Source: Pseudomonadales bacterium
GTDB taxonomy: Bacteria; Pseudomonadota; Gammaproteobacteria; Pseudomonadales; Porticoccaceae
Length of the DNA stretch: 64,000 nt
Direction: 5' to 3'
NCBI GenBank assembly: GCA_024234435.1
Contig: JACKOF010000002.1
Location: 61,695 to 125,694, forward strand
This document shows positions 1-64,000 of the stretch, piece after piece (the stretch's first letter is position 1; each line of letters opens with the position of its first letter). The position numbers and the translations under genes were made by a program. Under the pieces are notes generated by a model. It made no database searches, had not been told where the DNA came from, and saw only the letters and a program-made list of their open reading frames with translations.

Positions 1-2550
1 ACCATCATCAGTAACCGTTAGCTCCAGCTGATTATCCACCACCGCCAGCTCCACCAGAATGCGCTTCGCGCGCGCATGACGAACAATGTTGGTAAACGCT
101 TCCTGTGCTATTCGAAAACAGGCTGTTTGGACTTCTTCTGCCAGGAAAGGCAAGGCCGGGGGCAACTTTAAATCCACCTTAAATCCCCTCCCCAGCCGCT
201 CTGCCTGCCGCATGACATACCAGCGCAAAGCGGGGGCCAGACCAAGGTCATCAAGCATTGATGGTCGTAGATTCATCGACAGGTCTCGCACCCTTGCCAC
301 TACCCGATCAATGGACTCCATACCATCTTTCAAGGCCGGCGCCAGTGCTTCGCTGCCGGTCTTGTGCAAAACGGTTTGCAGGTCAAGTTTTACCACTGTG
401 AGCAGCTGGCCAATTTCATCATGCAGTTCCCGAGCGACGTTACGGCGCTCGGCTTCCTGGGCAGACAACATTTTGCGTGAAAGCTTTTCAAGCTGGCGAT
501 TGCTCTCCTGAAGCTCTAGCTCTGCCAGTTTGCGCGCAGTCACTTCCACCACAGCGCCCCGCATTCTTGGAGGTTCGCCCTCGGCGGTGTCTGCCATCTC
601 GCCCCTTGCTGCAATCCAGTGAATGCTTCCATCCGGCCAGATAATGCGAAATTCATGCGAGAACGGAGTTCGATTGGCAATACAGTGCTGCGCCTTGCTG
701 TCAATAGCCTCGATATCATCCGGGTGTATACGTTTGGCAAAAGCCTCATAGGTGCCATCAAATTCGCCATCGAGAAATCCCCACGCCGTTTCATGATAGC
801 GAGACCAAACAATCTGATTACTGGCGATATCCCAGTCAAAAATCCCCAGATGCGCTGCTTCCAGCGCTAAACGAAAACGCTGCTCGCTGGCCCTAAGCTG
901 TTCTTCAGCTTGCTTGCGCCTGGTAATAGTCTCAGAAAAAAGGATAATGCCACCAATCCCTCCGCTCGCCGCCCGCCACGGATGAATCTCCCAGCGTACC
1001 CACTCCTCTTTGCCACTGGCCCGAACGAAGGACTCTTCTTCACATTTTTCTATGCTGCCGGCTAAACAACGCTTGTGCACGTCCTTCCAGTGTGCTGGCA
1101 GGTCGGGAAATACATCATAGTGGCAAAGACCAACAAGATCCCGCTCACCCAGCTCGTAATCAATCAACCAGCGCTGGCTGTAAGCCAGGTAACACATATT
1201 CTGATCAAACATGGCAATTGCCGAAGGTGAATACTGAATGAACAGGCGCAATTTTTCTTCGCTCTCTCGCAACACAAGTTCAGCTGCGTGACGCTCACTG
1301 AGGTCGCGAACAATTGCCATGCAGGAATCTTCATCGATTCGACGCGCGCTGACCTCAGCCAGAAAGGTCGAACCATCCTTGCGGATATGTTCCCACTCCT
1401 CCAGATGTCGCTCACCCGCCATCATTCTCTCAGTGGATGGCCGTAAACGCTTCTTCTCGTCGAATGCCACAATATCGGCAACCCTCATATGCAACAACTC
1501 TTGACGGCTGTAGCCCAGCATTTCTGCACCATGAGGGTTAACATCGAGGTATCGATTGTCGTTAGCAGAGATAATGTAGATGCCGTCATTAGCCTGCTCG
1601 AAGACATTGGCCATCCGGATACGACTCCGCTCCAGAAGCACTTCCGAATGATGCCGACTGATCGCGATAGCAGCAATGCTCGCAGCCGTATCAACCAGTC
1701 TAAACCCTGGCATATCCGGTAGCCCCGGTTCAGAATAATAGACCGCAAAGGTGCCGAGCACTTCACCACCTTTATCAAAAATCGGGGTTGACCAGCACGC
1801 CTTCAAGCCGGACGCCAAAGCAAAAGACCGGTAATCATCCCATAGCGGGTCAAACGTTATATCCTCGACATAAACAGGTTCACGCCGATACATCGCCGTG
1901 CCACAAGAACCTGCTTTTGGTCCGATCGCCTGACCATCAATAGCCGCAATATACTCTGCTGGCAGCCTTGGTGCGGCACCATGGCGGACATGCACACCAT
2001 CTTCTTCCAGCAGTAAAATTGAGCAGATCATTTTTGGATCCTGTTGCTCAATCAGCGTTACCAATGCTGTGAGCGAATCACCAAGCGCTGCACCTCTGGC
2101 AATTTTTTCAAGTATCTGGTTCTGCCCGTAAAGAAACTGTTTGGTTTGCTTCAGTTCCTCAATATCACGCTGTGGCGCCTGACTGTAGAGAATTTCCCTG
2201 CTCGAGAGACGATGTGCAGTGGCACTCAAACTGACATCGCACTTGTCTCCATTCTTTAACAATATCTGAAGCTCTTCACTCTGCGGTTTGCCTGTTTCTG
2301 AGAAATCGCTGAAAACCCTTTCTACCTGCTCACGACAGTCCGGGTGATACAGTTCAAAAATAGGGCGCCCGATAACTTCCGCTTTGGTAAACCCCGTCAC
2401 ATCGCATAAAGTGTTGTTACACTGGGTAATACGCCCGGTATTGGCATCGAGAGAAAAAACCATATCTGGCAAACTACCGGTCACATCTTCTGCTTCCTCT
2501 CCGGTCAAAGCGAGGTTCTTTTTTAAGGTATTGCGCCAGAAAAGCTTCAT
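1..2550 (-). CDS. Sensor histidine kinase, PAS-GAF-PAS-PAS followed by a HisKA_3 (NarX/DegS-type) H-box. The ATPase end runs off the left edge (partial).
   Basis: Absent from the ORF track because it has no stop in the window. Hand translation of the minus strand from ATG (2548-2550) stays open for 850 codons down to base 1. It begins MKLFWRNTLKKNLALTGEEAEDVTGSLPDMVFSLD. It contains a GAF-like block (GSCGTAMYRREPVYVEDITFDPLW), repeated PAS blocks and the H-box ARELHDEIGQLLT near the left edge. Confidence 0.8.
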   Translation of the reverse strand, partial: MKLFWRNTLKKNLALTGEEAEDVTGSLPDMVFSLDANTGRITQCNNTLCDVTGFTKAEVIGRPIFELYHPDCREQVERVFSDFSETGKPQSEELQILLKNGDKCDVSLSATAHRLSSREILYSQAPQRDIEELKQTKQFLYGQNQILEKIARGAALGDSLTALVTLIEQQDPKMICSILLLEEDGVHVRHGAAPRLPAEYIAAIDGQAIGPKAGSCGTAMYRREPVYVEDITFDPLWDDYRSFALASGLKACWSTPIFDKGGEVLGTFAVYYSEPGLPDMPGFRLVDTAASIAAIAISRHHSEVLLERSRIRMANVFEQANDGIYIISANDNRYLDVNPHGAEMLGYSRQELLHMRVADIVAFDEKKRLRPSTERMMAGERHLEEWEHIRKDGSTFLAEVSARRIDEDSCMAIVRDLSERHAAELVLRESEEKLRLFIQYSPSAIAMFDQNMCYLAYSQRWLIDYELGERDLVGLCHYDVFPDLPAHWKDVHKRCLAGSIEKCEEESFVRASGKEEWVRWEIHPWRAASGGIGGIILFSETITRRKQAEEQLRASEQRFRLALEAAHLGIFDWDIASNQIVWSRYHETAWGFLDGEFDGTYEAFAKRIHPDDIEAIDSKAQHCIANRTPFSHEFRIIWPDGSIHWIAARGEMADTAEGEPPRMRGAVVEVTARKLAELELQESNRQLEKLSRKMLSAQEAERRNVARELHDEIGQLLTVVKLDLQTVLHKTGSEALAPALKDGMESIDRVVARVRDLSMNLRPSMLDDLGLAPALRWYVMRQAERLGRGFKVDLKLPPALPFLAEEVQTACFRIAQEAFTNIVRHARAKRILVELAVVDNQLELTVTDDG

Positions 2551-2767
2551 ATTTTTTATTCTATTCCATCAGTGACTCGGCTAACTATAAGCACTTACAA
2601 CCCGTGCCGCTACCTTTCCAAGACCGCAAAAAATAATCCGGTTACAGCCCTTGAGCCGTATACTCACATCCGTATGTACAAACTCGTATGGTAAAGCTAT
2701 GGTATCGCTTTTATCTGGCCACGTCCTTGATCAAAGTACATTAGCGAATTGAATCGAGCCCAACCGC

Positions 2768-3388
2768 ATGAACATACAAAAATTAAAGCGCGCTGAAGCC
2801 CAGTTTTTACAGGTGTATCCACAAGGTTTTTTGCACCCAGACATGCAGGCTATTGCAAAAAAGCACCGGCTTGCGCAGATGTCCTCCTTGACACAGGAGA
2901 GTTTCAGCAAAAAGCAATTCTCCACCCCGCTGACGATCACCGAGAACATGTCAAAAATTATTGGTCGCTCATCCATGGTTTCAATGTTCGAAAAGCCCAA
3001 ATTTCGAGACGCTATCAAAGCAATGGATAGCGATATGAAACACACTCTTGCGAACGGACTGAAAAAACTGTTGCACGGAAACCAGCAACAAGGCTTTGAG
3101 CAGATGGTTCAGGTACTGGCGCATTACAAACTCGCAAAATGGTCGTTGATCACCATTTTGCCAAACTACTTCTCGCCGGACACAGAAGTGTTTGTCAAAC
3201 CCAACACGACAAAGGGGATTATCAGATTTTTCGAACTGGAAGATCTGGTATACAAACCGCAACCAACCTGGAATTTTTATGAACAGTACCGGAGCATCAT
3301 AACCGATATGAAATCACAGGTTGACGCCTCGCTATTCCCCAACAATGCTGCTTTCACCGGATTTCTGATGATGAGCCTGGAAAAATAA
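2768..3388 (+). CDS. Hypothetical protein (206 aa), no recognised domain
   Basis: Clean ORF with an ATG start, divergent from the kinase gene. No motif recognised. Confidence 0.55.
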   Translation: MNIQKLKRAEAQFLQVYPQGFLHPDMQAIAKKHRLAQMSSLTQESFSKKQFSTPLTITENMSKIIGRSSMVSMFEKPKFRDAIKAMDSDMKHTLANGLKKLLHGNQQQGFEQMVQVLAHYKLAKWSLITILPNYFSPDTEVFVKPNTTKGIIRFFELEDLVYKPQPTWNFYEQYRSIITDMKSQVDASLFPNNAAFTGFLMMSLEK

Positions 3389-3411
3389 GCAATCGACACT
3401 GGAAGCCGCTG

Positions 3412-4548
3412 TTATACCTCTTCGTAAATACTGATCTGGTCCGGTGTAAGGCCATTCAGACAATAGTTGATCAGGCGCTCAACCATAGACGACGACATAG
3501 CCTGCCCCTTTTTAACCAGCAACTGTCCATTAGTACTGCGGATATCGTCGGCGATCACCATATTTTCTGACAACTGTGTCACCCGTATGACCTTTACCAC
3601 CCTCTCCGTGCTGGCGCCCATAACAGATTCCAGCGCCTCCAGAACTTTAGGATCATAGAGGTGTTTGTTGGATTTTAATTTTGCCAGCGCTTCACTCTCC
3701 GAAAGCCCTGCACAACCAAAAACCAGATCCAGCACCAGTTTCAGAATGCGGGCACCCTGAGGGATATCATCCCCGGCCACATCGTCGATAGGAATGCCCG
3801 AGCCGTCGTAACATTTATTCTGGTAGCGAACAATTTCCGAAATACCTTCCAACCGGGGAATTTTATCAATTAACTGACCACCAATTTCCGGGTACTTATC
3901 AAAAATAAGCCGTTCGTCTTCCGTCAGCGGATTACCACGGATCACTTTGTCCACCATGCTTTCGGGAAGAGTGACCGCACCAATTTGACCAAGTAATGCG
4001 GCCGCCTCAAGCTCCCACAGGTTGCCAATCCCCATCTGCCCGGCACACTTGACCATGTAATCCTTGATCGTAGGTGCATAGCCAAAAATCCTCGGACTTG
4101 CAATGGAAAGGATCTCAACCATGGCCTGAATACTGCCTTTCACGGTTTCTTCCAGTAGCTCTTTTTCAGCCCTGAGCAAGCGGTGATGGCTGAGTGCAGC
4201 ATTAATGGCTGAGGTCATTTCTTCCGGAGAGCAGGGTTTGTTCAGAAACCGATAAACGTCACCGACATTGACTGCGGATACCACCGTACCCTGATCTGCA
4301 TTGCCCGTTAGCATGATTCGGACCGTGTCCGGGTATTTCTCCTTCATGACGGACAAAAACTGCGCGCCATTCATTTCCGGCATATTCATATCGGAAACAA
4401 CAACCGGAAACGGACCTTCCTTCCCAGCAATCTCCAGAGCCTGTTTGCCACCAGTAGCCGGCACCACATTGAAGCTTTTCCTGAGTGTACGCTGATACGC
4501 CTGCAGGATATTGGGTTCGTCATCAACAAATAGTATTCGTTCAGCCAT
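3412..4548 (-). CDS. Response regulator: REC domain plus a degenerate HD-GYP-like output domain
   Basis: N-terminal REC (FVDDEP, VVVSDMNMP, LNKP). The C-terminal region has HD-GYP architecture, but HD is replaced by GQ (AALLGQIGAV) and HHExxDGxGYP by RYQNKCYDGSGIP. It sits 14 nt downstream of the REC-HDOD gene. Confidence 0.85.
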   Translation of the reverse strand: MAERILFVDDEPNILQAYQRTLRKSFNVVPATGGKQALEIAGKEGPFPVVVSDMNMPEMNGAQFLSVMKEKYPDTVRIMLTGNADQGTVVSAVNVGDVYRFLNKPCSPEEMTSAINAALSHHRLLRAEKELLEETVKGSIQAMVEILSIASPRIFGYAPTIKDYMVKCAGQMGIGNLWELEAAALLGQIGAVTLPESMVDKVIRGNPLTEDERLIFDKYPEIGGQLIDKIPRLEGISEIVRYQNKCYDGSGIPIDDVAGDDIPQGARILKLVLDLVFGCAGLSESEALAKLKSNKHLYDPKVLEALESVMGASTERVVKVIRVTQLSENMVIADDIRSTNGQLLVKKGQAMSSSMVERLINYCLNGLTPDQISIYEEV

Positions 4549-4562
4549 TTTAGGGGTCTACT

Positions 4563-5723
4563 TCATTCATTGTTTGTGTTGAGGAAACTCTCGGTTATTG
4601 CTACCCACTTATTCACAATATCCCGGCCAACGATTCTATCCAGGTAATCAACATCAATAATTTCCGATTCGAGGTCAATCTCCTGATGCTCAGAGAAAAG
4701 TGTATACATGGCCCAGGCAGCATGTGTTACAGCCAGCGGTGACAGGACATCAACACTGCTTAAAGCCGGTTGCTTATGCCACGTCACTGCTTCAACAATA
4801 GGAAAAGGCATGGCCCAGATCCCCATCAGATACCCACCCAGAAGATCGGTATCGAGTGGATCCTCGTTTGCCTGGACCAGCTTATCACCCAGAAAAACGC
4901 CAAGCAAACCACCCAGATTGACCATCATACCCGCTATTTGAATATGGTCTCTGGTGCGTCCGGTCAACTCACAGGCCTTGGCAAACCTGCTTGCCAATAA
5001 CCCGATTTGCTGACCATCATGATTCAGCTTGCGAAGGAAATCATGATCGGCAATAGGCCCCTTGAATGACAGAAAAATGCTGTTGGACAGCGCCAGGTTT
5101 TTGATGGTATCGACCCCCAAAATCGCCGCCGCCTGTCCGGGAGTTTCAATGTGTCTGACCAGAGAAAAGAAAGCCGAGTTCACGAGTTTCAGCAAAGAAG
5201 AGGATAGCGCCATATCTCGCTCAACAATGTTACCCACTTTCTCCAAAGAGGATTTATCGGATGCGATCTCGCGCATTAACTCGTCATATATTTCCGGAAG
5301 CATCGGCAGGGATTCAAGCGAACCCAGCAAAGATTTTAATATTGGGTTAGCTAGCGATTCTTGCAGGCGAAGCCCTCTTTCAATGGTGCTCACCACAATT
5401 TCCTGATCAGCCGGTTTTGAAATAAACTGGTGAGCGGCATGCAGGCTTTCAAGGATCAACTCGTCATTCGCATACCCGGAAAGCACAATCCTCAGGCAAT
5501 CAGGTGAACGCTCTTTCACTTGCATCAACAGCTCGGCGCCGTTCATACCCGGCATCCGCATATCACTGACAACAATATCGAACTTCTTGTCGTCAAACGC
5601 TTTCAACAGCTCATCGCCTGAAGGGAAGAAGCTCAAATCCCACTCTTTTCGGTAATTGCGCAACATTCTGCGCAACCCGTCAAGGACTCTCTGGTCATCA
5701 TCAACAAACGCTATGGTTTTCAT
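4563..5723 (-). CDS. Response regulator: REC plus HDOD domain
   Basis: REC motifs (FVDDDQ, IVVSDMRMPGMNG, ISKP). HDOD-like block follows (LPMLPEIYDELMREIASDKSSLEKVGNIVERDMALSSSLLKLVNSAFF). Confidence 0.85.
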   Translation of the reverse strand: MKTIAFVDDDQRVLDGLRRMLRNYRKEWDLSFFPSGDELLKAFDDKKFDIVVSDMRMPGMNGAELLMQVKERSPDCLRIVLSGYANDELILESLHAAHQFISKPADQEIVVSTIERGLRLQESLANPILKSLLGSLESLPMLPEIYDELMREIASDKSSLEKVGNIVERDMALSSSLLKLVNSAFFSLVRHIETPGQAAAILGVDTIKNLALSNSIFLSFKGPIADHDFLRKLNHDGQQIGLLASRFAKACELTGRTRDHIQIAGMMVNLGGLLGVFLGDKLVQANEDPLDTDLLGGYLMGIWAMPFPIVEAVTWHKQPALSSVDVLSPLAVTHAAWAMYTLFSEHQEIDLESEIIDVDYLDRIVGRDIVNKWVAITESFLNTNNE

Positions 5724-5758
5724 TGGATATTTCCTGTGTACTACTATCCATGTGTCTA

Positions 5759-8002
5759 TTAAAGTTTCTGTTCAGGCTGTTCTTCAGAGTCTGCCCCACT
5801 CTGCTTGACAGGCAGCAGGATTCTGAACGTTGTGCCAACACCGACGGTACTGTCAACCTCGATCTTGCCACCGTGCTTTTCAACAATCATCCGGTAAGCA
5901 AGGCTGAGGCCCTGACCGGTGCCTTTACCAACACCCTTCGTGGTAAAGAAATGGTCGAAAATCTTTGATTTTACCGACTCAGGCATGCCTGCCCCGTTGT
6001 CACTGATTTCAATAGCGATTTTGTCCTCAAGACTTTTAGTCTTGATCCCAATACGTCCCTCGAGGTTGTCAGGGTCATCATATCTTTCAACAATAGCGTG
6101 GGAAGCGTTGACAATCATGTTCAACACCACCTGATTAATATCGCTCACAACGCATTCAACCATCGGCAGACCTTCTTCAAACTCCGTTTCCAGCACCGCA
6201 AAGTACTTCCACTCCGAGCGGGAAATCGTGACGGTGCTGTCGATAGCCTTATTAATATCAGCCAGCTCGATGGATTCGCCAGGGTGGGAGTAGTCCTTCA
6301 TTGCCCGGATGATGCGCGCAATGGATGAAATCCCTTCATAAGACTGAACCAGTGCGGGTGTAATTTCGCCCTCCAGGTATTCAAGATCGACTTCTTCACA
6401 CTTACTTTCCACAGACTCGGCCAGTGCCTGCACACCACTCGCCTTAACTTCCTCACGCAAATCACCAACCAGCTTCAGCACATCAGCCACCGAGTCCTGC
6501 AGGAACACCAGGTTATCGGAAATAAACTGCGCTGGCGTATTGATTTCGTGAGCAATACCCGCAGCCAGTTGCCCCACGGACTCCAGCTTCTGGGCATGCA
6601 GCAACTCCTCTTCTATCCGTTTTTTCTCCTGGCCTGCCTGCTTGAACTCAGTGATGTCCACAACCACACCAACCAGTGACTTAACAACGCCGGACTCCAG
6701 CTTGGCGGAACAAAGCTCTCTCGCCCATATCGTGTTTTCGCCAGACTGGATACGATACTCAACACTGACAACCGACGAATTCGCAGTGATGGCATCAATC
6801 TGCTGTTGCCGCAACTCGATATCTTCCGGGTGTATCTTTTTAGTGAGATCGGCAATATTGCCAACACTGTCTGCCCGCTCTCCCCAGATCCTTGCAATAC
6901 CCTTACTGATGTAGAGGAATTTGCCAGAAGCCGCGTCATACTCATAGACACAGCCATGAATGGTATTAATGATGGCATCCAGCTTGTTTTTCGATTCATC
7001 CAGTTGTACAAGCAGCGTTTCTCTCTCATTTTTTTCCAGCTGCAGGCGGGTCTTGGCGTTCTCGAGGTTAGCTGTGCGCTGGTGAACCAGTTTTTCAAGA
7101 TCACGATTATGAGCGGCCAGCTGATTTCTCAACAGGTAGGCCTTGCGAGAAAAGGTTGCCCCGGAAGCCAGCACCACAAAGGCAACAAACAAAAACAGAT
7201 AGGAATATCGTACTGACCTTTGCAGCTCCGTATCATATTGATCGCGCAATTCCTTCTGAAGCCTGTCTGCCAGTACTGCGAGTCTCTTCTGGAAACTTTC
7301 CCCCTGCTTGAAGGCACCTTCTACAACAGGCGTATTGGCATAAATCACCTCCAGATGCTTTTCAATAAACCCTACAAACTGCTGTACCTCCTGCCACTCA
7401 ACGCCTGTGAACTTTTGCTTGATATCCGCCAGCTCTGCATCCACGTCCTGTCGGTAGACATCGTTTTTGAAATAACTCAATTCAAGCAGACTTTTTTTCA
7501 ATGCCGAAAAGTTTTCCTTCATCGAAGGATGGGCATCAATCATCGGCTGCAGATCATCGATCAACTGAAAAACAATAATTTCAGAATTTCGCAACATCGA
7601 AAAGCTGGTTTTAAAAGTATTGGCAATAGGCGCAGAATCGATACACAGCTTAACCAGTGGCTCGACATCAAGACTTATTTCCTTCTGGTTAACCTTCCAT
7701 GCACTCCAGAGATCAAATGGTTCAGAAGGAGCAGACTTCAAGCTGACAGAGAAGTCTGTCACAACTGCAACCATCTGAAGCTCTTTCTCGGTCAGCTGAT
7801 CAAAGTCGAACCGCCTGCCACTGCGCACTTTATGTGCGGCCACATCCAGCTCACGAACTGTCAGGCGCAACCGTTCAAACCTGTCCTGCCAGGCCACGTA
7901 GCTGGTCTTATAGCGATTGATACTCAGCCAGAAAAAAGTCACCAGAAGAACCGCGACCACCAGAATCACAAGAACCCTGAAAAAAGAAAAATACTTTCTC
8001 AT
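5759..8002 (-). CDS. Membrane sensor histidine kinase (two TM segments, about 240-aa periplasmic region, coiled coil, PAS, HisKA, HATPase_c)
   Basis: N-terminal TM (VLVILVVAVLLVTFFWL) and second TM (YSYLFLFVAFVVLASGATF). H-box AAGIAHEINTP. N/G boxes (VVLNMIVNASHA, DNGAGMP, GKGTGQGLSL). Its ATG overlaps the stop of the upstream peroxidase gene (ATGA, 7999-8002). Confidence 0.9.
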   Translation of the reverse strand: MRKYFSFFRVLVILVVAVLLVTFFWLSINRYKTSYVAWQDRFERLRLTVRELDVAAHKVRSGRRFDFDQLTEKELQMVAVVTDFSVSLKSAPSEPFDLWSAWKVNQKEISLDVEPLVKLCIDSAPIANTFKTSFSMLRNSEIIVFQLIDDLQPMIDAHPSMKENFSALKKSLLELSYFKNDVYRQDVDAELADIKQKFTGVEWQEVQQFVGFIEKHLEVIYANTPVVEGAFKQGESFQKRLAVLADRLQKELRDQYDTELQRSVRYSYLFLFVAFVVLASGATFSRKAYLLRNQLAAHNRDLEKLVHQRTANLENAKTRLQLEKNERETLLVQLDESKNKLDAIINTIHGCVYEYDAASGKFLYISKGIARIWGERADSVGNIADLTKKIHPEDIELRQQQIDAITANSSVVSVEYRIQSGENTIWARELCSAKLESGVVKSLVGVVVDITEFKQAGQEKKRIEEELLHAQKLESVGQLAAGIAHEINTPAQFISDNLVFLQDSVADVLKLVGDLREEVKASGVQALAESVESKCEEVDLEYLEGEITPALVQSYEGISSIARIIRAMKDYSHPGESIELADINKAIDSTVTISRSEWKYFAVLETEFEEGLPMVECVVSDINQVVLNMIVNASHAIVERYDDPDNLEGRIGIKTKSLEDKIAIEISDNGAGMPESVKSKIFDHFFTTKGVGKGTGQGLSLAYRMIVEKHGGKIEVDSTVGVGTTFRILLPVKQSGADSEEQPEQKL

Positions 8003-8970
8003 TTGAGCTCCTCTTCTACTTCACCAGTCAGCGTCAGCAAAAATGCCTCAATTTGATCAACCTGACTCTCAGTGATGGGGCGCCCCAATTGATAGCGAGC
8101 CATAACGCGGATGGCATCACCCAACGTTTCAGCACTGGCATCGTGAAAATACGGCGCGGTGAGAGCGATATTGCGCAAGCTGGGAACCTTGAACTTGAAG
8201 CGATCTTCTTCCTTACCGGTCACATTGTATCTGCCATAATCCGCCTTCTTTATATTCCCTCGATCCTGAAAATAGTTGTCCATAACGCCGAAATACTGAA
8301 ACAGGTTGCCACCCAGATTTTGCCCCTGATGACAGGAAACACAACCCATGTTTTTGAACAACTGGTAACCCGATTTAGCCTTTTCGCTGATAGCATCAGC
8401 TTTGCCATATAAATACCGATCAAAAGGTGAGCTAACCGTGATCAAGCGTCGCTCGAAGGCCGCAATAGCCTTGGCGATATTAACTGCATTGATACCATCG
8501 GAATAAAACTGGTTGAACATCTTCTTGATGCCGGGTTCTTTTTCCAGCTTGCCGATCACTTCCGGCCAGCTGCTGTCCATTTCAAGCGGATGATGCACGG
8601 GATCAGACACCTGCGCTTCAAGACTGGGAGCCCGCCCGTCCCAGAACTGAAAGGGATTCAGCCCACTGTTAAACACAGAAGGTGTATTAATCTCCCCCCT
8701 TTTGCCATCCACACCAACCGCTACCGGCAGACCATCGTCACCGCCTTCCGCGAGATTGTGACAAGAGGCGCAGGAAATACTGTTGTCGCGGGAGAGCAAT
8801 GGACTGTTAAACAGTATCTTGCCCAGCGCCACTTCCTCAGGATAATAGAACTCTCGGTCTTCTATGGGATAAACAGGTTCCGAAAATGCTGCAGAAGGGA
8901 ACACCGAAGCAATCAGCGAGAAACCATGTAAAACGACTGTGATGGAAAATACCAAACCCGATGTTTTCAT
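7999..8970 (-). CDS. Di-haem cytochrome c peroxidase (CCP/MauG family), periplasmic
   Basis: Signal peptide, two CxxCH haem motifs (CASCHN and CVSCHQ) and typical CCP blocks (FWDGRA, PSLRNIALTAPYFHD). Confidence 0.9.
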   Translation of the reverse strand: MKTSGLVFSITVVLHGFSLIASVFPSAAFSEPVYPIEDREFYYPEEVALGKILFNSPLLSRDNSISCASCHNLAEGGDDGLPVAVGVDGKRGEINTPSVFNSGLNPFQFWDGRAPSLEAQVSDPVHHPLEMDSSWPEVIGKLEKEPGIKKMFNQFYSDGINAVNIAKAIAAFERRLITVSSPFDRYLYGKADAISEKAKSGYQLFKNMGCVSCHQGQNLGGNLFQYFGVMDNYFQDRGNIKKADYGRYNVTGKEEDRFKFKVPSLRNIALTAPYFHDASAETLGDAIRVMARYQLGRPITESQVDQIEAFLLTLTGEVEEELK

Positions 8971-9189
8971 GCCGTACTCGTCCTACGTAACAGGTGGGCA
9001 AATTATTATTATGGCCCGAGCATAGCAAAGTAATCAGAACGAAGTCGAACAGGATAACGCTGTTTATTTGACTCACGTCACAAAAAAACAGCAGACGCAG
9101 ACCGGAAACAGGGCCAGGCAAGTTTTATTTTTGCAAAGAAAGAAGCGTGACAATCGAAGACTATAATAGTGGGGAATAAACCCCAAGAA

Positions 9190-9378
9190 CTAACCTGAGG
9201 ATCGCTTGCCCCCGGAAGATTCCTTGTTTTTACCAGCCCGCTCTGCCACTTTAGATCGCTGCTCTTTCCGCTCTTCCAGCACTTCAAGAAACGGAAACAG
9301 ATACTTTTCAGAAAAAAACACGACAGACATAAGCACAACCAGCATTATAAATAACGCTACCGCTAATTCTCCATACAT
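9190..9378 (-). CDS. Possible small membrane protein (62 aa: one N-terminal TM, charged Lys/Glu/Ser tail)
   Basis: ATG preceded by AGGGAT about 7 nt upstream. Hydrophobic N-terminus (LAVALFIMLVVLMSVVFF). No homology recognised and it could be spurious. Confidence 0.3.
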   Translation of the reverse strand: MYGELAVALFIMLVVLMSVVFFSEKYLFPFLEVLEERKEQRSKVAERAGKNKESSGGKRSSG

Positions 9379-9474
9379 AAAAACATCCCTATTTTTAAAC
9401 AGTATTATCGGTTGAGCCTTACGATATCACCTTACGGCAGAATCAGGTGCGAAAGGGCGCGCAATAATACAGTC

Positions 9475-9708
9475 TTAATTGTTAAATTTGTAGTCTCCCG
9501 CTACAAAAGATCGCTTGCCAGCGAGAAGATCCTGTCTCAACTGCTCAATATTCACCATTCTTGACCCTCCAACCTTGACGGTTGGTATCGCCCTGGTTGT
9601 TACCCAGGAACGAATCGTTTTCGTTTCCTTGCCAATCAACTGGGCAAACCGGTCTTGCGATAACAAGGGAGGCATGGATACGAAGTTAATTTTTTCAGCA
9701 AGTTCCAT
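9475..9708 (-). CDS. Small HTH DNA-binding protein resembling phage P2 Cox / excisionase-type regulators
   Basis: 77 aa. The pattern SQDRFAQLIGKETKTIRSWVTTRAIPTVKVGG matches, from memory, the Cox-family pattern (EFAKLIGKS..AVRRMIDKGKLP). Divergent from a C-repressor-like gene. Confidence 0.55.
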   Translation of the reverse strand: MELAEKINFVSMPPLLSQDRFAQLIGKETKTIRSWVTTRAIPTVKVGGSRMVNIEQLRQDLLAGKRSFVAGDYKFNN

Positions 9709-9814
9709 TTGTTAATTACCACTGCGTCAAATAGAATCAAAAACTACACGGCAACATCAGCAAAATTAGAGACTAGCACATTTGTGTTATTAATACACGG
9801 TAATTATTATACCA

Positions 9815-10057
9815 ATGAGCAATATCGGCGACAGAGTACGTAGCCTGCTGGAAATACGCGGCATGCCAAACAAGCTTGAAAGCATGACTGGCATAGACCG
9901 TGACACTTGGCGCAATGTTCGTTATGCCAAACAAAAAGTCAACGAAGACCACATCACCGCCGTTTGTGAAGCCTTTCCGGAGTATCGTTTGTGGGTGGAA
10001 ACAGGTCACACGGCCCCGGATAAAGGCCAAATCTGTCCGGACAATTCGGACAAATAG
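9815..10057 (+). CDS. Small HTH repressor resembling the phage P2 C / Phage_CI_repr-type immunity repressor
   Basis: 80 aa. HTH region (IGDRVRSLLEIRGMPNKLESMTGIDRDTWRNV). The C-terminal YRLWVETGHTAPDKGQICP resembles the P2 C tail (recalled as Y.MWFMTNQIAPESGQIAP). Confidence 0.55.
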   Translation: MSNIGDRVRSLLEIRGMPNKLESMTGIDRDTWRNVRYAKQKVNEDHITAVCEAFPEYRLWVETGHTAPDKGQICPDNSDK

Positions 10058-10338
10058 TATTCACAGCTCATCTATGCCTGCTGCTCACGCCGAAACCTCT
10101 TTCTATCACAGCCTCCCTCATTATGCACTTGAGCGATCACCGCAGGCCATAAATGGCCGGTCAACGTGCTTCATTAACACATAAAAACAAAACACAACCA
10201 ACGGTTGTTGCCGTAACAGCAAACCACTTGGCATAACAACATATTGTGGTTATCATGCCCTGATTAGCACAATATAAGCGTAAGCCTCCGCTCGCAATTG
10301 GGCACGTTAAATAACAACTCTCGGTGAAAAACTAGGAA

Positions 10339-11280
10339 ATGACCCTGTTTAACCGGTTAAATAATAAAAAATCGTCAAAGAAAGGGGTTGTCGGGATAGA
10401 AGTTGGGGATAGAGGTGTTGCATTCGCACATCTGAAGCTTTCCCCCAGCTTGGCTCTGACAAGCTGTAATTACCTGACGGCTGCTGACGAAACATCCATC
10501 ATCTCGACTCTCAGGGAGGATATCTCTTCCCTCCATCTGGAGAACACCCCCTGTAATGTTGCCCTCTCAACAGATGATTACGCTCTTTTGCTGGTCGAAC
10601 CTCCCAAGGTGCCTGAGAATGAACTGAGGGATGCCATTCAGTGGAAGATCAAGGATCTTAGCCCAATTCCTATTGAAAAAGCCGTGATAGACGTCTTTCG
10701 CATGCCAGAAAATGCCGGTTCCGTCGGTAAAGGTATGGTATTTACCGTCGTCGCCAAAAAAGCGGCTGTTGAAAACCTGGTGTCTCTGGTTGAAGGTGCC
10801 GGTCTGAAAATGAACGCCATCGATATACCGGAGCTGTGCCTTCGCAATTTTGCTCTGCTCCAGCACTCGGAGCAAAGCATGCTGATTGCCAGGCTAATGT
10901 CTGACAATTCTCAGGTAACGGCCATATCCCGAGGCGAGTTGTACCTCAGTCGCTTATTTAACTTCCGCTACACGGGTGGTGTCATTTCTGAAGAAAGGGC
11001 CGAGAACCTGACACTGGAACTGCAACGTTCGGCAGACTACCTCCGTCATCAGATGCACCAGCCCACACCCAGCCAGATATTACTGCTGGGCAACGGACTG
11101 CAGGATCGCGACCTGCCTGAATCCATTAATGACAATTTCTCCGGTGAAGTAAAAACACTGGATATAAGCGATGCTCTCCCGATAACAGCAGGTGTTGACA
11201 GGCAAGTACTCAACCGCTGTGCCATTGCCATCGGTGCAGCCCTGCGCGACCATGTGAGCACCCTGGGAGTCAACCGTTAA
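10339..11280 (+). CDS. mshI: MSHA pilus biogenesis protein MshI (PilM-like, actin-fold assembly protein)
   Basis: First gene of a colinear msh operon. PilM-like N-terminus (VVGIEVGDRGVAFAHL). The call rests on position and order. Confidence 0.75.
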   Translation: MTLFNRLNNKKSSKKGVVGIEVGDRGVAFAHLKLSPSLALTSCNYLTAADETSIISTLREDISSLHLENTPCNVALSTDDYALLLVEPPKVPENELRDAIQWKIKDLSPIPIEKAVIDVFRMPENAGSVGKGMVFTVVAKKAAVENLVSLVEGAGLKMNAIDIPELCLRNFALLQHSEQSMLIARLMSDNSQVTAISRGELYLSRLFNFRYTGGVISEERAENLTLELQRSADYLRHQMHQPTPSQILLLGNGLQDRDLPESINDNFSGEVKTLDISDALPITAGVDRQVLNRCAIAIGAALRDHVSTLGVNR

Positions 11281-11882
11281 TGCAACAGGTTAACCTCTAC
11301 CGCCAGGAATTCAGCAGCACTACCGAACTGCCCGGCTTTCAACAGATGCTTCTCGCATGCGCAACAACTGTTATTCTGTTCACGCTTTTTTTCGGTGTGC
11401 AACTATTCCGCATGTACCAGCTCGACTCACAGATCGCAGAGGCCGAAGTCACCGCAGGGGAGCTGGTAAAAACCATCGAGAACATCAGCCTGTCTGCTTC
11501 GACAGCTGACGGCAGTACCAATGAACATAATATTGATCAGCTAAAAACCCGGCTGCTATATCTTCGGGAACTCACTACAGCACTGTTTAATCAGCCTGGC
11601 GACACCAACAGGCAAGGTTTTTCAAATCAGATGGACGGCCTTGTGCGCCAGCATGTAGAAGGCATTTCCTTGTCAAACATGCGGATTTTCAACGGCGGCC
11701 AAAATCTCGCACTACAGGGTACGGCATCCCCTGCAGAGAAGGCACCTCACTATTTAACGGCACTGCAGTCCGATACCGCTTTCAGTGGCGTCGATTTTGG
11801 TCAGTTGCAAATGCGTCGCAATGAACAAAACGGAGAAATAGATTTTTCCCTTCACCATCATGAAGCAGATGTGTCGCAATGA
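11280..11882 (+). CDS. PilN-like MSHA assembly protein (equivalent to the C-terminal half of long MshI proteins)
   Basis: The stop of mshI (TAA, 11278-11280) shares one base with this gene's ATG at 11280 (TAATG). Starts MQQVNLY, with a single TM (MLLACATTVILFTLFFGVQLF), typical of PilN/GspL-C proteins. Confidence 0.7.
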   Translation: MQQVNLYRQEFSSTTELPGFQQMLLACATTVILFTLFFGVQLFRMYQLDSQIAEAEVTAGELVKTIENISLSASTADGSTNEHNIDQLKTRLLYLRELTTALFNQPGDTNRQGFSNQMDGLVRQHVEGISLSNMRIFNGGQNLALQGTASPAEKAPHYLTALQSDTAFSGVDFGQLQMRRNEQNGEIDFSLHHHEADVSQ

Positions 11883-12499
11883 AAACGCAACTGAATAAAG
11901 CCAGAGACTGGTACGAGGGTCTTGTAACCCGTGAACGCTGGCTGGTGCTGGCGATGGCCGTCGTACTTGTCGCCCTGATTATGGACACGGTACTGATTAC
12001 ACCCGCGGGCAAGGCCATCAAACAAAAACAGGCTGCTTTGACCCACGCCGAAGAGTCGCTGAAAACCAGCCAGCTTCAACTCGACACCCTCAACAATGCC
12101 GCCAACAGCAACCCGCTAGCTAGCAAAGAAGCGGAACAAAACGCATTGCAAAAGCAGGTATCTGTACTCGAAAGCCGGTTCAAAGAATTATCGGAAGGGC
12201 TGATCTCGGCCTCTTCACTGCCCAAAATCCTTGAGGAAATGCTGCAGCAGGCTGGCAATCTGAGCTTGCAGGAAATGATCGTAGAACCGCCGGAAGCCAA
12301 AATCAGTGGCCTGTACAAGCACGCCGTTTCAGTGAAACTTTCCGGCGACTTTTTTTCCGTTATCAACTACCTGAAAGCACTGGAGAAACTTAACTGGAAC
12401 TTCTACTGGGAAGAACTGAATTACAGTGTGCACCATTACCCCGACGCTGAAGTTGAACTGAAGGTGTACACCCTCTCATCAAAAGAGGCCGCGATCTGA
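11879..12499 (+). CDS. mshJ: MSHA biogenesis protein MshJ (PilO-like)
   Basis: ATGA overlap with the previous gene. N-terminal TM followed by a coiled coil. Position in the operon. Confidence 0.75.
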   Translation: MKTQLNKARDWYEGLVTRERWLVLAMAVVLVALIMDTVLITPAGKAIKQKQAALTHAEESLKTSQLQLDTLNNAANSNPLASKEAEQNALQKQVSVLESRFKELSEGLISASSLPKILEEMLQQAGNLSLQEMIVEPPEAKISGLYKHAVSVKLSGDFFSVINYLKALEKLNWNFYWEELNYSVHHYPDAEVELKVYTLSSKEAAI

Positions 12500-12831
12500 T
12501 GTTTACCCGAATAACCGCCATAATTTTGCTGTTGTTGGCCAGCGCATTTGCAGAATCCGCTGTAGACCCCACGCGTCCACTCAACTATTCAAGCGGGCCG
12601 CAGACAATATCCAGCAGTCTGAATCTGGAATCCATTTTACATTCCAAGAATCGAAAAATTGCCATTATCAACCAGCAGGTGCTGGGCGAAGGTGACAAAA
12701 TAGGCGATATCAAGGTCACCAGAATCAACCCGCGCAGTGTGCAAATCACCCAGAACGGCGTAGCGCGAACATTGTCACTACCAGCAACTCAGGTAAAAAC
12801 ATCACCTATCGACAGCCAGCAGGATAAGTAA
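12499..12831 (+). CDS. mshK: MSHA biogenesis protein MshK (small periplasmic protein)
   Basis: TGATG overlap. Signal peptide (ILLLLASAFAES). Size and position immediately before the secretin. Confidence 0.7.
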   Translation: MFTRITAIILLLLASAFAESAVDPTRPLNYSSGPQTISSSLNLESILHSKNRKIAIINQQVLGEGDKIGDIKVTRINPRSVQITQNGVARTLSLPATQVKTSPIDSQQDK

Positions 12832-12832
12832 C

Positions 12833-14548
12833 ATGGGAAAAAACCAACCCTCAGCAAACCACAAACTGTTTAGCGCTTTTGTGATTGCAGGCTTTGCCTT
12901 GTTGTTGTCATCCTGCGCAGGCACACCTATTCCTACGCCGTCAGAGCAGGCTGTCGAGATGCTCGACAAGGCAATGGAAGACACCGGAAAACAACCCGAC
13001 ACCCCAGCCTCCGCAGCACTGAACAACGCCCTGCTTGCACCTCCGGCAAGCGAGTCCATGCCGACTACAGAAGCTATTGAGCGCTTTGATATTTCCGTCA
13101 GTCAGGTAAGCGCTCGCGCATTTTTTCTTGGACTGGTAAAGGGTACCAACCGTAACATCGTGGTTCACCCCCAGGTCAGCGGTGACATCACTCTGGAACT
13201 GAGCAATGTTTCCATAGAAGACACACTAAAGGTCTGCCGCGATATCTACGGCTACGAGTACAAGCTTAAAAATGGCATTTACACCATATTCCCGAGCGCC
13301 CTGCGCACCGAGATCTTCCCTATTAACTATCTGGATGTAAAACGTGTCGGCCTGTCAGACACCAGTGTTCTGGTAGGAAAGGTAGAGAGTTCTGACAGCA
13401 ACTCCAACGATAATCGCAACAATAACAATAGCAACAATACGGACAATACCAGCCTGCTGGGTATGCTTGATGATGGCTCCGGCGGTAAAAACCGCCAGTC
13501 TCCCAGCTCAACACCTGGCGCCCGTATCCAGACACTGACCAAAACAGACTTCTGGAGCTCGCTGCAACAGGCGGTTACCGCCTTGATTGGAGGGCTGGAA
13601 AACGGCCGTGATGTCACCGTTACACCACAGGCCGGACTGGTGATTGTGAAAGCGCTCCCCAATGAGCTACAGGTAGTAAAGGACTTTCTCGAACGTTCAT
13701 CACTGAGTGTGAAAAGGCAAGTGCTGCTTGAGGCCAAAGTCGTTGAAGTCCGCCTGAATGATGAGTTCAACGCCGGTATTAACTGGAACGCTATCAGTGG
13801 CGATCTCAATCAGTGGCACAACATCAGTTCCATAGACAGTGACGGCACAAGATTCATTGACGAATCACTGGATGACACCTTTTTCTCCGTACTCAAGGTC
13901 AACGACATTAACGATCTGCTGGATTTGATGTCTACCCAGGGCAGCGTTCAGGTTCTCTCCAGTCCCCGAGTAGCCACCGTGAATAATCAGAAAGCAGTTA
14001 TCCGGGTTGGCACCGACGAATTCTTTGTAACTGGCCTGAGCAGCGACACCACTACCGGTGGTGGCGACACCGTGGTCAACAGCCCGGACATTGAACTGAC
14101 ATCCTTTTTCAGCGGTATCGCTCTGGATGTAACGCCGCAGATTTCCAGCGAGGGCGAAATTATTCTGCATATTCACCCCGTGATCACTACCGTGGAAGAT
14201 CAGGTCAAAGAGTTGCGTATTGGCGATCAGCTGTTCAATTTCCCGCTCGCCCTGAGAGATATCCGTGAATCAGACAGCATCGTAAAAGCCCAAAGCGGTC
14301 AGGTTGTGGTATTGGGCGGCCTGATGCAGGATGTGGAAAACATCACCAAAGGCAAACGCCCCGGGCTCGGTGATGTACCTCTTGTGGGTCATGGCCTGTT
14401 TCGTACCAAGGCCTCAAAAAAGACCAAAACGGAACTGGTGATATTGCTAAAGCCAACCATCATTGACAACCAGTCAACCGCCAGACAGCTTCGCGAGAGC
14501 CGCGAGCGCATTAAAGCCATGGGAGAAATTTACCAGGAGCGTTTTTAG
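12833..14548 (+). CDS. mshL: MSHA secretin MshL (GspD/PilQ superfamily, lipoprotein type)
   Basis: Lipobox (LLLSSCAG). Secretin core (VQVLSSPRVATVNNQKAVIRVGTDEFFV, GGLMQD, GLGDVPLVG, ELVILLKPTII). Confidence 0.9.
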   Translation: MGKNQPSANHKLFSAFVIAGFALLLSSCAGTPIPTPSEQAVEMLDKAMEDTGKQPDTPASAALNNALLAPPASESMPTTEAIERFDISVSQVSARAFFLGLVKGTNRNIVVHPQVSGDITLELSNVSIEDTLKVCRDIYGYEYKLKNGIYTIFPSALRTEIFPINYLDVKRVGLSDTSVLVGKVESSDSNSNDNRNNNNSNNTDNTSLLGMLDDGSGGKNRQSPSSTPGARIQTLTKTDFWSSLQQAVTALIGGLENGRDVTVTPQAGLVIVKALPNELQVVKDFLERSSLSVKRQVLLEAKVVEVRLNDEFNAGINWNAISGDLNQWHNISSIDSDGTRFIDESLDDTFFSVLKVNDINDLLDLMSTQGSVQVLSSPRVATVNNQKAVIRVGTDEFFVTGLSSDTTTGGGDTVVNSPDIELTSFFSGIALDVTPQISSEGEIILHIHPVITTVEDQVKELRIGDQLFNFPLALRDIRESDSIVKAQSGQVVVLGGLMQDVENITKGKRPGLGDVPLVGHGLFRTKASKKTKTELVILLKPTIIDNQSTARQLRESRERIKAMGEIYQERF

Positions 14549-15469
14549 GTGTATGAAACACACTTCAACCTCCGCGAAATGCCTTTTTCGCTAACCCCGG
14601 ACACGCAGTTTTTTTACAACCGCGACACTCACAATCAGGCACTCAATACGCTGGTGTTTGCGCTCGAACAGGGAGAAGGCTTCGTTAAGGTGGTAGGTGA
14701 AGTCGGCACAGGCAAAACCATCCTGTGCCGCAAGCTACTTCGGGTGCTGGGCAAAAAATTTAAAACAGCTTATATACCCAACCCCTACCTGACACCGGAA
14801 GAACTCAAAAACCTCCTGGCCAAAGAGATTGGCGCCAATGTCACTACGCACATGCCCGCACACCGGGTTTTATCCGCCATCAACAACCGTCTGATCAAAC
14901 TGGCGGAGAGTAATCTGCGCGTTGTCATGATCATCGATGAAGCCCAGGCAATGCCGCGTGAAACCCTTGAAGCATTGAGGCTACTGAGCAATCTTGAAAC
15001 GGAAAAGAGAAAACTGCTGCAGGTCGTATTACTGGGCCAACCAGAGCTGGATGAACTGTTAAACAGGGATGACCTGCGCCAACTGCGCCAGAGAATTGTT
15101 TACCAGGAATACCTGCAGCCCTACGACCTGAAAACAGTCCGGCACTACTTGCGTTTCCGGCTGGCAGCCGCAGGCTACAAGCAGGGCACTCTTTTCTCCA
15201 ATGCTGCCGAAAAACTGTTGTATTTTGCCAGCAGGGGTGTTCCCCGATTAATCAACATTCTTGCCCACAAAGCGATGATTTGTGCATGGGGCTGCGGCGA
15301 CAATCGTGTTACCAGCTACCATGTCGCCAAAGCCATTACCGACACTCGGGAGAGCTGCACTCTGGGCAAGTTTTTCTCACTGCGCTGGCACCTGTTATGG
15401 CCTCTGGCCGGTGCTGCATCAGTGGCTATGGTACTGATACGCCCGGTGTGGCTGAGTGGCCTGTTATGA
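14549..15469 (+). CDS. mshM: MSHA biogenesis ATPase-like protein MshM (ExeA-type AAA)
   Basis: GTG start gives MYETHFNLREMPF (ExeA-like N-terminus). Walker A GEVGTGKT. Walker B MIIDEAQ. Confidence 0.85.
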   Translation: MYETHFNLREMPFSLTPDTQFFYNRDTHNQALNTLVFALEQGEGFVKVVGEVGTGKTILCRKLLRVLGKKFKTAYIPNPYLTPEELKNLLAKEIGANVTTHMPAHRVLSAINNRLIKLAESNLRVVMIIDEAQAMPRETLEALRLLSNLETEKRKLLQVVLLGQPELDELLNRDDLRQLRQRIVYQEYLQPYDLKTVRHYLRFRLAAAGYKQGTLFSNAAEKLLYFASRGVPRLINILAHKAMICAWGCGDNRVTSYHVAKAITDTRESCTLGKFFSLRWHLLWPLAGAASVAMVLIRPVWLSGLL

Positions 15470-15479
15470 GCGTGCAGAG

Positions 15480-16811
15480 ATGAGTCTGGTCAACAGCAGC
15501 CTGCAGAATCTGGAAGCTCGCCGCGGCGAGGAAACCCTCTCCAACTACGCAGCAGCCAGCATCAGGCTTGGTCACAAGGAAACCAACAACAGTGCCCGGA
15601 AATCAGTTATTGTCGGATGCCTTCTCGTCGGGCTGGCGATGACTATTTACCTGCTTCAATCCCGTTCGGATCAACCGGAAAAACTTCAGACCAGAGCCAC
15701 CACACAGGAGCTCCCCAACTCTGACCAGCCCGTGATTGTGAAGCTTTCAGCCCTTATTCAAGAGCCTTCCGCTTCTGAAAAGAGCCTCCGAGTTCACCCC
15801 CAAAGTCCTCATGCTATTGCAGAGAAACAACAGGCCGTTACACCAGAGCTGATCGAAAATACCGTCACTCTACTGCTGGCATCCGCCGCCGCTGCTCTCA
15901 AGTCTGACAGACTGATCACCCCGGAAAACACCAGTGCAAAAAACTATTATCAGCAAGCACTGCTGTTGCAACCCGACAACCAGACCGCGCAACAGGGCCT
16001 GAAAAATATCGCCACTCGTTACGCTGAACTGGCCCGCAACCAGTTTCAAAAAGGCCTGATCGAGCCCGCATTAAAGCTGATTGCCCTCGGGTTAACCGTA
16101 GAGCCCAATGACCCGGAGTTGCTGATATTGCGCTCGGAAATAGAAGCCTCACCAGAACCAATAGATATCCAGAATAACCCGCCTGGTAACACCACCATAG
16201 CTCAACAAATACCTGCAGCTTCACTGAGTGTTCAGCCAAGCAATGCGGGATTGGATAACCGACAACTCAAGCTGGCAAAAGATAAAGTTGCCAGCGGTGA
16301 CGTTGATGGCGCCATTAGAGACCTGGAACAACTGGCATCCACAGGCGAGATCGGCAAAAACAGCACTCGCCTACTGGCAAACCTGTACCTGCAACAGCAA
16401 CGACCACTGGATGCAGAAAAGCTGATTCAGCAGCAGACTGCCCTTTCGCAGGCCGAGGCTGCCTACCTTATTGCCCGCGCCCAGGTTCAGGCAGACAACC
16501 TGGCAGGCGCGCTCGCCACGCTGGAATCACAGCCACCCCTGATCCAGGATTACCCTGATTATTACTCCCTGTTGGCCGGCATCTATCAGCAGGGAGGGCA
16601 ATACCGGCAGGCAGTTGCTATCTACAAAAGATTAAGCCAGCTGCAACCGGAAACCTATACACACTGGCTTGGCCTTGCCGCAGGGCTGGATAGCCTCCGG
16701 GAGCCCACCGCACTGGCCGCTTTTCGAAAGGTGTTACCCATGATCCCTGAGCAACAGTCCGAACTGAAACACTACATCCGGCAACGACTCGAACAACTGT
16801 CAATCCAATAG
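15480..16811 (+). CDS. mshN: MSHA biogenesis TPR protein MshN
   Basis: ATG at 15480 (the track start 15456 overlaps mshM). One TM, then TPR-like repeats (NYYQQALLLQPDN, AVAIYKRLSQLQPE). Position. Confidence 0.8.
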   Translation: MSLVNSSLQNLEARRGEETLSNYAAASIRLGHKETNNSARKSVIVGCLLVGLAMTIYLLQSRSDQPEKLQTRATTQELPNSDQPVIVKLSALIQEPSASEKSLRVHPQSPHAIAEKQQAVTPELIENTVTLLLASAAAALKSDRLITPENTSAKNYYQQALLLQPDNQTAQQGLKNIATRYAELARNQFQKGLIEPALKLIALGLTVEPNDPELLILRSEIEASPEPIDIQNNPPGNTTIAQQIPAASLSVQPSNAGLDNRQLKLAKDKVASGDVDGAIRDLEQLASTGEIGKNSTRLLANLYLQQQRPLDAEKLIQQQTALSQAEAAYLIARAQVQADNLAGALATLESQPPLIQDYPDYYSLLAGIYQQGGQYRQAVAIYKRLSQLQPETYTHWLGLAAGLDSLREPTALAAFRKVLPMIPEQQSELKHYIRQRLEQLSIQ

Positions 16812-16823
16812 GTACCGAACAGC

Positions 16824-18560
16824 ATGACAGCCCATTCTCAACCACAACGCATTCGACTCGGTGACCTGCTGATTTCCCAACAGGTCATCACCCCGGAGCA
16901 ATTACAAGAGGCGCTCCAGGCACAAAAAGATTCCGGACAGAAGCTGGGGCAAGCTCTCATTTCACTGGGCTTTGTTGACGAAAGAACCGTTCTGGAAATT
17001 CTTTCACGCCAGCTCAACATTCCCTTCGTTGACCTTCACCATTACAACATTGAACCTGAGCAGGTACGCAGTATTCCCGAAACTGTTGCCCGCCGCTTCA
17101 GGGTCATTGTGCTAGGTGAAGAAAACGGCAAGGTTGTACTCGGCATGTGTGACCCGGCTGATATTTTTGCTATTGACGATGTATCCAGGCGCCTCGGCAA
17201 GGAAATATCACCCGTTGCCGTGGTAGAAGCCGAACTGCTGGACAGTCTTGATATGTCATATGGCCGCTCGGAGCAAATCCAGAGTCTGGCAGCCGAGCTG
17301 GATGAAGTCCTGAGCGAAGCAACCGTCGATATTTCCAACCTGATCAACGACGTCCCTGACAGCGATGCTCCGGTCGCTCGGCTGCTGGAAAGTATTTTCG
17401 AAGAAGCGATCAAGACCAACGCTTCCGACATTCATATCGAACCTGAAGAAAAGATTCTGCGAATCCGGCAACGGATCGACGGAATGCTCAGCGAACGCAT
17501 TATGAATGAACGCCGCATTGCAGGAGCGCTGGTGGTGCGTCTGAAGCTGTTGGCCGGTCTGGATATTTCGGAAAAACGCCTACCTCAGGATGGTCGCTTT
17601 CATATCAAAGTGAAAGGCCGTGATATTGATCTGCGGATGTCCACTATGCCCGTTCAGTACGGTGAATCAGTGGTGTTGCGGATACTCAACCACGCCGATG
17701 CCGTGCTTTCACTGAACAATAGTGGCATGCCAGAGCGGATGGTCGGCCGTTTTCGCGATTTCCTGCACCGCCCCAACGGGCTGGTACTGGTCACCGGTCC
17801 CACTGGCAGCGGTAAAACCACCACGCTTTACAGCGGCCTGACCGAACTCAATACCGCCGACAAAAAAATCATCACCGTAGAAGACCCGGTAGAGTACCGT
17901 CTACCACGTGTCAATCAGGTACAGATTAATGAAAAAATCGGCCTGACCTTTGCCAAGGTGCTGCGCGCCACCTTGCGGCAGGACCCGGACGTACTGCTGG
18001 TGGGTGAAATCCGCGACCGGGAATCGGCAGAAATTGCCATGCGTGCAGCCATGACCGGTCACCTGGTATTATCAACTCTGCACACCAATGACGCCTGCTC
18101 ATCACCGCTCAGGCTGGTAGACATGGGCGTCGATCCCTACCTCGTCGCTTCGTCACTGAAAGCGGTTGTCGCGCAGCGCCTGTTACGCCGACTGTGTGAT
18201 AAATGTGCAAAATCCCATCAGCCGGATGCAGGAGAAAAACAATTAATAGAAATGATTTCAAAACTCCGCGAAATCAAAGCGACCGATTACCGCACGGCCG
18301 TGGGCTGTCCGCACTGTTTTAATACCGGCTACAGGGGACGTGTTGGCGCCTTCGAATGGCTCGAAGTTAACGACGAGATGGCCGATCACTTGCGTGAAAA
18401 CAACAGCCGAGGTTTCCTCAAAGCAGTCCATCAAAGCAGAACTTTCCGCCCGTTGAGTGTTAGCGCCATGGAGTATGCCGAGAAAGGTATTACCAGCCTG
18501 TCCGAGGTGATGCGCGTATCCGCACAGCTGGAAGATGAACAACTGACGGATGTCGACTAA
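16824..18560 (+). CDS. mshE: MSHA extension ATPase MshE (GspE/PilB family) with an N-terminal MshEN c-di-GMP-binding domain
   Basis: Tandem RLGxxLL/KLGxxL motifs at the N-terminus. Walker A GPTGSGKTT. Asp/His boxes. Tetracysteine CDKC...CPHC. Confidence 0.95.
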   Translation: MTAHSQPQRIRLGDLLISQQVITPEQLQEALQAQKDSGQKLGQALISLGFVDERTVLEILSRQLNIPFVDLHHYNIEPEQVRSIPETVARRFRVIVLGEENGKVVLGMCDPADIFAIDDVSRRLGKEISPVAVVEAELLDSLDMSYGRSEQIQSLAAELDEVLSEATVDISNLINDVPDSDAPVARLLESIFEEAIKTNASDIHIEPEEKILRIRQRIDGMLSERIMNERRIAGALVVRLKLLAGLDISEKRLPQDGRFHIKVKGRDIDLRMSTMPVQYGESVVLRILNHADAVLSLNNSGMPERMVGRFRDFLHRPNGLVLVTGPTGSGKTTTLYSGLTELNTADKKIITVEDPVEYRLPRVNQVQINEKIGLTFAKVLRATLRQDPDVLLVGEIRDRESAEIAMRAAMTGHLVLSTLHTNDACSSPLRLVDMGVDPYLVASSLKAVVAQRLLRRLCDKCAKSHQPDAGEKQLIEMISKLREIKATDYRTAVGCPHCFNTGYRGRVGAFEWLEVNDEMADHLRENNSRGFLKAVHQSRTFRPLSVSAMEYAEKGITSLSEVMRVSAQLEDEQLTDVD

Positions 18561-19777
18561 TGCCAACGTTTAAATACAAGGGTCGTAACGTTGAAGGCAT
18601 AGAGCTGAAAGGCGTTATTGAAGGCAGCTCCACAGATCACGTGCTCTCACAACTCGCCAACCGTGGCATCACGCCTATCACGCTCACTGAAGCGCGGAAA
18701 AGCACCGAGCTGGACGTCATGGTCTACCTGCGCAGACGCCAAAAGGTATCAATGGACGAGTTGATCATGTTCGCTCGCCAGATGTACACCATTACCCGCT
18801 CGGGTATTCCTCTTATCCGCAGTGTGCGGGGCATTTCCGGAACCGTTTACAACCCGCGTCTGAAAGATGCACTGGACGATACCGCCGACAGACTCGAAAC
18901 AGGCATGTCACTGTCTGCTGCCATGCAACCGCACATAGACGTTTTTGGCCCCATGTTTATCAGTATTATCCAGGTAGGTGAAGACAGTGGTCGCCTTGAT
19001 GAAGCTTTCAAACAGCTCGCCGAATATCTGGAACGTGATCTGGGCACCACACGCCAGATTAAAACCGCACTTCGCTACCCCAGTTTTGTGTTGATCGCTT
19101 TTATCATTGCCATCACTGTAGTGAATATCTGGGTTATCCCTGCATTTGCAGGCATGTTTGACCGGCTCGGTGCCGAATTGCCACTACCTACCCGGATGCT
19201 GCTGGGGCTGTCTTCATTCTTTGTTAACACCTGGCCCCTTTTGTTGCTGCTGGTGAGCGGCAGTATTTACTGGTTCAAACGCTTTGTCAGAACCGAAGAA
19301 GGGGCAAAAAAATGGGGCAAGCTTAAAGTCACCATGCCTATCATTGGCGACATTATCAATCGCGCCACCCTGTCCCGCTATGCACGTGCCGTTTCATTGA
19401 TGCTGGCGGCAGGCGTGCCGGTGAACCGGGCAATGGAACTCAGCGCCCGGGCGGTCAACAACGACTATATGGCAGAAAAAATCCGCGGCATCCGTCACGG
19501 TATTGAGCGCGGCGAGAATATGCTTGCCACCCATACGGCGACCAATATGTTCACACCACTGGTGCTGCAAATGATCGCAGTGGGCGAAGAAAGCGGCAAG
19601 GTAGACGAACTGTTGAGCGAGGTGGGAGAGTTCTATGAACGCGAAGTGGATTACGACCTCAGTACGCTTACCGCCAAAATTGAACCTATCATGATTGTGA
19701 TGATGGCCGCTTTTGCCCTGATCCTTGCACTGGGCATATTTCTGCCCATGTGGAGCCTGTACAGTGTGCAGGCCTGA
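18560..19777 (+). CDS. mshG: MSHA platform protein MshG (GspF/PilC family)
   Basis: TAATG overlap with mshE. Duplicated GspF-type domains with three TM regions. Confidence 0.9.
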   Translation: MPTFKYKGRNVEGIELKGVIEGSSTDHVLSQLANRGITPITLTEARKSTELDVMVYLRRRQKVSMDELIMFARQMYTITRSGIPLIRSVRGISGTVYNPRLKDALDDTADRLETGMSLSAAMQPHIDVFGPMFISIIQVGEDSGRLDEAFKQLAEYLERDLGTTRQIKTALRYPSFVLIAFIIAITVVNIWVIPAFAGMFDRLGAELPLPTRMLLGLSSFFVNTWPLLLLLVSGSIYWFKRFVRTEEGAKKWGKLKVTMPIIGDIINRATLSRYARAVSLMLAAGVPVNRAMELSARAVNNDYMAEKIRGIRHGIERGENMLATHTATNMFTPLVLQMIAVGEESGKVDELLSEVGEFYEREVDYDLSTLTAKIEPIMIVMMAAFALILALGIFLPMWSLYSVQA

Positions 19778-20318
19778 CACTTTTAATACCACTCGCAAAA
19801 GCCTGCCTCAACGGGGCTTTTCAATACTTGAACTGCTGGTTGTTGTCGTGGTAATCGGCATTCTGATCACCACCGCATACCGCTACCTGCAGGATCATAT
19901 TACCGAAGCTGAAAAAGCGACACTGACGAGCCTGTCGAGAGATTTCGCCGTCAGCATGTCCATGATACGCAACAAATGGATTGTAGAAGGAAAGCGCACA
20001 ACCCCCAAAGGCCAAAGAGTCACCCAACTGGAGGACAGCACTGTCTACCTGAATCAGAGCGGTTGGCCAATTGCAACACGGGCGCTGGACAAAGGTGAAA
20101 TTCCCACCGCCGAAGACTGCGCGCAACTCTGGAATATTATTATGCAGTACAGCGTAGCGACCACTGTTGAAGGGGCCAGTGTACGCGGCGACGCCAGTTA
20201 CCATATCTCGTCGCCAGGCAGAAACCATTGCCGGTACGAACTCGCCTATCTGCCGAAAAACCACTACTACTTTGACTACCTGTCAGAGAAAGGGGAAGTA
20301 AAACTGAACCGGAATTAA
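19764..20318 (+). CDS. mshF: MshF, prepilin-like MSHA protein
   Basis: Prepilin motif QRG/FSILELLVVVVVIGIL. The track start at 19725 is TTG inside mshG; an in-frame GTG at 19764 is the more plausible start. The 5' end is uncertain. Confidence 0.6.
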   Translation: MCRPDTFNTTRKSLPQRGFSILELLVVVVVIGILITTAYRYLQDHITEAEKATLTSLSRDFAVSMSMIRNKWIVEGKRTTPKGQRVTQLEDSTVYLNQSGWPIATRALDKGEIPTAEDCAQLWNIIMQYSVATTVEGASVRGDASYHISSPGRNHCRYELAYLPKNHYYFDYLSEKGEVKLNRN

Positions 20319-20379
20319 CCGGCTATCGACGAAAACGCCCATTTGTCAACAAGTTACAACAGAATACTCATGTAAAGCA

Positions 20380-20408
20380 TTGACTTTTCAGCCAATAGCT
20401 TCAACAAT
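20380..20408 (+). promoter_or_regulatory. Candidate sigma-70 promoter for the pilin gene block
   Basis: TTGACT (20380-20385), 17-nt spacer, AACAAT (20403-20408). It lies in the only sizeable intergenic gap inside the msh locus, about 115 nt upstream of the mshA ATG. Confidence 0.3.
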
Positions 20409-20523
20409 AACGACAATTTCGTCAATTCCACAACGTGTTAGATATTATCGATTTTGTCAGTTACGGGATTATCAGCGAATAAGCGTTAAAACCAACCACA
20501 AAGCAAATAAAGGGAAGAAAAAC

Positions 20524-20922
20524 ATGAAACAACAACGTGGTTTTACTCTGATTGAACTCATCGCCGTTATCGTTATTCTGGGCATCCTGGCCGCCGTTGC
20601 CGTACCCAAATTTGTTGATCTGTCACAAGCAGCAAAAGAAGCAGCCGTGAAAGGTGCTGCTGGTGCGTTATCCAGTGCTTCTGCACTGAACCATGCCAAT
20701 AACATTGCCAATGATGCAGGCCTAACCACCACTACAACTATTGTAGCGGTTGCCAATTGCACGGATGTTGCCAACATACTTGATGGCGGCCTGGACAGCC
20801 AGTTTGAGATTGTTGCCGCTGCCGTCGGCACAAATGAAGGCGATAGCGAAACTTGCGTTGTCCGTGACAGTGTGACGACTTCGATCACTGAAAACTTCAC
20901 AGCTTACCGTGTAGCTCCCTAA
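20524..20922 (+). CDS. mshA: Major MSHA pilin (type IVa prepilin)
   Basis: ATG at 20524 with AAGGGAAG upstream. Leader MKQQRG followed by FTLIELIAVIVILGILAAVAVPKF (Gly-1, Phe+1, Glu+5). The track start 20380 is a spurious extension. Confidence 0.85.
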   Translation: MKQQRGFTLIELIAVIVILGILAAVAVPKFVDLSQAAKEAAVKGAAGALSSASALNHANNIANDAGLTTTTTIVAVANCTDVANILDGGLDSQFEIVAAAVGTNEGDSETCVVRDSVTTSITENFTAYRVAP

Positions 20923-20940
20923 TGTAGCTCCTCTGAAACA

Positions 20941-21366
20941 GTGGTTTTGCTGAAGGTTGCCCGACAATCCGGTTTTACCCTGATTGAACTGATTGCGGTG
21001 ATACTGATTCTCTCAGTACTCACCGCCGGGGTCGCCAGCCAGTTCAGCAACACCTCACAGTTTCAGGCCATGACGACCCGCGACGATATAGTTGCGGGTT
21101 TGTTTTATGCCCAGCAAATAGCCCTGGCCAGAGCAGCAACAGACAACACGGTTGCGTTCGTATCGAGTGGAAACAGTATTGATGTCCTTGAAGACGGCAC
21201 CACAGTTAACGGCATATACCCCCTCACCCTTCCCGGTGGTTTTACCCTGACCAGCGCCACTCTCAACTATGACAAGCTCGGCAGGACAACCGCCACAGCA
21301 CTGACATTGAGCGACGGTTCCAGTAGTGTCGTCATTCAGGTATCGGCCTCCGGCTATGCAAACTGA
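20941..21366 (+). CDS. mshC: Minor MSHA pilin (MshC-position prepilin)
   Basis: GTG start. The QSG/FTLIELIAVILILSVL prepilin motif. Confidence 0.7.
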   Translation: MVLLKVARQSGFTLIELIAVILILSVLTAGVASQFSNTSQFQAMTTRDDIVAGLFYAQQIALARAATDNTVAFVSSGNSIDVLEDGTTVNGIYPLTLPGGFTLTSATLNYDKLGRTTATALTLSDGSSSVVIQVSASGYAN

Positions 21367-22000
21367 AAAACCTTTTTGGATCACTCCAGATCCGTTCGTG
21401 ATGGCAGCCTCGCCAAACCGCCATTGCGAGCCGCAGGTGCGGCAATCCAAAAAAATATTGCTGGATCACCTCACCCGCGTTCGCAATAACAGCGCCACCT
21501 CCCGCTCATTGCGAGCCACAGGTGTAGCAATCCATAGAGCACGTCAACAAGGTTTCTCCCTGATTGAACTGGTGGTCTTTATGGTGGTGGTCGGGCTGGC
21601 TTTAAGCTCCACTATACTGGTTTACAACCAATCGGTGATTAACAGCGTTGACCCCATTATTCGCGTGCAAATGGCCGAACTGGCTCAATCACAACTGGAT
21701 GAAGTTATCGCCAGAAAATATGATGAGAATACTCCCACCGGCGGCATTCCAGCCTGCGGCAGTGCCGAAACCGGCGCACCGGCTTGTGCGGGCATGGGGC
21801 TGGAAGCGGGTGAAGTTCTTAGCGACCAGTCCACTCTGGACGATGTGGACGATTTCGATGGTTACAATGATACACCCTATACTGGCTATACCCGTGATGT
21901 CGCCATTAGCATTGTCGGCAACACCAAACAAATTACCGTAACGGTATCCGGCCCGAACAACCAGCAGCTTATACTCAGTGCTTTCCGAGCCAACTTCTAG
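21356..22000 (+). CDS. mshD: Minor MSHA pilin MshD with an unusually long N-terminal extension encoded by two repeat elements
   Basis: Prepilin motif QQG/FSLIELVVFMVVVGL. The only ATG is at 21356 and overlaps the upstream stop (ATGCAAACTGA). An alternative internal TTG lies at 21509. Confidence 0.65.
   Translation: MQTEKPFWITPDPFVMAASPNRHCEPQVRQSKKILLDHLTRVRNNSATSRSLRATGVAIHRARQQGFSLIELVVFMVVVGLALSSTILVYNQSVINSVDPIIRVQMAELAQSQLDEVIARKYDENTPTGGIPACGSAETGAPACAGMGLEAGEVLSDQSTLDDVDDFDGYNDTPYTGYTRDVAISIVGNTKQITVTVSGPNNQQLILSAFRANF
21378..21448. repeat. 71-bp imperfect-palindromic repeat element, copy A
   Basis: Sequence runs GGATCAC...CATTGCGAGCCGCAGGTGCGGCAATCC. It aligns without gaps to copies B and C. 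Confidence 0.8.
21463..21533. repeat. 71-bp imperfect-palindromic repeat element, copy B
   Basis: Sequence runs GGATCAC...TCATTGCGAGCCACAGGTGTAGCAATCC. It lies 14 nt after copy A. Confidence 0.8.
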
Positions 22001-22010
22001 GCTAATCACT

Positions 22011-22793
22011 GTGATATCAACCACCCGAAAGTCATTTTCAGCTCGCAGTCAGTCCGGTTTTACACTGATTGAATTGATTACAGTGATCGTGATTCTCTCG
22101 ATCATCGCCACTTTCGGCAGCGGTTTCGTGGTATCGACTCTGGATGCCTATAGCCAGACCCAGGACCGCAGCAAACTGATTAACCGGGGACGTCAGGCAA
22201 TAGAGCAGATCACCCGCCGAATCCGGGGCGCTACCCCTAACAGTATCCGTATTACCGGCAACTGCCTGGAGTTTCTGCCGCTGGCCAGTGGCGGCAATTA
22301 TTTAAATGCCGTGCCCGATCTGAATAACGGCGCCCCCGCCTCCAACACGATAAGCATCACACCCTATAGCGTCGATTTTGGTACTGCACGGCATGTCACT
22401 ATCGGCGCAGACAGCGCTGGTGACATTTACAGTGGCGGGTCGCTGGCAACACTGGATTCATTCACGGCCACCACACTGACGCTCACGGGCAACAAGGTCT
22501 GGCAAAGAAATTCACCCACACGGCGTTTCTACCTGACCGATAACCCGGAATCGTTCTGCATGACAGGAGCAAACCTGCTGCACCACAGTGGTTACGCCAC
22601 CCCCCTGACCAGCACCGGAACACCCGGCGGGGCAGGCACACTGATGGCTGAAAATGTATCCTCCGGCACCCCTTTTGCGATAGAGGCAGGCACTGAAACC
22701 CGCGGTGCAGTGGTGATGATTGATTTGGTATTTGCCGAGAAAGACCAGCAGGTACCTATTCGTCAGGAGGTATTTGTTCGCAATGTTCCCTGA
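22011..22793 (+). CDS. mshO: MshO, prepilin-like minor pilin
   Basis: Prepilin motif QSG/FTLIELITVIVILSIIATFG. Start is either GTG 21978 (track) or GTG 22011; the 5' end is uncertain. Confidence 0.7.
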   Translation: MISTTRKSFSARSQSGFTLIELITVIVILSIIATFGSGFVVSTLDAYSQTQDRSKLINRGRQAIEQITRRIRGATPNSIRITGNCLEFLPLASGGNYLNAVPDLNNGAPASNTISITPYSVDFGTARHVTIGADSAGDIYSGGSLATLDSFTATTLTLTGNKVWQRNSPTRRFYLTDNPESFCMTGANLLHHSGYATPLTSTGTPGGAGTLMAENVSSGTPFAIEAGTETRGAVVMIDLVFAEKDQQVPIRQEVFVRNVP

Positions 22794-23349
22794 CACGTTC
22801 TGTAATAGCTTAAACCGCCTTCTGGATCGCTTCACCGCTGTTCGCGATGACAACCTGCCCTCACTGTCATTGCGAGCCGAAGGCGTGGCAATCCAAAACC
22901 ACTCAAGCCAAAGGCGCTCTCTGCATCTACCCCAAAAGCAACAAGGCTTTCTGATGCCGCTGGCCATTTTTATTGTCGTGATCATGGGCTTCTTTATTAC
23001 CACTCTCTCCCGCACCACCAGCCAGACGGCAACCTCCACCACGCAGGAGGCGATTTCACTGCAGGCTTTTTACGCAGCAGAAAGTGGTGCGCAACTGGGC
23101 ATGGCCAACCTGTTTTACGACACACTGAATCCATTAACGGCTTCAGCGGTTACAGGCCGTTGCGATGCGATGGCATTAACACCCAGCTTTAGCATCACAG
23201 GGCTGCGAAACTGTTCAGCCAGCGTCAGCTGTGCAACCGACAGTTCCGTTCCCGGTAAAAGCTTCTATACCATTACCAGCGTTGGCCGGTGTGGAGGCAC
23301 TGACATTGGTTCAAACCGAACTGTTCAGGTTTCGGCAAAAATGGAATAA
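22783..23349 (+). CDS. mshP: MshP (PilX-like minor pilin-associated protein), N-terminal region encoded by a repeat element
   Basis: ATG at 22783 overlaps the mshO stop by 11 nt. Hydrophobic segment QQGFLMPLAIFIVVIMGFFITT. Position in the operon. Confidence 0.6.
   Translation: MFPDTFCNSLNRLLDRFTAVRDDNLPSLSLRAEGVAIQNHSSQRRSLHLPQKQQGFLMPLAIFIVVIMGFFITTLSRTTSQTATSTTQEAISLQAFYAAESGAQLGMANLFYDTLNPLTASAVTGRCDAMALTPSFSITGLRNCSASVSCATDSSVPGKSFYTITSVGRCGGTDIGSNRTVQVSAKME
22824..22894. repeat. 71-bp imperfect-palindromic repeat element, copy C
   Basis: Sequence runs GGATCGCTTCACCGCTGTTCGCGATGAC...GTCATTGCGAGCCGAAGGCGTGGCAATCC. Confidence 0.8.
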
Positions 23350-23355
23350 CAGCGA

Positions 23356-26300
23356 ATGTGTTTACGGCGTTATATCACTGCTCTGCTTCTGCTGGCTGCC
23401 ACCGGGCTGCAAGCGGCACCTGGTGATATTCTGTTTCAGGAACAATTTAACAACACCGCTGACCTGACGGCTGACTGGACCACTGACAGTGAAGCCCGCG
23501 TCAACGCAGTGACCGGCAACCCAACACCTTCGCTTTCCATAGAGGCTGGCAATGGGGCTCGTTCTGCAACGTCCCGGCCAATTGATACGCAGGTTCCCAG
23601 TGCTTCACTGAGCTTCTGGGTAAGGCGTGGTTTCGACACTCAGGGGGGCAACTGTCCATCCAATCAGACATGTTCTGAATACCCGGAAGGTGGTGAGAAT
23701 TTCCAGGTCCAATACCTCAACAGCAGTAACAACTGGATCACCCTGATCACCTATACCGGTGGCGGCACCTCTGGAGAAATATTCACCTATGATGAACCTC
23801 TGCCCGCGGATGGCTTGCACGCAGCCTTCCGCCTGCGTTTTACTCATGTGGGTGGAAACCAGGGCGGCTGGGATTTATGGCATGCCGACGATGTGCTGAT
23901 CACGGAAACCATTGATATCGCCGCCACCTGTTCTACCACCAGTACGATTTTCTACGAGGCGTTTAACAACAATGGCGACCTCAATAGTGACTGGAACACC
24001 GATAACGGTGTTCGTATTAACAGCATCACGTTCGGCGCAGCGTCACCCTCTGTCTCTATTGATGGTCGCTCCGGACTGCATGGCATTACCAGCAAATCAA
24101 ATCGCATCGATGCCAACGTCGCAGCCGCCCGCCTGGGGTTCTGGGTCCGCCGCGGCTTTGATACCCAGAACAATGGCTGCCCAACCAACCAGAATTGCTC
24201 TGAGGATACCGACGACAACGAAAATCTGGTGGTGGAATATCTCAACAATGCCAACAGCTGGCAACCGATCATTACCTACGAAGGCGGCGGAACAAAGGGT
24301 GAGATTCTGAATTACAGTGCTCTGCTACCCGGCGATGCACTGTACAGCGGCCTCCGGCTTCGTTTTTTGCATACCGGTGGCAGTGGTTCAACCTGGGATC
24401 TCTGGCATATTGACGATGTCTTGGTAGAGCAGTGTACGGGCTCCGCAGGGCCGGACCACTACAGCATTAATAACCTTGCCACTACTGCTGTCAGCTGCGA
24501 AGCCATAAACCTGACCATCGAAGCCCATGATGCCAGCCACAACCTGACCGATGCCCTTTCAGCCACGGTTACACTCACCACATCCACTGGTCGCGGCACA
24601 TGGTCCGGCACAGGCATCAGCGATGCCACACCCAATGACGGAACGGCTACGCTCACCTTCTCCAGCGGTGCTGACTCAATGAACGTACAATTGAGCCACC
24701 CGGATCTGGGCGGCAACACCAGCGAGACAATCAATATCAATGTCAGCGACGGCTCTATCACTGAAATCAGCGGCAATGCCATCGCCCTGGATGACCCCAG
24801 CACGGTAATTTCAGACTCCGGCTTCCGTTTTATTGAAGTCGCAGGAGCCACGACCACTGCAACCATCCCCAGCCAGGTAGCCGGTGTACTGTCTTCCCAG
24901 AATCTGTTTATCGAAGCCATACGTACTGACTTGGACACGGGCTCCTGCACTGGCGTGTACCCGGCTGGCACGACAGTGAATGTGGATCTGGCCGCCGAGT
25001 GCAAAAACCCACAAAACTGCGCAGGTCTGCAAGTCGCGATCACCAACAATGGCAATACCACCAGCATTGCCACCAGCAACGACAACAGCGGTACAGGGGC
25101 CGCCGCCTACACCGGCGTTAATCTGCTGTTTGCCAGTGATTCCCGCGCGGCCTTCAGCCTGCGCTACCGTGATGTCGGCAATATCAGTCTGCACGCCCGG
25201 GATACCGTCAACCTGCCCGGTAACGTATCGGACACACTGACAGGCGAAAGCAACGGTTTTGTCGTCAAACCCTATACGCTGATGATGATTCTGGCCGAAA
25301 GTAACGACGCCACGCCGATTAACAACCCGGGGACAACCACTGCATTACCGGGATTTCTGCCCGCCGCCGCATCATTTCGAGTGGTAGTCGAATCTCAGGA
25401 TGCTGATGGCAACCGAACACCTAACTACGGCAACGAAACCATACCGGAAACCGTTAGTGCATCATTCGGTTCGCTGATTTTTCCAGTGGGCCCAGGAGCG
25501 GCAAACGGTACTTTTTCATCCGGCACGTTCACGGCCACTGCCACCCCAGGTCAGTTTGAATCAACAACCGCAAGCTGGACAGAAGCGGGCACCTTTACGC
25601 TGATAGCCGATATCGGCGACAGTAATTACCTGGGCGCTGGCGGCGTGGCATCACCCGCAGAATCCGGTAATATTGGCCGTTTTTACCCGGCGGACTTTGC
25701 CCTCAGTGGAGAAGCGCTTGATCAATGGTGTGAGGCATCGGGCACGAAAACCGGCTCGTTCTCTTATCTCTCCCAGCCGAATCTGCGACTCACCTATACG
25801 CTTACCGCCCGCAACCGCTCGGGCAATCCCGTGCTCAACTATGACAATACTGACTTAAACTACCTGATCACCAGCCCTGACGTACCTATTGGTGCCATCA
25901 ACTATCATGCCGAAAATGCCGATAACGGTATTAACCTGAATGCACGCGTAACGGTTTCACCCTCGGCACCCATTGCATGGGATAACGGCGTTTACCGGTT
26001 GACCGATGTTCCCGGTCAGCTTAACCGTATCGCTGCACCTGATGGCCCGTTCACCGAAACGCAATTTAGTCTGGATGTGACAGACCCCGACGGGGCTGTA
26101 CTGGATATCGCCAACCGCAACCAAAATCCTGACACTTCGGGGGACTGTTTGACACCCGCCAATTGCACCAGTGCTGCACTGGGCAACCCTCAGGTTTTCC
26201 GGTTTGGTCGCACCGTTATTGAAGACGCCAGTGGTCCTGAGTCCGCTCCCCTGCCCGTGATTTTTGGCACCGAATACTGGGATGGCACCAACTTCATCAC

Positions 26301-26655
26301 GACCACCAACGACTCCTGCAGTACACTGGCGTTTAGCGAAATTACCTATGCTACGAATAACCCGATTGCCAACCCACAGCCTGTAGCGGTGGGCAGCGGC
26401 ACCAGTAATGGCTCACTGAACGCAGCTGGTTCAGCTGCGGCAGTCACCTCCGGCACCTTCGGGCTGATTTTTTCTGCTCCCAATGACACAGGTCAATTCC
26501 CTGTTTCGGTCAACCTCACCAATTACCCCTGGCTGCGCTTTGACTGGAACCAGGACGGCGATTACAACAATGATACTGCCCTGCCTGACGCCACCATCAA
26601 CTTTGGTGCCTACCGTGGTCACGACCGGGTAATCTACTGGCGTGAGCGATTCTGA
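23356..26655 (+). CDS. mshQ: MshQ, large secreted MSHA-associated protein with duplicated N-terminal lectin-like domains
   Basis: Signal peptide (LLLLAATGLQAAPG). 1099 aa, last gene of the msh order. Two roughly 160-aa internal repeats. Confidence 0.8.
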   Translation: MCLRRYITALLLLAATGLQAAPGDILFQEQFNNTADLTADWTTDSEARVNAVTGNPTPSLSIEAGNGARSATSRPIDTQVPSASLSFWVRRGFDTQGGNCPSNQTCSEYPEGGENFQVQYLNSSNNWITLITYTGGGTSGEIFTYDEPLPADGLHAAFRLRFTHVGGNQGGWDLWHADDVLITETIDIAATCSTTSTIFYEAFNNNGDLNSDWNTDNGVRINSITFGAASPSVSIDGRSGLHGITSKSNRIDANVAAARLGFWVRRGFDTQNNGCPTNQNCSEDTDDNENLVVEYLNNANSWQPIITYEGGGTKGEILNYSALLPGDALYSGLRLRFLHTGGSGSTWDLWHIDDVLVEQCTGSAGPDHYSINNLATTAVSCEAINLTIEAHDASHNLTDALSATVTLTTSTGRGTWSGTGISDATPNDGTATLTFSSGADSMNVQLSHPDLGGNTSETININVSDGSITEISGNAIALDDPSTVISDSGFRFIEVAGATTTATIPSQVAGVLSSQNLFIEAIRTDLDTGSCTGVYPAGTTVNVDLAAECKNPQNCAGLQVAITNNGNTTSIATSNDNSGTGAAAYTGVNLLFASDSRAAFSLRYRDVGNISLHARDTVNLPGNVSDTLTGESNGFVVKPYTLMMILAESNDATPINNPGTTTALPGFLPAAASFRVVVESQDADGNRTPNYGNETIPETVSASFGSLIFPVGPGAANGTFSSGTFTATATPGQFESTTASWTEAGTFTLIADIGDSNYLGAGGVASPAESGNIGRFYPADFALSGEALDQWCEASGTKTGSFSYLSQPNLRLTYTLTARNRSGNPVLNYDNTDLNYLITSPDVPIGAINYHAENADNGINLNARVTVSPSAPIAWDNGVYRLTDVPGQLNRIAAPDGPFTETQFSLDVTDPDGAVLDIANRNQNPDTSGDCLTPANCTSAALGNPQVFRFGRTVIEDASGPESAPLPVIFGTEYWDGTNFITTTNDSCSTLAFSEITYATNNPIANPQPVAVGSGTSNGSLNAAGSAAAVTSGTFGLIFSAPNDTGQFPVSVNLTNYPWLRFDWNQDGDYNNDTALPDATINFGAYRGHDRVIYWRERF

Positions 26656-26671
26656 TCGTGAGTTTTGAAAC

Positions 26672-27046
26672 ATGAGCCTTCGCCTGTTGTTACCCCTGAT
26701 GTATATGGCAATACTGTTTGCACTGTCATCCATTCACGGTGGCGCAAGCGCCACCCCGGCAGAGGAATTGCTGGCCTGGTTGCCTCCGGGAATACAGAAC
26801 CTGCTGCACATCCCGGTTTGGGCGGGGCTGACAGGCTGCTGGGTATGGGCGCTCCAAAGGAATCATTATCCGCTTTTGCTGGCAGCAACGTTCTCGGTTA
26901 GCTATGGCATAGTTGACGAGTTATACCAGCGCACAGTTCCCGGCCGCTACGGCTCTCTGACTGACCTGTTATTTGATACTATTGGCGTTATTGCCACCTT
27001 ATTGCTGGTCGCCTGTTTCAAAAAATCATCGTCGGCAATAACATGA
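26672..27046 (+). CDS. VanZ-like family membrane protein
   Basis: 124 aa with four hydrophobic segments and a VanZ-like block (GIVDELYQRTVPGRYGSLTDLLFDTIGV). Starts 17 nt after mshQ. Confidence 0.7.
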   Translation: MSLRLLLPLMYMAILFALSSIHGGASATPAEELLAWLPPGIQNLLHIPVWAGLTGCWVWALQRNHYPLLLAATFSVSYGIVDELYQRTVPGRYGSLTDLLFDTIGVIATLLLVACFKKSSSAIT

Positions 27047-27104
27047 AAACAGCGGACATAGGCTTTTCAGCCTGGCATTTGCGGCCCATAATCAGACACA
27101 GACA

Positions 27105-27977
27105 ATGAACAGACTTTCTCTCTCGGGCACTTTCATGAACAAAACCCTTGGTTTTATGATCGCAGGGCTGCTAATCGTCGGCCTGGAGGCTCATGGTAAA
27201 TCAGCCAGCAGCTCCCCTGAAGGGCTGGCCCTTGCCAAAGCGGTGTACGACAGACCAACGGGCGAGGATGCCAGCTCAAGAGTGCTGATGATATTAACCC
27301 GTCAGGGAGGCGAACCCAGACAGCGCCTTCTCTACAGCTACGCCAAGGATAAAGGTGATGCAGAGCGCTGGACACTGATGCGATTTATCCAGCCGGAAGA
27401 CGTCGACAAAACCGGCCTGTTAACCAAGGATTATGAAGGCGATGACAGCGACCAGTGGTTGTACCTACCGGCCCTTGACCGGGTGCGGCGCATTTCATCT
27501 TCTCGCAAAGGCGGTCGCTTTGTTGGATCGGATTTTTATTATGAGGACCTGAAAGATCGCGAAGTGAATATGGACCACCACCGCATTATCGGCAAGGACA
27601 AGGTGGGTGGTGTGACCTGCGTTTTGCTGGAAAGTATCCCGGTAGAAAAATCGAACTCCGTTTATTCAAAACGCGAGAGCTGTATTTACAAAAAATTGAT
27701 GATTCCACTGCGAATAGACTACTACAGCAGAAAGTCAGAGCAGCCCGTGAAACGCCTGCAAGCCAGAAAAATCAAGAAAATACAGGGTTACTGGACCATC
27801 TTTGACAGCACCATGGTCAACCTGAAAACGGGACACAGTACCAAGCTGATCACAACCGATATCCGTTATGATCAGGATATCCCTGACGCTCTGTTCAGTC
27901 AGCGAGGATTATCGGATGACAGTCGGGAAAAACCGTTCAGACCGCAGAGTGACAGCGCAAGAACCGATCAGGAATGA
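27105..27977 (+). CDS. LolA-like outer-membrane lipoprotein-sorting family protein
   Basis: Signal peptide, then the characteristic block DQWLYLPALDRVRRISSSRKGGRFVGSDFYYEDL. The start may be the second Met at 27135. Confidence 0.7.
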   Translation: MNRLSLSGTFMNKTLGFMIAGLLIVGLEAHGKSASSSPEGLALAKAVYDRPTGEDASSRVLMILTRQGGEPRQRLLYSYAKDKGDAERWTLMRFIQPEDVDKTGLLTKDYEGDDSDQWLYLPALDRVRRISSSRKGGRFVGSDFYYEDLKDREVNMDHHRIIGKDKVGGVTCVLLESIPVEKSNSVYSKRESCIYKKLMIPLRIDYYSRKSEQPVKRLQARKIKKIQGYWTIFDSTMVNLKTGHSTKLITTDIRYDQDIPDALFSQRGLSDDSREKPFRPQSDSARTDQE

Positions 27978-27999
27978 ACAAAATACAAGGAACACACCC

Positions 28000-29496
28000 A
28001 TGAATATCAAAACCATCGCGCCCCTGTTACTCACCACACTGGTTCTGAATACCTATGCGGAAGACAGTGAAGAGTTGCTGATTATTGAAGATGAAGAAAC
28101 ACTGATCATGGAAACAGATCACCATGATTCAGAAACCATCGTACTGGAAGAATCAGGCGAAGTTGGCTCTGAAGACGATATACTCTTGATAGATGACGGC
28201 GCTGATGAACGCGAGATTGTGGAAACGGCACAGGATGTCGACCTACCCCCTTCCACTATTGCACAACACACAGAAGACCGTGCCGAAAAGCCTGACGGGG
28301 AGCTGGTTTTTAAGGCTGACAACCTATGGGCAGAGTACGGTGCTTTCAGCAACAGCAACTCGGCAGCCGATCACCAGGGGTACGCACACGGTCAGGCAAC
28401 CCTGTCGTGGACCGATGGCTCTCAGTGGGAGGTACAGGCCTCGGCCAGAGTGGATGGTTACACCGAGTCCGGCAAGGAAGACTGGCATGATGTCACCATC
28501 GATTACGACGAAACCTTCATTCGCTACAAATCCGAAAGCTCGATTTTAACGGTAGGCGCACAGAAAATCCTCTGGGGACGGATTGATGAGTTCCCACCCA
28601 CCGACCGCCTCAGCACACAGGATTTACGCCGTTTTGTGATTGATGACCTGAAAGACCGCCGTCTTGCCTCAGCTGCCATTCGCTACGAACATTTCTTCGG
28701 CAATAACAAGATTGATCTGATGATTTTGCCCGCTTTCCGTGAAGCGGAATTGCCGGATAAAGACAGCATCTGGTACCCGGTCAATCAACACACCGGTGAG
28801 ATACTGGGGCTAGAAACGACACCTGCTCTTGAAACCCTTATCAAAAGCACCCCGATCAAAAATGATGAGCCCAGTTCGGAAGGCGGCGCTGGCCTTCGTT
28901 TCAGCAGTATCGGCTCCGGTCTGGACTATGGCCTCAGCGTTCAATATGGTCGTCAGACACTACCCTACTTCAGCTATAACGCAACGGACGGTTTAATCGA
29001 AGCACGCTACCCCAGAAGCTGGATTGTTGGCGGCGATATCGGTGTCGAGGCTTTTGGTGGCACCTTGAAATTCGAAGCGGCCTGGCTTGGTGACACACCC
29101 GTCACCAGAATCAACGGAACATTTGACACCGTTGAAAGTGTCAACTGGGGAGCGGCATGGGAAATTTTCCCAGGTGATGGCGACGGCCGCATCAATCTGC
29201 AAATTACCGGCATAAAATTGCTCAACGCTTCTTCTGTGCTGGATAGAACCGAGATTTACGCGTTTAATGGCTCTTATGAAATACCGTTTGCCGACAACCA
29301 GTGGCGCTTTAAAACACGCTTTTTCGCGGGCCTCGACGACAAGGACTTCTACCTCAATCCGGAGCTGGCCTATACCGGCTGGGACGCTCAGGAAATCTAC
29401 TTGGAAGCACACTGGTTTGACGGCGACAATGGCACAGTCGGTGGATTCCATGAAGACAACACATTGCTGACACTGGGCTGGCGAGCGGACTTTTAA
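28000..29496 (+). CDS. Putative outer-membrane beta-barrel protein with an acidic N-terminal region
   Basis: ATG at 28000 with AAGGA upstream. Signal peptide MNIKTIAPLLLTTLVLNTYA. Alternating beta-strand-like sequence. C-terminal beta-signal ending ...LTLGWRADF. Confidence 0.6.
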   Translation: MNIKTIAPLLLTTLVLNTYAEDSEELLIIEDEETLIMETDHHDSETIVLEESGEVGSEDDILLIDDGADEREIVETAQDVDLPPSTIAQHTEDRAEKPDGELVFKADNLWAEYGAFSNSNSAADHQGYAHGQATLSWTDGSQWEVQASARVDGYTESGKEDWHDVTIDYDETFIRYKSESSILTVGAQKILWGRIDEFPPTDRLSTQDLRRFVIDDLKDRRLASAAIRYEHFFGNNKIDLMILPAFREAELPDKDSIWYPVNQHTGEILGLETTPALETLIKSTPIKNDEPSSEGGAGLRFSSIGSGLDYGLSVQYGRQTLPYFSYNATDGLIEARYPRSWIVGGDIGVEAFGGTLKFEAAWLGDTPVTRINGTFDTVESVNWGAAWEIFPGDGDGRINLQITGIKLLNASSVLDRTEIYAFNGSYEIPFADNQWRFKTRFFAGLDDKDFYLNPELAYTGWDAQEIYLEAHWFDGDNGTVGGFHEDNTLLTLGWRADF

Positions 29497-29673
29497 CAGG
29501 AATTAACCATTAACAACGAGAGTAACAACCCAGCTCACACCGAAAAGCTTTATCGCAGCCGACTGGCAGATGAAAGCCAGCCTTATGCTGTTCTGCACTA
29601 CGGCATTGTCGTTTTTGCCAATGACGCATTTGCAAGGCGTCTGGGGCTTGCCAGTGGTCCAGACCTTGAGTCG

Positions 29674-32187
29674 ATGCTGATTCTGGATTTTGTGCCAGAA
29701 CCGGAGCAGAGTCAGGTTCGCAGCTATCTGGATCAGGCAGTACAGACGACTAAAAATGACACGCCTCACGAACAGACCTGCACGTTCAGAGGTGTTGACG
29801 GCCAATCAATACCCGTGCAGCTGCAGGCCTGTAAAACACTTTTCGATGGCGAAGTGGCTGTTGAGCTTCAACTGCAGACGGCAGAAGATCTTACCCTCGC
29901 CAAACGGGTTCGACGTTTGCCCTGGCACCTGTATTTCAGCTTTGTCTGTCTGGCTCTGATTATCACCATACCCAACCTGTTGTTACCAAACCTGAACATC
30001 AACAACACACCATCAACATTTCTTCCTCCAGATGCGCCGTCTATTGTCGCCGACAAAAAGGTCAGGGAAACTTTCCCTGACGATGAAGTGATCGTATTGC
30101 TCTTTGAGGGCGTTGCACTTTTCTCAGACGGCTTCCTCCGCGCCTACCATGCCCTGACAGAATCACTGGAGGAACACCCGTTAATCGATGATGTGGTCAG
30201 CATCAGTCGACAGGATCATATCAGCGCCTCTGAAAACGGATTCCTCGTTGCACCATTGATCAACATTGAAGAACTCGCTGAAACCAGCCCAAAGGAACGC
30301 CTTGCCAAAGCGGTGGGCGACCGGTTTGCCAAAAATTCGCTGGTCGCATCTGACGGATCGGCAATTGCCATGGTGGTCATTCCCCAGGCGCTGAACAACA
30401 GCATCAAACACCTGGCTCTGGAAGAAGATGTACTGGCACTTGTCAGGCAGCATCGCATAAACGGTTACCTTACTGCCATGGCCGGAGAGATCAGTACCGA
30501 TGTGGCCCAAATGCGAATTATTCAGCGGGATAATATGATTTTTATACCCGCCACCGTCATTGCCGGACTGCTACTGATATGGCTATTGTTTCGCCGCGTT
30601 ATTGCTGTGGTAACAACAGGAGTAGCAACCAGTGCCGTTGTTGGTTCGACCCTTGCTTTCTATGTGGTATTCGAGCAACCCTTTAACTCCATTTCCGGGA
30701 TTATTCCACCACTCCTGTCAGCATTGACGATCGCCACCCTGATCCACTTTTACAACGCCCTGCACTACGCTTCCATGCGCGGTCTGTCAGGCAAGCGGCG
30801 CGTTGATTCCGCCCTGCGCGAGGTCAAACGGCCTGCGCTGTTCAGTGCATTGACCACATCAGCAGGTCTGGCTTCACTTGGGCTAAGCCCAATACCGCCG
30901 ATCAAGGTATTTGGTCTGACAGCAGCAGCGGGTGTATTTGTCATTTATTTCATCGTGATTCACTTGCTGCCGCCGATCTTCGCCCGCTTTGACCGGCAGG
31001 AGTGGCCAAACCGGAAATCGGGCCTGCTACTGATCGACAAGCTGGTGCGTGGACTTTTTCACATTGGTATCCGGCAGCCCGTGGTAGTGCTGGTCATGTT
31101 TGTTCTGCTTCTGGGGGCCGGTGTTCCCTATATACTGAAAGTTGACGTCGAAACAGACGTACAGGCATTTTTCCACCCCGGTCACAAGTTGCGCAAGGCA
31201 ACCGAACACATCCAGCAAAAACTGGTTGGCACCATGCCGTTGGAAATCATATTAACCTCGGCAGAACCAGAAGAGCTGATCCAGCCGGAAGTACTGATCT
31301 ACATACGGGAACTCCAGACATGGCTTGAGCAACAACCGGAAGTCGACAAAACAGTGTCCATTGCAGATTTTGTAGAAGAAATGCATTGGGGCTTCAATGC
31401 AGAAAATCCCACCTTCCGAGCAATACCCGACAACCCTGAACTGATCAGTCAGTACCTGTTTGTTTACGATGGTGAAGATCTGTATGACTTTATTGACGAG
31501 GAATACAGCATCGCCCGAATTCCACTGAATCTCAATGTTCATGGCGCTAACGAGATAGGGGAGGTGATGCTTCGCATCAGGCAGCAACTGCAGGAAACCC
31601 TGCCAGCCAATATCAGCTGGGACACTGCCGGGGCCGCGCGCATGTTTTCAGACCAGGAAGACCTTCTCATCAAGGGACAGGTTTACAGCCTGGGCGGCGC
31701 ACTGCTACTGATTTTTGTATTGATGCTGGCCCTGTGGCGATCCCTGAAGGATGCACTGATCTGCATGATTCCCAACCTGTCACCTGTCTTGCTGATTTTC
31801 ATTTTGATGGGGATCATGAGCATCTGGCTGGATATGGCAACGGCCATGATCGCCAGTGTTGCTGTTGGCATTGCCATTGATGACACCATCCACATATATC
31901 ACGGTTTTATCCACCGGGTGCGACGGGGCACCAATCCTGTTATGGCAATGGCCAGAACCTACCGGCAGGCAGGCAGAGCGGTTATGACAACCACTATTAT
32001 CCTCTGCTCACAATTTGTATTGATGCTGGCAAGCGCCTTTGTGCCCATGAACAGTTTCGGACTGCTCACCAGCACAGGTCTGCTGGCGGCGCTGGTATTC
32101 GACTTGCTGCTGTTACCGGCTCTGTTGATTCTGGTTTTTAGAGCAAAATCCTCTAACACACCTGCCCACAGCCAAGCGGCTGCATAA
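29674..32187 (+). CDS. RND-superfamily exporter (MMPL/COG1033-like, 12 TM in two bundles) with an N-terminal PAS domain. The true start may lie upstream (frame open from 29497).
   Basis: Two 6-TM bundles each preceded by a large loop (GEISTDVAQMRIIQRDN; MFSDQEDLLIKGQ; AIDDTIH). A PAS-like sequence precedes the first TM and continues upstream of the first ATG. Confidence 0.85.
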   Translation: MLILDFVPEPEQSQVRSYLDQAVQTTKNDTPHEQTCTFRGVDGQSIPVQLQACKTLFDGEVAVELQLQTAEDLTLAKRVRRLPWHLYFSFVCLALIITIPNLLLPNLNINNTPSTFLPPDAPSIVADKKVRETFPDDEVIVLLFEGVALFSDGFLRAYHALTESLEEHPLIDDVVSISRQDHISASENGFLVAPLINIEELAETSPKERLAKAVGDRFAKNSLVASDGSAIAMVVIPQALNNSIKHLALEEDVLALVRQHRINGYLTAMAGEISTDVAQMRIIQRDNMIFIPATVIAGLLLIWLLFRRVIAVVTTGVATSAVVGSTLAFYVVFEQPFNSISGIIPPLLSALTIATLIHFYNALHYASMRGLSGKRRVDSALREVKRPALFSALTTSAGLASLGLSPIPPIKVFGLTAAAGVFVIYFIVIHLLPPIFARFDRQEWPNRKSGLLLIDKLVRGLFHIGIRQPVVVLVMFVLLLGAGVPYILKVDVETDVQAFFHPGHKLRKATEHIQQKLVGTMPLEIILTSAEPEELIQPEVLIYIRELQTWLEQQPEVDKTVSIADFVEEMHWGFNAENPTFRAIPDNPELISQYLFVYDGEDLYDFIDEEYSIARIPLNLNVHGANEIGEVMLRIRQQLQETLPANISWDTAGAARMFSDQEDLLIKGQVYSLGGALLLIFVLMLALWRSLKDALICMIPNLSPVLLIFILMGIMSIWLDMATAMIASVAVGIAIDDTIHIYHGFIHRVRRGTNPVMAMARTYRQAGRAVMTTTIILCSQFVLMLASAFVPMNSFGLLTSTGLLAALVFDLLLLPALLILVFRAKSSNTPAHSQAAA

Positions 32188-32190
32188 AAA

Positions 32191-32210
32191 AGCCCGCCAT
32201 TCGGCGGGCT
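32191..32210 (-). terminator. Rho-independent terminator between convergent genes
   Basis: AGCCCGCC-ATTC-GGCGGGCT hairpin. The A-run at 32186-32190 gives a U-tract for the minus-strand prsT-like transcript. Confidence 0.7.
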
Positions 32211-32231
32211 TCACAGTACACTTGTTATACC

Positions 32232-35003
32232 CTATTTAAGTGTTTTCAAAAGAGCTGCTGCCTCCTCTTTCTCCGGGAATTCAGCCTTTTCAGCCAGCAA
32301 TGCTTGCAATTGCTGTTTTGCTTTTGCCTCGTTACCCGCCTCTGCCGTAATCATAGCACTGTGATAAAGAAGGGAAGGGTCCCGGGGGAAAATTTCCAGC
32401 GCCCGCTCGATCGAGCGTTGAGCCTTGAGATGGTTGCCGGTTTTCGATTGCACCACTGCCAGCGTATCCAGAGCTGCTGCTGATTTCGGCTCAAGGCGCA
32501 CAGCCTCTTCGGCATACTCAAGAGCACGTTTTGTGTCTGTTTCGCGCAACAGCCAGGCCAGATTATTGAGCGCCAGTAAATTCTGCTTATCTATCGCTAA
32601 CACAGCAGAATATTGTTCCTGAGCGAGTTTTTCTTCATTATCAGTAATGTACAGACGCGCCAGCTCAAGGCGAGCTAACGAATCCTGAGGGTGCTCCTCA
32701 ACCCAGGACTCCTGCAACTGACGGCTCGCCTGGCGATCACCCATACTGAGCATTTGCCTCGCCAGAATCAGCATATTCCTGGTTGAAGGCATCTTCTCGT
32801 GAGCCAGCGCAAAAAGTTCCAATGCTTTTTCCTGTTTCCCATCGAGGCGGTATTTCTCCCCCTCCAGTTGCAGGACTTCGTAATAATCCGGAGCAATCTC
32901 TTTCAATAAAGACAGTTGGTCTTGCACCTCTTTTTTATTTTTCTGCTCGAATAAAAGCTTCGTCAACTCAATGCGCGGTGCCAGATACCCCGGCGATATC
33001 TCAAATGCGGCCCTGAATTCCTTCATCGCCTTGGCTTTATCATTCAGCCCCAAATAAGCTTTTCCCAGATGGAATCTGGCCTGAGGCGCATCAGGACGTG
33101 ATTTGGAAAGCTTTTCAAACGAATTCTTCGCTTCGAAAAACTGACCGCGTTCAAGCTGCGAAAGACCCAGCACATTGATCACATCAGGAAGGTTTCTCTG
33201 GTTTACATCCATATCCCCAAGCGCCACAGGCACCTGTTCTGGCTTGCCCTGAAGAATATGGTAGCGCGCCATTAAGACTTTCAGGTAAGCAGAGCCCGGA
33301 TGTGCCTTCAGCCCTCTCTCCATATAAGCAACCATGGCATCATAGTTTTTATTGATTTCTTCAAGCGCAATCAGTTTTAGCAAAATACCCAGATCATTAT
33401 CGTGATATTTCAGTGCTTCCAGATAATAATTCTTCGCTTGATCCTTCTGATTATCCTTGACTGCCAGAAATGCCAGATTGTGAATGGCTGTCAGGTTTCC
33501 TGGATCAAGATCCAGAGCCTTACCGAACGATACTCGAGCTTCCTGCTCTTTTTGAGAGGCCAGATAAATTCTGCCTCTCAAATTATGGGTAACCTCACTA
33601 TTGGGGTTCTTTTCAGCAAACTTGTCTACAGCCTTCATGGCACCATCGTAATCACCATCACGCAGATGCGCAGCCACAATCAAAATATCGGCCTGTTGCA
33701 GTTCAGGGTTAAGATCCCGCGCGGATTGAATCTGCTGCAGCCCCATTTCCTCCTGCCCGGAAGAGAGCAAACTGGCTCCAAGCCTTAATCTCGCCTCAGC
33801 AGAATCAGGCTGCAGTTTGGCTATCCTGGCGAGAAGATCTATCGATTCCTGCTTTTTGCCCTGCATCATTAAGGCCTTGGCCAGAATGTTCAAGGCGTTG
33901 GCATCGTCTGGAGATTGCTCCAGCAATGGAGTCAATAACTCTTGCGCTTCTTCTGCTTCACCAGACTTCACTTTAAGTCCGGCCAGCAATCGCCGACCGG
34001 CAGCATTGTCGGGCACTATTGATAAAAAGCGGTAGGCAAAATCCTCAGCCTGGCGGAAGTTACCTTCGATATTATGAGCCAGCCCAAGATACAGGAGAGA
34101 CATGGGATACCGGGTTTCAAACTTGCTGCTCACCTCAAAAGAAGAAATGGCATCCTTAAAATTTTGCTCCTGAAAAAAGATTAAACCTTTCAGGTAATAC
34201 ACCCCAGGGTGGTTGGGAACACGTTGTGCAAGCGCCTTAATATCTTTTTCAGCGCCCTCAACATCTCCCAGCTGTAAACGAACCAGAGCCCTTTTGTAAT
34301 AGTCTTCCAGGTTCTTGGAGCCAGCATCTATCGCTTTGCTATAGGATTGTTCAGCCAAGTTCAGTCGGGCTGTCTGGAATTCAATATCCGCCAGCAAGCT
34401 CAAGGCTGGTGCATAACCCGGGTCAATTTCCAGCACATGATTAAGTTTCCGTAACACCTCGTCAAACTGACCATTTGATTGAAGAGCCGTGATTCGTGTA
34501 TCGGCAACAAGTGCAAATGCAGATTGAGGATCTTCCTCAATGGCACGACTCACCAGAGACGCTGCTTCTTCAATCCGTTCCCTGCTCAAAATCCCCAGGC
34601 CCTGCGCCGCGAGCACGAAAGCACGGGAACTGGCAGAAGTGAGATTAGCTACCGGAAGCCCTGCAAGCTTTTCTTTATCTCCCACGGCAAGGTACGCCTC
34701 TGCCAGTAACGGCAAAACATCGTCATGCGACTGCCCGAGCTCCAGAGCCCTATCAAGCTCTTTAATCGCATTTGCATAATCACCTGACTCAAGATAGAGC
34801 TTGCCCAGCAACCAACGGGCTTCTTGATTACCTTCGTCTTTCTGAAGCGTATTCTTAAGCTCGATAGTTGCCGCCTTGCTTTTACCTTCCGAGATAAATT
34901 GCTTGGCATCTTCAAGGTTTTTGGCACCCGTCGGATCACCACTGCAGGCAAACAGCCCAAGGGTGACACAGATTAAAAGAATTTTGTGGAAATATTTGTT
35001 CAT
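32232..35003 (-). CDS. prsT: PEP-CTERM system TPR-repeat lipoprotein (PrsT-like)
   Basis: 923 aa. Lipobox LGLFAC. TPR repeats along the whole length. Adjacent to a PEP-CTERM protein gene and exosortase-associated genes. Confidence 0.8.
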   Translation of the reverse strand: MNKYFHKILLICVTLGLFACSGDPTGAKNLEDAKQFISEGKSKAATIELKNTLQKDEGNQEARWLLGKLYLESGDYANAIKELDRALELGQSHDDVLPLLAEAYLAVGDKEKLAGLPVANLTSASSRAFVLAAQGLGILSRERIEEAASLVSRAIEEDPQSAFALVADTRITALQSNGQFDEVLRKLNHVLEIDPGYAPALSLLADIEFQTARLNLAEQSYSKAIDAGSKNLEDYYKRALVRLQLGDVEGAEKDIKALAQRVPNHPGVYYLKGLIFFQEQNFKDAISSFEVSSKFETRYPMSLLYLGLAHNIEGNFRQAEDFAYRFLSIVPDNAAGRRLLAGLKVKSGEAEEAQELLTPLLEQSPDDANALNILAKALMMQGKKQESIDLLARIAKLQPDSAEARLRLGASLLSSGQEEMGLQQIQSARDLNPELQQADILIVAAHLRDGDYDGAMKAVDKFAEKNPNSEVTHNLRGRIYLASQKEQEARVSFGKALDLDPGNLTAIHNLAFLAVKDNQKDQAKNYYLEALKYHDNDLGILLKLIALEEINKNYDAMVAYMERGLKAHPGSAYLKVLMARYHILQGKPEQVPVALGDMDVNQRNLPDVINVLGLSQLERGQFFEAKNSFEKLSKSRPDAPQARFHLGKAYLGLNDKAKAMKEFRAAFEISPGYLAPRIELTKLLFEQKNKKEVQDQLSLLKEIAPDYYEVLQLEGEKYRLDGKQEKALELFALAHEKMPSTRNMLILARQMLSMGDRQASRQLQESWVEEHPQDSLARLELARLYITDNEEKLAQEQYSAVLAIDKQNLLALNNLAWLLRETDTKRALEYAEEAVRLEPKSAAALDTLAVVQSKTGNHLKAQRSIERALEIFPRDPSLLYHSAMITAEAGNEAKAKQQLQALLAEKAEFPEKEEAAALLKTLK

Positions 35004-35248
35004 ATCAACAATCCATTTGACTTGTTTTTAATACGTTATTCAGGTGCGCACGCTGTGTTATCCAGCGTACGACATAGCTATCTTACATCCAGCAGCAGAA
35101 AACTGTTGCATATAAGCAGCGTTGTGCCTTTTAGCACAACATTCCCGACTGAAATTACCAGATAGAAGTTACCACGAAACAGGGAATTTTTCATAGAGGC
35201 TTTTGCAACACATAAAGCTTGTATCCATAAAATCGACGCATAAAAAAA

Positions 35249-35270
35249 GCGGCCCTGTAAACAGGGCCGC
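35249..35270 (-). terminator. Rho-independent terminator of the PEP-CTERM protein gene
   Basis: GCGGCCCTG-TAAA-CAGGGCCGC hairpin. A7 on the plus strand (35242-35248) gives a U-tract on the minus strand. Confidence 0.8.
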
Positions 35271-35292
35271 CTTCTAATGCCTGACAAATCTA

Positions 35293-36234
35293 TCAGCTTT
35301 GGTGCTTTCTGCGACGCAGACCCAACATCAGCAGCAGGCTACCAGCAAACAGAGCAAGTGTAGCTGGCTCTGGAATCTCTTCAGCCGTAATGGCGAATCT
35401 CAGCTGGAACGCGTTAGTTTGTCCTTCCAGTGTGATCAGACCAATACAGCCATCTTCCGCACCAGCGACCGAACAAACTGCATTATCCAGGAAGCCCAAT
35501 CCTTCTGCCAGCAGATAAACAGTGTACTTAATGAAACCACCACCATCAGCAGGGATCAGGAACTGATCAATCTGGAAGGCGTCGTCATCGGAATCGATCA
35601 CATCAACTTCTGGACCAAGATCCAAACCGCTCAGCGTGAAAATGTCACTACAACCTGTTCCTGGGTTACCTGAAGGGCAGGCATCGCCAGTCAGGGCGTT
35701 ATTGGTTTCCGCAAAATTAATACCAAAGGTAAGCACGCGTGGAGCCAGTGCACCCAGTGGCGGAGCCAGCGCTTCCAGTACCACGTAATCCGTACCAGTG
35801 GCCGTATCCAGTGTCTGGAAAGCATTGCTGATCGCAAAGTTGTTGTGAGCCAGAACCGGGCCAAGTCCAAAATCGGCCAGTTGCAAAACACCATCAGTAC
35901 TGGTTGTTACATTTGAATTAACCAGAGCGTTGGTTGGCTGGGTCGGATCAACACCAGGATTAATAACGATGCTGCTGCGAGGGCTACCGGTAGGGCTACC
36001 CCATGCCAGCTTGGTCACACCAGCGACATTGCTGCCACTTGCACCGCTGGCAAAAATATCATCACCGCCACCACCATTGGTGTCTTCCCAGGCAGTAAAT
36101 TCAAATTCCTGTTCCGAACCCCACTGGGTAATCAGGGGCACGGCGTTTGCGGCAGATACGCCGAAAACAGAGAGTACTGATACCAGAGCTACTTGCTTCA
36201 ATTGTGTTGCTAATTTCATTTTTTCCATCTCCAT
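35293..36234 (-). CDS. PEP-CTERM sorting-domain protein (secreted exosortase substrate)
   Basis: Signal peptide (VALVSVLSVFGVSAANA). The C-terminus IPEPATLALFAGSLLLMLGLRRRKHQS shows PEP motif, TM and Arg cluster. GGAG precedes the third Met, so the start is probably 36219. Confidence 0.9.
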   Translation of the reverse strand: MEMEKMKLATQLKQVALVSVLSVFGVSAANAVPLITQWGSEQEFEFTAWEDTNGGGGDDIFASGASGSNVAGVTKLAWGSPTGSPRSSIVINPGVDPTQPTNALVNSNVTTSTDGVLQLADFGLGPVLAHNNFAISNAFQTLDTATGTDYVVLEALAPPLGALAPRVLTFGINFAETNNALTGDACPSGNPGTGCSDIFTLSGLDLGPEVDVIDSDDDAFQIDQFLIPADGGGFIKYTVYLLAEGLGFLDNAVCSVAGAEDGCIGLITLEGQTNAFQLRFAITAEEIPEPATLALFAGSLLLMLGLRRRKHQS

Positions 36235-36328
36235 TTTAATTTTTCCTGCCCTGTTGCTTCAGCTTAAAAAACAAAATCGCGATCCTTACGTTTACAACAG
36301 AACAGACAAAACACTCAGCTACGAATAA

Positions 36329-36344
36329 TGCACTTTGCATGCCA
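36329..36344 (-). promoter_or_regulatory. Candidate sigma-54 (-24/-12) promoter for the PEP-CTERM protein gene
   Basis: The minus strand reads TGGCAT-GCAAA-GTGCA, with the GG and GC dinucleotides at the canonical spacing. It lies about 95 nt upstream of the ORF start. Confidence 0.55.
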
Positions 36345-36574
36345 AAAAAATAAACCGACAAAAAAAAACACCTAAGATACTGATTTAAAATAGTTTTTTT
36401 AGAATTCGGCCTATCTGAAAAAGCGACATCAACGCCACCCAAACATCAATTGTAAATAATGCTGACAGTCACTTGATAACAAACCCCACCTCATCTCTCA
36501 CCCACCCACAACGGGTATGTTTTTGTCCAGACACGGGCTTTGACGCATTGCCGTATTCTCTCCATAATCCGGCA

Positions 36575-37645
36575 ATGAATATTATCCAACAACTCATTAC
36601 TGCGGCGCACAGTGCCCCCTCTGCCGACAACAGCCAGCCCTGGCACTTTGATTGGGATGGCACCCGGCTGACGGTGAAATATGATTCAGAAAGAGTCGCA
36701 GGAAAAACCTTTCCTCCCGAGAGCCAGGCTACCTTGCTATCCATAGGGGGAAGCATAGAAAACATTTGCACGTTGCTGCACAGCTACGGCCTTGAACCCT
36801 CTGTGCACTGGCCTCCAGCCAGCGGAGATACCTGCCCGTATTATGCACAAATCAGCTTTACGCAGACCAGCGCAAAAGCCTCTGCTCTGGATTCTGACAC
36901 TCTGAAAACTATCCTGAACCGCCACACCAACCGTTTCCCCTACCAAAAAGAACCGCTGAAACATTCGGCTCAACAAAGCATCGAAACGCTTTCCTGTGGA
37001 AACGCAAGGCTGTTATTTATTGAAGAACGGGATCAAAGGAACGGGCTCTGGGAACTGGTGAAATCTGCCACAGAAATACGTTTCCAGACAAAGGAGGTTC
37101 ATGAGTGGCTGGGAGCCAGCCTTCGATTCAAAAAGGACTCTGTAAAAAATTCTGACGGCCTCGACATTGATACACTGGGGCTGCCGCCCGGAGGCAGCCT
37201 GATGCTGCGTGGAATAAGCAACTGGAACCGAATGAAGTGGTTAAACAAACTGGGTATTTACAAGTTGCTGGCAAAAATAGACTCTGCCCCGGTCAGGCAG
37301 GCCCCGGCAATCATTGCCATTGTTGGCCAGAACAATCGCCAGGGCGCTATTGAGGCGGGCCGTCTTCTGGTCCGTTGCTGGAATGCATTGAACGCTCAGG
37401 GTCTCGCGGTACACCCCTATTATGTGGTGTCGGATCAGATCAACAGGCTACAGGAAGGAACGGTTCCCAAAGAGCTAACTGACCAGGCACAGCAAATACA
37501 GCAAAAGTGCAATGGAATTTTCCAGTTAGCAGACTCTGAAACTTTATACATGCTACTTCGAACAGGTTACCCGAAAAAGGAGAAACCGCCTCGCTCCGCA
37601 CGCCTGCCTCTTGAGCAGGTATTTAGCGACCATTCCAAAGCCTGA
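36575..37645 (+). CDS. Nitroreductase-superfamily protein (two-lobed, Acg/Rv1355c-C-terminal-like)
   Basis: Starts MNIIQQLITAAHSAPSADNSQPWHF (nitroreductase N-terminal signature). ATG at 36575; the track start 36473 is an extension. Confidence 0.7.
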   Translation: MNIIQQLITAAHSAPSADNSQPWHFDWDGTRLTVKYDSERVAGKTFPPESQATLLSIGGSIENICTLLHSYGLEPSVHWPPASGDTCPYYAQISFTQTSAKASALDSDTLKTILNRHTNRFPYQKEPLKHSAQQSIETLSCGNARLLFIEERDQRNGLWELVKSATEIRFQTKEVHEWLGASLRFKKDSVKNSDGLDIDTLGLPPGGSLMLRGISNWNRMKWLNKLGIYKLLAKIDSAPVRQAPAIIAIVGQNNRQGAIEAGRLLVRCWNALNAQGLAVHPYYVVSDQINRLQEGTVPKELTDQAQQIQQKCNGIFQLADSETLYMLLRTGYPKKEKPPRSARLPLEQVFSDHSKA

Positions 37646-37675
37646 TAACGTCCAACTCCGTCATGGGAAATGCGG

Positions 37676-38554
37676 CTATTTTTTAAACACCCTTTTTCTG
37701 GCAATTCTTATACCCAACCGCTGGAGCGGGTTATTATTTCCCCAGGGCCGCCAAGTGGTTTTCAGCTTATTGCGATATGCATCAAAATGGATTCCCCTGG
37801 GAGCACAATCCACTTCACCCCGTTCAAGCAAAATTTTCAGCGCCTGTGTTGCGGCCATACCCGCGCACAACTCGCAGGCCATTATCGTCGACGGCCCTTT
37901 TTGTCTGGCGAAATCCACCCTGCTAGTGTCAACCAGATAAGGGATCTGTAGCATTGCCGGAGACAATCCCATTAAAAATCGCACCAGTTGCTCCTGCTCG
38001 GGTTGCCCTTCCAACCGAAAATATTGCTCAAAGGTCATCCGGCCTGGCATGAAATACAAAAATGCCACCCCCATGCCCAGCGGCGCAGCAGTAATCGCAG
38101 GAATGCCCTTACGCGCACAGGCAGCAAAAATCGCCTTGCGCGCATCAAGGGCAAAGAAGTCCAGAGAATCCACATAAAGATCAACCCCTTCCAGAAAACG
38201 GTCAAGATTGCTTTCGTTCACGCCTTCAGGGTATTTTTCCAGGTCAAGCGACGGATTAATATCCAGCACCATTTCAGCCAGCACATCAACCTTGTCTCTA
38301 TTCAAATGGCTGACTGAAGCACCTGCCTGACGATTAAAATTGGCCAGCTCGAACTGATCAAAATCAGAAATTCGGAATCGCCCGACACCCAGCCGGGCAA
38401 GCGTTAACAGATGCCCGCCACCAACCCCTCCCATTCCGGCAATGGCCACACACTTTTGAGAGAGCAACGCCTGTTCCGCCTCGGTTACCCAGCCAAGGTT
38501 GCGGGAAAAGGCTTCCTGATAATTAAAACCGCTTGCCATCAGAGCCTTCTCCAA
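37676..38554 (-). CDS. ThiF/MoeB/HesA-family E1-like adenylyltransferase
   Basis: Rossmann nucleotide loop VAIAGMGGVGG, followed by DFDQFELANFNRQ. Confidence 0.85.
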   Translation of the reverse strand: MEKALMASGFNYQEAFSRNLGWVTEAEQALLSQKCVAIAGMGGVGGGHLLTLARLGVGRFRISDFDQFELANFNRQAGASVSHLNRDKVDVLAEMVLDINPSLDLEKYPEGVNESNLDRFLEGVDLYVDSLDFFALDARKAIFAACARKGIPAITAAPLGMGVAFLYFMPGRMTFEQYFRLEGQPEQEQLVRFLMGLSPAMLQIPYLVDTSRVDFARQKGPSTIMACELCAGMAATQALKILLERGEVDCAPRGIHFDAYRNKLKTTWRPWGNNNPLQRLGIRIARKRVFKK

Positions 38555-38589
38555 AAGAATTATCGCGCGGTTGCATCAGACGCACACCA

Positions 38590-39354
38590 TCATTCTGAAC
38601 CGGAAGTGATAAGCTGATACTCTGCTTCCATATCGTCATATATCGGTTCATAAAGCTCTCTCATCCCCGGCTCCATGCTCCTCAGCGCCGACTCCAGTGT
38701 GGAAAAATAGGGTGCCCTGATACCGTGATAGTCAATATCACAGCCCACCTTGAGAAAATCAATGCCAGAGCGTTTCAGCAATCGCGGCAGGAAAGGTTCC
38801 ATCATGGCGAACACATTCGTGCAGCCAGACAATTCACTCATGGCAGTTGCGGCCAGAAATGCCGCTACAGAAATAAAGGAAAATGTACGCCGTTCATGCA
38901 GCGAGCAGTCAATGGCGTCCACCTCACCAAACCGGGTAATCGCCTCCCCCGCACGCCGACGGAATGCGCCATCAACAGCCAGTCGTGAAATTTCACACAT
39001 ACTGGATCGTTCAGCTTTCAGCCCCTCAATAAACCCTTTATTCAGGCTGTCTGCACAGTAGGTTTCCAGCGGCAAATTGCTCACCCCCACACCTTTTGTG
39101 CCGGGTACCAGACGCACACACCCGGCAGGTCGCCCTGTACCGATATGGGTAATCAGCCCGTGCAGCGCATGTTCATCAAAAACGTCATATTCCATGTTGT
39201 CTGGAAACTGATCAGCATCTTCATACTGAAACTCCTCGCAGTAAACCCGGTAACGAATACCATACACGTCCTGCTTCTGCTCGGGGCTTATCGCTAACCC
39301 AACCTTGAAATAACGTCGGAAGCTTTCTATTAATGAGTCCGCCTCTTCCCTCAT
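38590..39354 (-). CDS. PEP-CTERM/exosortase-associated acyltransferase (N-acyl amino acid synthase / LuxI-distant GNAT-like family)
   Basis: ATG at 39354 with AGGA upstream. N-terminus FRRYFKVGLAISPEQKQDVYGIRYRVYCEEFQYE and CEISRLAV block, as I recall for this family. Context. Confidence 0.6.
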   Translation of the reverse strand: MREEADSLIESFRRYFKVGLAISPEQKQDVYGIRYRVYCEEFQYEDADQFPDNMEYDVFDEHALHGLITHIGTGRPAGCVRLVPGTKGVGVSNLPLETYCADSLNKGFIEGLKAERSSMCEISRLAVDGAFRRRAGEAITRFGEVDAIDCSLHERRTFSFISVAAFLAATAMSELSGCTNVFAMMEPFLPRLLKRSGIDFLKVGCDIDYHGIRAPYFSTLESALRSMEPGMRELYEPIYDDMEAEYQLITSGSE

Positions 39355-39477
39355 AGTCTTTCCTACCGTCTGCCTGCCCTTTATATTTTTAAAGCTACCT
39401 GAAACCATCAATAATAATGAACCATCGACGGACTATAGCCTGTCATTCCGTTTCTTACGCTTTTCAAAACTCCCGCT

Positions 39478-39960
39478 TCAACTGTCCAAATCATACAGCA
39501 GCTGATTTATCAATCCTGACATCGCGTTGTCCAGTAAAACAAAAACCTCCTGAAACCCGCCAAGGCCACCATAATAAGGGTCCGGCACCTCCGGATACAT
39601 AGCATTATCAGCACAGCTCATAACCAGTTTCAGTTTATGACAGAACTCCGGTGGGCACATCCCCTGCAAGTCAACATAATTTGCCTGATCCATGGCATAA
39701 ATGCGATCAAACTTCTCGAAATCCTTGAGGTTGATTCTCCGGGAGCGGTGCTTTTTTAAATCTACGCCCTGTGATATCGCCACTTTCCTGGCTCGCTCGT
39801 CAACACGATGCCCCTCACCGTCACCGTGTGTTCCCGCTGAATTAACTTTTACCTTCTTGTGTAACCCCGCCTGTTTCAAGTGATTCCGCAGAATACCTTC
39901 AGCCATAGGCGAACGACAGATATTGTGGCGGCAAACCATCAGCACCAATACTTTCTTCAC
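39478..39960 (-). CDS. Low-molecular-weight protein-tyrosine phosphatase (Wzb-like)
   Basis: P-loop VCRHNICRSP (CX5R-S) and DP loop VPDPYYGG. The GTG start overlaps the upstream stop (GTGA). Confidence 0.9.
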   Translation of the reverse strand: MKKVLVLMVCRHNICRSPMAEGILRNHLKQAGLHKKVKVNSAGTHGDGEGHRVDERARKVAISQGVDLKKHRSRRINLKDFEKFDRIYAMDQANYVDLQGMCPPEFCHKLKLVMSCADNAMYPEVPDPYYGGLGGFQEVFVLLDNAMSGLINQLLYDLDS

Positions 39961-42263
39961 CCGTTGATGACCTCATTATTAATAGCAGCGTTTCGATTCA
40001 CAGAGACGGGGTCCCTAGGCAACAGAATTGCCGAAAACAAAAACAAATAAAACATCCAGCTGACTCGCGCCGAGTCGAGGGGCGAACCAAACAGACCAAA
40101 CACTCCGATACCTGATACCCCCACACAGCACAACGCGAGATAAGCAGCATGATCACTTGAGGAAACAGCACGCTTTGCCAACAGCGCAACCAGCGCCAGC
40201 AGTAACAGCAACCCAAGCCAGCCAGTGTCATACCATGCCTGCAGAAAGGTGTTTTTTATATGCCAGGGAAGGTGGGCGTAGTCGTTAAAGAAAAACCAGC
40301 TATCCGCCCCCTGCTCAAAAGAAGCGTTTTTCAACACATTCTCACCACCTGCGGAAAAGACTATTTCATCAATATTCACCCGCTGTTTGGTGAAATTTTT
40401 CAGATATAACGTTGTTGGCCACCGCTGCAGGGAGGGCTTCAAACCCACTTTTCCAGAGTTCACAGTGGCCGAAAATTGCCTGAACTGGCCAGCTGTATCT
40501 GTGAAGCGAATCAGGGTCGTCTTGCAATTCGGGTGAAAATTATTGGCAAAAATCAGATTGCGCTCACAAACAAAGACCGCAATTTTTCCTTTTCCGGCTG
40601 CTTTCACCTGCATGGAAACTTTGTATTCAGTTCCGGGTACCAACGGAATTCTCTGGCCAAACGCAAGATCTTCTCCCGGCCCAATCGCGATATACCGCCT
40701 ACCGTCAGCACCTTCAACAGCAAAACTGCCCACATCGGCTAAGGCTTCCGGGTATTGATACAAATAGTTCGCCGGAAAAGAGCCGACACCATTCCCCAGC
40801 AATCCGACAAACACACCCGAACCGGAGCTTTCAACCACCTTCTCCCAATGCACAAGGCGCTTGTCGAAATCTCTACCTACCTCTCCCATCCGCTCATTAA
40901 ACTTATAACCGCCCAGCGCAATGGCAAAAACAGCAGGAAACAAGGCCAGAAACACGATTAGAATCACACCGTTAAAACGACTCTGATTGACCATACGAGA
41001 AGACAACAGCAGCAGCATTCCGTAGGCAACGGCGAAGACAAGGACAATCACAACTGCCTTGAACACAGAAGAGCTAACCCAGCTGCTTTGCAAATGCGCT
41101 TTCACCGCCAATGCCATAAAAATAACACCCACGAACAGGGTAAGCCTTGCAACCAGAAGCTGCTTCGATAATAACCAGTAATATGGAATGCCCGACAGAA
41201 TCAACCCGACAAAACAGACCAACCCCAGGCTGCCGGCAAATTTAAAAGCGACAAATGCTGCCACCATTGCCAATGCAAGCACAACACCCAGCAATCCTGA
41301 CGGAAACCTCTCACCATGGGAAGTCGTCCGCTTGTGGTGAAGCCAAAAAAGGCCGAAAAACAACACCGATGAAAAGAAAAAAGCGGCATAGGTCGCCCGT
41401 GTAAAGCCCACAACAGTACAGTAAGCAAGCGCGCCGAATGCAACAACTGCAATAACTCTTAACCAGACCTTTCCCTGATAAAAACCCCCGCAAAGGGTAG
41501 CAGGCAGAAGCAGTAAAATAACACCGTCTATCACCTCCCCTCCCGTATGCATATCAGAAAAAATACCGGTTGTCCGATACGAGGAAGCAAGATCAAACAC
41601 AGCCCCGGCCAACTGATACCAGTGGCTGCCTGAAAACAGCACACTAAAAATGCCTCTTTCCCAGAAGATTACACCGCCAAGCACGATGGCTGCACTACAA
41701 AAACCGGCCAGCATCCACTGTAGCGTTTTCTCCCTGTCACTGGAAAAGTTGTTCAGCAACAGCGGTGTCAGGAAAAGCCCCCAGAGCAGGCCTTTAACCA
41801 CTTTGTAACCATACTCCGGCAAATAATAAGGGTTGCCGGATACAGCTTCCGGCGGAAACAGAAATGACGGCCAGGCAGAAAACCCGGATAACACAACAAA
41901 CAGATAACTGACTGTTAACAGCAAAGGCAACTTTCTGGAAGCACGGAAAAAAGAAAAACAACCTGAACACCAGGCAAAGGCAATGGTGGCCAGAAAAACC
42001 AGATCCAGCTCGTTAAAAAGAAACCTGCCCGTGTAGGTCGTCAGATCAAAACAGACCGTCACCAGAGGCAAAACCACCAACCAAAGGCGAGGCAAATAAA
42101 ACAGCAACAAAAAATAACTTAAACCGGAGGCAATGATCCAGCCGCCAAAATCAGGGAAAGAAAAAAACGGCTTCAGAGAAATGGACAGCAGAATTAACCC
42201 TGCGATCATTCCGAAAAGTCTGGTAGATTTAAAATTACCAGTCGCAGAAAAACTATCCAGCAT
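39957..42263 (-). CDS. O-antigen ligase/polymerase-like (Wzy_C-type) polytopic membrane protein with an inserted periplasmic beta-rich domain
   Basis: At least 12 hydrophobic segments. GLLGNGVGSFP and HLPWHIKNTFLQAWYDTGWLG resemble O-antigen-ligase family blocks. Start chosen at ATG 42263 to avoid overlap with the protease gene; it is uncertain. Confidence 0.6.
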   Translation of the reverse strand: MLDSFSATGNFKSTRLFGMIAGLILLSISLKPFFSFPDFGGWIIASGLSYFLLLFYLPRLWLVVLPLVTVCFDLTTYTGRFLFNELDLVFLATIAFAWCSGCFSFFRASRKLPLLLTVSYLFVVLSGFSAWPSFLFPPEAVSGNPYYLPEYGYKVVKGLLWGLFLTPLLLNNFSSDREKTLQWMLAGFCSAAIVLGGVIFWERGIFSVLFSGSHWYQLAGAVFDLASSYRTTGIFSDMHTGGEVIDGVILLLLPATLCGGFYQGKVWLRVIAVVAFGALAYCTVVGFTRATYAAFFFSSVLFFGLFWLHHKRTTSHGERFPSGLLGVVLALAMVAAFVAFKFAGSLGLVCFVGLILSGIPYYWLLSKQLLVARLTLFVGVIFMALAVKAHLQSSWVSSSVFKAVVIVLVFAVAYGMLLLLSSRMVNQSRFNGVILIVFLALFPAVFAIALGGYKFNERMGEVGRDFDKRLVHWEKVVESSGSGVFVGLLGNGVGSFPANYLYQYPEALADVGSFAVEGADGRRYIAIGPGEDLAFGQRIPLVPGTEYKVSMQVKAAGKGKIAVFVCERNLIFANNFHPNCKTTLIRFTDTAGQFRQFSATVNSGKVGLKPSLQRWPTTLYLKNFTKQRVNIDEIVFSAGGENVLKNASFEQGADSWFFFNDYAHLPWHIKNTFLQAWYDTGWLGLLLLLALVALLAKRAVSSSDHAAYLALCCVGVSGIGVFGLFGSPLDSARVSWMFYLFLFSAILLPRDPVSVNRNAAINNEVING

Positions 42264-42294
42264 TATGCGGCTACCTGCCTTTAATCCAGGCCTG

Positions 42295-43092
42295 TTAATT
42301 CGGACTTTCGGTTGCAGAAGAGCCCAGCAGTTCCCGGACATACTTTACCGGAATGGCATAGCTGATATCGGAAGGGTTACTCAACATGGCCTCTTTTGAC
42401 TCTTTCACAAATACGCTATTAATCACCGCAACCACTTCACCGGTTTCCACATCGTAAACCGGACTGCCACTATTGCCCGGATAACCGGTAGCATCCAGCT
42501 GGTAGACATTAAACCGCTCTCTTGCACGCTTAATCTGCGCAGCGGTCAGATGTTTTGAAGACAGCGCAGGCATCACTATCGGCGTCACCACCGACACAAT
42601 GCCCTTATGGGTAACCGGATACAAGCCCAGTACCAGCCCGATTGGAAAGCCGGTAAAGGCTATTTCTTCGCCCTCTCGCAAAAACCGCGATTCCGCCAGC
42701 TTGAAAACCGGTAACGCAGGGCCGACAAATTGCAGTAACGCCAAGTCGTGCGCTTCATCCACTTTCACAATTTTTGCGGTGTGCACTTTTGCGTTACTGC
42801 CACGGCCACTGAAAATCGACAGTAACTCCCCTTTCTCAACATCAACCACTTTTTCAATAACATGGTAATTGGTGACCACCTGACGGCCATTGCCCACCGC
42901 AAAACCTGTGCCCCGGAATGTCATGGGGGGCGAAGCGGCATCCCGATGCTTGGCCGAAGGAAACACCGTGCCAATACCCACAACACTGCCTCTGATTTTG
43001 TCAATAGTGTCTGGCAACTCTGCCACCGCTTCCACGGCAATCAAAAGAGCCACGAGCAACAGGGAAACAATCGTTTTTCGATTCATTTTCAA
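42295..43092 (-). CDS. Secreted trypsin-like serine protease (S1C-like, no PDZ domain)
   Basis: Signal peptide. Catalytic triad contexts TNYHV, HDLALL, GNSGSPV. Confidence 0.85.
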   Translation of the reverse strand: MKMNRKTIVSLLLVALLIAVEAVAELPDTIDKIRGSVVGIGTVFPSAKHRDAASPPMTFRGTGFAVGNGRQVVTNYHVIEKVVDVEKGELLSIFSGRGSNAKVHTAKIVKVDEAHDLALLQFVGPALPVFKLAESRFLREGEEIAFTGFPIGLVLGLYPVTHKGIVSVVTPIVMPALSSKHLTAAQIKRARERFNVYQLDATGYPGNSGSPVYDVETGEVVAVINSVFVKESKEAMLSNPSDISYAIPVKYVRELLGSSATESPN

Positions 43093-43163
43093 TCAACACA
43101 CCCAAATCTGATCAACGGTAAAAGCCTACAGCCGACAGGTTACGCGGTATTGACAAAAATCGC

Positions 43164-43169
43164 TATAAT
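43164..43169 (+). promoter_or_regulatory. Candidate -10 box (perfect TATAAT) for the ligase operon
   Basis: TATAAT lies 45-55 nt upstream of the ligase start, in the 121-bp divergent intergenic region. No good -35 at correct spacing. Confidence 0.3.
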
Positions 43170-43213
43170 CCCGCCACTCAAGAGCTATTCCCGGCGAAGC
43201 TAACATTGGAACA

Positions 43214-44821
43214 GTGGCAATCATGACAGAACTTCTCCACCAGCTTATCAGCAAACAGGCAAAAAAATCGCCTGAAGCCCGAGCCATGTTTTTTAAAGAC
43301 CAGCAATTCAATTATGCAGAGCTGGATCGTCAAATAACCCATGCCGCCGCAGGGTTGCGGTCACTGGGTATTTGCCCCAATGACCGGGTCGCCACTTATC
43401 TGCCCAAACTGCCTGAAAATGTTTTCAGTCTGTTTGGTGCTGCCGCCGCAGGCGGTGTTTTTGTGCCCGTAAATCCATTGCTCAAACCTGCTCAGGTTGC
43501 CTATATTCTTCAGGACTGCAACGTTAAAGTACTGATTACCTCGGCCCAGCGACTCGGCATTTTAGGCGACGTGCTGGACAGCTGCCCGGATCTGACAACC
43601 GTTATTGTTGTGGAAGACGAACGGCCTGCTACAGGGCAACAATCACACTATGAAACGCTTAACTGGACGTCTTTCACAACGACCGGCAGCGAACAGAACC
43701 ATCACACCCGCATCGATGCGGATATGGCTGCCATTCTTTATACCTCTGGCAGTACCGGCAACCCCAAAGGCGTTGTGCTCTCACACAAGAACATGGTCAC
43801 CGGCGCGCACAGCGTCGCCTCCTACCTGAACAACACTGCCGAAGACCGCTTGCTGGCCGCACTGCCCTTCAGCTTTGATTACGGCTTCAGTCAGATGACA
43901 ACGGCTTTTTCGGTAGGCGCTTCAGTCACGCTAATGGATTATCTGTTGCCAAGGGATGTGGTCAGGGCAATCGAAAAATACCAGATCACCGGCCTGGCTG
44001 CCGTACCACCACTCTGGAACCAGCTGGCGCAACTGGAATGGCCCCAAGCTGCTGCTGAAACTTTGCGTTACATCACCAATAGTGGCGGAGCCATGCCACA
44101 AGCAACGACCGCCAGATTGCGGAAAGCGCTACCAAAAACAAACGTGTTCCTGATGTACGGACTGACCGAGGCTTTTCGCTCCACGTTTCTGCCACCGGAA
44201 CAGATCGACATCCGCCCCGACTCCATGGGCAAGGCAATTCCCAATGCCGAAGTCATGGTGGTGCGCCCCGATGGCACGGAGTGTGACCCTCACGAACCAG
44301 GAGAACTGGTACACCGTGGCTCATTGGTAGCAATGGGTTACTGGGGCGACCAGGCGAAAACTGCCGAACGATTTAAGCCTTCCCCTGGCAGGCCAACAGA
44401 TATTCCCATTACTGAAATTGCCGTATGGTCCGGCGATCAGGTAAAGAAAGACGAGGAAGGCTTCCTCTACTTTATCAGTCGCATGGACGAAATGATCAAA
44501 ACCTCCGGCTACAGGGTCAGCCCGTCTGAAGTGGAAGAGGTTATTTATAACCTGAAAGCAATAAAAGAGGTGGCTGCGCTGGGTTTACCCCACCCCACTC
44601 TCGGGCAGGCTATTCTGATCGTTGCCAGCCCAACAGACAGTAACGTTGAGAGTTTGGAAAAAACTATTCTTACACACTGTAAAAAAGAACTACCCGGCTT
44701 TATGGTGCCTCAGGCCGTTATTGTTGAAAGCGAATTACCCCATAATCAAAATGGCAAAATAGACCGAAAAATGCTTTCCATTCAACACCAAAACATTTTT
44801 CAGGATAACGGACAGGAGTAA
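43214..44821 (+). CDS. Acyl-CoA/acyl-carrier ligase (AMP-forming), exosortase-A-associated type
   Basis: AMP-binding motifs ILYTSGSTGNPKGV, YGLTE and SGDQVKKDEEGFLYFISRMDEMIKTSGYRV. The start is GTG 43214 or ATG 43223. Confidence 0.9.
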   Translation: MAIMTELLHQLISKQAKKSPEARAMFFKDQQFNYAELDRQITHAAAGLRSLGICPNDRVATYLPKLPENVFSLFGAAAAGGVFVPVNPLLKPAQVAYILQDCNVKVLITSAQRLGILGDVLDSCPDLTTVIVVEDERPATGQQSHYETLNWTSFTTTGSEQNHHTRIDADMAAILYTSGSTGNPKGVVLSHKNMVTGAHSVASYLNNTAEDRLLAALPFSFDYGFSQMTTAFSVGASVTLMDYLLPRDVVRAIEKYQITGLAAVPPLWNQLAQLEWPQAAAETLRYITNSGGAMPQATTARLRKALPKTNVFLMYGLTEAFRSTFLPPEQIDIRPDSMGKAIPNAEVMVVRPDGTECDPHEPGELVHRGSLVAMGYWGDQAKTAERFKPSPGRPTDIPITEIAVWSGDQVKKDEEGFLYFISRMDEMIKTSGYRVSPSEVEEVIYNLKAIKEVAALGLPHPTLGQAILIVASPTDSNVESLEKTILTHCKKELPGFMVPQAVIVESELPHNQNGKIDRKMLSIQHQNIFQDNGQE

Positions 44822-44825
44822 ACCG

Positions 44826-46061
44826 GTGAGCAAACCTCAACCCCAGCATACGGATATGGCGCAATTTCCCGTCGTCAACAACTGTCTTCAAATAGGCGGC
44901 ATGCCGGTCACGGACCTGGCTGCGAAAGTAGGCCAGACACCCTTCTATGCTTACGACCGTCAATTGATGACAGACCGTGTTGCCGAACTTCGACGCATTT
45001 TGCCCTCAGGAATCAGCCTTCACTACGCCATGAAAGCCAACCCCATGCCCGATGTGGTTAACCATTTTTCAACGATTACAGATGGGCTGGATGTCGCTTC
45101 GGGGGGCGAACTAAAAGTCGCGTTAGCCACAGGCATCAACCCCAAAGAGATCAGCTTCGCCGGCCCGGGAAAATCAAATGAAGAGCTCGAAGCCGCTGCC
45201 AGAGCGGGCATTATCATCAACCTCGAATCGGAAGGTGAAATGGAGCGGCTGTCCATAATTGCCAGCACCCACGACCTCAACCCTGTCGTATCTGTGCGTG
45301 TAAACCCGGACTTTGAGCTCAAAACCTCCGGCATGAAAATGGCGGGCGGCCCGAAACCATTTGGTGTTGATGCCGAGCGCGTACCCGAAATGCTCAAACG
45401 CATCGGTGAACTACCATTTGAGTTTGTCGGTTTTCATATTTTTAGTGGTTCTCAGAACCTCAAACCCGACGCCATTATCGAAGCGCAAACAAAAACGTTT
45501 CAACTGGCAATACAGCTCGCAGAACATGCGCCTTCACCCGTTAGATGGCTAAATATCGGCGGAGGTTTCGGCATCCCTTACTTCCCCGGCGAACAGCGTC
45601 TGGACTTGCAACCCATCGCCGACAACCTTGAAATACTGCTGAAAGAATACCAACCGAAACTGCCCGAAGCAGAAATAGTGATTGAACTGGGCCGTTACCT
45701 CATTGGCGAGGCAGGTGTGTACGTGTGCGAAATTATCGATGTTAAGGAATCCCGTGGAGAAACCTTCGCCATTGCCAATGGTGGCTTACACCACCACCTG
45801 TCACTATCCGGCAATTTTGGCCAAGTCATTCGCAAAAACTACCCGGTCTGCATTGGCAATAATGTGGTCAGCGAAGACACAGCGGCAGTCAATATTGTCG
45901 GGCCACTGTGTACACCACTGGATATTCTGGCCAACAAATATGAACTGCCACTTTTGAAAACCGGAGACCTGGTGGTGGTGTTTCAATCCGGCGCCTATGG
46001 CTTCACCGCCAGCCCCAGAGATTTTCTGAGCCACCCGGAAGCCCGGCAAATACTGGTTTAA
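44826..46061 (+). CDS. PLP-dependent decarboxylase (Orn/DAP/Arg decarboxylase fold type III), exosortase-A-associated type
   Basis: PLP-Lys context HYAMKANP. GGGFGIPY. GPLCTPLD. Begins 4 nt after the ligase stop. Confidence 0.9.
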   Translation: MSKPQPQHTDMAQFPVVNNCLQIGGMPVTDLAAKVGQTPFYAYDRQLMTDRVAELRRILPSGISLHYAMKANPMPDVVNHFSTITDGLDVASGGELKVALATGINPKEISFAGPGKSNEELEAAARAGIIINLESEGEMERLSIIASTHDLNPVVSVRVNPDFELKTSGMKMAGGPKPFGVDAERVPEMLKRIGELPFEFVGFHIFSGSQNLKPDAIIEAQTKTFQLAIQLAEHAPSPVRWLNIGGGFGIPYFPGEQRLDLQPIADNLEILLKEYQPKLPEAEIVIELGRYLIGEAGVYVCEIIDVKESRGETFAIANGGLHHHLSLSGNFGQVIRKNYPVCIGNNVVSEDTAAVNIVGPLCTPLDILANKYELPLLKTGDLVVVFQSGAYGFTASPRDFLSHPEARQILV

Positions 46062-46173
46062 GGGTCATTTTTTGCGACCGACCGGCAGATGATTTTCACC
46101 CTGAAATGTATATACTGGCCTCTGCATAAATAACCCCTGAAAACATTTACTGAATTTTAAATTGGCAAACAGC

Positions 46174-46407
46174 ATGGATACACTGGAGCGCCTCGCGCTT
46201 GTTTTTGAAGACACCTTTACCGACGATTCCTACCAGTTTTCTGAAGAGACCACTCAGGAGGATATTGAGGAGTGGGACAGCCTCAATCAGGTTCGACTAC
46301 TGATGGCTATCGAGCAGGAGTTCGGCATCAAGTTTGCTCTTGATGAGATGGAAAAGCTCACAGGTGTTGCCGCTATTTCCGCTGTCATTTCAGAAAAACT
46401 GAATTGA
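46174..46407 (+). CDS. Acyl carrier protein 1
   Basis: 78 aa, acidic, with phosphopantetheine-site context EEWDSLNQVRLL. ATG at 46174 (the track TTG is at 46162). Confidence 0.8.
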   Translation: MDTLERLALVFEDTFTDDSYQFSEETTQEDIEEWDSLNQVRLLMAIEQEFGIKFALDEMEKLTGVAAISAVISEKLN

Positions 46408-46454
46408 CCGCTCCTCTTGTGATTATTCGCCTCGATAGTTGCTGAGAATCCCGC

Positions 46455-48356
46455 ATGAATGACCTGCCCTGGCTACTGCCTGCTCCTGAAAATTTTAACG
46501 AGCAATGCGCGCAAATGCTCTCTGCTGATAACAGCCTGGACCGGGCCTGCCAACTGGCAGCCACATCGCTTTCATTGAACCAGTGCAACCGACTGATCAA
46601 AGCTCTGGACAAAAGCCATGATCAACAACAGGCCACCAAATCGCCACTGACACACTTCAAGCTCGGTATCGTCAGCAATGCCACGTTTAACCTGTTTGTA
46701 CCGGCGCTACGAGCCTCAGCGCTTCGCCACGGTATTTTACTTGATGTTGTGTTAGCCGATTTTGACCAGATTATGCAAGAAGCATTAAACCCTGAATCCT
46801 TGATCAATAGTGCCGATGTCGATGCCATATTGATCGCACTGGACCATCGGGGCTACCCTTTCGCTACTGACACCCTTGCCAGCACTACACCCGATACCAC
46901 CGCAGCAGATGCCGTCGAACACCTGAACCAACTGCGTTCGGGGTTTGCACGGCACAGTGGTGCTCCCTGCATAGTGCAAACGCTGGCATGCCCACCCTTT
47001 CCGTTACTGGGAGGGCTTGATACGCAACTGGCAGGGCTGTTGCAAAAAGAAATCCGGGATTTCAACAGCCAACTTTGCGATATTGTCGCCGACAGCACGG
47101 ACATCATGCTCGATATAGCTTCACTTGCCAGCCGCGTCGGAACCGGTCAATGGTTTGATGAGCGGCAATGGTTAATGTCTCGCATTGCCATGGCTAACGA
47201 ATTCATCCCCCTATACTGTGATCATGTTGCCCGCACCCTGGCTGCCATGCGCGGCAAAAGCAAAAAATGCCTTATTCTCGATCTGGATAACACACTTTGG
47301 GGTGGCGTGATTGGTGACGATGGCATGGATGGCATACATATCGGCCAGGGTCATCCTGTGGGAGAAGCTCATCAGGCCATACAGCGGTATGCAAAAGAGC
47401 TGAAAAATCACGGCATTATTCTTGCGATTTGCTCAAAAAATGAAGAAGCCATCGCCCTGCAACCATTCCGGGAACATCCCGATATGGTGTTGCAAGAAGA
47501 GGACATCGCTGTATTCGTTGCCAACTGGAATGACAAAGCCAGCAATATTCAGCATATTGCCCGTACACTCAATATTGGCACCGATGCACTGGTGTTTCTG
47601 GATGATAACCCAATGGAACGCGATATTGTCCGGACGGTATTACCCGAAGTTTCAGTTCCCGAATTACCCGATGATGCAGCGTTGATTCCACGCACACTGG
47701 CTGCGGCAGGCTACTTTGATTTAATCAGCTTTACCACTGACGATGCCCAGCGAAGCGAGCAGTACCGCGCCAATGCTATACGTCAGAAGGCTATGGAGTC
47801 TTCCGGGAATATCGACGACTACCTGGCCAGCCTGGATATGGCCATTGAGTTCAAAGCCTTTGATGCCAGCGGACGCAAACGCATCACACAGCTGATCAAC
47901 AAAACCAATCAGTTTAACCTGACAACCCGACGCTATACCGAAGCAGAAGTGGAACAGTTTGAAGTAAACCCGCAATACATCACCCGGCAGGTTCGACTTT
48001 CCGACAAATTTGGTGACAACGGCATGATCAGTGTGCTGATCGCCAAGAAAGAGCAGGACTGTCTGATTGTTGACACTTGGCTCATGAGTTGCCGGGTAAT
48101 TAAACGCCGCGTTGAAGATGCACTTTGTGACGAACTGGTCGCCGCAGCAAAAGCTGAGGGCATCACAACCATCCGTGGTGTCTACCTTCCTACGTCCAAA
48201 AACCCCCTGGTAAAAGAACACTACCAAAATCTGGGTTTTTCTCTCATTGACAGCACTGATGGCACCGACACATGGGAACTGAACATCAACGATTATCAAG
48301 CCAAAACACCCCCCATGTCCGTCACAAGACAATCACCTGAAATGGTCGGGGCCTGA
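46455..48356 (+). CDS. FkbH-like protein (HAD-IIIC phosphatase domain plus FkbH/GNAT-like C-terminal domain)
   Basis: HAD motif I LILDLDNTLWGG, motif II ICSKN, motif IV FLDDNP. Also INKTNQFNLTTRRY and WLMSCRVIKRRVE blocks. Confidence 0.85.
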   Translation: MNDLPWLLPAPENFNEQCAQMLSADNSLDRACQLAATSLSLNQCNRLIKALDKSHDQQQATKSPLTHFKLGIVSNATFNLFVPALRASALRHGILLDVVLADFDQIMQEALNPESLINSADVDAILIALDHRGYPFATDTLASTTPDTTAADAVEHLNQLRSGFARHSGAPCIVQTLACPPFPLLGGLDTQLAGLLQKEIRDFNSQLCDIVADSTDIMLDIASLASRVGTGQWFDERQWLMSRIAMANEFIPLYCDHVARTLAAMRGKSKKCLILDLDNTLWGGVIGDDGMDGIHIGQGHPVGEAHQAIQRYAKELKNHGIILAICSKNEEAIALQPFREHPDMVLQEEDIAVFVANWNDKASNIQHIARTLNIGTDALVFLDDNPMERDIVRTVLPEVSVPELPDDAALIPRTLAAAGYFDLISFTTDDAQRSEQYRANAIRQKAMESSGNIDDYLASLDMAIEFKAFDASGRKRITQLINKTNQFNLTTRRYTEAEVEQFEVNPQYITRQVRLSDKFGDNGMISVLIAKKEQDCLIVDTWLMSCRVIKRRVEDALCDELVAAAKAEGITTIRGVYLPTSKNPLVKEHYQNLGFSLIDSTDGTDTWELNINDYQAKTPPMSVTRQSPEMVGA

Positions 48357-48357
48357 C

Positions 48358-49812
48358 GTGCCAGAAAAAAAGCGGATTGGTGCGTTCTCGATATCACAGG
48401 CGTTTACCCATGCATTTGCAGAACTGTCTGGCGACAGTAACCCTCTGCATGTGGACCCAATTGCCGCCCGTCGTTATCAATTTGGCACCACCGTTGTGCA
48501 TGGTATCTGTGCTGCATTAAAAGCGCTGGATGTTTTTTTCGGTGCCCAGCCTGCCAGTGGCAACACCCTAGCACTGGCATCGATCAAAATTCAGTTCAAC
48601 AAGCCGCTGCATCACGATGATGATGTGGAAGTGTTTCACAGCATCAATGAAAAATCGCATCGGCTGGAACTGAGCAAAAACGGCAAACGCGCGCAGATCA
48701 TCAGCTTTGAACTGCAATCCATCCATGACAGCGGCAAAGCGACGGTCAAAAGCCTTTCGGAAAACAGCTCTCCGATTTCAATCAACAACTACACTTTTGT
48801 GGAGGCCGCCACTGCCGAAGGCAAGATTCCCTTTAACTGGAATCAACGCCTCGCCGAAGAGCTGTTTCCCAATGCAACAAATGTTTTGCCTGCAAGCCAG
48901 ATCGCTACGCTGCTGGCAACCACCGTTATTGTGGGTATGAAGTGTCCGGGGCTGAACTCTGTTTACGGCGGCTTGAATCTATCATTCAATGCAACGTTAA
49001 TTGCCCAGCCCGGCCCACTGAGCTACCGGGTCAGCGACAGCGACGAGCGTTTTAACCGATTGTTGATTGATACCGAAAACGACATAGCCTCCGGTCAGAT
49101 TGAAACCTTCTACCGCGCACCACCGGTCGTTCAACCTTCTTTCAAGCAAATAAAACCCTTGCTGACCGGCAACGAATTTGCTGCCCAACGTGCACTGATT
49201 ATTGGCGGCTCTCGGGGCCTGGGAGAGATCACTGCAAAAATACTGGCGGCAGGCGGCGCTAAAACTATTATCACCTACGCCAGCGGCCAACAGGATGCCG
49301 AACGTGTCGCCAATGATATTAACGCAGGCAGCGGCTACTGTCAGACCGCCCAATACAATATTTTGAAGCCTGACGTCCACATCGCCCACAGCTTCACCGA
49401 AGAGCCCATCAGCCACATCTATTACCTGGCATCACCGGTTATCAGCAAAAGCGATCACCTGCTGTGGGACGACAGCCTGTTTAACCACTATTACCGCTAT
49501 TACGTTACTGGTCTCAAAGATCTGTTATCCCCTTTTGTAGAAAGTGCCGACTACAAAAAATCGGCGCTGAATATTTTTATCCCTTCCACCGTTTTTCTCT
49601 CGGAACCCATTAAGGGGTTTGGAGAGTATTGTGCTGCTAAAGCCGCCGCCGAAACTTTTGCACAACAGATTCCGCTTGCTGCTCCCAGGTGGTCCGCGTT
49701 CAGACCAAGATTGCCGAGGCTACAAACGGATCAGACCAGTGGCGCCATGTCTGCGGACCCGATGGAAGCCACCACCGTATTACTCAACACTTTATTGTCG
49801 TTGTCATTATGA
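48358..49812 (+). CDS. Bifunctional MaoC-like (hotdog) dehydratase / short-chain dehydrogenase-reductase
   Basis: N-terminus FAELSGDSNPLHVDP...TVVHG (MaoC). C-terminus ALIIGGSRGLGEITA Rossmann loop (SDR). GTG start 1 nt after the FkbH stop. Confidence 0.8.
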   Translation: MPEKKRIGAFSISQAFTHAFAELSGDSNPLHVDPIAARRYQFGTTVVHGICAALKALDVFFGAQPASGNTLALASIKIQFNKPLHHDDDVEVFHSINEKSHRLELSKNGKRAQIISFELQSIHDSGKATVKSLSENSSPISINNYTFVEAATAEGKIPFNWNQRLAEELFPNATNVLPASQIATLLATTVIVGMKCPGLNSVYGGLNLSFNATLIAQPGPLSYRVSDSDERFNRLLIDTENDIASGQIETFYRAPPVVQPSFKQIKPLLTGNEFAAQRALIIGGSRGLGEITAKILAAGGAKTIITYASGQQDAERVANDINAGSGYCQTAQYNILKPDVHIAHSFTEEPISHIYYLASPVISKSDHLLWDDSLFNHYYRYYVTGLKDLLSPFVESADYKKSALNIFIPSTVFLSEPIKGFGEYCAAKAAAETFAQQIPLAAPRWSAFRPRLPRLQTDQTSGAMSADPMEATTVLLNTLLSLSL

Positions 49813-50681
49813 ATCAGCCTGCAGAAAAAACTGTCAGCCCGAACCTTCTTCCCATTGGCGAAGAAAATATCCCCGATGTCGCAGTTTTTTTAAACAGACA
49901 TATGAACAGCACATTCTCTGTCGAAGCGTGGGCGAACGGATTGCGCGCCTGCTGGCTGGAAGACGCACCCAATCATGGCTTTATGCTGCAAGCAGAAGGT
50001 CAGATTGTCGGCGTACTGTGCGCCATCTATTCCCTGCAAAATATTGAAGGCCGCACAGAAAAATTTTGCAATCCGCACACTTGGTGTGTGCTGGAACCGT
50101 ATCGCAGTAAAAGCGTACCCCTGGTGCTCTCGGTTATCCGGCAGGAGGGCTACCACTTCACCATGTTCTCACCCAACAAGGAAGGCGAGCAGATATTCAG
50201 CTACCTGGGGTTCAAACCCCTCGATCGCTCGAAGCTGGTATTGCCACACACCCCCAGCCCAAAGCGTTTCAAAAAAGATGAAATTTTCACCCACGACCTG
50301 ACTCAGTATCTGCCACCAACACTCGCCAAATGCGCCGAAGATCACCAGCCTTATCCCTGGGTGCACAGTTTTGCGTTCCGCTCGGGTGACGAATATTGCC
50401 TGGTTTTTTACAAACCGGGCAAATACAAAAAAATGCCCTGCGCCAACATCACTTACATCAGCAATAAATCTCTGTTCAGCCGTTGCTGGGGCGCTGTAAA
50501 AAATCACCTGTTGTTCAAGAAAGGGCTTTTGGTTACCCGTATTGACGCGCGGTTTCTTGAAAACCCACCCAGGCTATCGTTTAAAACACTTGATGGGCCA
50601 GCCCGTTTTTACCTTAGCAACACCGCCGGGCCTGCAGACATTGAATACATTTATAGTGAACTTACGGTAATGAATCTTTAA
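49809..50681 (+). CDS. Putative acyltransferase-like protein (possibly GNAT fold), function unknown
   Basis: ATGA overlap with the upstream gene. Weak GNAT-like region (GFMLQAEGQIVGVLCAIYS). The call is low-confidence. Confidence 0.4.
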   Translation: MNQPAEKTVSPNLLPIGEENIPDVAVFLNRHMNSTFSVEAWANGLRACWLEDAPNHGFMLQAEGQIVGVLCAIYSLQNIEGRTEKFCNPHTWCVLEPYRSKSVPLVLSVIRQEGYHFTMFSPNKEGEQIFSYLGFKPLDRSKLVLPHTPSPKRFKKDEIFTHDLTQYLPPTLAKCAEDHQPYPWVHSFAFRSGDEYCLVFYKPGKYKKMPCANITYISNKSLFSRCWGAVKNHLLFKKGLLVTRIDARFLENPPRLSFKTLDGPARFYLSNTAGPADIEYIYSELTVMNL

Positions 50682-50722
50682 AATGCACGGCAAACAAGTC
50701 GTACCTATAACGGAATCAAACT

Positions 50723-50971
50723 ATGAACTTGCTGGAAGATATAACTCAGATTGTTGCTGAAGTTTTAATGCTTGACGACCAGGCAGACGGTTTTGATGAA
50801 AACACCGCATTGCTCGGCGCAATCCCCGAATTCGACTCCGTGGCTGTTGTCTCACTGGTCACCGCACTGGAAGACGAGTTTGGCTGCACGTTTGACGACG
50901 ACGAACTCAATGCCGACGTGTTCGCCACTATCGGTAGCCTAACCAAAACTGTCGAACAAAAACTCGCCTGA
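50723..50971 (+). CDS. Acyl carrier protein 2
   Basis: 82 aa, acidic, with Ser-site context IPEFDSVAVVSLV. Confidence 0.8.
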   Translation: MNLLEDITQIVAEVLMLDDQADGFDENTALLGAIPEFDSVAVVSLVTALEDEFGCTFDDDELNADVFATIGSLTKTVEQKLA

Positions 50972-51810
50972 TGAACCAACCGTTCTTCCTCAAACCCGGC
51001 TTTATTGAAGGTGAAAAGGGCCCTCTCTTTGCCATACACCATGAACCGGTTATAAAGGCAGACCGCAATGAGTGCGTGGTCGTTCTTTCCGCATTTGCCG
51101 AAGAAATGAACCGTTGCCGCTATATGCAAAACATGCTTGCACAGGCTCTTAACAAACAAGGTTATGGCCTGATTTGCGTAGACCCCTATGGCACCGGCGA
51201 CAGCGCTGGTGAATTTGCCGACGCTGACTGGAACGGCTGGGTCTCTGACAGTATCACCGCAATCCACTATGCCGCAGAACTGGGCTACAACAAAATTTCG
51301 CTACTCGGCATCCGCCTGGGCGCGTTACTGGCGCTGGCGGCAATGCCTTCGGTAAATAATGTCTCCCACCTGCTTCTGTGGCAGCCGGTATACAACGGCA
51401 AGGCGACTCTGACCCAGTTTCTGCGGCTCAAAATTGCCGCAGCCATGGCACGAGGTGAAGACGGCATTACTACCGCTCAACTGGAAGACGAAATCAATCA
51501 GGGTAGCAGCATTCAGATTGCCGGCTATGATGTCTCCCCGGGCCTTTTCAAGGGTATTCAGCAAGCACATATCAACCACCATTTCGATGCAATTCCAGCG
51601 TCTGTCTCTTGGTTTACCGTATTGCCCAGTGCTGACAAAAAAGCGCCACGAGCAGACCTGCAGACCATAGAAAAATGGCGCAGCAAAGGTGTCCAGATCA
51701 ACCACCAGAATATTGTTGGCCCCGCTTTTTGGCAGGCACATGAACGCACCCTGGCGCCCGATCTTGTTCCTGCTACACTCGCCGCAGTAATCGGAGGTGA
51801 AGCGCCATGA
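50971..51810 (+). CDS. Alpha/beta-hydrolase-fold protein, exosortase-A-associated hydrolase type, with Arg at the nucleophile position
   Basis: TGATG overlap with ACP2. DPYGTGDSAG block. The nucleophile elbow reads LLGIRLGALL instead of GxSxG. Confidence 0.7.
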   Translation: MNQPFFLKPGFIEGEKGPLFAIHHEPVIKADRNECVVVLSAFAEEMNRCRYMQNMLAQALNKQGYGLICVDPYGTGDSAGEFADADWNGWVSDSITAIHYAAELGYNKISLLGIRLGALLALAAMPSVNNVSHLLLWQPVYNGKATLTQFLRLKIAAAMARGEDGITTAQLEDEINQGSSIQIAGYDVSPGLFKGIQQAHINHHFDAIPASVSWFTVLPSADKKAPRADLQTIEKWRSKGVQINHQNIVGPAFWQAHERTLAPDLVPATLAAVIGGEAP

Positions 51811-52664
51811 ACGAAAAGGCGGTTGTCTTCAGCTGCGGTAACGACCCGCTGATAGGCATCATTCACCAACCGGATGAACCCGTAAACACAGGGGTTATTA
51901 TTATCGTTGCCGGTGGTCCGCAATACCGGGTTGGTGCCCACCGGCAATTCGTCACCCTTGGCCGCCAGCTGGCCAGCAAGGGGATTCCCACCCTTCGGTT
52001 TGACCATCGCGGAACCGGCGACAGCAGCGGCGATTACCGCGGCTTTGTCGACATGGACAAGGATATTCAGGCCGCCATTGACACACTATTAAAAGAATAT
52101 CCGCATCTGGAAAAAATTGCCTTATGGGGCGAGTGTGAATCCGCTTCTGCCGCCGCTTTCTATGCCTATAATGACGACAGGGTCAGCGGCCTTTTTCTGG
52201 TCAACCCCTGGATACGAACCGAAGCAGGTCAGGCGAAGACCTACCTCAAACACTACTACCGCAAGCGCTTGCGGGATCCAAAATTCTGGAAAAAATTACG
52301 CTCCGGTGAGTTCTCGTTTTTGAAATCTGCAGAAGCTTATTTGAAGCTGCACTCTGAAGCCAGAAAACAAAAACAGTCCGCGGAAAAACCACAGGAAAAC
52401 CTGAAAGAGTTACCTCTTCCCGAGCGCCTGACCAAAAGCCTGCACCTTTTTGCAGGCAACACCTATATTCTCACCAGCGGCAACGACTATATTGCCCAGG
52501 AATTCAAAGACTTTATGGCCACCTCTGATTTATGGAAAAAATCAGGCATCAATGAAAAATCCACCTTTCACGATATGGCCGATGCTGACCACACCTTCTC
52601 GCGCACAGAGTGGCGGGTAGAGCTCTTTCAGCACACAGAAACCTGGCTATTGGCTAGCCAATAA
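51807..52664 (+). CDS. Alpha/beta-hydrolase-fold protein, exosortase-A-associated hydrolase type, with Cys at the nucleophile position
   Basis: ATGA overlap. DHRGTGDSSG block. Nucleophile elbow LWGECESASAA. His context DADHTF. Confidence 0.7.
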   Translation: MNEKAVVFSCGNDPLIGIIHQPDEPVNTGVIIIVAGGPQYRVGAHRQFVTLGRQLASKGIPTLRFDHRGTGDSSGDYRGFVDMDKDIQAAIDTLLKEYPHLEKIALWGECESASAAAFYAYNDDRVSGLFLVNPWIRTEAGQAKTYLKHYYRKRLRDPKFWKKLRSGEFSFLKSAEAYLKLHSEARKQKQSAEKPQENLKELPLPERLTKSLHLFAGNTYILTSGNDYIAQEFKDFMATSDLWKKSGINEKSTFHDMADADHTFSRTEWRVELFQHTETWLLASQ

Positions 52665-52688
52665 GAACGCACCCACGGAACTGCGACT

Positions 52689-53411
52689 ATGAAAAAAAAC
52701 GTCATCATCCTCACCCACGGCTGGACCGGCAGCTCCGTTTTTTCTGCACTGATTGGCAAAGCCGGATACTGGAAAGGTGACAACACCCACAAGAAACCTG
52801 ACTACGACACACATGAAAATAAAGAGCTTATTCAGCTGAATGAACGGCTGATGTCTGAGTTAGGCTTCACGGGTGACCACGAGCACGAATTCGATCTGGC
52901 AACCATTCAAAACCTGGCCAAACGCGCCGAAAATATCGACCTGTCTCCCTATCAGGAGTTTGTCGACAAGTGCGAGCAAAACAAACCCTGGATCTGGAAA
53001 GACCCGCGCCTGACATGGACTATTCGCGTATGGGCCAAACTTTTGGATTTAAAAAATATTGCTTTCGTGATTCTCACCAGAGATGATGAACAGGCTTGGA
53101 TATCCTGCAACCTGAGACGGCATATTCAAAGCAAACGTTTTACCAAAGCCTACAATCACGGCATCACCTCTTCACTTCAGAAATTTCTCGATGAAAACCA
53201 GTGTGGTTTCGTGAAATACGAGTTTGAAGATTTGTTGCTCACGCCAGATAAGACCATCGAAGAGCTAAACGGTTTTCTTGATATTAACCTGACTATGGAA
53301 GACCTGACATCTGTCTATCGATATCCTCTTTACAAAAAGTCTCGGAATTGGAAAGACAAGCTGGAGGCAACAGCTATTTATCTGAAAAACTATAAAGAGC
53401 GCTATCGATAA
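52689..53411 (+). CDS. Sulfotransferase-like protein
   Basis: N-terminal PAPS 5'-phosphate-binding-like loop ILTHGWTGSS and 3'-phosphate-binding-like block VILTRDDEQAWIS. Confidence 0.5.
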   Translation: MKKNVIILTHGWTGSSVFSALIGKAGYWKGDNTHKKPDYDTHENKELIQLNERLMSELGFTGDHEHEFDLATIQNLAKRAENIDLSPYQEFVDKCEQNKPWIWKDPRLTWTIRVWAKLLDLKNIAFVILTRDDEQAWISCNLRRHIQSKRFTKAYNHGITSSLQKFLDENQCGFVKYEFEDLLLTPDKTIEELNGFLDINLTMEDLTSVYRYPLYKKSRNWKDKLEATAIYLKNYKERYR

Positions 53412-53507
53412 CGAAAAGGTCACGCAACAGAATAAGCCGACTTCCTATCCACAAATTTACGTATTATTTCAATCAATAGTTGCGGGCTTCACCCAAACTT
53501 TAAAGTC

Positions 53508-53564
53508 GTACCTGACCCTACTTACTCTTACTGTACCTGACCCTACTTACTCCCCTACTTACTC
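53508..53564. repeat. Pyrimidine-rich tandem direct repeat (25-nt period)
   Basis: GTACCTGACCCTACTTACTC occurs at 53508-53527 and 53533-53552, followed by the partial unit CCCTACTTACTC at 53553-53564. Located in a convergent intergenic region. Confidence 0.9.
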
Positions 53565-53587
53565 ACTACTACTTTCTTTGGCACGTT

Positions 53588-54286
53588 TCACATGCTATCC
53601 CTTACCGTAATAACAACTTCTGTTGTACGAATATGATCCAACAACTTTTCAGTCACATCTACAATCTGTTGAGATCGGTTGTAAAGCACGGTACTGCTCC
53701 GTTTTGAAAGCACCAAAGCGTACTCGTTTTCAAAACGTTGTTTGATTAACTGATGAAGTAAAGCTTTAACAGCTTTTTTGATTTTTTGCTCATGAGATGA
53801 TCTTTCCTTGAATAATTTATTAATGGCGACCTGTTTTTCTGTCAGGTCATGAATAAGCGGGTCATCCTCCAACTGCTTTTGGCAAACGCGATCAGTAGAG
53901 AAGGCAAGTTTCGTGGGAGATGGGGGTACAGTCAGGTCAGAACCACCAACAGATTTGGAATTAGATATTTTTCTCGACTCGCTCTTTTTTTCTGTACAAC
54001 GAGCTCTGATTTGCCGTTTCAAGTTATTGATCTGTTTACTCAGATCACGTCTTTCTTGGTTCAGCCCTTCGTCATCCTTAAGCCCCTCTGGATAAGGGTT
54101 CTGGGACTTAGCAATATCGGTAAGCATTTTAGTTGCCTGATATTCGTCGACCACAGCCCATTGAGCAGGTTCGGATGCTGGTGTTTTGAAGTCGCAACCC
54201 GACAAGATTATTAAAACCAGGACAGCAGTTATGGCATATGCTATATGTTTAAACCTTGAATTTTTATCCAAAGTAGATTGAGCCAT
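53588..54286 (-). CDS. Hypothetical lipoprotein with a coiled-coil region
   Basis: Lipobox LIILSGC. Charged, helical remainder. No homology recognised. Confidence 0.5.
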   Translation of the reverse strand: MAQSTLDKNSRFKHIAYAITAVLVLIILSGCDFKTPASEPAQWAVVDEYQATKMLTDIAKSQNPYPEGLKDDEGLNQERRDLSKQINNLKRQIRARCTEKKSESRKISNSKSVGGSDLTVPPSPTKLAFSTDRVCQKQLEDDPLIHDLTEKQVAINKLFKERSSHEQKIKKAVKALLHQLIKQRFENEYALVLSKRSSTVLYNRSQQIVDVTEKLLDHIRTTEVVITVRDSM

Positions 54287-54382
54287 AGCAAATCCTTTGC
54301 TTCTGTTAAGTTAGCGAGAAGACTAAGCGGCGCCATAAAATCTGTCAATCCGGAAAACGCGGCAAGTCTGATGCTGATAATG

Positions 54383-57154
54383 CTAATTAAGCGTCCACCT
54401 CTCCCAAAGTGGCTGGGGCAACGAATCAATATAATCATTCATTTTTTCTACAACGCTCGCATCAGGATTCTCTTTTTTATCGCAGGAATTCGAACCCAAA
54501 GGCACAAACCTGTTGGTGTTGTCGTAACGATGCTTGCCGTTTGTCGACATTCCACGAGGAGAGTGATTGCGAAACATGAAAGGTTTGCTAACACCGTTAT
54601 CCAGGCAATTTCCGCTGACATAAATACGTTGCCGCTCTTGCCACCCTTCTGGAATTTCAGGTGCCTGTCGTCTGAAACCAAAACTGGAGTCTCTAACCGA
54701 GGGGTAGGTGCCATCCGACATTAAGGCAAATAATTTACCCGCCTTGGAACGCTCATCAGAAGTTTGAATAATCTGGCTATTGACGACATAAGAATTCAAA
54801 GGTTTGGGGTTTTCCCAAAAGCTCGCATTCCAGCCCGGCGACTCCTGATAGAACTTGCCTTCAAACCACTGCGGGCCATGATAAGGTTGTTGCGGACTGG
54901 GACCAGAGTACATTCTCGGCATGTCACAGCCCGCGCCCAACGCATCCCTGAACTGCCATTGAATCGACTGGGGGTTGCTGTTGCCCCACGCCACATGATT
55001 GACAACCGTAACGCCATCCACCACTGCACGGTTACAGGACGCCATGGAAATGGGCGCTAACCCGCCTTTACCAAAATGCTTTTTATCTGGATCAAAATAT
55101 TCCGGATCGTCTATTACTTCGCCGTGAACACCCTGATTACTGTGTATGCTGTTGCGCACAACCACATTCTGGCCGGTATATTTCGCCGCATGTTTGCCCG
55201 GCAACCACGGCCCCATGATGATGCTGTCTTCTACCCAGTTAAGATAGGTGCGATCCATATACACTGTGTGGCTGTTGCGAGCCCGGGCCATCACACCTTT
55301 CATATAGATTCGATTATCCGCTTTGTGGGTGGCATCCTGCTTTTCCACTCCAGCCATTAACAGGCGCCCCCGACATTTGGCGGTAATTCCCATCATTGTC
55401 AGGGTAGTAGACTCTGCATAAGCAGGCAGTTGCACACACAATCCGGAGCTGTGAAAGCGCAGATTCAATAGCGTTAATGTTGCATCATCTGCTTTCGTGC
55501 CCCAGTTAAAGTAGGTTGCGGGACCCGGCTTGCCATCCTTAATCAGAACCGGGCGACGCGTTGTGGAATCGTAAGCGCCGATCACCACGAGGCTTTCCTG
55601 ATGTCCACCCACATAAGGCTGAAAGGTATTGGGCACAACCAAATCCTCAGCAATCACACCAACAACTTTTTTATAGACGGCAAGCTTTTTAAAGTCCTGT
55701 GCCGTCACTACGTCACGACAACTATGCCCTGGAAATTGCTGAAGATTGAGATTGCTACAATTTTTGACTGGCTGATTATTTGTTGAGAAGTTAGAGGTAT
55801 CAACCGCCTCCATATAACAGTTGTTTTCACCATCGCCAATCGGGTCGTTGGGTAAGGCAGCATAGCCTGTCACCCTTTTAAACCCTGCCCCACCATTCCG
55901 TTCTTTAGGACACCATACATGCCCAAAACGAATCGGCCAATCAGGATGGTGGGTTACTCCTGAAGCAGTATCCTGCTTTTTCACTGAAGTTATTTGTGGA
56001 GTCGGTGTCACAAGAGACGTGTTTTTTTCAGGCAAAACTATTGCTGTTTCAGGTTTTGCTGCCGCAATATTACCGGGCATTTTCAAAAAATGGACATTGT
56101 TTTTAATATCATTAACAAAAACAAACCCATTGTATTTTTCGCTATACCGAAACCGGCCATATATGCCATGTTTATTAGCTGCTGGTGCCAGGCCTTTGGT
56201 TTCAATGACGCTTACTTGCCAGGTTTCCGGATGGATAAAATACAGCAGGTTGCCGCCTGACCAGGCAACATACCGATCAATGGCTTTGACAAAGGCAAGG
56301 CCCGGCGAGTTTGCTGCCGCAATTTTGCTGTCAGCGAGAGACGAAATGACGGTTCTTTCATAATTTTCCAGACTGTAAACCAACGCTCTTTTCTGCCCCA
56401 GTAACAGAAAATTACGTCGCCCGGCATCAATAGCGGCTGTCAGGTTTGATCGGCCCAGATCACCAAACCGGGTATTGAGGGCAGCCCAGCGATCTGTATC
56501 GGGGTTATAGGTGTAAAACGGTCCCCTGCGCGACTCGAAAACATTGCCTGTTTTTTCATCGTAGGCCATGGAATAGCCCAGCTTCCAGGTTCCCTTGCCA
56601 CCTTGAAATTCCCAGCTGCCGTCTTCCGGATTGCCCACCCACCAGCGGTTGTCTGCGGAACCTGCCCCGTTACAGAGCGAACCGCCATGCACCAGAAATT
56701 CATCACTTGACGCAATATAAGCAAGCCCATTGTAGGTATGTCGAGAGGCGGGATTGCCATCTGGCGTTTTACCGGACTGGTCATCGTAACCGACAAGATC
56801 CGAAGGCCCACTCAACAGATGCCAGCCGAGCTCATCCAGGTCAAACGCCAGCCACTCATTGCCGCAATAATCGGCATGCCCACCGCCAAAAATCATCAAC
56901 CGGTTACGCTTGCTGTCAAAATCACCACCACTCCAGGCACCAACAATAGCTCCGGGACCCACAATGCCATGTACCGGTTGCTTAAACGATTCCTCTGGCA
57001 ACACCTCCACCAGGCGGCTGTTGGGAATTTGTAACCATTGGCCGGGCGTTGCATCGACAAGGAGATGACCGGCATTAGCATTGAACGAAGGTAAAACTGC
57101 CACGCATGCAGCAATAAAATACAAACTTAACTGTGACGAAATTCTACCCAGCAT
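54383..57154 (-). CDS. Large secreted protein: N-terminal Kelch-type beta-propeller-like domain plus C-terminal parallel beta-helix-like domain (probable polysaccharide-active enzyme)
   Basis: ATG at 57154 with GAGGGAG upstream gives signal peptide MLGRISSQLSLYFIAACVAVLPSFNANA. Repeated Kelch-like strands (RHTYNGLAYIASSDEFLVHGG and others). The track start 57301 overlaps wzx. Confidence 0.55.
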   Translation of the reverse strand: MLGRISSQLSLYFIAACVAVLPSFNANAGHLLVDATPGQWLQIPNSRLVEVLPEESFKQPVHGIVGPGAIVGAWSGGDFDSKRNRLMIFGGGHADYCGNEWLAFDLDELGWHLLSGPSDLVGYDDQSGKTPDGNPASRHTYNGLAYIASSDEFLVHGGSLCNGAGSADNRWWVGNPEDGSWEFQGGKGTWKLGYSMAYDEKTGNVFESRRGPFYTYNPDTDRWAALNTRFGDLGRSNLTAAIDAGRRNFLLLGQKRALVYSLENYERTVISSLADSKIAAANSPGLAFVKAIDRYVAWSGGNLLYFIHPETWQVSVIETKGLAPAANKHGIYGRFRYSEKYNGFVFVNDIKNNVHFLKMPGNIAAAKPETAIVLPEKNTSLVTPTPQITSVKKQDTASGVTHHPDWPIRFGHVWCPKERNGGAGFKRVTGYAALPNDPIGDGENNCYMEAVDTSNFSTNNQPVKNCSNLNLQQFPGHSCRDVVTAQDFKKLAVYKKVVGVIAEDLVVPNTFQPYVGGHQESLVVIGAYDSTTRRPVLIKDGKPGPATYFNWGTKADDATLTLLNLRFHSSGLCVQLPAYAESTTLTMMGITAKCRGRLLMAGVEKQDATHKADNRIYMKGVMARARNSHTVYMDRTYLNWVEDSIIMGPWLPGKHAAKYTGQNVVVRNSIHSNQGVHGEVIDDPEYFDPDKKHFGKGGLAPISMASCNRAVVDGVTVVNHVAWGNSNPQSIQWQFRDALGAGCDMPRMYSGPSPQQPYHGPQWFEGKFYQESPGWNASFWENPKPLNSYVVNSQIIQTSDERSKAGKLFALMSDGTYPSVRDSSFGFRRQAPEIPEGWQERQRIYVSGNCLDNGVSKPFMFRNHSPRGMSTNGKHRYDNTNRFVPLGSNSCDKKENPDASVVEKMNDYIDSLPQPLWERWTLN

Positions 57155-57179
57155 TACAACTCCCTCTGAGAATAGACCA

Positions 57180-58658
57180 TTACCCTTTGACGAGTTTAGC
57201 TGCAATACTGAAAATGATCTGTTCGGATGAATCGGGTCGACCACTGAACAGCCATAACAGATAGAGGCTGGCCACATAACTGAACACCCCTGCTGCTGCA
57301 TGAAGAAACAGACTCAGAAAAACATTTATCTGCAAATCAGTTAGCAGCAACATATCCAGATAATACATACCAGCCGCTGCCAACAACGGTCGCCATAGGG
57401 TGGAAAACAACCTGGCTGTACTACACTCAAGCGTATAGGCCACCAACCAGTACATCACTGGCAGAAAAGCGACAGAAACCAGCAGTTTGGCCCGCGCAAC
57501 ATCAACCGGGTCCATACTCTTACCGACCCAAACCAGAACCGGAATCAGGACGGCAGTTTCTGCCAGTATTTTGATTGCCGTCAGGTTCACCCGATTTCTG
57601 ACCATCAGAACCAGGCTCAAGCTCATGGAAATCCCCGCAACGGCACCAATAAGCGCAGTCCACTGCAGTATCGGCACAGTGTTCAGCCAGTTTTGGCCAA
57701 ACAGGACTCGTACAATATCGCCTGCAACAATGCTCAACCCAACGCCTACAGGCAAACAAAGTAAAGTCACTACTCCCAGTATTTTTATGCCGCTTTCAGC
57801 GAACCGTTGACTGTCATCCTGCAACAGGGAAAGGTTCGGAAACAGTGCCCGACGAATAGGCATGACTATTTCCTGTACAAACATGGTTCCCACTTCAGCA
57901 GCAAGGTAATAATAACCCAGTGACGTCGTCCCCAGGCTGCCACCAACGATAAACTGACTTGCTTTACCATTAATCACTCCACCAACACTGGAAACCAGCA
58001 ACCATTGAGAAAACCCCCAGATTTGCTTCATCCCGTCAGTTGAAAATTTTGGCCTGAAGGGGTGCATGGTATAACTCAATATAAGCTCAAATATGCTTTT
58101 AAATACCATACCCAAAACAATGGCACGGTAATCTCTCAATAGCAGCGCACCGGCAACTGTAACCACAAAACTCAGCAGTTTGACGTAGAGTGAAAAGCGA
58201 AATTCTCTAGCAAAATCAAGCTCTTTGCGAAAGGCAACGATACCAATATTTTTAAACCCCTGAAAGAAGTAGGCACCAGCGAGAATCGTCAAGATGGTGT
58301 ACAGCTTCGACTCACCAAAATAATCGGCAATAAATGGCATCGCGCAGAGCATGACCACAGCAACAATAGCACCCTGGATAACCTGAATGGTCCAGGCCGC
58401 GTTATAGAGTTTTCTCTCGGTATCCCGCTCCCGAATGAGTGCCAGATCAACGCCGGTTGACGACAGGGTATCAATAAGTGCCACCACCATCATCGCCATC
58501 GCCACCAGCCCGAAATCTTCCGGCGCCAATAATCGGGCAAGAATAATACTGCTGAAAAATCCGACAAAGCGCATTGCCCAGCGCATGGCAACCATCCAGA
58601 TGGTTCCGGCTACAAAACGCGTGTTTGGTGCAGTTGTGTCGCTTTGTGGTGATGTCAC
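57180..58658 (-). CDS. wzx: Wzx-type oligosaccharide/polysaccharide flippase (MOP superfamily)
   Basis: About 12-14 TM segments. N-terminal block FFSSIILARLLAPEDFGLVAMAMMVVALIDTLSSTGVDLALIR is typical of the Polysacc_synt family. Confidence 0.8.
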   Translation of the reverse strand: MTSPQSDTTAPNTRFVAGTIWMVAMRWAMRFVGFFSSIILARLLAPEDFGLVAMAMMVVALIDTLSSTGVDLALIRERDTERKLYNAAWTIQVIQGAIVAVVMLCAMPFIADYFGESKLYTILTILAGAYFFQGFKNIGIVAFRKELDFAREFRFSLYVKLLSFVVTVAGALLLRDYRAIVLGMVFKSIFELILSYTMHPFRPKFSTDGMKQIWGFSQWLLVSSVGGVINGKASQFIVGGSLGTTSLGYYYLAAEVGTMFVQEIVMPIRRALFPNLSLLQDDSQRFAESGIKILGVVTLLCLPVGVGLSIVAGDIVRVLFGQNWLNTVPILQWTALIGAVAGISMSLSLVLMVRNRVNLTAIKILAETAVLIPVLVWVGKSMDPVDVARAKLLVSVAFLPVMYWLVAYTLECSTARLFSTLWRPLLAAAGMYYLDMLLLTDLQINVFLSLFLHAAAGVFSYVASLYLLWLFSGRPDSSEQIIFSIAAKLVKG

Positions 58659-58778
58659 TGGAAAGTTGTCCTTATCGCTTTATTTTGCCTTGCAAATTCT
58701 GTCTTATACCATATTCTATGCGCTGCCGCCCCGATAACGGGAAAATTTGCCAGAGGGTGATGTTGCACATCGAGAATC

Positions 58779-60632
58779 ATGACAAATCTGACTAACACCA
58801 GACTATTAAAGTCGCACTACTTTGCGGGCTGGTCCGCTAGCGACCCTATCAGACACACGCCTGAAAACGTTATTCTGGCAATGCAGAACACTGAAAACAG
58901 CTCACTGCCAACAGAAACTATCGCCGCCAACACTTACGGGTGTATCACTACCGGGCATTTATTCAGCCCGGACAACACCGTGACTGCGGCGATTACCGGT
59001 AATCCTCGCTGGCCATCGCATTCACTGCAACAGTTAGCGTCGGATAAAAATAACGCTCACGCACTTGCTGCCGCTTACCGGCAGCATGGTCCTGAATTGT
59101 TCGAGCAACTGCAAGGTGATTTTTCATTAATTATTATTGATAGCAGTAATGATTTGTTTCTATCGGCAACGGACCGTATGGGGCAACACCCCGTTTATTA
59201 CGCCACTCTCAATAACGGTGTGGTGTTCGGCTCATCAGTGTCTGCCGTTCTGGCTCATCCGGATGTCAAACGGGAAATCCAGCCCCAAGGTATCTACGAT
59301 TACGTTTACTTTCATATGGTACCCAGCCCCCACTCCATTTTTGCGGGCGTAAACAAACTCCCCGCTGGCCATTTGCTCCAGTATCAAAATGGGCGGGCGG
59401 AAGTTAAAAACTATTGGCAACCCGATTTTAAAGAGAGCTGCTCTACCAGCTTCCCGGATATGGCTAAACAGCTAAAGACCGAGTTAAAAAATGCCGTCGC
59501 CCGCAATATAAGAAGCGGCGCATCTGTTGGCGCGTTTCTCAGCGGAGGACTCGACAGTTCAAGCGTCACGGGCATGCTTGCTGAAGCCTGCGAGCGAGAA
59601 GCACACGCCTATTCCATTGGTTTTTCAGCCAAGGGCTATGACGAAATGGAATACGCGCGCATTACAGCCAAACATTTTGGCGTAAAACTTCACGAATATT
59701 ATGTGACACCGAAGGATGTAGTAGATGCACTACCGCTGGTCGCATCCAGTTACGACGAACCCTTTGGCAACTCATCTGCCCTGCCCGCTTATTTCTGTGC
59801 CAAAGTCGCTGCCGAAAACGGTGTACAACAATTGCTGGCAGGTGATGGTGGTGACGAAATTTTTGCAGGTAACGAGCGTTACATTAAACAGGGCATTTTC
59901 GAAAATTATGGGAAAATCCCTCTTGCTTTGAGGCGTGGGCTTATAGAGCCTGTCACCCGAAAACTGCCACAGGGGTTCCCGCTGGCCAGCAAAGCCAACA
60001 GTTATCTTGACCAGGCAAACACGCCCCTGCCCGACCGCTTGCAAAGCTACAATTTTTTGCACCGGCATCAACCGAATGAAATATTTACTGACGACTTCCT
60101 GAGACAGGTAGATGTGTCGGCTCCGATAGCCCTGCAAAGGCATACTTACCAGCTGCCGGAAAAAGCCGAAACTCTTAACCGGATGCTCTACCTGGACTGG
60201 CAATACACCCTGGCCGACAACGACCTGCGCAAAGTCAGCCATATGTGTGCCCTGGCCGGTATCGATGTCAGTTACCCCATGCTTGATGACAATCTGATCG
60301 CTTTTTCCTGCTCAATTCCCAGCGCCTGGAAAATCAAGGGTAAGGACTTGCGCCATTTCTACAAACAGGCGCTAACCGGCTGGCTACCCAACGAAACCAT
60401 TCACAAGAAGAAGCAGGGTTTCGGGCTGCCTTTCGGAGTCTGGATGGAAACACATAAACCGCTGCAGGAAATGGCTTACGACAGCCTGTTGCGACTAAAA
60501 CGCAGGGGTTATTTGAGGCCGGAGTTCATTGACCACGCCATTGAGCTGCACCGCAATCATCACGCAGCATACTACGGCGAGTTAGTCTGGATTTTGACCG
60601 TGCTGGAACTCTGGATGGACAAACATGTTTAA
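58779..60632 (+). CDS. Asparagine synthetase B-family amidotransferase lacking the canonical N-terminal Met-Cys
   Basis: PP-loop AFLSGGLDSS. AsnB C-terminal blocks (LAGDGGDEIFAGNERY, KKKQGFGLPF). The glutaminase-domain region is present, but the N-terminus is MTNLTNTR... Confidence 0.85.
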   Translation: MTNLTNTRLLKSHYFAGWSASDPIRHTPENVILAMQNTENSSLPTETIAANTYGCITTGHLFSPDNTVTAAITGNPRWPSHSLQQLASDKNNAHALAAAYRQHGPELFEQLQGDFSLIIIDSSNDLFLSATDRMGQHPVYYATLNNGVVFGSSVSAVLAHPDVKREIQPQGIYDYVYFHMVPSPHSIFAGVNKLPAGHLLQYQNGRAEVKNYWQPDFKESCSTSFPDMAKQLKTELKNAVARNIRSGASVGAFLSGGLDSSSVTGMLAEACEREAHAYSIGFSAKGYDEMEYARITAKHFGVKLHEYYVTPKDVVDALPLVASSYDEPFGNSSALPAYFCAKVAAENGVQQLLAGDGGDEIFAGNERYIKQGIFENYGKIPLALRRGLIEPVTRKLPQGFPLASKANSYLDQANTPLPDRLQSYNFLHRHQPNEIFTDDFLRQVDVSAPIALQRHTYQLPEKAETLNRMLYLDWQYTLADNDLRKVSHMCALAGIDVSYPMLDDNLIAFSCSIPSAWKIKGKDLRHFYKQALTGWLPNETIHKKKQGFGLPFGVWMETHKPLQEMAYDSLLRLKRRGYLRPEFIDHAIELHRNHHAAYYGELVWILTVLELWMDKHV

Positions 60633-60699
60633 GGGTCACTAACGTTTTATTACACGGAGAAAACAGCACTGGCGTACACGGTATCGTTCGCAACATATT

Positions 60700-60770
60700 G
60701 GATTACTTCCTCGCTTCTTCTCACAATGCCGGAACGCTGGCTGTCATTGCGCGCAGTAGCACAGCAATCC
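60700..60770. repeat. 71-bp imperfect-palindromic repeat element, diverged copy D
   Basis: Sequence runs GGATTACTTC...GTCATTGCGCGCAGTAGCACAGCAATCC. Same length and termini as copies A-C. Located in a convergent intergenic region. Confidence 0.65.
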
Positions 60771-60825
60771 AATAAAATTGAATCCTGCTTAAACCAGCCC
60801 TTATGCAGCCATAATACCTTTACCC

Positions 60826-61950
60826 TCATAAAACTTTTTCACCAAATACCATATCTGTTCCACAATTTTCTGAAAAAATGGAATCCAGCATCAAATCACC
60901 GAGCTCTTTTCTGTAGTGCGCAGGCTCCCAGAACCACTTTAATGCAACGCCTTTCTCGCCCTGCGCTGGTAGAGGTTCATGAATATAAGGCGAATCAGCA
61001 GAAAAATTCCACAGCGTAACCCGGCTGCTTTGTATACCCTCAACAATGCCAGTGATTTCCCCCAACCAGTCGGGGTAGAGATCCAACAACCTGTTTTTCT
61101 CAAGAAGATTCCAGAACCTTTCGTGCAGCGGATTAATAAAAAGTACAACTTCGATATCCCGACTGCTCAAAACGGATAAGAATGCCTTCAAGTGCTCAAA
61201 ATCCTCTGACCTCTGGCCATTTTCATAATAAAGGCTCCAGCGCCTTTGATATTTCTCCTGCAACAACTGCTCTTTCTGAAGAAACAGTGCTCGCACACCT
61301 TCAATTCTGGTGCTGCTGGCAAAGTCGTAAGCCGGGTTAAAACCGGCTTCGGTTCTGTCCGTTGCCGGACTTCCCTGCGCGACCACCGTTTTTATTGAAC
61401 TGACCAGAGCGTTCAAGGAAAAGAAGGCGGAATAATAGTCTTTCAGCTGACTCAGACGATACGCACTGTTGATATCGCCGTTAGCCTGATACTGGAGGTT
61501 TGCCACTGGCGATATCCCGCTATTCAACGGAGCGCTGGAACCTTCGGCAACCAGAAAATCCGGAAAGTCCAGACTCATTAAGACCCTGTTAACCGGCTTT
61601 TGATACACCAGATTCAGTGCCGCTGCGGACTGGTACCCAATGCTCGCGCCCGGTATTCCGAGATTATAGGCTTTCCGCCCCCCCGCAGAGAGACAGGCAT
61701 GGTGGGGGTCAACTCCCATCTCGACACGTGAATTGCCAACAATCAGTGTCTGAAAGTCAGCCCTTAACGGCTGATAGGCTTTTGCCAATCTGACCCGGCT
61801 ATTGATGTGAACTTTATAATGATTAAACCCCTCGATGCGTTTTGCACCGGAAACAGCATAAGGGTCAACAAAATAATTGAACACAAAAACCAGACAGCTC
61901 GCAAAAACCAGTGTGAGCAGAAAAGTAACTGTGTATTTTTTTGTTGTCAT
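60826..61950 (-). CDS. Membrane-anchored accessory protein of the MBOAT acyltransferase (DltD/AlgJ-like role inferred)
   Basis: N-terminal TM anchor. IVGNSRVEMG block resembles the SGNH/DltD block I. Lies 9 nt downstream of the MBOAT gene on the same strand. Confidence 0.45.
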   Translation of the reverse strand: MTTKKYTVTFLLTLVFASCLVFVFNYFVDPYAVSGAKRIEGFNHYKVHINSRVRLAKAYQPLRADFQTLIVGNSRVEMGVDPHHACLSAGGRKAYNLGIPGASIGYQSAAALNLVYQKPVNRVLMSLDFPDFLVAEGSSAPLNSGISPVANLQYQANGDINSAYRLSQLKDYYSAFFSLNALVSSIKTVVAQGSPATDRTEAGFNPAYDFASSTRIEGVRALFLQKEQLLQEKYQRRWSLYYENGQRSEDFEHLKAFLSVLSSRDIEVVLFINPLHERFWNLLEKNRLLDLYPDWLGEITGIVEGIQSSRVTLWNFSADSPYIHEPLPAQGEKGVALKWFWEPAHYRKELGDLMLDSIFSENCGTDMVFGEKVL

Positions 61951-61959
61951 CGGCCTGCA

Positions 61960-63519
61960 TCAAAATTGGAAGTAAAGAAACTCGGAAACCTGGCTAAGTG
62001 TTAACACACCAAACAGAAACATCAGCGCAGTCACGACAGCCCACTTGCCCGAAAGGGTCCACTCACAGACACCTTTGGATTTTCTGAAGCCTTTAAAAGC
62101 CGCATCGTTTTCATATAAAACAGGTTCCGCTCTGTGAAAAATCTGTGCCAGATTAGGGGCAAAAAAGGCCAACAGCGCCGCCGGAACAATCCACGCAAAA
62201 TTCTCAACAAACCGTGAACCGCTGGTATAACTGACCCCTACGCCCGCCTGTTGCAACAGCTCGCCAACGTCGCCGAGCCTGGCAACGATCCCGGCCGGAA
62301 TTTGCACACCATTGGCACCGGACATTGCCAGCAAAATCGAATTGGCCTGCTCCAGCGTTGGAGCGCGAAAGAATACCCACGACACAACTACTGCCAGAAA
62401 AGTCAGCAGCCAGCAACTGGCGTTATAGACAGACGACTCACGCCAGTCGAGCCGCGCTACTGTCAGCAACTTGCTCCAGGCATGGTTAATCATCAGGTAC
62501 GTGCCATGCAGACAACCCCAGACAACAAAGGTCCAACCAGCACCGTGCCACAACCCGCCAAGCAGCATAGTCAAAAACAGATTGATATAGCGGCGTGATT
62601 TGCCTCGTCTATTGCCACCCAGGGAGATATAGAGATAATCACGCAAAAACCGCGACAGGGTAATATGCCAGCGCCGCCAAAAATCGACAATGCTGTTGGC
62701 TTTGTAGGGTGAGAAAAAATTAAGCGGCAGGGTTATGCCAAACATTCGCGCGCAACCAATAGCCATATCCGAATAGCCGGAGAAGTCAAAATAGAGCTGA
62801 AAGGTATACGCCAGTGTGCTGCCCCAGGCAGTAAAAAAATCCAGTTGCCCTGCTGCCGGACTGTCATATACCGGCCCCACATAAGCCGATAGACTGTCAG
62901 CCAGAACCGTTTTTTTGAACAGGCCAATACTGAAAATACTGATCCCTACGGCAATATTTTTTGTCCACGACGGCAACGCATCCCGACGCATGAACTGTGG
63001 CAGCATTTCGCTGTGATGAACAATTGGCCCGGCAATCAACTGGGGGAAAAAACAGACAAACAAAGAGTAGTGCAACAAATTATACTCTCGCGCCTTACCC
63101 TCCCATACATCCACCAGATATGAAATCTGTTGAAAGGTAAAAAATGAAATTGCCAGCGGCAAAAATATTTTTTCCAGTTGCAGACTGGTACTGAATACAG
63201 CGTTGATATTATCTACAAAAAAATTGGCATATTTGAAATAACCCAGCAATGCCAGATTAATCCCAACACCGCAAATCATTACCAGCTTTGAAGGCTGCCC
63301 CGAAAAACGCGAGATCAGTTTGCCAACGTAATAATTGAAAAAAATGGAAAAAAGAATAAGAAATAAATAGGCCGGATTCCAGTAACCATAGAAAAACAGA
63401 GAGGCCGACACCAGCACGGCAAAGCCGATCTCTGTTTTCCGCCTGCGCAGGCATAACACGTACAGCAGCAACGTGCAGGGAAGAAAAGCAAAAATAAACT
63501 CGAAAGAGTTAAAGAGCAT
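61960..63519 (-). CDS. MBOAT-family membrane O-acyltransferase (AlgI/DltB-like)
   Basis: Starts MLFNSFEFIFAFLP. Conserved blocks FWRRWHITLSRFLRDYLYISLGGNRRG and GGLWHGAGWTFVVWGCLHG. Confidence 0.9.
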   Translation of the reverse strand: MLFNSFEFIFAFLPCTLLLYVLCLRRRKTEIGFAVLVSASLFFYGYWNPAYLFLILFSIFFNYYVGKLISRFSGQPSKLVMICGVGINLALLGYFKYANFFVDNINAVFSTSLQLEKIFLPLAISFFTFQQISYLVDVWEGKAREYNLLHYSLFVCFFPQLIAGPIVHHSEMLPQFMRRDALPSWTKNIAVGISIFSIGLFKKTVLADSLSAYVGPVYDSPAAGQLDFFTAWGSTLAYTFQLYFDFSGYSDMAIGCARMFGITLPLNFFSPYKANSIVDFWRRWHITLSRFLRDYLYISLGGNRRGKSRRYINLFLTMLLGGLWHGAGWTFVVWGCLHGTYLMINHAWSKLLTVARLDWRESSVYNASCWLLTFLAVVVSWVFFRAPTLEQANSILLAMSGANGVQIPAGIVARLGDVGELLQQAGVGVSYTSGSRFVENFAWIVPAALLAFFAPNLAQIFHRAEPVLYENDAAFKGFRKSKGVCEWTLSGKWAVVTALMFLFGVLTLSQVSEFLYFQF

Positions 63520-63573
63520 CCATTACCTCTGGCCCAGATATTATCGCAAAGAATATTTTTTCAATAACATCAG

Positions 63574-64000
63574 TTATACATCCCGACGATTGTGGCCCTC
63601 GACCGTTACACGCCATTGCAAGTGATCCGGGCGCTTAAATTTTCGATAGGTTTTCCGCACCAGGCCTCCCAGAAATAATCGATCCACAGACATCAGAAAT
63701 TGTTTTAACTGGTAACGCTTGTAATACTTTTTCAGGCGCCCATAGACATCATCATGATGCGTTTCTTTTGCCACAGCCATCAGATCTTCCACGGTGCTTG
63801 CCAAACCTTCATCATAAGGTTTCAGCACTTCCAGCCCCCGCAACCCCTTTATTCTGGGCAGTGAAGCAGAATGGCCGCCAAGCATCTGAATGGCAAGCGC
63901 AGTCCTGACACATTTTGGGCAGGTTCCGCAGTTTTCGTGAATGCTGCGCCAGCAAACCTGCAGGTTATCGGCAACCTGTTGATTGCGAAGTATCTCCCTC
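63574..64000 (-). CDS. Hypothetical protein, N-terminus outside the window (partial). Contains a CGTCPKC cysteine motif.
   Basis: The minus-strand frame stays open upstream of the track Met (63885) to the window edge. Hand translation gives REILRNQQVADNLQVCWRSIHENCGTCPKCVRTALAIQM... Confidence 0.5.
   Translation of the reverse strand, partial: REILRNQQVADNLQVCWRSIHENCGTCPKCVRTALAIQMLGGHSASLPRIKGLRGLEVLKPYDEGLASTVEDLMAVAKETHHDDVYGRLKKYYKRYQLKQFLMSVDRLFLGGLVRKTYRKFKRPDHLQWRVTVEGHNRRDV

Follow-up and report, generated by a model that had tools for sequence, protein, structure and literature searches.

What does a pair of phage-like regulator genes do when it sits directly before a pilus operon with no phage around it? 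In the window, by which we mean the whole 64-kb stretch of DNA analysed here, two small helix-turn-helix (HTH) genes diverge across a 106-bp intergenic region (9709-9814), and the MSHA pilus (msh) operon begins on the side of the plus-strand gene, the mshI start at 10339 lying 281 nt past its stop codon. An earlier note on this DNA had reported the pair at these coordinates, which we confirm, and had read it as an orphan switch of the phage P2 type, possibly domesticated for control of the pilus. The comparisons set out below identify the locus instead as the lysogeny switch of a filamentous phage of the Pf type (Inoviridae), of which the remaining phage genes (rep, ssb, the coat genes, zot and the integrase gene) have been lost. 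The repressor gene C, the excisionase-type gene xis and a small membrane-protein gene that follows xis form a trio (Table 1). With moderate confidence, we regard this trio as a domesticated Pf-type switch that probably serves superinfection immunity, and we find control of the pilus unsupported.

Table 1. Features of the switch and its surroundings, with positions counted along the 64-kb window or, for the wider setting, along contig C2 of the same genome.
Feature	Sequence	Position	Strand	Remarks
Terminator-like hairpin with T-run	Window	9181..9200	-	Lies where the small ORF ends; the xis/small-ORF transcript probably stops here
Small ORF, 62 aa	Window	9190..9378	-	N-terminal transmembrane (TM) helix, (S/A)(E/D)xY(L/V)(F/L)P motif, charged tail
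XisF-type excisionase/regulator (Xis), 77 aa	Window	9475..9708	-	Winged-helix HTH; C-terminal GK..F..GDY motif
PC, predicted repressor promoter, TTGTTA-17-TAGAAT	Window	9709..9737	+	Inside the near-invariant 45-nt block
GTCAAATAGAATC box	Window	9726..9738	+	Overlaps the PC -10; candidate Xis binding site
Right-hand block, candidate C operator	Window	9781..9811		Holds the repeat GTGTTATTAATACAC; overlaps the predicted xis promoter
TGGTATAAT, extended -10 of the predicted xis promoter (Pxis)	Window	9806..9814	-	Faces PC; read from sequence
Repressor C, 80 aa	Window	9815..10057	+	Pf4r / P2 C family; phrog_147, E 3.5e-17
Sigma-70-like msh promoter, TTGGCA-17-TATCAT	Window	10228..10256	+	Precedes mshI by 83 nt; conserved also in L025 and L033
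LptB-RpoN-PtsN-RapZ-MgtE-DarP genes	Contig C2			Before tRNA-Met
tRNA-Met	Contig C2	46855-46931
Short integrase scar and second tRNA-Met fragment	Contig C2	47153-47204
11-kb restriction-modification (RM) island with integrase and DNA methyltransferase	Contig C2			Between the second fragment and the 46-bp repeat
46-bp repeat	Contig C2	58059-58104
13 kb of signalling genes and di-haem peroxidase	Contig C2			From the 46-bp repeat to the trio
Trio, then msh	Contig C2	71.2 kb

In a profile search, residues 2-78 of C, which is to say its full length, matched phrog_147, a family that includes P2 C itself as a full-length member (E 3.2e-41) as well as the 'repressor protein C' of Pf phages (E 5.1e-26). 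The C-terminal tail carries the W..TG..AP..GQI.P pattern seen in the family alignment, reading APDKGQICP in the window protein, APESGQISP in its relatives and APESGQIAP in P2 C. When the C-family profile was compared with P2 C by hhalign, the two aligned with 96.5% probability, tail included, and the resemblance to the P2 immunity repressor proposed in the earlier note is therefore correct at the level of the family. Among solved structures, however, C matches Pf4r (6WNM) and Pf6r (6X6F) best, at E 1.2e-9, whereas the P2 C structures (2L49/2XCJ) reach only E 0.11. These similarities place C in the P2 C / Pf4r repressor family, with Pf4r and Pf6r as its closest characterised kin. The label 'P2-type' holds insofar as a C-type repressor faces a Cox-like regulator, but of the systems characterised so far the Pf4r/XisF4 switch of the filamentous Pf phages stands closest.

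The minus-strand product departs further from P2. Profile searching assigned it to phrog_2951 (E 1.2e-17), to which the Pf 'excisionase' XisF itself scores at E 1.6e-55, and tblastn recovered Pf1 orf90 and the Pf 'excisionase' at 44% identity (E 2e-11); the GK..F..GDY motif is invariant in the Xis alignment. By these matches Xis belongs to the Pf XisF family. Its score against the Pfam Phage_Cox family (PF10743) was 15.5 bits, below the cut-off of 27.5, the match to phrog_272 was at E 0.0085, and hhalign with P2 Cox returned 56% probability over an alignment confined to the 30-residue HTH. The AlphaFold (AF2) model (pLDDT 74) adopts an excisionase winged-helix fold whose Foldseek neighbours are Pukovnik Xis (TMt 0.75), BldC, RdfS and P2 Cox (4LHF, TMq 0.61), with the weak E-values that go with so small a protein. 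On the model, Xis and P2 Cox would thus share the excisionase fold only, and the earlier description of Xis as a Cox-type protein stands for the fold and gives way to XisF for the family.

That the pair is an orphan is evident on the scale of the whole genome, which comprises 3.1 Mb in 5 contigs, is 97.5% complete and carries the C and Xis genes as single copies. Genome-wide tblastn detected no rep, ssb, coat or Zot homologues; when all proteins of an intact prophage from a genome of the same family (G006) served as queries, Xis and C were the sole matches. The Zot family PF05707 gave 0 matches in this genome in a search that does detect the G006 prophage, and it is also absent from three other genomes that each carry the xis-C pair (G013, G020 and G050). 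What a functional inovirus prophage would have to contain, namely the Zot/pI assembly ATPase, a replication initiator, an ssDNA-binding protein and coat genes, is accordingly missing from the genome. The window contains no phage structural genes, and no cognate integrase or att sites for Xis lie beside the trio there; the nearest integrase belongs to an unrelated island some 23 kb away. On the strength of the tblastn and PF05707 searches, the claim that integrase, replication and structural genes are all lacking is upheld.

The G006 prophage offers a view of what has been lost. This complete inovirus prophage carries a homologous pair (Xis 59% and C 31% identical) at its head; the gene order is int, zot, a pVI-like gene (phrog_1242), minor coat, major coat, a 76-aa ORF, ssb, rep and xis, with C on the other side of the switch and a 204-aa ORF after C. 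Flanking it are two partial copies of tRNA-Met(CAT), of 63 bp and 48 bp, both from the 3' part of the gene. The prophage is a surviving intact relative of the ancestral phage. The integration site is a shared trait of Pf relatives: for Pf6 and the 'Pf-tRNA-Met' group, the tRNA-Met gene is recorded as attB, with attP consisting of a 46-bp piece of that gene (PMC7549136). In four metagenomic relatives (L032, L035, L036 and L038), 140-330 bp separate the orphan trio from an intact tRNA-Met gene, measured to the 3' end of the tRNA, and a 46-bp tRNA-Met fragment lies beside the trio in L025. In these relatives the orientation of the orphan pair is that of the G006 prophage minus everything between xis and the tRNA. 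The synteny check that the earlier note had proposed thus finds the pair near tRNA-Met in several relatives, and finds it to persist with or without msh. In the genome under study, the order of genes along contig C2 (Table 1) indicates that later islands separated the trio from tRNA-Met by about 24 kb, and the same order marks the trio as the innermost and oldest layer at a tRNA-Met island hotspot. The 64-kb window itself contains no tRNA genes, and beside the trio it holds no tRNA-Met att fragment beyond chance 6-10-mers.

The DNA between the two genes carries conserved, promoter-like sites. A 45-nt non-coding block adjoining the xis ATG is nearly invariant in a 7-locus intergenic alignment, despite saturated synonymous sites in the genes, and it encloses a PC-like site 72 nt upstream of the C ATG. 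In G013, the same block recurs at the same 72-nt distance before a second, lone C gene (C', 56% identical), which ties the block to the expression of C. The GTCAAATAGAATC box occurs exactly once per xis-C pair in 29 of the 49 fetched loci, these 29 being all of the pair-carrying loci except the distant G050 and the Pf phage; it occurs once more before the lone C' of G013 and is unique in the genome under study. In the G006 prophage and in G020, in which C is only ~30% identical and Xis is 57-59% identical, the box is tandemly duplicated. By analogy with the repression of Pc by Cox, we infer that GTCAAATAGAATC is a candidate Xis box placed over the PC -10. The right-hand block (9781-9811) behaves in the opposite manner, being conserved in all trio loci and different in the heteroimmune copies of G006, G020 and G013-C', as expected of an operator for C. 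Within it lies the imperfect inverted repeat GTGTTATTAATACAC, whose arms match at 5 of 7 positions and which is indeed found at 9784-9798, as the earlier note had it. Direct repeats of the form TACACGG(C/T)AA were also considered as operators and were set aside, as they are not conserved in other loci.

The placement of the promoters bears on a further suggestion, that C might be translated from a leaderless transcript starting at a TATTAT box next to its start codon. The hexamer, at 9805-9810, does lie close to the ATG (4 nt), but it does not overlap the repeat, being situated 7 nt to the right of GTGTTATTAATACAC. Read on the other strand, the same bases give TGGTATAAT, which fits better as an xis promoter, and 6 of the 7 aligned loci have a TATAAT/TATAAA-like hexamer in these columns. 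PC and Pxis are thus predicted to stand face to face, with transcripts overlapping by ~55 nt. This layout argues against a leaderless C mRNA, which is also disfavoured by the invariant promoter-like site 72 nt before the ATG, present with the lone C gene as well.

Such an arrangement is familiar from Pf4 of Pseudomonas, in which pf4r and xisF4 are divergently transcribed from overlapping 5'UTRs and repress one another, and in which XisF4 additionally activates replication and excision (Li et al., PMC7379572). Pf4r is a dimeric homologue of P2 C and an immunity factor (Ismail et al., PMC8402870). Both proteins of the Pf4r/XisF4 systems of Pf4, Pf5 and Pf6 are homologous to C and Xis of the trio, and in the Pf phage PfAC02a the repressor C and excisionase homologues diverge across ~110 bp. 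The overlap of 5' regions has been mapped in Pf4 (PMC7379572), whereas in the trio it is predicted from sequence. Several further differences set the trio apart from the Pf phages: no integrase, rep, coat or Zot gene is attached to it, it has passed vertically down a host clade in which it is conserved, it carries a small membrane-protein gene after xis in place of replication and structural genes, and its operator and box sequences differ, Pf having TACTTAGTA-type repeats. With the C (CI)-Cox (Apl) switches of P2 and 186, the trio has in common divergent genes and face-to-face promoters (annotated in P2 and predicted in the trio) across a region of 106-114 bp; it also shares with P2 C the phrog_147 repressor family and the APESGQIxP tail, and with P2 Cox (4LHF) the fold class, at a TM score of 0.61. 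Xis nonetheless falls outside the Cox family, and the source phage of the trio was an inovirus rather than a myovirus.

Cryptic prophages are known to retain repressors for superinfection immunity, a lone immunity module outlasting the rest of the prophage. Compared with such lone repressors, the trio keeps a whole bidirectional switch consisting of repressor, antagonist and an extra gene, and it has done so over genus-level or deeper divergence, promoter and operator DNA included. Literature searches on this type of switch returned phage-borne examples only; the Pf4r/XisF4 switch is known only within active filamentous prophages of Pseudomonas, and here a complete switch has outlived its phage. 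The type of switch is thus already known, and what is new is its phage-less, clade-wide occurrence together with the small membrane-protein gene.

How might such a switch benefit a cell that has no phage to release? In the scheme that we favour, the trio would still operate as a mutual-repression switch with face-to-face promoters, in which C would bind the right-hand block and shut off Pxis, and Xis would bind GTCAAATAGAATC over the PC -10 and shut off C. The small membrane protein would be the sole resident output of the Xis state. Like Pf4r, resident C would keep the early promoter of a related inovirus silent when that phage enters the cell, and would thereby confer superinfection immunity. 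By this analogy with Pf4r, superinfection immunity against related inoviruses is probably the best functional guess, to which the small membrane protein may add exclusion. The loci examined included no inovirus that shared this immunity type, taken as a C at least 70% identical. The trio is a clear natural setting in which to ask of what use a phage decision circuit is to its host once the phage has gone, be it for immunity, exclusion or regulation.

Immunity alone leaves the retention of an intact xis and of the small ORF unexplained.

The small ORF has counterparts at the same position in 9 of 9 trio loci read, and these vary in length from 42 to 66 aa and all keep the TM helix and the motif; a pairwise comparison with the G013 copy gave E 7e-6. 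It matched no PHROG family and no PADLOC defence family, and with a median dN/dS of ~0.5 it is under looser constraint than C and xis. It is enticing to speculate that the trio is a host-owned bistable sensor of filamentous-phage infection, in which the Xis of an infecting inovirus would act on GTCAAATAGAATC as on a decoy, shutting off C and derepressing Pxis, and the small membrane protein so induced would act as an exclusion or abortive effector, through a block on pili or secretion or through abortive infection. Consistent with such a role, the Xis box is kept even in the G006 prophage and in G020, whose repressors are heteroimmune; Pxis has no resident output besides the small ORF, which has kept its helix and motif in all of the loci read, and among the proteins of Pf phages is PfsE, a small membrane protein annotated as a superinfection-exclusion factor (PMC8764522). 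Homology of the small ORF to PfsE or to a defence family could not, however, be detected, and the ORF is only weakly constrained. We consider this reading unlikely, though if it were true, a defence system would have been built from a phage decision circuit at a tRNA-Met hotspot beside a type IV pilus locus.

The proximity of the pilus operon invites a different proposal, put forward in the earlier note, in which the domesticated switch would control MSHA expression, either through C or Xis acting on the msh promoter or through read-through from C, with bimodal piliation as the outcome. The adjacency is not confined to one genome: C is co-directional with msh and adjacent to it in three diverged lineages (the window, L025 and L033), the other flank being a Fic gene in L025 and a peroxidase gene in L033. 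In L032, a 1406-bp segment that is 97.4% identical to L033 and comprises the trio and the first ~110 codons of mshI is placed directly against tRNA-Met/DarP; this truncated segment retains a 5' remnant of mshI beside the trio and establishes that deletions occur at the locus. Host genes are reportedly affected by Pf4r (PMC8402870). MSHA pili, moreover, are reported receptors of vibrio filamentous phages, and the msh promoter contains a conserved inverted repeat.

Gene order beyond msh nevertheless speaks against a dedicated link. In the window, the trio is followed by msh (10339 to ~27050), an operon of TP_0789-like, 509-aa and MMPL genes (27105-32187) and a TPR gene, whereas in msh-less loci (L026-31, L035, L038 and L041-43) the trio stands directly before the TP_0789-like/509-aa/MMPL genes and then the TPR gene, at a distance of 125-175 bp between C and the TP_0789-like gene. 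A comparison of these gene orders shows msh to be a ~17-kb block on the C side that some loci have and others lack. Without msh, the trio is just as intact and conserved, whether before the TP_0789-like/MMPL operon or before an aminotransferase gene, which follows C in G013 and L040. The operon itself was found in 12 of 41 genomes searched and in 4 of 25 genomes of the same family.

The DNA upstream of mshI leads to the same view. A conserved sigma-70-like promoter of its own precedes the operon. The second repeat recorded in the earlier note, ATAACAACATATTGTGGTTAT, does occur at 10233-10253 but lies within the spacer of that promoter; a 15-nt inverted repeat at 10241-10275 spans its -10. Both repeats belong to msh and not to the switch, and the inverted repeat was not seen in distant msh loci, which are too diverged for this to be telling. 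Searched with up to 4 mismatches allowed in 28 nt, the genome yielded no further copy of the conserved switch motifs, and none lay in the msh promoter. Three findings speak against control of the pilus by the switch, namely retention of the trio without msh, absence of the switch motifs from the msh promoter and possession by msh of a promoter of its own, and we give it little chance of being correct. The MSHA operon is not supported as a dedicated target and appears instead to be a neighbour by history, although C read-through or weak cross-talk into msh may occur. Retention of the trio with or without msh points to what is probably a phage-immunity cassette rather than a pilus regulator; the adjacency would be a historical accident at a variable locus, and the tempting regulatory story built on it is unsupported.

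The tRNA-Met hotspot suggests another employment for Xis, which may have been kept to serve the integrase-bearing islands stacked there, either as their recombination directionality factor or as a regulator, with C timing their excision. The trio is located at the hotspot, and integrases of one family (59-81% identical) are encoded between the tRNA and the trio in the genome under study, in L026/27 and in L040. These island integrases, however, show no specific relationship to the integrase of the G006 inovirus, and the trio persists in L032, L035 and L036 with no island or integrase between it and the tRNA, so that this proposal appears very unlikely. The island integrases were rejected as partners of Xis, being unrelated to the inovirus integrase.

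There remains the question of whether the immunity switch that we propose is maintained at all. The pair is intact in every fetched locus (the window, L025, L026-31, L032-34, L035, L036-38, L040, L041-44 and G013), none of which contains a phage structural gene, and C, xis and the small ORF are all intact in each of the at least 14 fetched loci that reach past xis. C and xis are both conserved in at least 10 independent loci. By the Nei-Gojobori method, dN is 0.13-0.19 and dS is saturated; subject to that saturation, C has a median dN/dS of 0.075 and xis one of 0.077. C and Xis diverge in step with the TP_0789-like gene next to them on the chromosome (Spearman rho 0.83 for the pairwise identities, the pairs not being independent), a co-divergence that indicates vertical inheritance over genus-level or deeper divergence. 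Comparative sequence analysis thus describes a trio that is vertically inherited and under strong purifying selection in a clade of marine Porticoccaceae. The loss of all other phage genes would also fit a prophage scar that decays neutrally and no longer has any function, but such a scar is scarcely credible given that C and xis are intact in every locus examined, that dN/dS is ~0.07 with dS saturated, that a non-coding block is near-invariant and that the trio co-diverges with its host flank. The earlier reading of the pair as domesticated is, insofar as it implies maintenance rather than decay, supported by the same dN/dS. Among species representatives, a close trio is rarer than msh.

The tRNA-Met(CAT) gene that serves as the integration hotspot near the trio (the orphan Pf-type switch genes xis and C with their small membrane-protein ORF) is intact in the window's own genome, where a 49-aa integrase scar comes next, then a second tRNA fragment and an 11-kb island. 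Besides a 389-aa integrase and a cytosine methyltransferase-like gene, this island carries four large ORFs; its far boundary is a perfect 46-bp tRNA-Met repeat. The layout looks like tandem island accretion. In two fetched relative loci (L026/L027), a defence island composed of abortive-infection, restriction, and integrase-fragment genes shares this hotspot, lying about 6 kb from the trio.

A relative that bears a xis/C pair (G013) also carries a second C-type gene, which has its own copy of the near-invariant promoter block but lacks a xis, and is followed by a 164-aa ORF. A second, heteroimmune inovirus probably once occupied the same site and left this lone gene behind. More distant xis/C pairs were found in two genomes devoid of Zot, the inovirus assembly ATPase family; orphan Pf-type switches therefore may recur beyond the trio-bearing Porticoccaceae clade.

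Features of the trio, the msh (MSHA pilus) operon, and the tRNA-Met hotspot
Feature	Location	Remarks
Second, lone C-type repressor gene	L009 (G013:C156) 2072-2937	56% identical
More distant xis/C pair	L011 (G050) 9549-10159	Genome without Zot gene
More distant xis/C pair	L012 (G020) 9949-10518	Genome without Zot gene
tRNA-Met island region	Own genome, C2:46855-58104	Upstream of window
AbiEi/AbiEii, type I restriction helicase subunit, integrase fragment	L026/L027 1-3910	Adjoining tRNA-Met fragment
Predicted msh promoter, sigma-70-like, TTGGCA-17-TATCAT, with inverted repeat	Window 10228-10275	5' of mshI; conserved
ORF for a small VanZ-like membrane protein of about 120 aa	Window 26671-27043	Between last msh gene and TP_0789-like gene

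The trio and the 5' third of mshI together make up a 1406-bp segment that is 97.4% identical between two relative loci (L032 7061-8466 and L033 2210-3615) whose chromosomal contexts differ; L032 either lacks the remainder of msh, together with about 80 kb corresponding to the window, or has this DNA in another place. Across the -10 element of the predicted msh promoter lies a 15-nt inverted repeat (ATATTGTGGTTATCA / TGATTAGCACAATAT), also found in L025 and partially in L033, which is a candidate operator for some msh regulator. At the other end of the operon, the VanZ-like ORF belongs to the block missing in msh-less relatives.

Follow-up and report, generated by a model that had tools for sequence, protein, structure and literature searches.

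Short palindromic repeats lie in frame in the 5' ends of mshD and mshP in the Porticoccaceae (Pseudomonadales) genome analysed here, which raises the question of whether these repeats are translated as part of very long prepilin leaders or whether translation starts inside or after them. Both readings had been put forward, with no choice made between them, in a preliminary description of the locus. After comparison with relatives, we consider it probable that the repeats are translated and then removed with the leader by the prepilin peptidase, because the ancestral start codons are coupled to the preceding genes, mshP has a Shine-Dalgarno sequence and the frames are open in all element-bearing leaders examined.

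MSHA operon and its palindromic elements

The window, meaning the whole stretch of DNA that was analysed (64,000 nt, 64 kb), carries the gene order mshB-A-C-D-O-P-Q after mshE/mshG in ORFs 16824-26655, which identifies an MSHA-type pilus operon. MshQ, a large DUF6701 protein (DUF6701 E = 3.5e-103), is encoded last in the operon, and the syntenic locus L001 carries MshEN and T2SSE/F. The names mshD and mshP used in the preliminary description agreed with the JGI names of homologues. The genes concerned are the following.

20941..21366, + strand: mshC, minor pilin; ORF with the N_methyl motif PF07963; same gene call in L212-L218
21356..22000, + strand: mshD, 214 aa, read from the ancestral stop-overlapping ATG; homologues named MshD (JGI)
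22011..22793, + strand: mshO, minor pilin without element; its TGA (22791-22793) overlaps the mshP start
22783..23349, + strand: mshP, 188 aa, read from the ancestral stop-overlapping ATG; 188-aa calls in L212 and L214-L217; homologues named MshP (JGI)

The TGA of mshC at 21364-21366 overlaps the mshD start (ATGCAAACTGA), and ATG 22783 of mshP overlaps the mshO stop (ATGTTCCCTGA). The mshC/mshD and mshO/mshP overlaps were 11 nt in all lineages examined. Across public records, the same mshD gene is called as 139, 199 or 214 aa. In one NCBI annotation MshD begins at ATG 21401 (P0001, 199 aa), and other NCBI annotations call the 214-aa protein from ATG 21356.

Four copies of one element family were found within the 64-kb window, three of them intragenic and one intergenic.

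21376-21452, + strand: element copy A, imperfect palindrome of ~77 nt; contains the in-frame ATG 21401
21461-21537, + strand: element copy B, imperfect palindrome of ~77 nt; contains TTG 21509
22822-22898, + strand: element copy C, imperfect palindrome of ~77 nt; translation LLDRFTAVRDDNLPSLSLRAEGVAIQ
60690-60777, no strand assigned: fourth copy (D), diverged; nhmmer E ~5e-4 on both strands

The fourth copy is truly intergenic and lies between the convergent ORFs 58779..60632 (+) and 60826..61950 (-). That the repeat copies are real, as first described, was borne out by the core CATTGCGAGCCnnAGGnGnnGCAATCCA, which had three matching sites within the 64 kb compared with none in shuffles, and by the folding of copies A, B and C, each of which forms a hairpin of -27.7 to -32.7 kcal/mol (z -3.4 to -3.9). 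The consensus stem was retained across 12 copies, with compensatory changes in just 4 of 20 pairs owing to the high similarity of the copies. The element frame of copy A is 'CAT TGC GAG' (…RHCEPQVRQSK), which differs from that of copies B and C. Copy B is read as 'tCA TTG CGA' (…SLRATGVAIH), the only stop-free one among its three forward frames, and shares this frame with copy C (SLRATGVAI and SLRAEGVAI, respectively). Copy C is orthologous to the second mshP-leader copy of locus L210.

The element core was present in at least 120 stretches spanning many bacterial phyla. Counting these copies as intergenic or intragenic by stop-free stretches was uninformative, since most of the genomes are of high GC content and contain long spurious open frames. 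No relevant Rfam 15 match was obtained across 19000-25000 (E <= 1) or in six loci carrying canonical element copies (E <= 0.1). A full-text literature search with the DNA core and the encoded peptides returned irrelevant papers only and gave no name for the element. No GIY-YIG gene was detected by tblastn within the 64-kb window. A small GIY-YIG nuclease gene adjoins the element family in 3 of the 120 loci listed, and all three GIY-YIG genes in the loci compared lay 38-113 nt from an element; a literature search for GIY-YIG with palindromic repeats gave only fungal mitochondrial or otherwise unrelated papers. Neither terminal inverted repeats with a target-site duplication nor a RAYT transposase was identified for the elements; the transposase search consisted of the GIY-YIG tblastn, and a duplication would not be recognisable because the flanks could not be aligned with empty sites.

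Start codons and reading frames in relatives

In the element-free loci L001 and L124, mshD and mshP begin at the same ATGnnnnnnTGA/TAA overlap, with leaders of 14-21 residues. Written with a slash before the first mature residue, the leaders were MPTKPAINNHHQSG/FSLIEL (mshD) and MFPDRKYSPKMRHNQQG/FLMPLAIF (mshP) in L001, and MPTDHSHTVNSQQG/F and MFPNFVPSHSSVSSLPQKQKG/F in L124. The ATG position is also kept in most of 80 metagenome MshD loci, which begin with M[PRHQ][TI][KND].. and have leaders of 7-18 aa. As the element-free relatives begin at the same stop-overlapping ATG, the elements are insertions inside leader-coding DNA; a comparison with repeat-free orthologues had been proposed in the preliminary description. 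In the window, the frame is open from ATG 21356 through both copies to RARQQG/FSLIELV and from ATG 22783 through copy C, and the predicted leaders are the following.

21356..21553, + strand: predicted MshD leader, 66 aa, net charge +7; ends RARQQG, with Gly-1 at 21551-21553 and F+1 at 21554
22783-22947, + strand: predicted MshP leader, 55 aa; G/F at 22945-22950 (QKQQG/FLMPLAIF)

The MshD leader exceeds the 14-aa leaders of element-free orthologues by 52 codons or 156 nt, which is the length given previously for copies A and B plus their spacer. The coupling of ATG 21356 to the upstream stop, the open mshD frame with its 66-aa leader, the reading of mshP through copy C and the in-frame position of TTG 21509, which would yield a 15-aa MshD leader, were likewise confirmed. 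ATG 21356 had wrongly been called the only ATG, since ATG 21401 is also in frame, within copy A. Further in-frame mshD starts are GTG 21326, 21398 and 21437 and TTG 21458.

Ten element-bearing leaders were compared; they belong to mshD, mshO or mshP, come from five lineages and represent three unrelated hairpin families. They were mshD and mshP of the window, mshD (2.5 copies) and mshP (2 copies) of L210, mshD of L208 (a +42-nt variant), L123 and L143, and mshD, mshO and mshP of L220. The elements of L220 form a second hairpin family and that of L143 is a third hairpin; the mshD/mshO junction of L220 is TGATG. All ten leaders were stop-free from the coupled ATG, and the gene frame was the sole stop-free frame in half of them (5/10). 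The elements start 10-42 nt past the ATG, that is 2-34 nt past the upstream stop, and leave the ribosome-binding site free. The preliminary estimate of about 0.1 for each frame being open by chance holds for random sequence ((61/64)^52 = 0.08); in the real elements, the A+B block is open in the gene frame only and copy C in two of its three frames. The wider claim that the open frames are unlikely to be due to chance was strengthened, with a probability of ~5e-6 for frame retention together with an open frame in seven independent events, assuming event independence and random phase.

Orthologues were searched for copies that break the frame at the same site, and no frame-disrupted element-bearing leader was found in this DNA-level check, outside which P0125, P0126, P0212, P0218 and P0023 lay. 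Database proteins of 171, 139 and 131 aa were considered as frame-disrupted and rejected, since they derive from other gene calls on open DNA, from truncated contigs or from a probably chimeric contig (L207). The junction DNA was identical across eight assemblies of the window's species except for two 1-nt homopolymer deletions, at 22934 in L213 and at 22731 in L219, which would break or fuse frames and which we read as probable assembly errors. The insertion at the mshP site is common to the window and L210 and is therefore old. The relatives indicate that in-frame insertion was recurrent and selected rather than a product of chance.

The mshP start codon is preceded by a Shine-Dalgarno sequence.

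22765..22770, + strand: Shine-Dalgarno AGGAGG, 12 nt upstream of the mshP ATG

Its predicted duplex with the 16S rRNA tail (-11.7 kcal/mol) is the strongest in the operon, and AGGAGG is kept in L001 and L210, with AAGAGG in L124. Internal start candidates of mshP had predicted duplexes of +0.8 to -6.1 compared with -11.7 at the coupled ATG. For mshD, the predicted duplex at ATG 21356 was -3.9, similar to those of mshE and mshG, and the values were +1.2 for TTG 21509 and +0.4 for ATG 21401.

These results bear on the alternative that translation of mshD, and perhaps of mshP, begins within or beyond the elements, with ATG 21401, TTG 21458 or TTG 21509 of mshD or GTG 22885 of mshP as examples. 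In that case the elements would be structured RNA between the cistrons, outside the translated sequence, and it would be incidental that the frame upstream is open. We regard this as unlikely. In-frame internal start codons do exist, but no candidate in mshD or mshP has a Shine-Dalgarno sequence, whereas the upstream mshP ATG has the strong and conserved AGGAGG. ATG 21401 was chosen by PGAP in two MAGs and the 171-aa calls of L210 use an internal ATG within the last copy; however, no internal start is common to different lineages, and past the hairpin, L123 and L220 offer no canonical start codon in frame. The internal sites were predicted to be at least as accessible as ATG 21356 (mean unpaired probability 0.36-0.49 vs 0.32), and the idea that internal starts are sequestered by RNA structure was dropped as accessibility did not separate ATG 21356 from them. 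An internal start would also leave unexplained why all ten element-bearing leaders are stop-free and in frame. Of the two readings first offered, the one with an internal start such as TTG 21509 is thus disfavoured.

If translation proceeds from the ancestral starts, REP/MITE-like palindromes would have inserted a few nucleotides past the mshC and mshO stop codons, in the zone just downstream of stop codons where such elements usually land and which they presumably preferred here. As the ATG of the next gene overlaps the preceding stop, this landing zone falls in the 5' part of mshD and mshP that encodes the leader. Translation would still begin at the coupled ATGs 21356 and 22783 and pass through the elements, giving prepilins with positively charged cytoplasmic leaders of 66 and 55 residues, and the prepilin peptidase would cut these behind the conserved Gly. 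A leader that is discarded would be almost unconstrained in sequence, and insertions and subsequent changes in copy number would survive only where they preserve the frame and bring in no stop codon. Demonstrated at the sequence level, and the basis of this scheme, are the anatomy of the locus, the homologous start sites, the Shine-Dalgarno sequence and the conservation of frame across lineages.

Predicted extended leaders and the conserved mshP block

In both proteins, Gly(-1) is followed by a hydrophobic alpha1N of ~20 residues (MshD, RARQQG/FSLIELVVFMVVVGLALSSTIL; MshP, QKQQG/FLMPLAIFIVVIMGFFITTL). MshD has E5 and matched PF07963 with 26.6 bits (cut-off 21.2) and TIGR02532 with 16.3 bits, exactly the cut-off. 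MshP matched neither PF07963 nor TIGR02532 and has no Glu5 (FLMPL), as is also the case in its orthologues; PF14341 is carried by two MshP homologues. As a protein domain, the MshD leader had no Pfam match and one marginal match among 1.8 billion representatives. All extended leaders carry a net charge of +2 to +8.

The leader of type IV prepilins remains cytoplasmic, with Gly-1 as the sole residue strictly needed (PMC4471445, PMC10191384); its reviewed length is 6-26 aa, up to ~30 in type IVb (PMC4471445). The leaders described here resemble class III prepilin signal peptides in having a hydrophilic, positively charged cytoplasmic segment that ends in Gly and is followed by a hydrophobic alpha1N, with Glu5 in MshD. 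They also resemble those of type IVb and S. sanguinis pilins, in which leader length is variable and the sequence is of little matter except for Gly-1. In contrast to the described leaders of 6-26 or 30 residues, those read from the coupled ATGs have 66 (MshD) and 55 (MshP) residues, with up to 93 in L208, and they are largely repeat-encoded and polymorphic within populations. This anomaly in leader length leaves the prepilin membership of the mature proteins unaffected. We know of no tolerance test for leaders of 55-93 aa.

One part of the mshP leader was conserved beyond the rest of the operon.

22855..22947, + strand: conserved block, 93 nt; covers the copy C loop and right arm together with the native 3' part of the mshP leader

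This block is 93-97% identical to L210 compared with 55-80% elsewhere in the operon, and its pS is 0.12 compared with 0.61-0.71 elsewhere (binomial P < 1e-6), in lineages otherwise saturated at synonymous sites. The GVAIQN[HR]SSQRRSLHLPQKQQG peptide was invariant in six L210-lineage variants, as were the last 22 leader residues in six population variants, while the element parts vary. This conservation would fit a second alternative, in which the translated elements, or the leader DNA surrounding copy C, were co-opted as a cis-acting nucleic-acid signal that sets minor-pilin stoichiometry. The signal could consist of hairpins that slow coupled ribosomes, are bound by a regulator or shield upstream mRNA against exonucleases; REP hairpins stabilise upstream mRNA, and three unrelated hairpin families occur at the same junctions in different lineages. 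We nevertheless consider this quite unlikely. The mshD elements showed no extra conservation (58-72%), and many relatives have no element at all. The left arm of copy C had diverged while the right arm had not, indicating that it is not the hairpin as such that has been kept. The extended region folded no better than shuffles (z = -1.3), and no promoter-like or terminator-like sites were detected in a scan of the leaders. A short recent recombination tract would equally explain the block; no second copy of the mshP flank that could act as gene-conversion donor was found, the flank being unique in the window and in the loci compared. In its most specific form, 22855-22947 would be dual-use DNA, encoding leader residues and at the same time a nucleic-acid signal (a regulatory RNA, a protein-binding or a processing site) for mshP-mshQ expression. 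It would then be an exapted palindrome in a class III signal peptide, with coupled minor-pilin junctions as a selected hairpin 'docking site' that tunes stoichiometry. This proposal is likewise quite unlikely.

That the insertions crippled mshD and mshP and that the genes are decaying with transiently open frames is hardly credible: leaders far longer than those described and the two assemblies with 1-nt deletions that shift the frame in the mshP leader or close to it would suit it, but the mature parts of both proteins are under purifying selection between the window and L210 (dN/dS 0.06-0.13 at saturated dS), the old insertion at the mshP site is still open, and the identical 214-aa MshD (P0121; 38 blocks listed) occurs on 24 or more contigs, which come from several samples. 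By the dN/dS of their mature parts, mshD and mshP are functional genes.

Relation to known systems and significance

With the repeats taken as translated in the leaders, the elements are classified by analogy as RPE/MITE-like in-frame insertions. Rickettsia palindromic elements (RPEs) are short palindromic repeats in frame within protein-coding genes (Ogata et al. 2000, summarised in PMC10969869). The likeness lies in short palindromic selfish repeats that are in frame, translated and tolerated in permissive protein parts, and insertion into functional ORFs with the frame preserved was found here as well. RPEs differ in being ~100-150 bp long and Rickettsia-specific, and no sequence relation is expected. 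As the present host clade is a different one (Porticoccaceae/Pseudomonadales MAG), the claim is one of working like RPEs and not of membership. RPE segments stay in the mature protein, whereas the present inserts lie in a segment that would be cleaved off, and insertion here has recurred at the same gene junctions, which three unrelated element families share.

The elements also resemble REP/BIME and intragenic MITEs (ERIC, BOX, Correia; PMC10969869) as imperfect palindromes of tens of nucleotides that are dispersed and often in tandem. The typical REP/BIME site is just 3' of stop codons within operons (PMC10969869), and a comparable extragenic placement was seen for copy D and for GTAG-type hairpins of L220 in true intergenic gaps. 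Copies A-C differ in being intragenic, and the core is common to many phyla whereas REPs are species-specific. The mshC/mshD and mshO/mshP overlaps and the TGATG of L220 mshD/mshO correspond to translational coupling (ATGnnnnnnTGA, TGATG), with the difference that here coupling turns a preference for insertion in the 3' flank into insertion in the 5' coding part of the next gene. In-frame repeats in pilin leaders are an unusual yet precedented fate of selfish repeats.

Coupled-start logic would correct the divergent mshD gene calls, including those of several relatives truncated to 131-171 aa. Conservation at the nucleotide level in part of the mshP leader suggests that a regulatory element may lie there. 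If the repeats are translated as proposed, class III signal peptides tolerate leaders at least three times longer than described, which would bear on substrate recognition by the prepilin peptidase and by SRP/Sec and on the leader-length cut-offs of pilin finders. The locus would then be a natural example of how a stop/start overlap and a discarded leader jointly decide where selfish palindromes persist inside genes.

Leaders and start codons of mshD and mshP

The MSHA-type type IV pilus operon spans 16.8-26.7 kb of the window. JGI names the homologues of the two focal proteins MshD and MshP, and an identical MshD protein was present in MAGs that NCBI labels as Porticoccaceae or Pseudomonadales bacterium (it was seen on at least 24 contigs, from several samples). 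GC skew was below zero in all 2-kb bins of window 1-64000 (cumulative skew -3.06), placing the entire window on one replichore strand.

MSHA operon genes and full repeat copies (window positions)
16824-18560, mshE
18560-19777, mshG
between mshG and mshA, mshB
20524-20922, mshA
20941-21366, mshC
21356-22000, mshD
21376-21452, copy A, full copy, imperfect palindrome
21461-21537, copy B, full copy, imperfect palindrome
22011-22793, mshO
22783-23349, mshP
22822-22898, copy C, full copy, imperfect palindrome
23356-26655, mshQ (DUF6701)

Re-reading of the sequence returned the same coordinates and frames for both leaders as the preliminary description (a slash marks the predicted cleavage after Gly-1). 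In mshD, ATG 21356 overlaps the mshC stop (ATGCAAACTGA) and the frame is open to RARQQG/FSLIELV; in mshP the overlap is between ATG 22783 and the mshO stop (ATGTTCCCTGA), and the frame continues across copy C as far as QKQQG/FLMPLAIF, giving a leader of 55 residues. The repeat was genuine, with a 28-nt core at 3 window sites and at none in shuffled sequences. ATG 21356 had been called the only ATG, which does not hold as an in-frame ATG (21401) also lies inside copy A. The preliminary description was silent on the frame of the element, which is read differently in copy A than in B and C; the spacing from copy A to copy B is 85 nt.

Two element-free relatives, L001 and L124, are about as near to the window as the element-bearing L210 (identity to the window mature MshD of 84% for L001, and 79% over the matched part for L124). 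In both, mshD has the same stop/start overlap with short leaders, MPTKPAINNHHQSG and MPTDHSHTVNSQQG, as has mshP with MFPDRKYSPKMRHNQQG and MFPNFVPSHSSVSSLPQKQKG. At 80 further metagenome MshD loci (325 kb), from all of which the element was absent, the leader nearly always ran from M-x-T/I-K/N/D overlapping the mshC end and had 7-18 residues. By this homology, the stop-overlapping ATGs are the ancestral starts of mshD and mshP. The 66-residue window mshD leader exceeds the ancestral 14 by exactly 52 codons, indicating that the elements are insertions inside leader-coding DNA. Since they begin 20 nt (copy A) and 39 nt (copy C) past the ATG, the ribosome-binding region was left intact.

Public calls for the same or a near-identical mshD (window 21356-22000) are inconsistent, at 139, 199 or 214 aa; NCBI annotations start at ATG 21401 (199 aa) in one case and at ATG 21356 (214 aa) in others. 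The L001 gene (6001-6417) is called from an internal Met beyond the cleavage site (138 aa) and that of L124 (649-1179) from an upstream ATG within mshC (176 aa). The stop-overlapping ATG fits all these discordant calls. Metagenome MshD orthologues L152 and L154-L162 have no ATG in the leader frame (e.g. ATVATPINTSAISNRHSG/F); the conserved position is ACN (Thr), so a non-ATG start must be used.

ATG 22783 of mshP is preceded by AGGAGG at 22765-22770 (-11.7 kcal/mol), conserved in L001 and L210 and present as AAGAGG in L124. None of the internal in-frame mshP candidates had a comparable Shine-Dalgarno, and a start at ATG 22783 appears fairly clear. For mshD all scores were weak: ATG 21356 scored -3.9, similar to mshE and mshG, and no Shine-Dalgarno was found at TTG 21509 (+1.2) or ATG 21401 (+0.4). 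Predicted RNA accessibility did not discriminate among the candidate starts and was therefore left out of this argument.

Frame preservation across relatives

When the window was compared with relatives, as the preliminary description had proposed, all ten inserted leaders were open from the stop-overlapping ATG, and in 5 of the 10 the gene frame was the sole stop-free frame across the insert.

Hairpin insertions in msh operons of related loci
L210, L002 and L205: mshD leader 79 aa, 2.5 copies; mshP leader 83 aa, 2 copies
L208 and L209: mshD leader 93 aa, with a +42-nt variant
L123 (Porticoccaceae MAG): mshD leader 46 aa, 1 permuted copy
L220 (Porticoccus sp. GXU_MW_L64) 3514-3599, 4086-4171 and 4925-4956: GACGTTG-type palindromes
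L220 1130-1157 and 2980-3054: GTAG-type REP hairpins
L143 2046-2135: third, unrelated hairpin, mshD leader 40 aa

The mshP copies of L210, L002 and L205 occupy the same site as copy C and have the same loop sequence. In L220 the mshD and mshO leaders each contain, in frame, an 86-nt palindrome of GACGTTG-type heptamers, and the mshP leader has part of one; the REP hairpins occupy true intergenic gaps of the same operon (mshE-mshG and mshA-mshC). The L143 hairpin, from a distant relative (MshD 43% identical), is also in frame (about -52 kcal/mol over the leader). The chance of frame retention, for which every insert must be a multiple of three in length and fall in an open phase, was about 5e-6 for seven insertion events treated as independent. 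It is unlikely that translation starts internally and leaves the elements untranslated; such initiation has no Shine-Dalgarno support and leaves the universal frame preservation unexplained.

Shorter database proteins, which could have pointed to disrupted frames, were explained by differing gene calls on open DNA, by contig truncation or by a contig that is probably chimeric. In two assemblies of the same species as the window there are 1-base homopolymer deletions: in L213 (window 22934 equivalent) the mshP leader frame is broken and the caller starts MshP at MPLAIF (131 aa), and in L219 (window 22731 equivalent) mshO and mshP are fused into a 445-aa ORF. In L215 mshO is split. These breaks are probably assembly errors, the alternative being real frameshift variants. 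In L210 (1-1000) unrelated genes run directly into the 3' part of mshG (85-aa T2SSF fragment) and the msh secretion genes further upstream are absent, owing to a deletion or a misassembly.

Selection, leader properties and a conserved block in mshP

Mature proteins of the window and L210 gave dN/dS of 0.06-0.13 with dS saturated, pointing to purifying selection. Element-encoded leader parts showed amino-acid polymorphism within populations. Net charge was positive in every extended leader, which fits a cytoplasmic leader. In prepilin leader mutagenesis, Gly-1 alone was critical among the features tested (PMC4471445, PMC10191384).

Identity to L210 in 60-nt windows was 55-80% across the operon and 93-97% at 22855-22947 (L210 4198-4290), a 93-nt block made up of the copy C loop and right arm and, from the native mshP leader, the 3' half. 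The pS of this block was 0.12 versus 0.61-0.71 in mshC, mshD, mshO and mshP (P < 1e-6), and its last 22 codons were invariant in 6 population variants of the L210 lineage. Between window and L210, no such conservation was found in the copy C left arm or the mshD elements. The conserved mshP flank was unique, with no second copy in the window or the element-bearing loci compared, and showed no promoter-like or terminator-like motif and no exceptional fold. The block may be conserved for a function at the nucleotide level, or it may be a short tract that recombined recently. We consider exaptation of the elements as a regulatory signal, which is compatible with their translation, quite improbable. 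Pseudogenisation of mshD and mshP is very improbable, since the mature proteins are under purifying selection and the insertion is old.

The element family and its proposed route into leaders

Copies A, B and C each fold as a hairpin (z = -3.4 to -3.9), and a sensitive profile search found a diverged fourth copy at 60690-60777, in a genuine intergenic gap between convergent ORFs. When a single genome was scanned for each species, the element core occurred in at least 120 stretches, with hosts among the matches listed including Alphaproteobacteria, Chloroflexota, Bacteroidota, spirochaetes, Patescibacteria and others. The canonical copy is a long palindrome, GTCATTGCGAG...GCAATCCAG, a loop, then CTGGATTGC...CTCGCAATGAC, and is frequently repeated in tandem every 63-91 nt; the window copies are a circularly permuted version. 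The family had no Rfam match, literature searched by sequence contained no description of it, and the encoded peptide had essentially no protein homologues. Given its palindromic structure, dispersed and tandem copies and these negative searches, the element seems to behave as a REP/MITE-like selfish repeat.

Small (~100 aa) GIY-YIG nuclease ORFs (PF01541, E = 4.5e-14) were found at 3 of the 120 core-matching loci listed (~0.9 Mb), each within 38-113 nt of an element copy.

GIY-YIG loci
L057 7205-7920
L079 6879-7470
L088 5271-5690

The L057 gene lies between one lone copy and a tandem array of 63-nt period. The 64-kb window contained no small GIY-YIG nuclease gene. The adjoining gene is a possible lead to the mobilising enzyme. 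In a gammaproteobacterial MAG (L039, ~5138-5165), a solitary right arm (SLRAEGEAI) lies amid a 1417-codon open stretch and may be a genuine in-frame half-element in a large protein. At L207 (440-640) the 3' end of an unrelated gene (stop, 10 nt, element copy) is joined to the last mshD-leader array copies. This may be an assembly chimera formed at the repeat, or else evidence for another genomic copy directly after a stop codon.

From leader anatomy, start-site homology, Shine-Dalgarno sequences and frame conservation, we think the following route likely. Palindromic repeats would insert directly downstream of stop codons, which in translationally coupled pairs coincides with the leader-coding 5' end of the minor-pilin gene that follows. 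Ribosomes starting at the coupled ATG would read through the repeats and prepilin peptidase would cut off the resulting long leader; because the leader is discarded, selection would purge only frame-breaking insertions.

The nearest functional precedents are Rickettsia palindromic elements and other intragenic MITEs, which are likewise inserted in frame and translated (PMC10969869). Unlike these, the msh elements sit in a class III signal-peptide leader that would be discarded, and three unrelated hairpin families repeatedly strike the same operon junctions; both features appear new. Described class III leaders have 6-26/30 aa (PMC4471445), whereas the msh leaders of 55-93 aa are far longer, which also appears new. 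The recurrent hits at these junctions are plausibly caused by the stop/start overlap, and such a cause appears new as well.

Follow-up and report, generated by a model that had tools for sequence, protein, structure and literature searches.

Four palindromic repeat units of 71 bp, three of them inside an operon for minor pilins, raise the question of what kind of element they are and how the genes mshD and mshP came to hold three of them in their reading frames. In the reading that we favor, at a probability of roughly 0.75, all four units, A to D, are REP-type hairpin dimers of an Ssn-linked ATTGC class, and those in the N-terminal parts of mshD and mshP are tolerated in-frame passengers. The window below is the whole 64,000-nucleotide stretch of DNA that was analyzed (C2 61695–125694).

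Structure of the repeat units

The four units had been located by eye in a sequence-only reading, and each has the sequence described there:
21378–21448, copy A, tag-to-tag dimer: left arm 21378–21405, loop 21406–21419, right arm 21420–21448
21449–21462, A–B spacer AAAAAAATATTGCT, 14 nt, tail-to-tail
21463–21533, copy B, tag-to-tag dimer: left arm 21463–21490, loop 21491–21504, right arm 21505–21533 (CTCATTGCGAGCCACAGGTGTAGCAATCC)
22824–22894, copy C, best-preserved dimer: left arm 22824–22851, loop 22852–22865, right arm 22866–22894
22899–22930, plus strand, putative decayed extra module (CACTCAAGCCAAAGGCGCTCTCTGCATC...), resemblance by eye only
60700–60770, copy D, diverged dimer of the EPS locus, intergenic between convergent genes, right arm with an intact TGTC tag

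Copies A, B and C were held to be gapless copies of one another, and the repeat search groups them as one direct-repeat family (67–73% identity over 90 nt), with gapless 71-nt identities of 69% for A/B, 75% for A/C and 73% for B/C. D shares only 37–41% identity with these copies in gapless register; its description as a diverged copy is borne out by its arms, CATTGTGAG...GTAATCC (reverse complement) and CATTGCGCG...GCAATCC, which are both recognizable modules, and by GGAT...ATCC ends as in A–C, and its position between convergent genes was also as described. All module matches in the window correspond to A–D, with no fifth copy.

The 71-mer is not the basic unit of this family. It is a tag-to-tag dimer of a CGTC/TGTC-tagged module of the REP kind, in which two inverted modules of ~29 nt are joined around a 14-nt loop. 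Each module is built as (C/T)GTC-ATTGC-GAG-(mini-hairpin)-GCAAT-CCA, with a variable inner mini-hairpin (C-GNA-G) that shows compensating changes, as in GGCCGAAGGCC, CCGCGAAGCGG and GCCCCGAAGGGGC. The outer stem is ATTGC/GCAAT in 140 distinct sequences and ATCGC/GCGAT in 11, and is paired in 90% overall; among 134 modules of other genomes, GTC is preceded by C in 72% and by T in 24%, and A follows GCAATCC in 73%. The left arm of copy A is the module in reverse complement with the stem ATCAC/GTGAT, and its right arm is GCCATTGCGAGCCGCAGGTGCGGCAATCC; both tags are degenerate, with GCC for GTC, and the change on the two arms is compensating. The tags of copy B are degenerate as well. Copy C retains the TGTC tag and the CCA tail on both arms, the left being the reverse complement of GTCATCGCGAACAGCGGTGAAGCGATCC with the stem ATCGC/GCGAT and the right being GTCATTGCGAGCCGAAGGCGTGGCAATCC. 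Since TCCA ends all eight window arms (8/8), T...A flanks every copy and the unit is better called 73 nt than 71; its ends are inverted (TGGAT...ATCCA). The A–B spacer is similar to the AAAAATATC... spacers of tail-to-tail pairs at C1:137730 and C1:1645956. Tail-to-tail pairs form the majority in the ATTGC class (60%), and the tag-to-tag form of the window accounts for 7%.

Distribution in the genome and beyond

The claim that the units are a dispersed, REP- or MITE-style element agrees with the ~15 repeat loci found in the 3.11-Mb window genome by profile search and module matches, and with the patchy occurrence of the repeat among relatives. Two copies outside the seed were recovered by the profile search of this genome, at C2:137926-138003 (E = 1e-8) and C4:57232-57300 (E = 3e-4), and the core pattern has seven exact matches in it against none for the reversed control. 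The copies elsewhere in the genome are all intergenic, several of them ~10–90 nt from the 3' end of a gene. Most orthologous msh junctions are without the repeat, including those of G013, G010, G016, G038 and the close relative L230, so that the orthologs do not in general carry it as ordinary coding sequence.

A scan of a species genome collection extended the module to at least 120 loci across many phyla, covering Alpha-, Beta-, Gamma- and Deltaproteobacteria, Helicobacter, Bacteroidota, Melainabacteria, Planctomycetota, Chloroflexota, Firmicutes and CPR bacteria, and these cross-phylum matches have a common internal consensus and partner modules. The tag-to-tag dimer pattern gave a handful of matches in 201 genomes of the family, two of which resemble coding sequence. 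The core sequence matched only unrelated primers in literature full text; an Rfam scan of 21000–23300 against curated covariance models of known structured RNAs gave only chance-level microRNA and snoRNA matches (E of 0.7 or more), and the element-derived peptides that were scanned matched no NCBIfam model, rickettsial RPE protein models included.

Association with Ssn nuclease genes

The module is part of a family, found across phyla, that borders genes for Ssn-type GIY-YIG nucleases and is not linked to RAYT genes. In the relative G004, the ssn gene has tag-to-tag dimers on both sides, with the ends TTATT/GGATCGC...GCAATCC/AATA as in the window copies, and in a second relative the ssn gene on G016:C54 is flanked in the same manner. 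A sample of 400 genomes from the class gave 30 Ssn loci, of which ATTGC modules flank 8, canonical Ssn-related motifs (SRMs) 16, both types none and neither type 6. All of the SRM-flanked proteins in the Ssn tree (18/18) fall into one clade (support 91/96) and all of the ATTGC-flanked proteins (10/10) lie outside it, a clustering not reached in any of 500 shuffles of the flank labels. The published SRM pattern, HGTCWYN(0-2)YYVSBRHN(0-5)WNVSBRGN(0-2)RNCYNB, has no match in A–D or anywhere else in the window, but does pick up the canonical repeats beside the ssn genes of G007 and G027.

No Ssn gene was found in the assembly of the window genome, of which ~2.5% is unassembled. Its only small GIY-YIG gene is ~33% identical to the Ssn queries and looks YhbQ-like rather than Ssn by sequence; a second GIY-YIG match, in a 628-aa frame, is taken to be UvrC. 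With ~15 repeat loci and no Ssn gene, the copies of this genome are orphans, some of them decayed. Among relatives, the number of repeats is only loosely correlated with the presence of ssn: 23 modules were counted in G022, whose assembly is 86% complete, with no ssn detected, and G008 carries ssn in the absence of any module. At 120 dispersed module loci, no ssn lies within 8 kb, a count that carries no information, since the repeats are dispersed. Published Ssn enzymes bind their hairpin as single-stranded DNA and cut it a few nucleotides upstream (Chenal et al. 2025, Nat Commun 16:2388, PMC11893778), and by analogy the ATTGC module would be the cognate recognition hairpin of the Ssn sub-group that it flanks. 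On the same analogy, the repeats would have spread with, or by means of, the ssn gene.

Other gene links had been considered. The module was suspected to travel with 23S-rRNA intervening-sequence (four-helix-bundle) genes, PF05635; this link was rejected, as the family is absent from the genome and its two copies in G016 have no module within 1.5 kb.

In-frame copies in mshD and mshP

The placement of A, B and C inside an operon is correct as far as it goes, but they lie within the open reading frames of mshD and mshP themselves. The genes concerned are:
20941–21366, plus strand, mshC-like minor pilin gene; copy A begins 11 nt past its stop codon
21356–22000, plus strand, mshD, minor prepilin, 214 codons and stop from the coupled ATG
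21356–21553, plus strand, leader-coding part of mshD, 66 codons; N_methyl motif at residues 61–84
21978–22793, plus strand, mshO-like minor pilin gene; copy C begins 30 nt past its stop codon
22783–23349, plus strand, mshP, 188 codons and stop from the coupled ATG
22783–22947, plus strand, N-terminal 55 codons of mshP; ATG 22783 overlaps the mshO stop (aATGttcccTGA)

The mshD ATG at 21356 overlaps the mshC stop (ATGcaaacTGA), and from there an uninterrupted frame leads through A, the spacer and B into RARQQG/FSLIEL (the slash marks the predicted prepilin cleavage site); the mshP frame is likewise open through C to the conserved KQQG/FLMPLAIF. One of the three joint frames is open through A and B, and two of the three through C. 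The A and B insert is 156 nt, or 52 codons, which gives a MshD leader of 66 aa against 14, and removal of 21378–21533 in silico restores a 14-aa leader, MQTEKPFYRARQQG/F. Class III leaders usually have 5–30 aa, so that a MshD leader of 66 aa is well outside the range. In the public gene call, mshD starts at ATG 21401 inside copy A and encodes 199 aa, which keeps half of A and all of B.

Close relatives show the empty and filled states of the same junctions. Mature MshD of L230 is 82% identical, its leader is exactly 14 codons with no element, and its mshP junction is empty too; the window differs from this empty mshD site by a clean 156 nt with no recognizable target-site duplication, and the mshP insert exceeds the L230 empty site by 114 nt, which is more than the length of one 71-mer. 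The L221/L231 relative has the same flanks with more units, a MshD leader of 79 aa and two units in MshP, all in frame. Other module variants were inserted independently in the MshD leaders of P0016/L222 and of P0023, the latter not traced to a contig. The frame is kept in every filled locus, with differing unit numbers. Mature MshD has a dN/dS of ~0.06 versus L221, a prepilin peptidase gene is present in the window genome, and the mshD gene is probably still functional, judging from its sequence.

In the reading that we favor, the elements would have landed just 3' of stop codons, as REPs generally do; because each msh ATG overlaps the preceding stop, a site just past the stop is already inside the next gene. 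With A and B, the leader of the MshD prepilin would have grown from 14 to 66 residues, C would add residues to the MshP N-terminus, and only frame-keeping, stop-free arrangements would have survived. Since the extra residues lie upstream of the G/F cleavage site and are predicted to be cut off by prepilin peptidase, mature MshD would be unchanged. MshP carries a conserved QxG-F/Y motif similar to a prepilin cleavage site, where cleavage is putative. All three copies appear to be tolerated where they lie, in frame within the N-terminal coding sequence of mshD and mshP. A search of a limited literature collection for palindromic repeats in prepilin leaders returned nothing relevant.

Alternative explanations

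Translation through the repeats is what an account of them as untranslated intergenic DNA denies: mshD and mshP would start downstream, and the open frames would be accidental. It can point to an alternative mshP start at ATG 22954, with AAGG 7 nt upstream, and to the observation that REPs annotated as part of protein N-termini often turn out to be extragenic (PMC3733652). We consider it quite unlikely. No in-frame ATG, GTG or TTG lies between copy B and the G/F site of mshD, so that a processable prepilin needs at least B translated; the coupled ATG is the start in the empty-site relatives, the mshP of G038 is without the downstream ATG, the KQxG(F/Y) motif upstream of that ATG is conserved, and the frame is kept in every filled locus despite differing unit numbers. 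The hairpins, which had been proposed for each unit, bear on a different possibility, namely that they were co-opted as RNA-level regulators of the MSHA operon, which is compatible with the main explanation. Lying 22 nt and 41 nt past the coupled starts, they would damp coupling or protect the upstream mRNA, and the outcome would be a low ratio of the minor pilins MshD and MshP to the upstream-encoded pilins. As plus-strand RNA, A, B and C do fold strongly, at −25 to −30 kcal/mol each (z-scores −3.3 to −5.0), and the 231-nt junction RNA folds at −73.5 kcal/mol (z = −3.7); D folds no better than shuffled sequence (z = −0.1), and single arms of A and B as single-stranded DNA fold weakly. Regulation would also accord with the persistence of the insertions in two lineages while mature MshD is under purifying selection, and with the recurrence of different repeats at the same two junctions in other Porticoccaceae. 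Nevertheless, the closest relative L230 and most homologs lack the insert, its sequence and copy number vary freely, the same modules occur at unrelated intergenic sites in many phyla, and a terminator and promoter scan found neither kind of site on the elements; a regulatory role is therefore unlikely, and we infer that the copies act as passengers.

The identity of the elements could also be sought in REPINs, paired REPs which in E. coli and Pseudomonas are copied by a RAYT transposase of the Y1 HUH type. The doublet architecture gives a long hairpin, the array orientation alternates as in BIMEs, and the genome contains one Y1 transposase-like gene. However, the GTAG tag is absent. The single Y1 gene of the window genome (G000) lies between unrelated inverted repeats of the GGGGTCAGAG type, and neither this gene nor those of G016 and G022 have a module within 1.5 kb; a RAYT link was rejected at that distance. 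CGTC-type REPs, moreover, have not been found to flank any tyrosine transposase gene (Di Nocera et al. 2013, PMC3733652). A REPIN origin is very improbable on these grounds.

Implications

To our knowledge, CGTC-type REPs have long been described without a dedicated enzyme. The Ssn work of 2025 tied one hairpin type to a single-strand nuclease, and the locus and the comparisons made here point, at the level of sequence, to what may be a second class of hairpin, paired with a separate branch of nucleases. This class is missed by the published search pattern and forms a target for enzymology and single-strand DNA tools. The locus also serves as a clean natural experiment in how long a prepilin leader may become, in which close relatives show empty, single and multi-unit states with the frame always kept; it bears on the annotation of start codons in pilin genes beside repeats, and on what a prepilin peptidase can accept as substrate.

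A wider proposal, which we regard as tentative and on balance doubtful, is that prepilin leaders are a recurrent, possibly preferred, harbor for Ssn-type hairpins, that repeat leaders of 45–80 residues are made and removed by the peptidase, and that the repeats are functional there, either tuning the coupled translation of minor pilins or marking pilus and surface genes for Ssn-mediated control of recombination with incoming ssDNA; the ATTGC class would then be an uncharacterized Ssn specificity class of many phyla. Ssn-mediated control of recombination has been proposed for the NTS clusters around Neisseria surface genes (PMC11893778).

Comparison with known systems

The closest description is that of the CGTC-tagged REPs, a superfamily to which dRS3 of Neisseria and the Rickettsia elements RPE-4 and RPE-6 belong (Di Nocera, De Gregorio & Rocco 2013, BMC Genomics 14:522, PMC3733652). 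The likeness extends to an unpaired C/TGTC tag at one end, a CCA tail, a stem whose first pairs are A-T and T-A, common occurrence as inverted dimers and in clusters, locations immediately 3' of genes and now and then in frame within one, and the lack of a linked tyrosine transposase gene. The published tag is CGTC, with TGTC and CCTC as variants; in the window, C has TGTC on either arm and D on its right arm, and the tag is degenerate in A (CGCC, TGCC) and B (GCTC, TGTT); the stems are ATTGC/GCAAT, ATCGC/GCGAT and ATCAC/GTGAT, with TCCA ends. Whereas families CGTC-1 to -4 have a continuous 8–9-bp stem and a 4–5-nt loop (PMC3733652), the window module has a 5-bp outer stem, an internal loop and a variable inner mini-hairpin. 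Bradyrhizobium CGTC-1 units with odd loops are mentioned in that study, in whose text and supplements the ATTGCGAG motif was not found.

With the NTS/SRM system (PMC11893778), the module shares a directional hairpin with a conserved GTC upstream and a C immediately following the palindrome, a broad phylogenetic range, a tendency to cluster close to genes for surface structures, and a repeat type that tracks nuclease phylogeny; the repeat-ssn-repeat architecture, often two-sided and with ssn encoding a single GIY-YIG domain of ~95 aa, is shared by the module class in other genomes. In contrast, the window copies fail the degenerate SRM pattern, nucleases flanked by the ATTGC module fall outside the canonical-SRM clade, and the window genome has repeats but no ssn gene. 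The REPIN/RAYT and BIME arrays of enterobacteria and pseudomonads are alike in their inverted REP doublets, alternating-orientation arrays with characteristic spacers and single-strand hairpins; the window module differs in having neither the GTAG tag nor a RAYT gene flanked by it. The Rickettsia palindromic elements, like the copies in mshD and mshP, are palindromic repeats lying in frame in coding genes that are left intact, and some N-termini decorated by them are expressed (PMC3733652), although they belong to another sequence family in another host. Unlike these, the window inserts lie in a segment predicted to be removed from the mature protein, so that their tolerance can be explained without invoking surface loops.

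Repeat copies and module anatomy

A repeat search of the window assigned copies A, B and C to one family (gapless 71-nt identity, 69–75%), and the positions that the sequence-only reading had given for four 71-bp elements were correct:

21378-21448, copy A, in mshD
21463-21533, copy B, in mshD
22824-22894, copy C, in mshP
60700-60770, copy D

Copy D showed only 37–41% in-register identity to A–C, with shared build and ends and both arms recognisable. The earlier claim that each unit folds as a hairpin stood for A, B and C, which fold strongly as RNA (−25 to −30 kcal/mol; z-scores −3.3 to −5.0), but not for D, whose folding energy was no better than that of shuffled sequence. Profile search and motif scans of the assembly around the window (3.11 Mb, 5 contigs, with the window at C2:61695-125694) revealed ~15 loci with ~22 modules genome-wide and no copies beyond A–D within the window; the REP/MITE interpretation was thus supported.

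Each 71-mer consists of two inverted ~29-nt modules separated by a 14-nt loop, a modular anatomy that is an addition to the first reading. The module parts are, from 5' to 3':

(C/T)GTC, tag
ATTGC, five-base stem
GAG
variable mini-hairpin
GCAAT, stem partner
CCA, tail

The mini-hairpin is typically closed by C-GNA-G, and all eight window arms terminate in TCCA. The tags are intact TGTC on both arms of C and degenerate in A and B, the change in A being mirrored between arms (GGC/GCC). The outer stem covaried (ATTGC/GCAAT in 140 distinct sequences and ATCGC/GCGAT in 11; 90% paired overall), which is indicative only, as the sample was partly selected for ATTGC. Since the ATCGC variant occurs in the left arm of C and in those of the G004 dimers (G004 being a relative), the dimers are heterodimers. 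The 14-nt spacer between A and B is similar to those found within tail-to-tail pairs at other genomic loci. Two tail-to-tail pairs (C1:137730-137815 and C1:1645956-1646040) lie within longer common flanks (TTAAGGAACCGCTGATTAAT...), which suggests a composite repeat containing the module.

Distribution across genomes

The exact core pattern was patchy in 41 relatives (G016, 84; G022, 23; G004, 5; most, 0; 7 in the window's own genome), and a reversed-pattern control gave 0–1 matches per genome. In the species genome collection at least 120 loci matched; matches listed came from Alpha-, Beta-, Gamma- and Deltaproteobacteria, Helicobacter, Bacteroidota, Melainabacteria, Planctomycetota, Chloroflexota, Armatimonadota, Gemmatimonadota, Verrucomicrobiota, Firmicutes and CPR bacteria. 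Chance alone could account for an estimated 150 or so matches in 596 Gb, but the cross-phylum family is real, since the matches have a common internal consensus and usually an inverted partner 15–30 nt off. Among 134 modules from other genomes, the tag was CGTC or TGTC in 96% and the CCA tail was present in 73%; partners were arranged tail-to-tail in 60% and tag-to-tag in 7%, and were absent in 32%, so that the tag-to-tag 71-mers of the window represent the minority form.

Association with Ssn nucleases

SsnA, a 94-aa GIY-YIG nuclease, binds and cuts the canonical motif CGTCATTCCCGCGMAVGCGGGAATCYRG as single-stranded DNA, and motifs of this kind typically lie on both sides of ssn genes; copying of the repeats was raised only as an IS-like hypothesis (Chenal et al. 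2025, PMC11893778). The degenerate search pattern of that study had no match in the window. The ssn gene of G004, however, has tag-to-tag dimers on both sides with ends identical to those of the window copies, and one of the three ssn genes of G016 is bracketed by ATTGC modules, whereas those of G007 and G027 have canonical motifs on either side. An Ssn-type gene was present in 91 of 400 genomes of the class, and the flanks at the best 30 Ssn loci were ATTGC in 8, canonical in 16, neither in 6 and both in none. When 37 nucleases were placed on a maximum-likelihood tree, all 18 with canonical flanks grouped in a single clade (support 91/96) and all 10 ATTGC-flanked nucleases fell outside it; this clustering of flank labels was matched in 0 of 500 shuffles. 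From this association we infer that a separate branch of Ssn enzymes probably has the ATTGC module as its cognate repeat. Assigning the window repeats to an Ssn-associated cross-phylum hairpin class, which the published pattern overlooks, goes beyond the first reading. One small GIY-YIG gene in G016, YhbQ-like and not Ssn-type (L176; G016:C13:12698-12913), lies 83 nt from an ATTGC module, which may be coincidence given the 84 modules in that genome.

The window's own genome contains no Ssn gene, its only GIY-YIG genes being a small YhbQ-like gene and a presumed UvrC. Its single Y1 (IS200-like) transposase-like gene (C5:23888-24562; 1374-2216 of extracted locus L014) has 35-nt inverted repeats with GGGGTCAGAG on both sides, which are unrelated to the window repeats and match the GGGGWSAS motif of 'TIRYT' genes (Di Nocera et al. 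2013, PMC3733652). The low copy number, 25–30% inter-copy divergence and tag degeneracy are consistent with decaying orphan copies.

In-frame repeats in the msh operon

The operon encodes an MSHA-type pilus (ATPase with MshE c-di-GMP motif, platform protein, N-methylation-motif pilins and DUF6701 MshQ-like protein), and homologues from Porticoccaceae and Cellvibrionales carry the names MshD and MshP. The mshD ATG at 21356 is retained and overlaps the mshC stop (ATGcaaacTGA), and its frame is open across A, spacer and B (156 nt, 52 codons) up to RARQQG|FSLIEL, giving a predicted 66-aa leader; excision of exactly 21378-21533 would leave 14 aa. The stretch that separates copy B from the MshD cleavage site has no in-frame ATG, GTG or TTG. 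The mshP ATG at 22783 overlaps the mshO stop, and the frame stays open across C as far as the conserved KQQG-FLMPLAIF; an alternative ATG at 22954 makes translation of C less certain than that of B. Element frame 0 contains a stop in every case, and the open joint frames number one of three through A and B and two of three through C. The public MshD gene call (199 aa) begins at ATG 21401, inside copy A, and that of L230, a 1.38-Mb metagenome contig, begins within the transmembrane segment of the mature protein; starts at these overlapping junctions are misplaced by automatic callers.

Relatives with empty junctions show the same overlap between mshD ATG and mshC stop, with leaders of 10–14 aa. 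In L230 (mature MshD 82% identical to the window's), both sites are empty, with 14 mshD leader codons and 17 mshP codons to the conserved G. Two scaffolds of the same metagenome series, L221 and L231 (81% identical), have the flanks of the window and more units: in mshD, one solo module and a pair of exact 71-bp units with an 84-nt period, giving a 79-aa leader, and in mshP, two units. Presence and copy number of the repeats are thus polymorphic at the msh loci, and the frame is preserved in every state. For the window against L221, dN/dS of mature MshD was ~0.06 (synonymous sites close to saturation); mshD remained functional together with the repeats. The predicted placement of the repeats in frame within the leaders of two pilus genes, for which close relatives have both empty and expanded sites, is likewise an addition to the first reading.

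Independent MshD-leader inserts were found in other Porticoccaceae: P0016 (locus L222) has two modules of a different variant, paired tail-to-tail, and P0023 has yet another variant. The 37-aa leader of P0012 (Porticoccus sp. GXU_MW_L64 MshD) carries an unrelated repeat-like peptide, LDVGRWTKRTAQLRSRSSNVKHQTS; the same position thus seems to be in use by another repeat family. The mshO/mshP junction of G016 contains an unrelated ~110-nt palindrome (GTGGTTGCTTTTGCAAC...GTTGCAAACGCAACCAC; locus L040, G016:C45:150500-156500, reverse complement ~3400-3550), in frame, with 54 residues preceding the conserved G of MshP.

Insertion position and comparison with known repeats

REPs usually reside near gene 3' ends, and likewise several other genomic copies lie ~10–90 nt from a gene's 3' end; no long open frame contains any of these other copies. 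Where two translationally coupled genes overlap, a site just 3' of the first already lies within the second, and inserts there would be tolerated as a prepilin loses its first residues by cleavage; the genome has a prepilin peptidase gene. Tolerance of leader inserts could thus be explained with no assumed function. A regulatory role, with the hairpins affecting coupled translation or mRNA stability, is possible.

CGTC-tagged REPs have an unpaired tag, A-T pairs opening the stem and a CCA tail, form dimers, and reside just 3' of genes with occasional in-frame intragenic copies, with no linked tyrosine transposase (Di Nocera et al. 2013, PMC3733652). The window repeats share all of these listed features; however, the four published families have an 8–9-bp continuous stem, which the window module lacks. 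The alternating orientation of A-spacer-B is likewise seen in BIME arrays. Six of the ~15 module loci lie within 61 kb (G000 C2:83000-144100; window 21300-64000 plus ~18 kb past its end), a post hoc statistic; this stretch covers both the MSHA operon and a locus of EPS type (with genes read by eye as asparagine synthase-like and glycosyltransferase), and another module locus lies between flgL and flagellin (C2:475651). This grouping near MSHA, EPS and flagellin genes, noted post hoc, is similar to that of Neisseria NTS clusters, which adjoin surface-protein genes.
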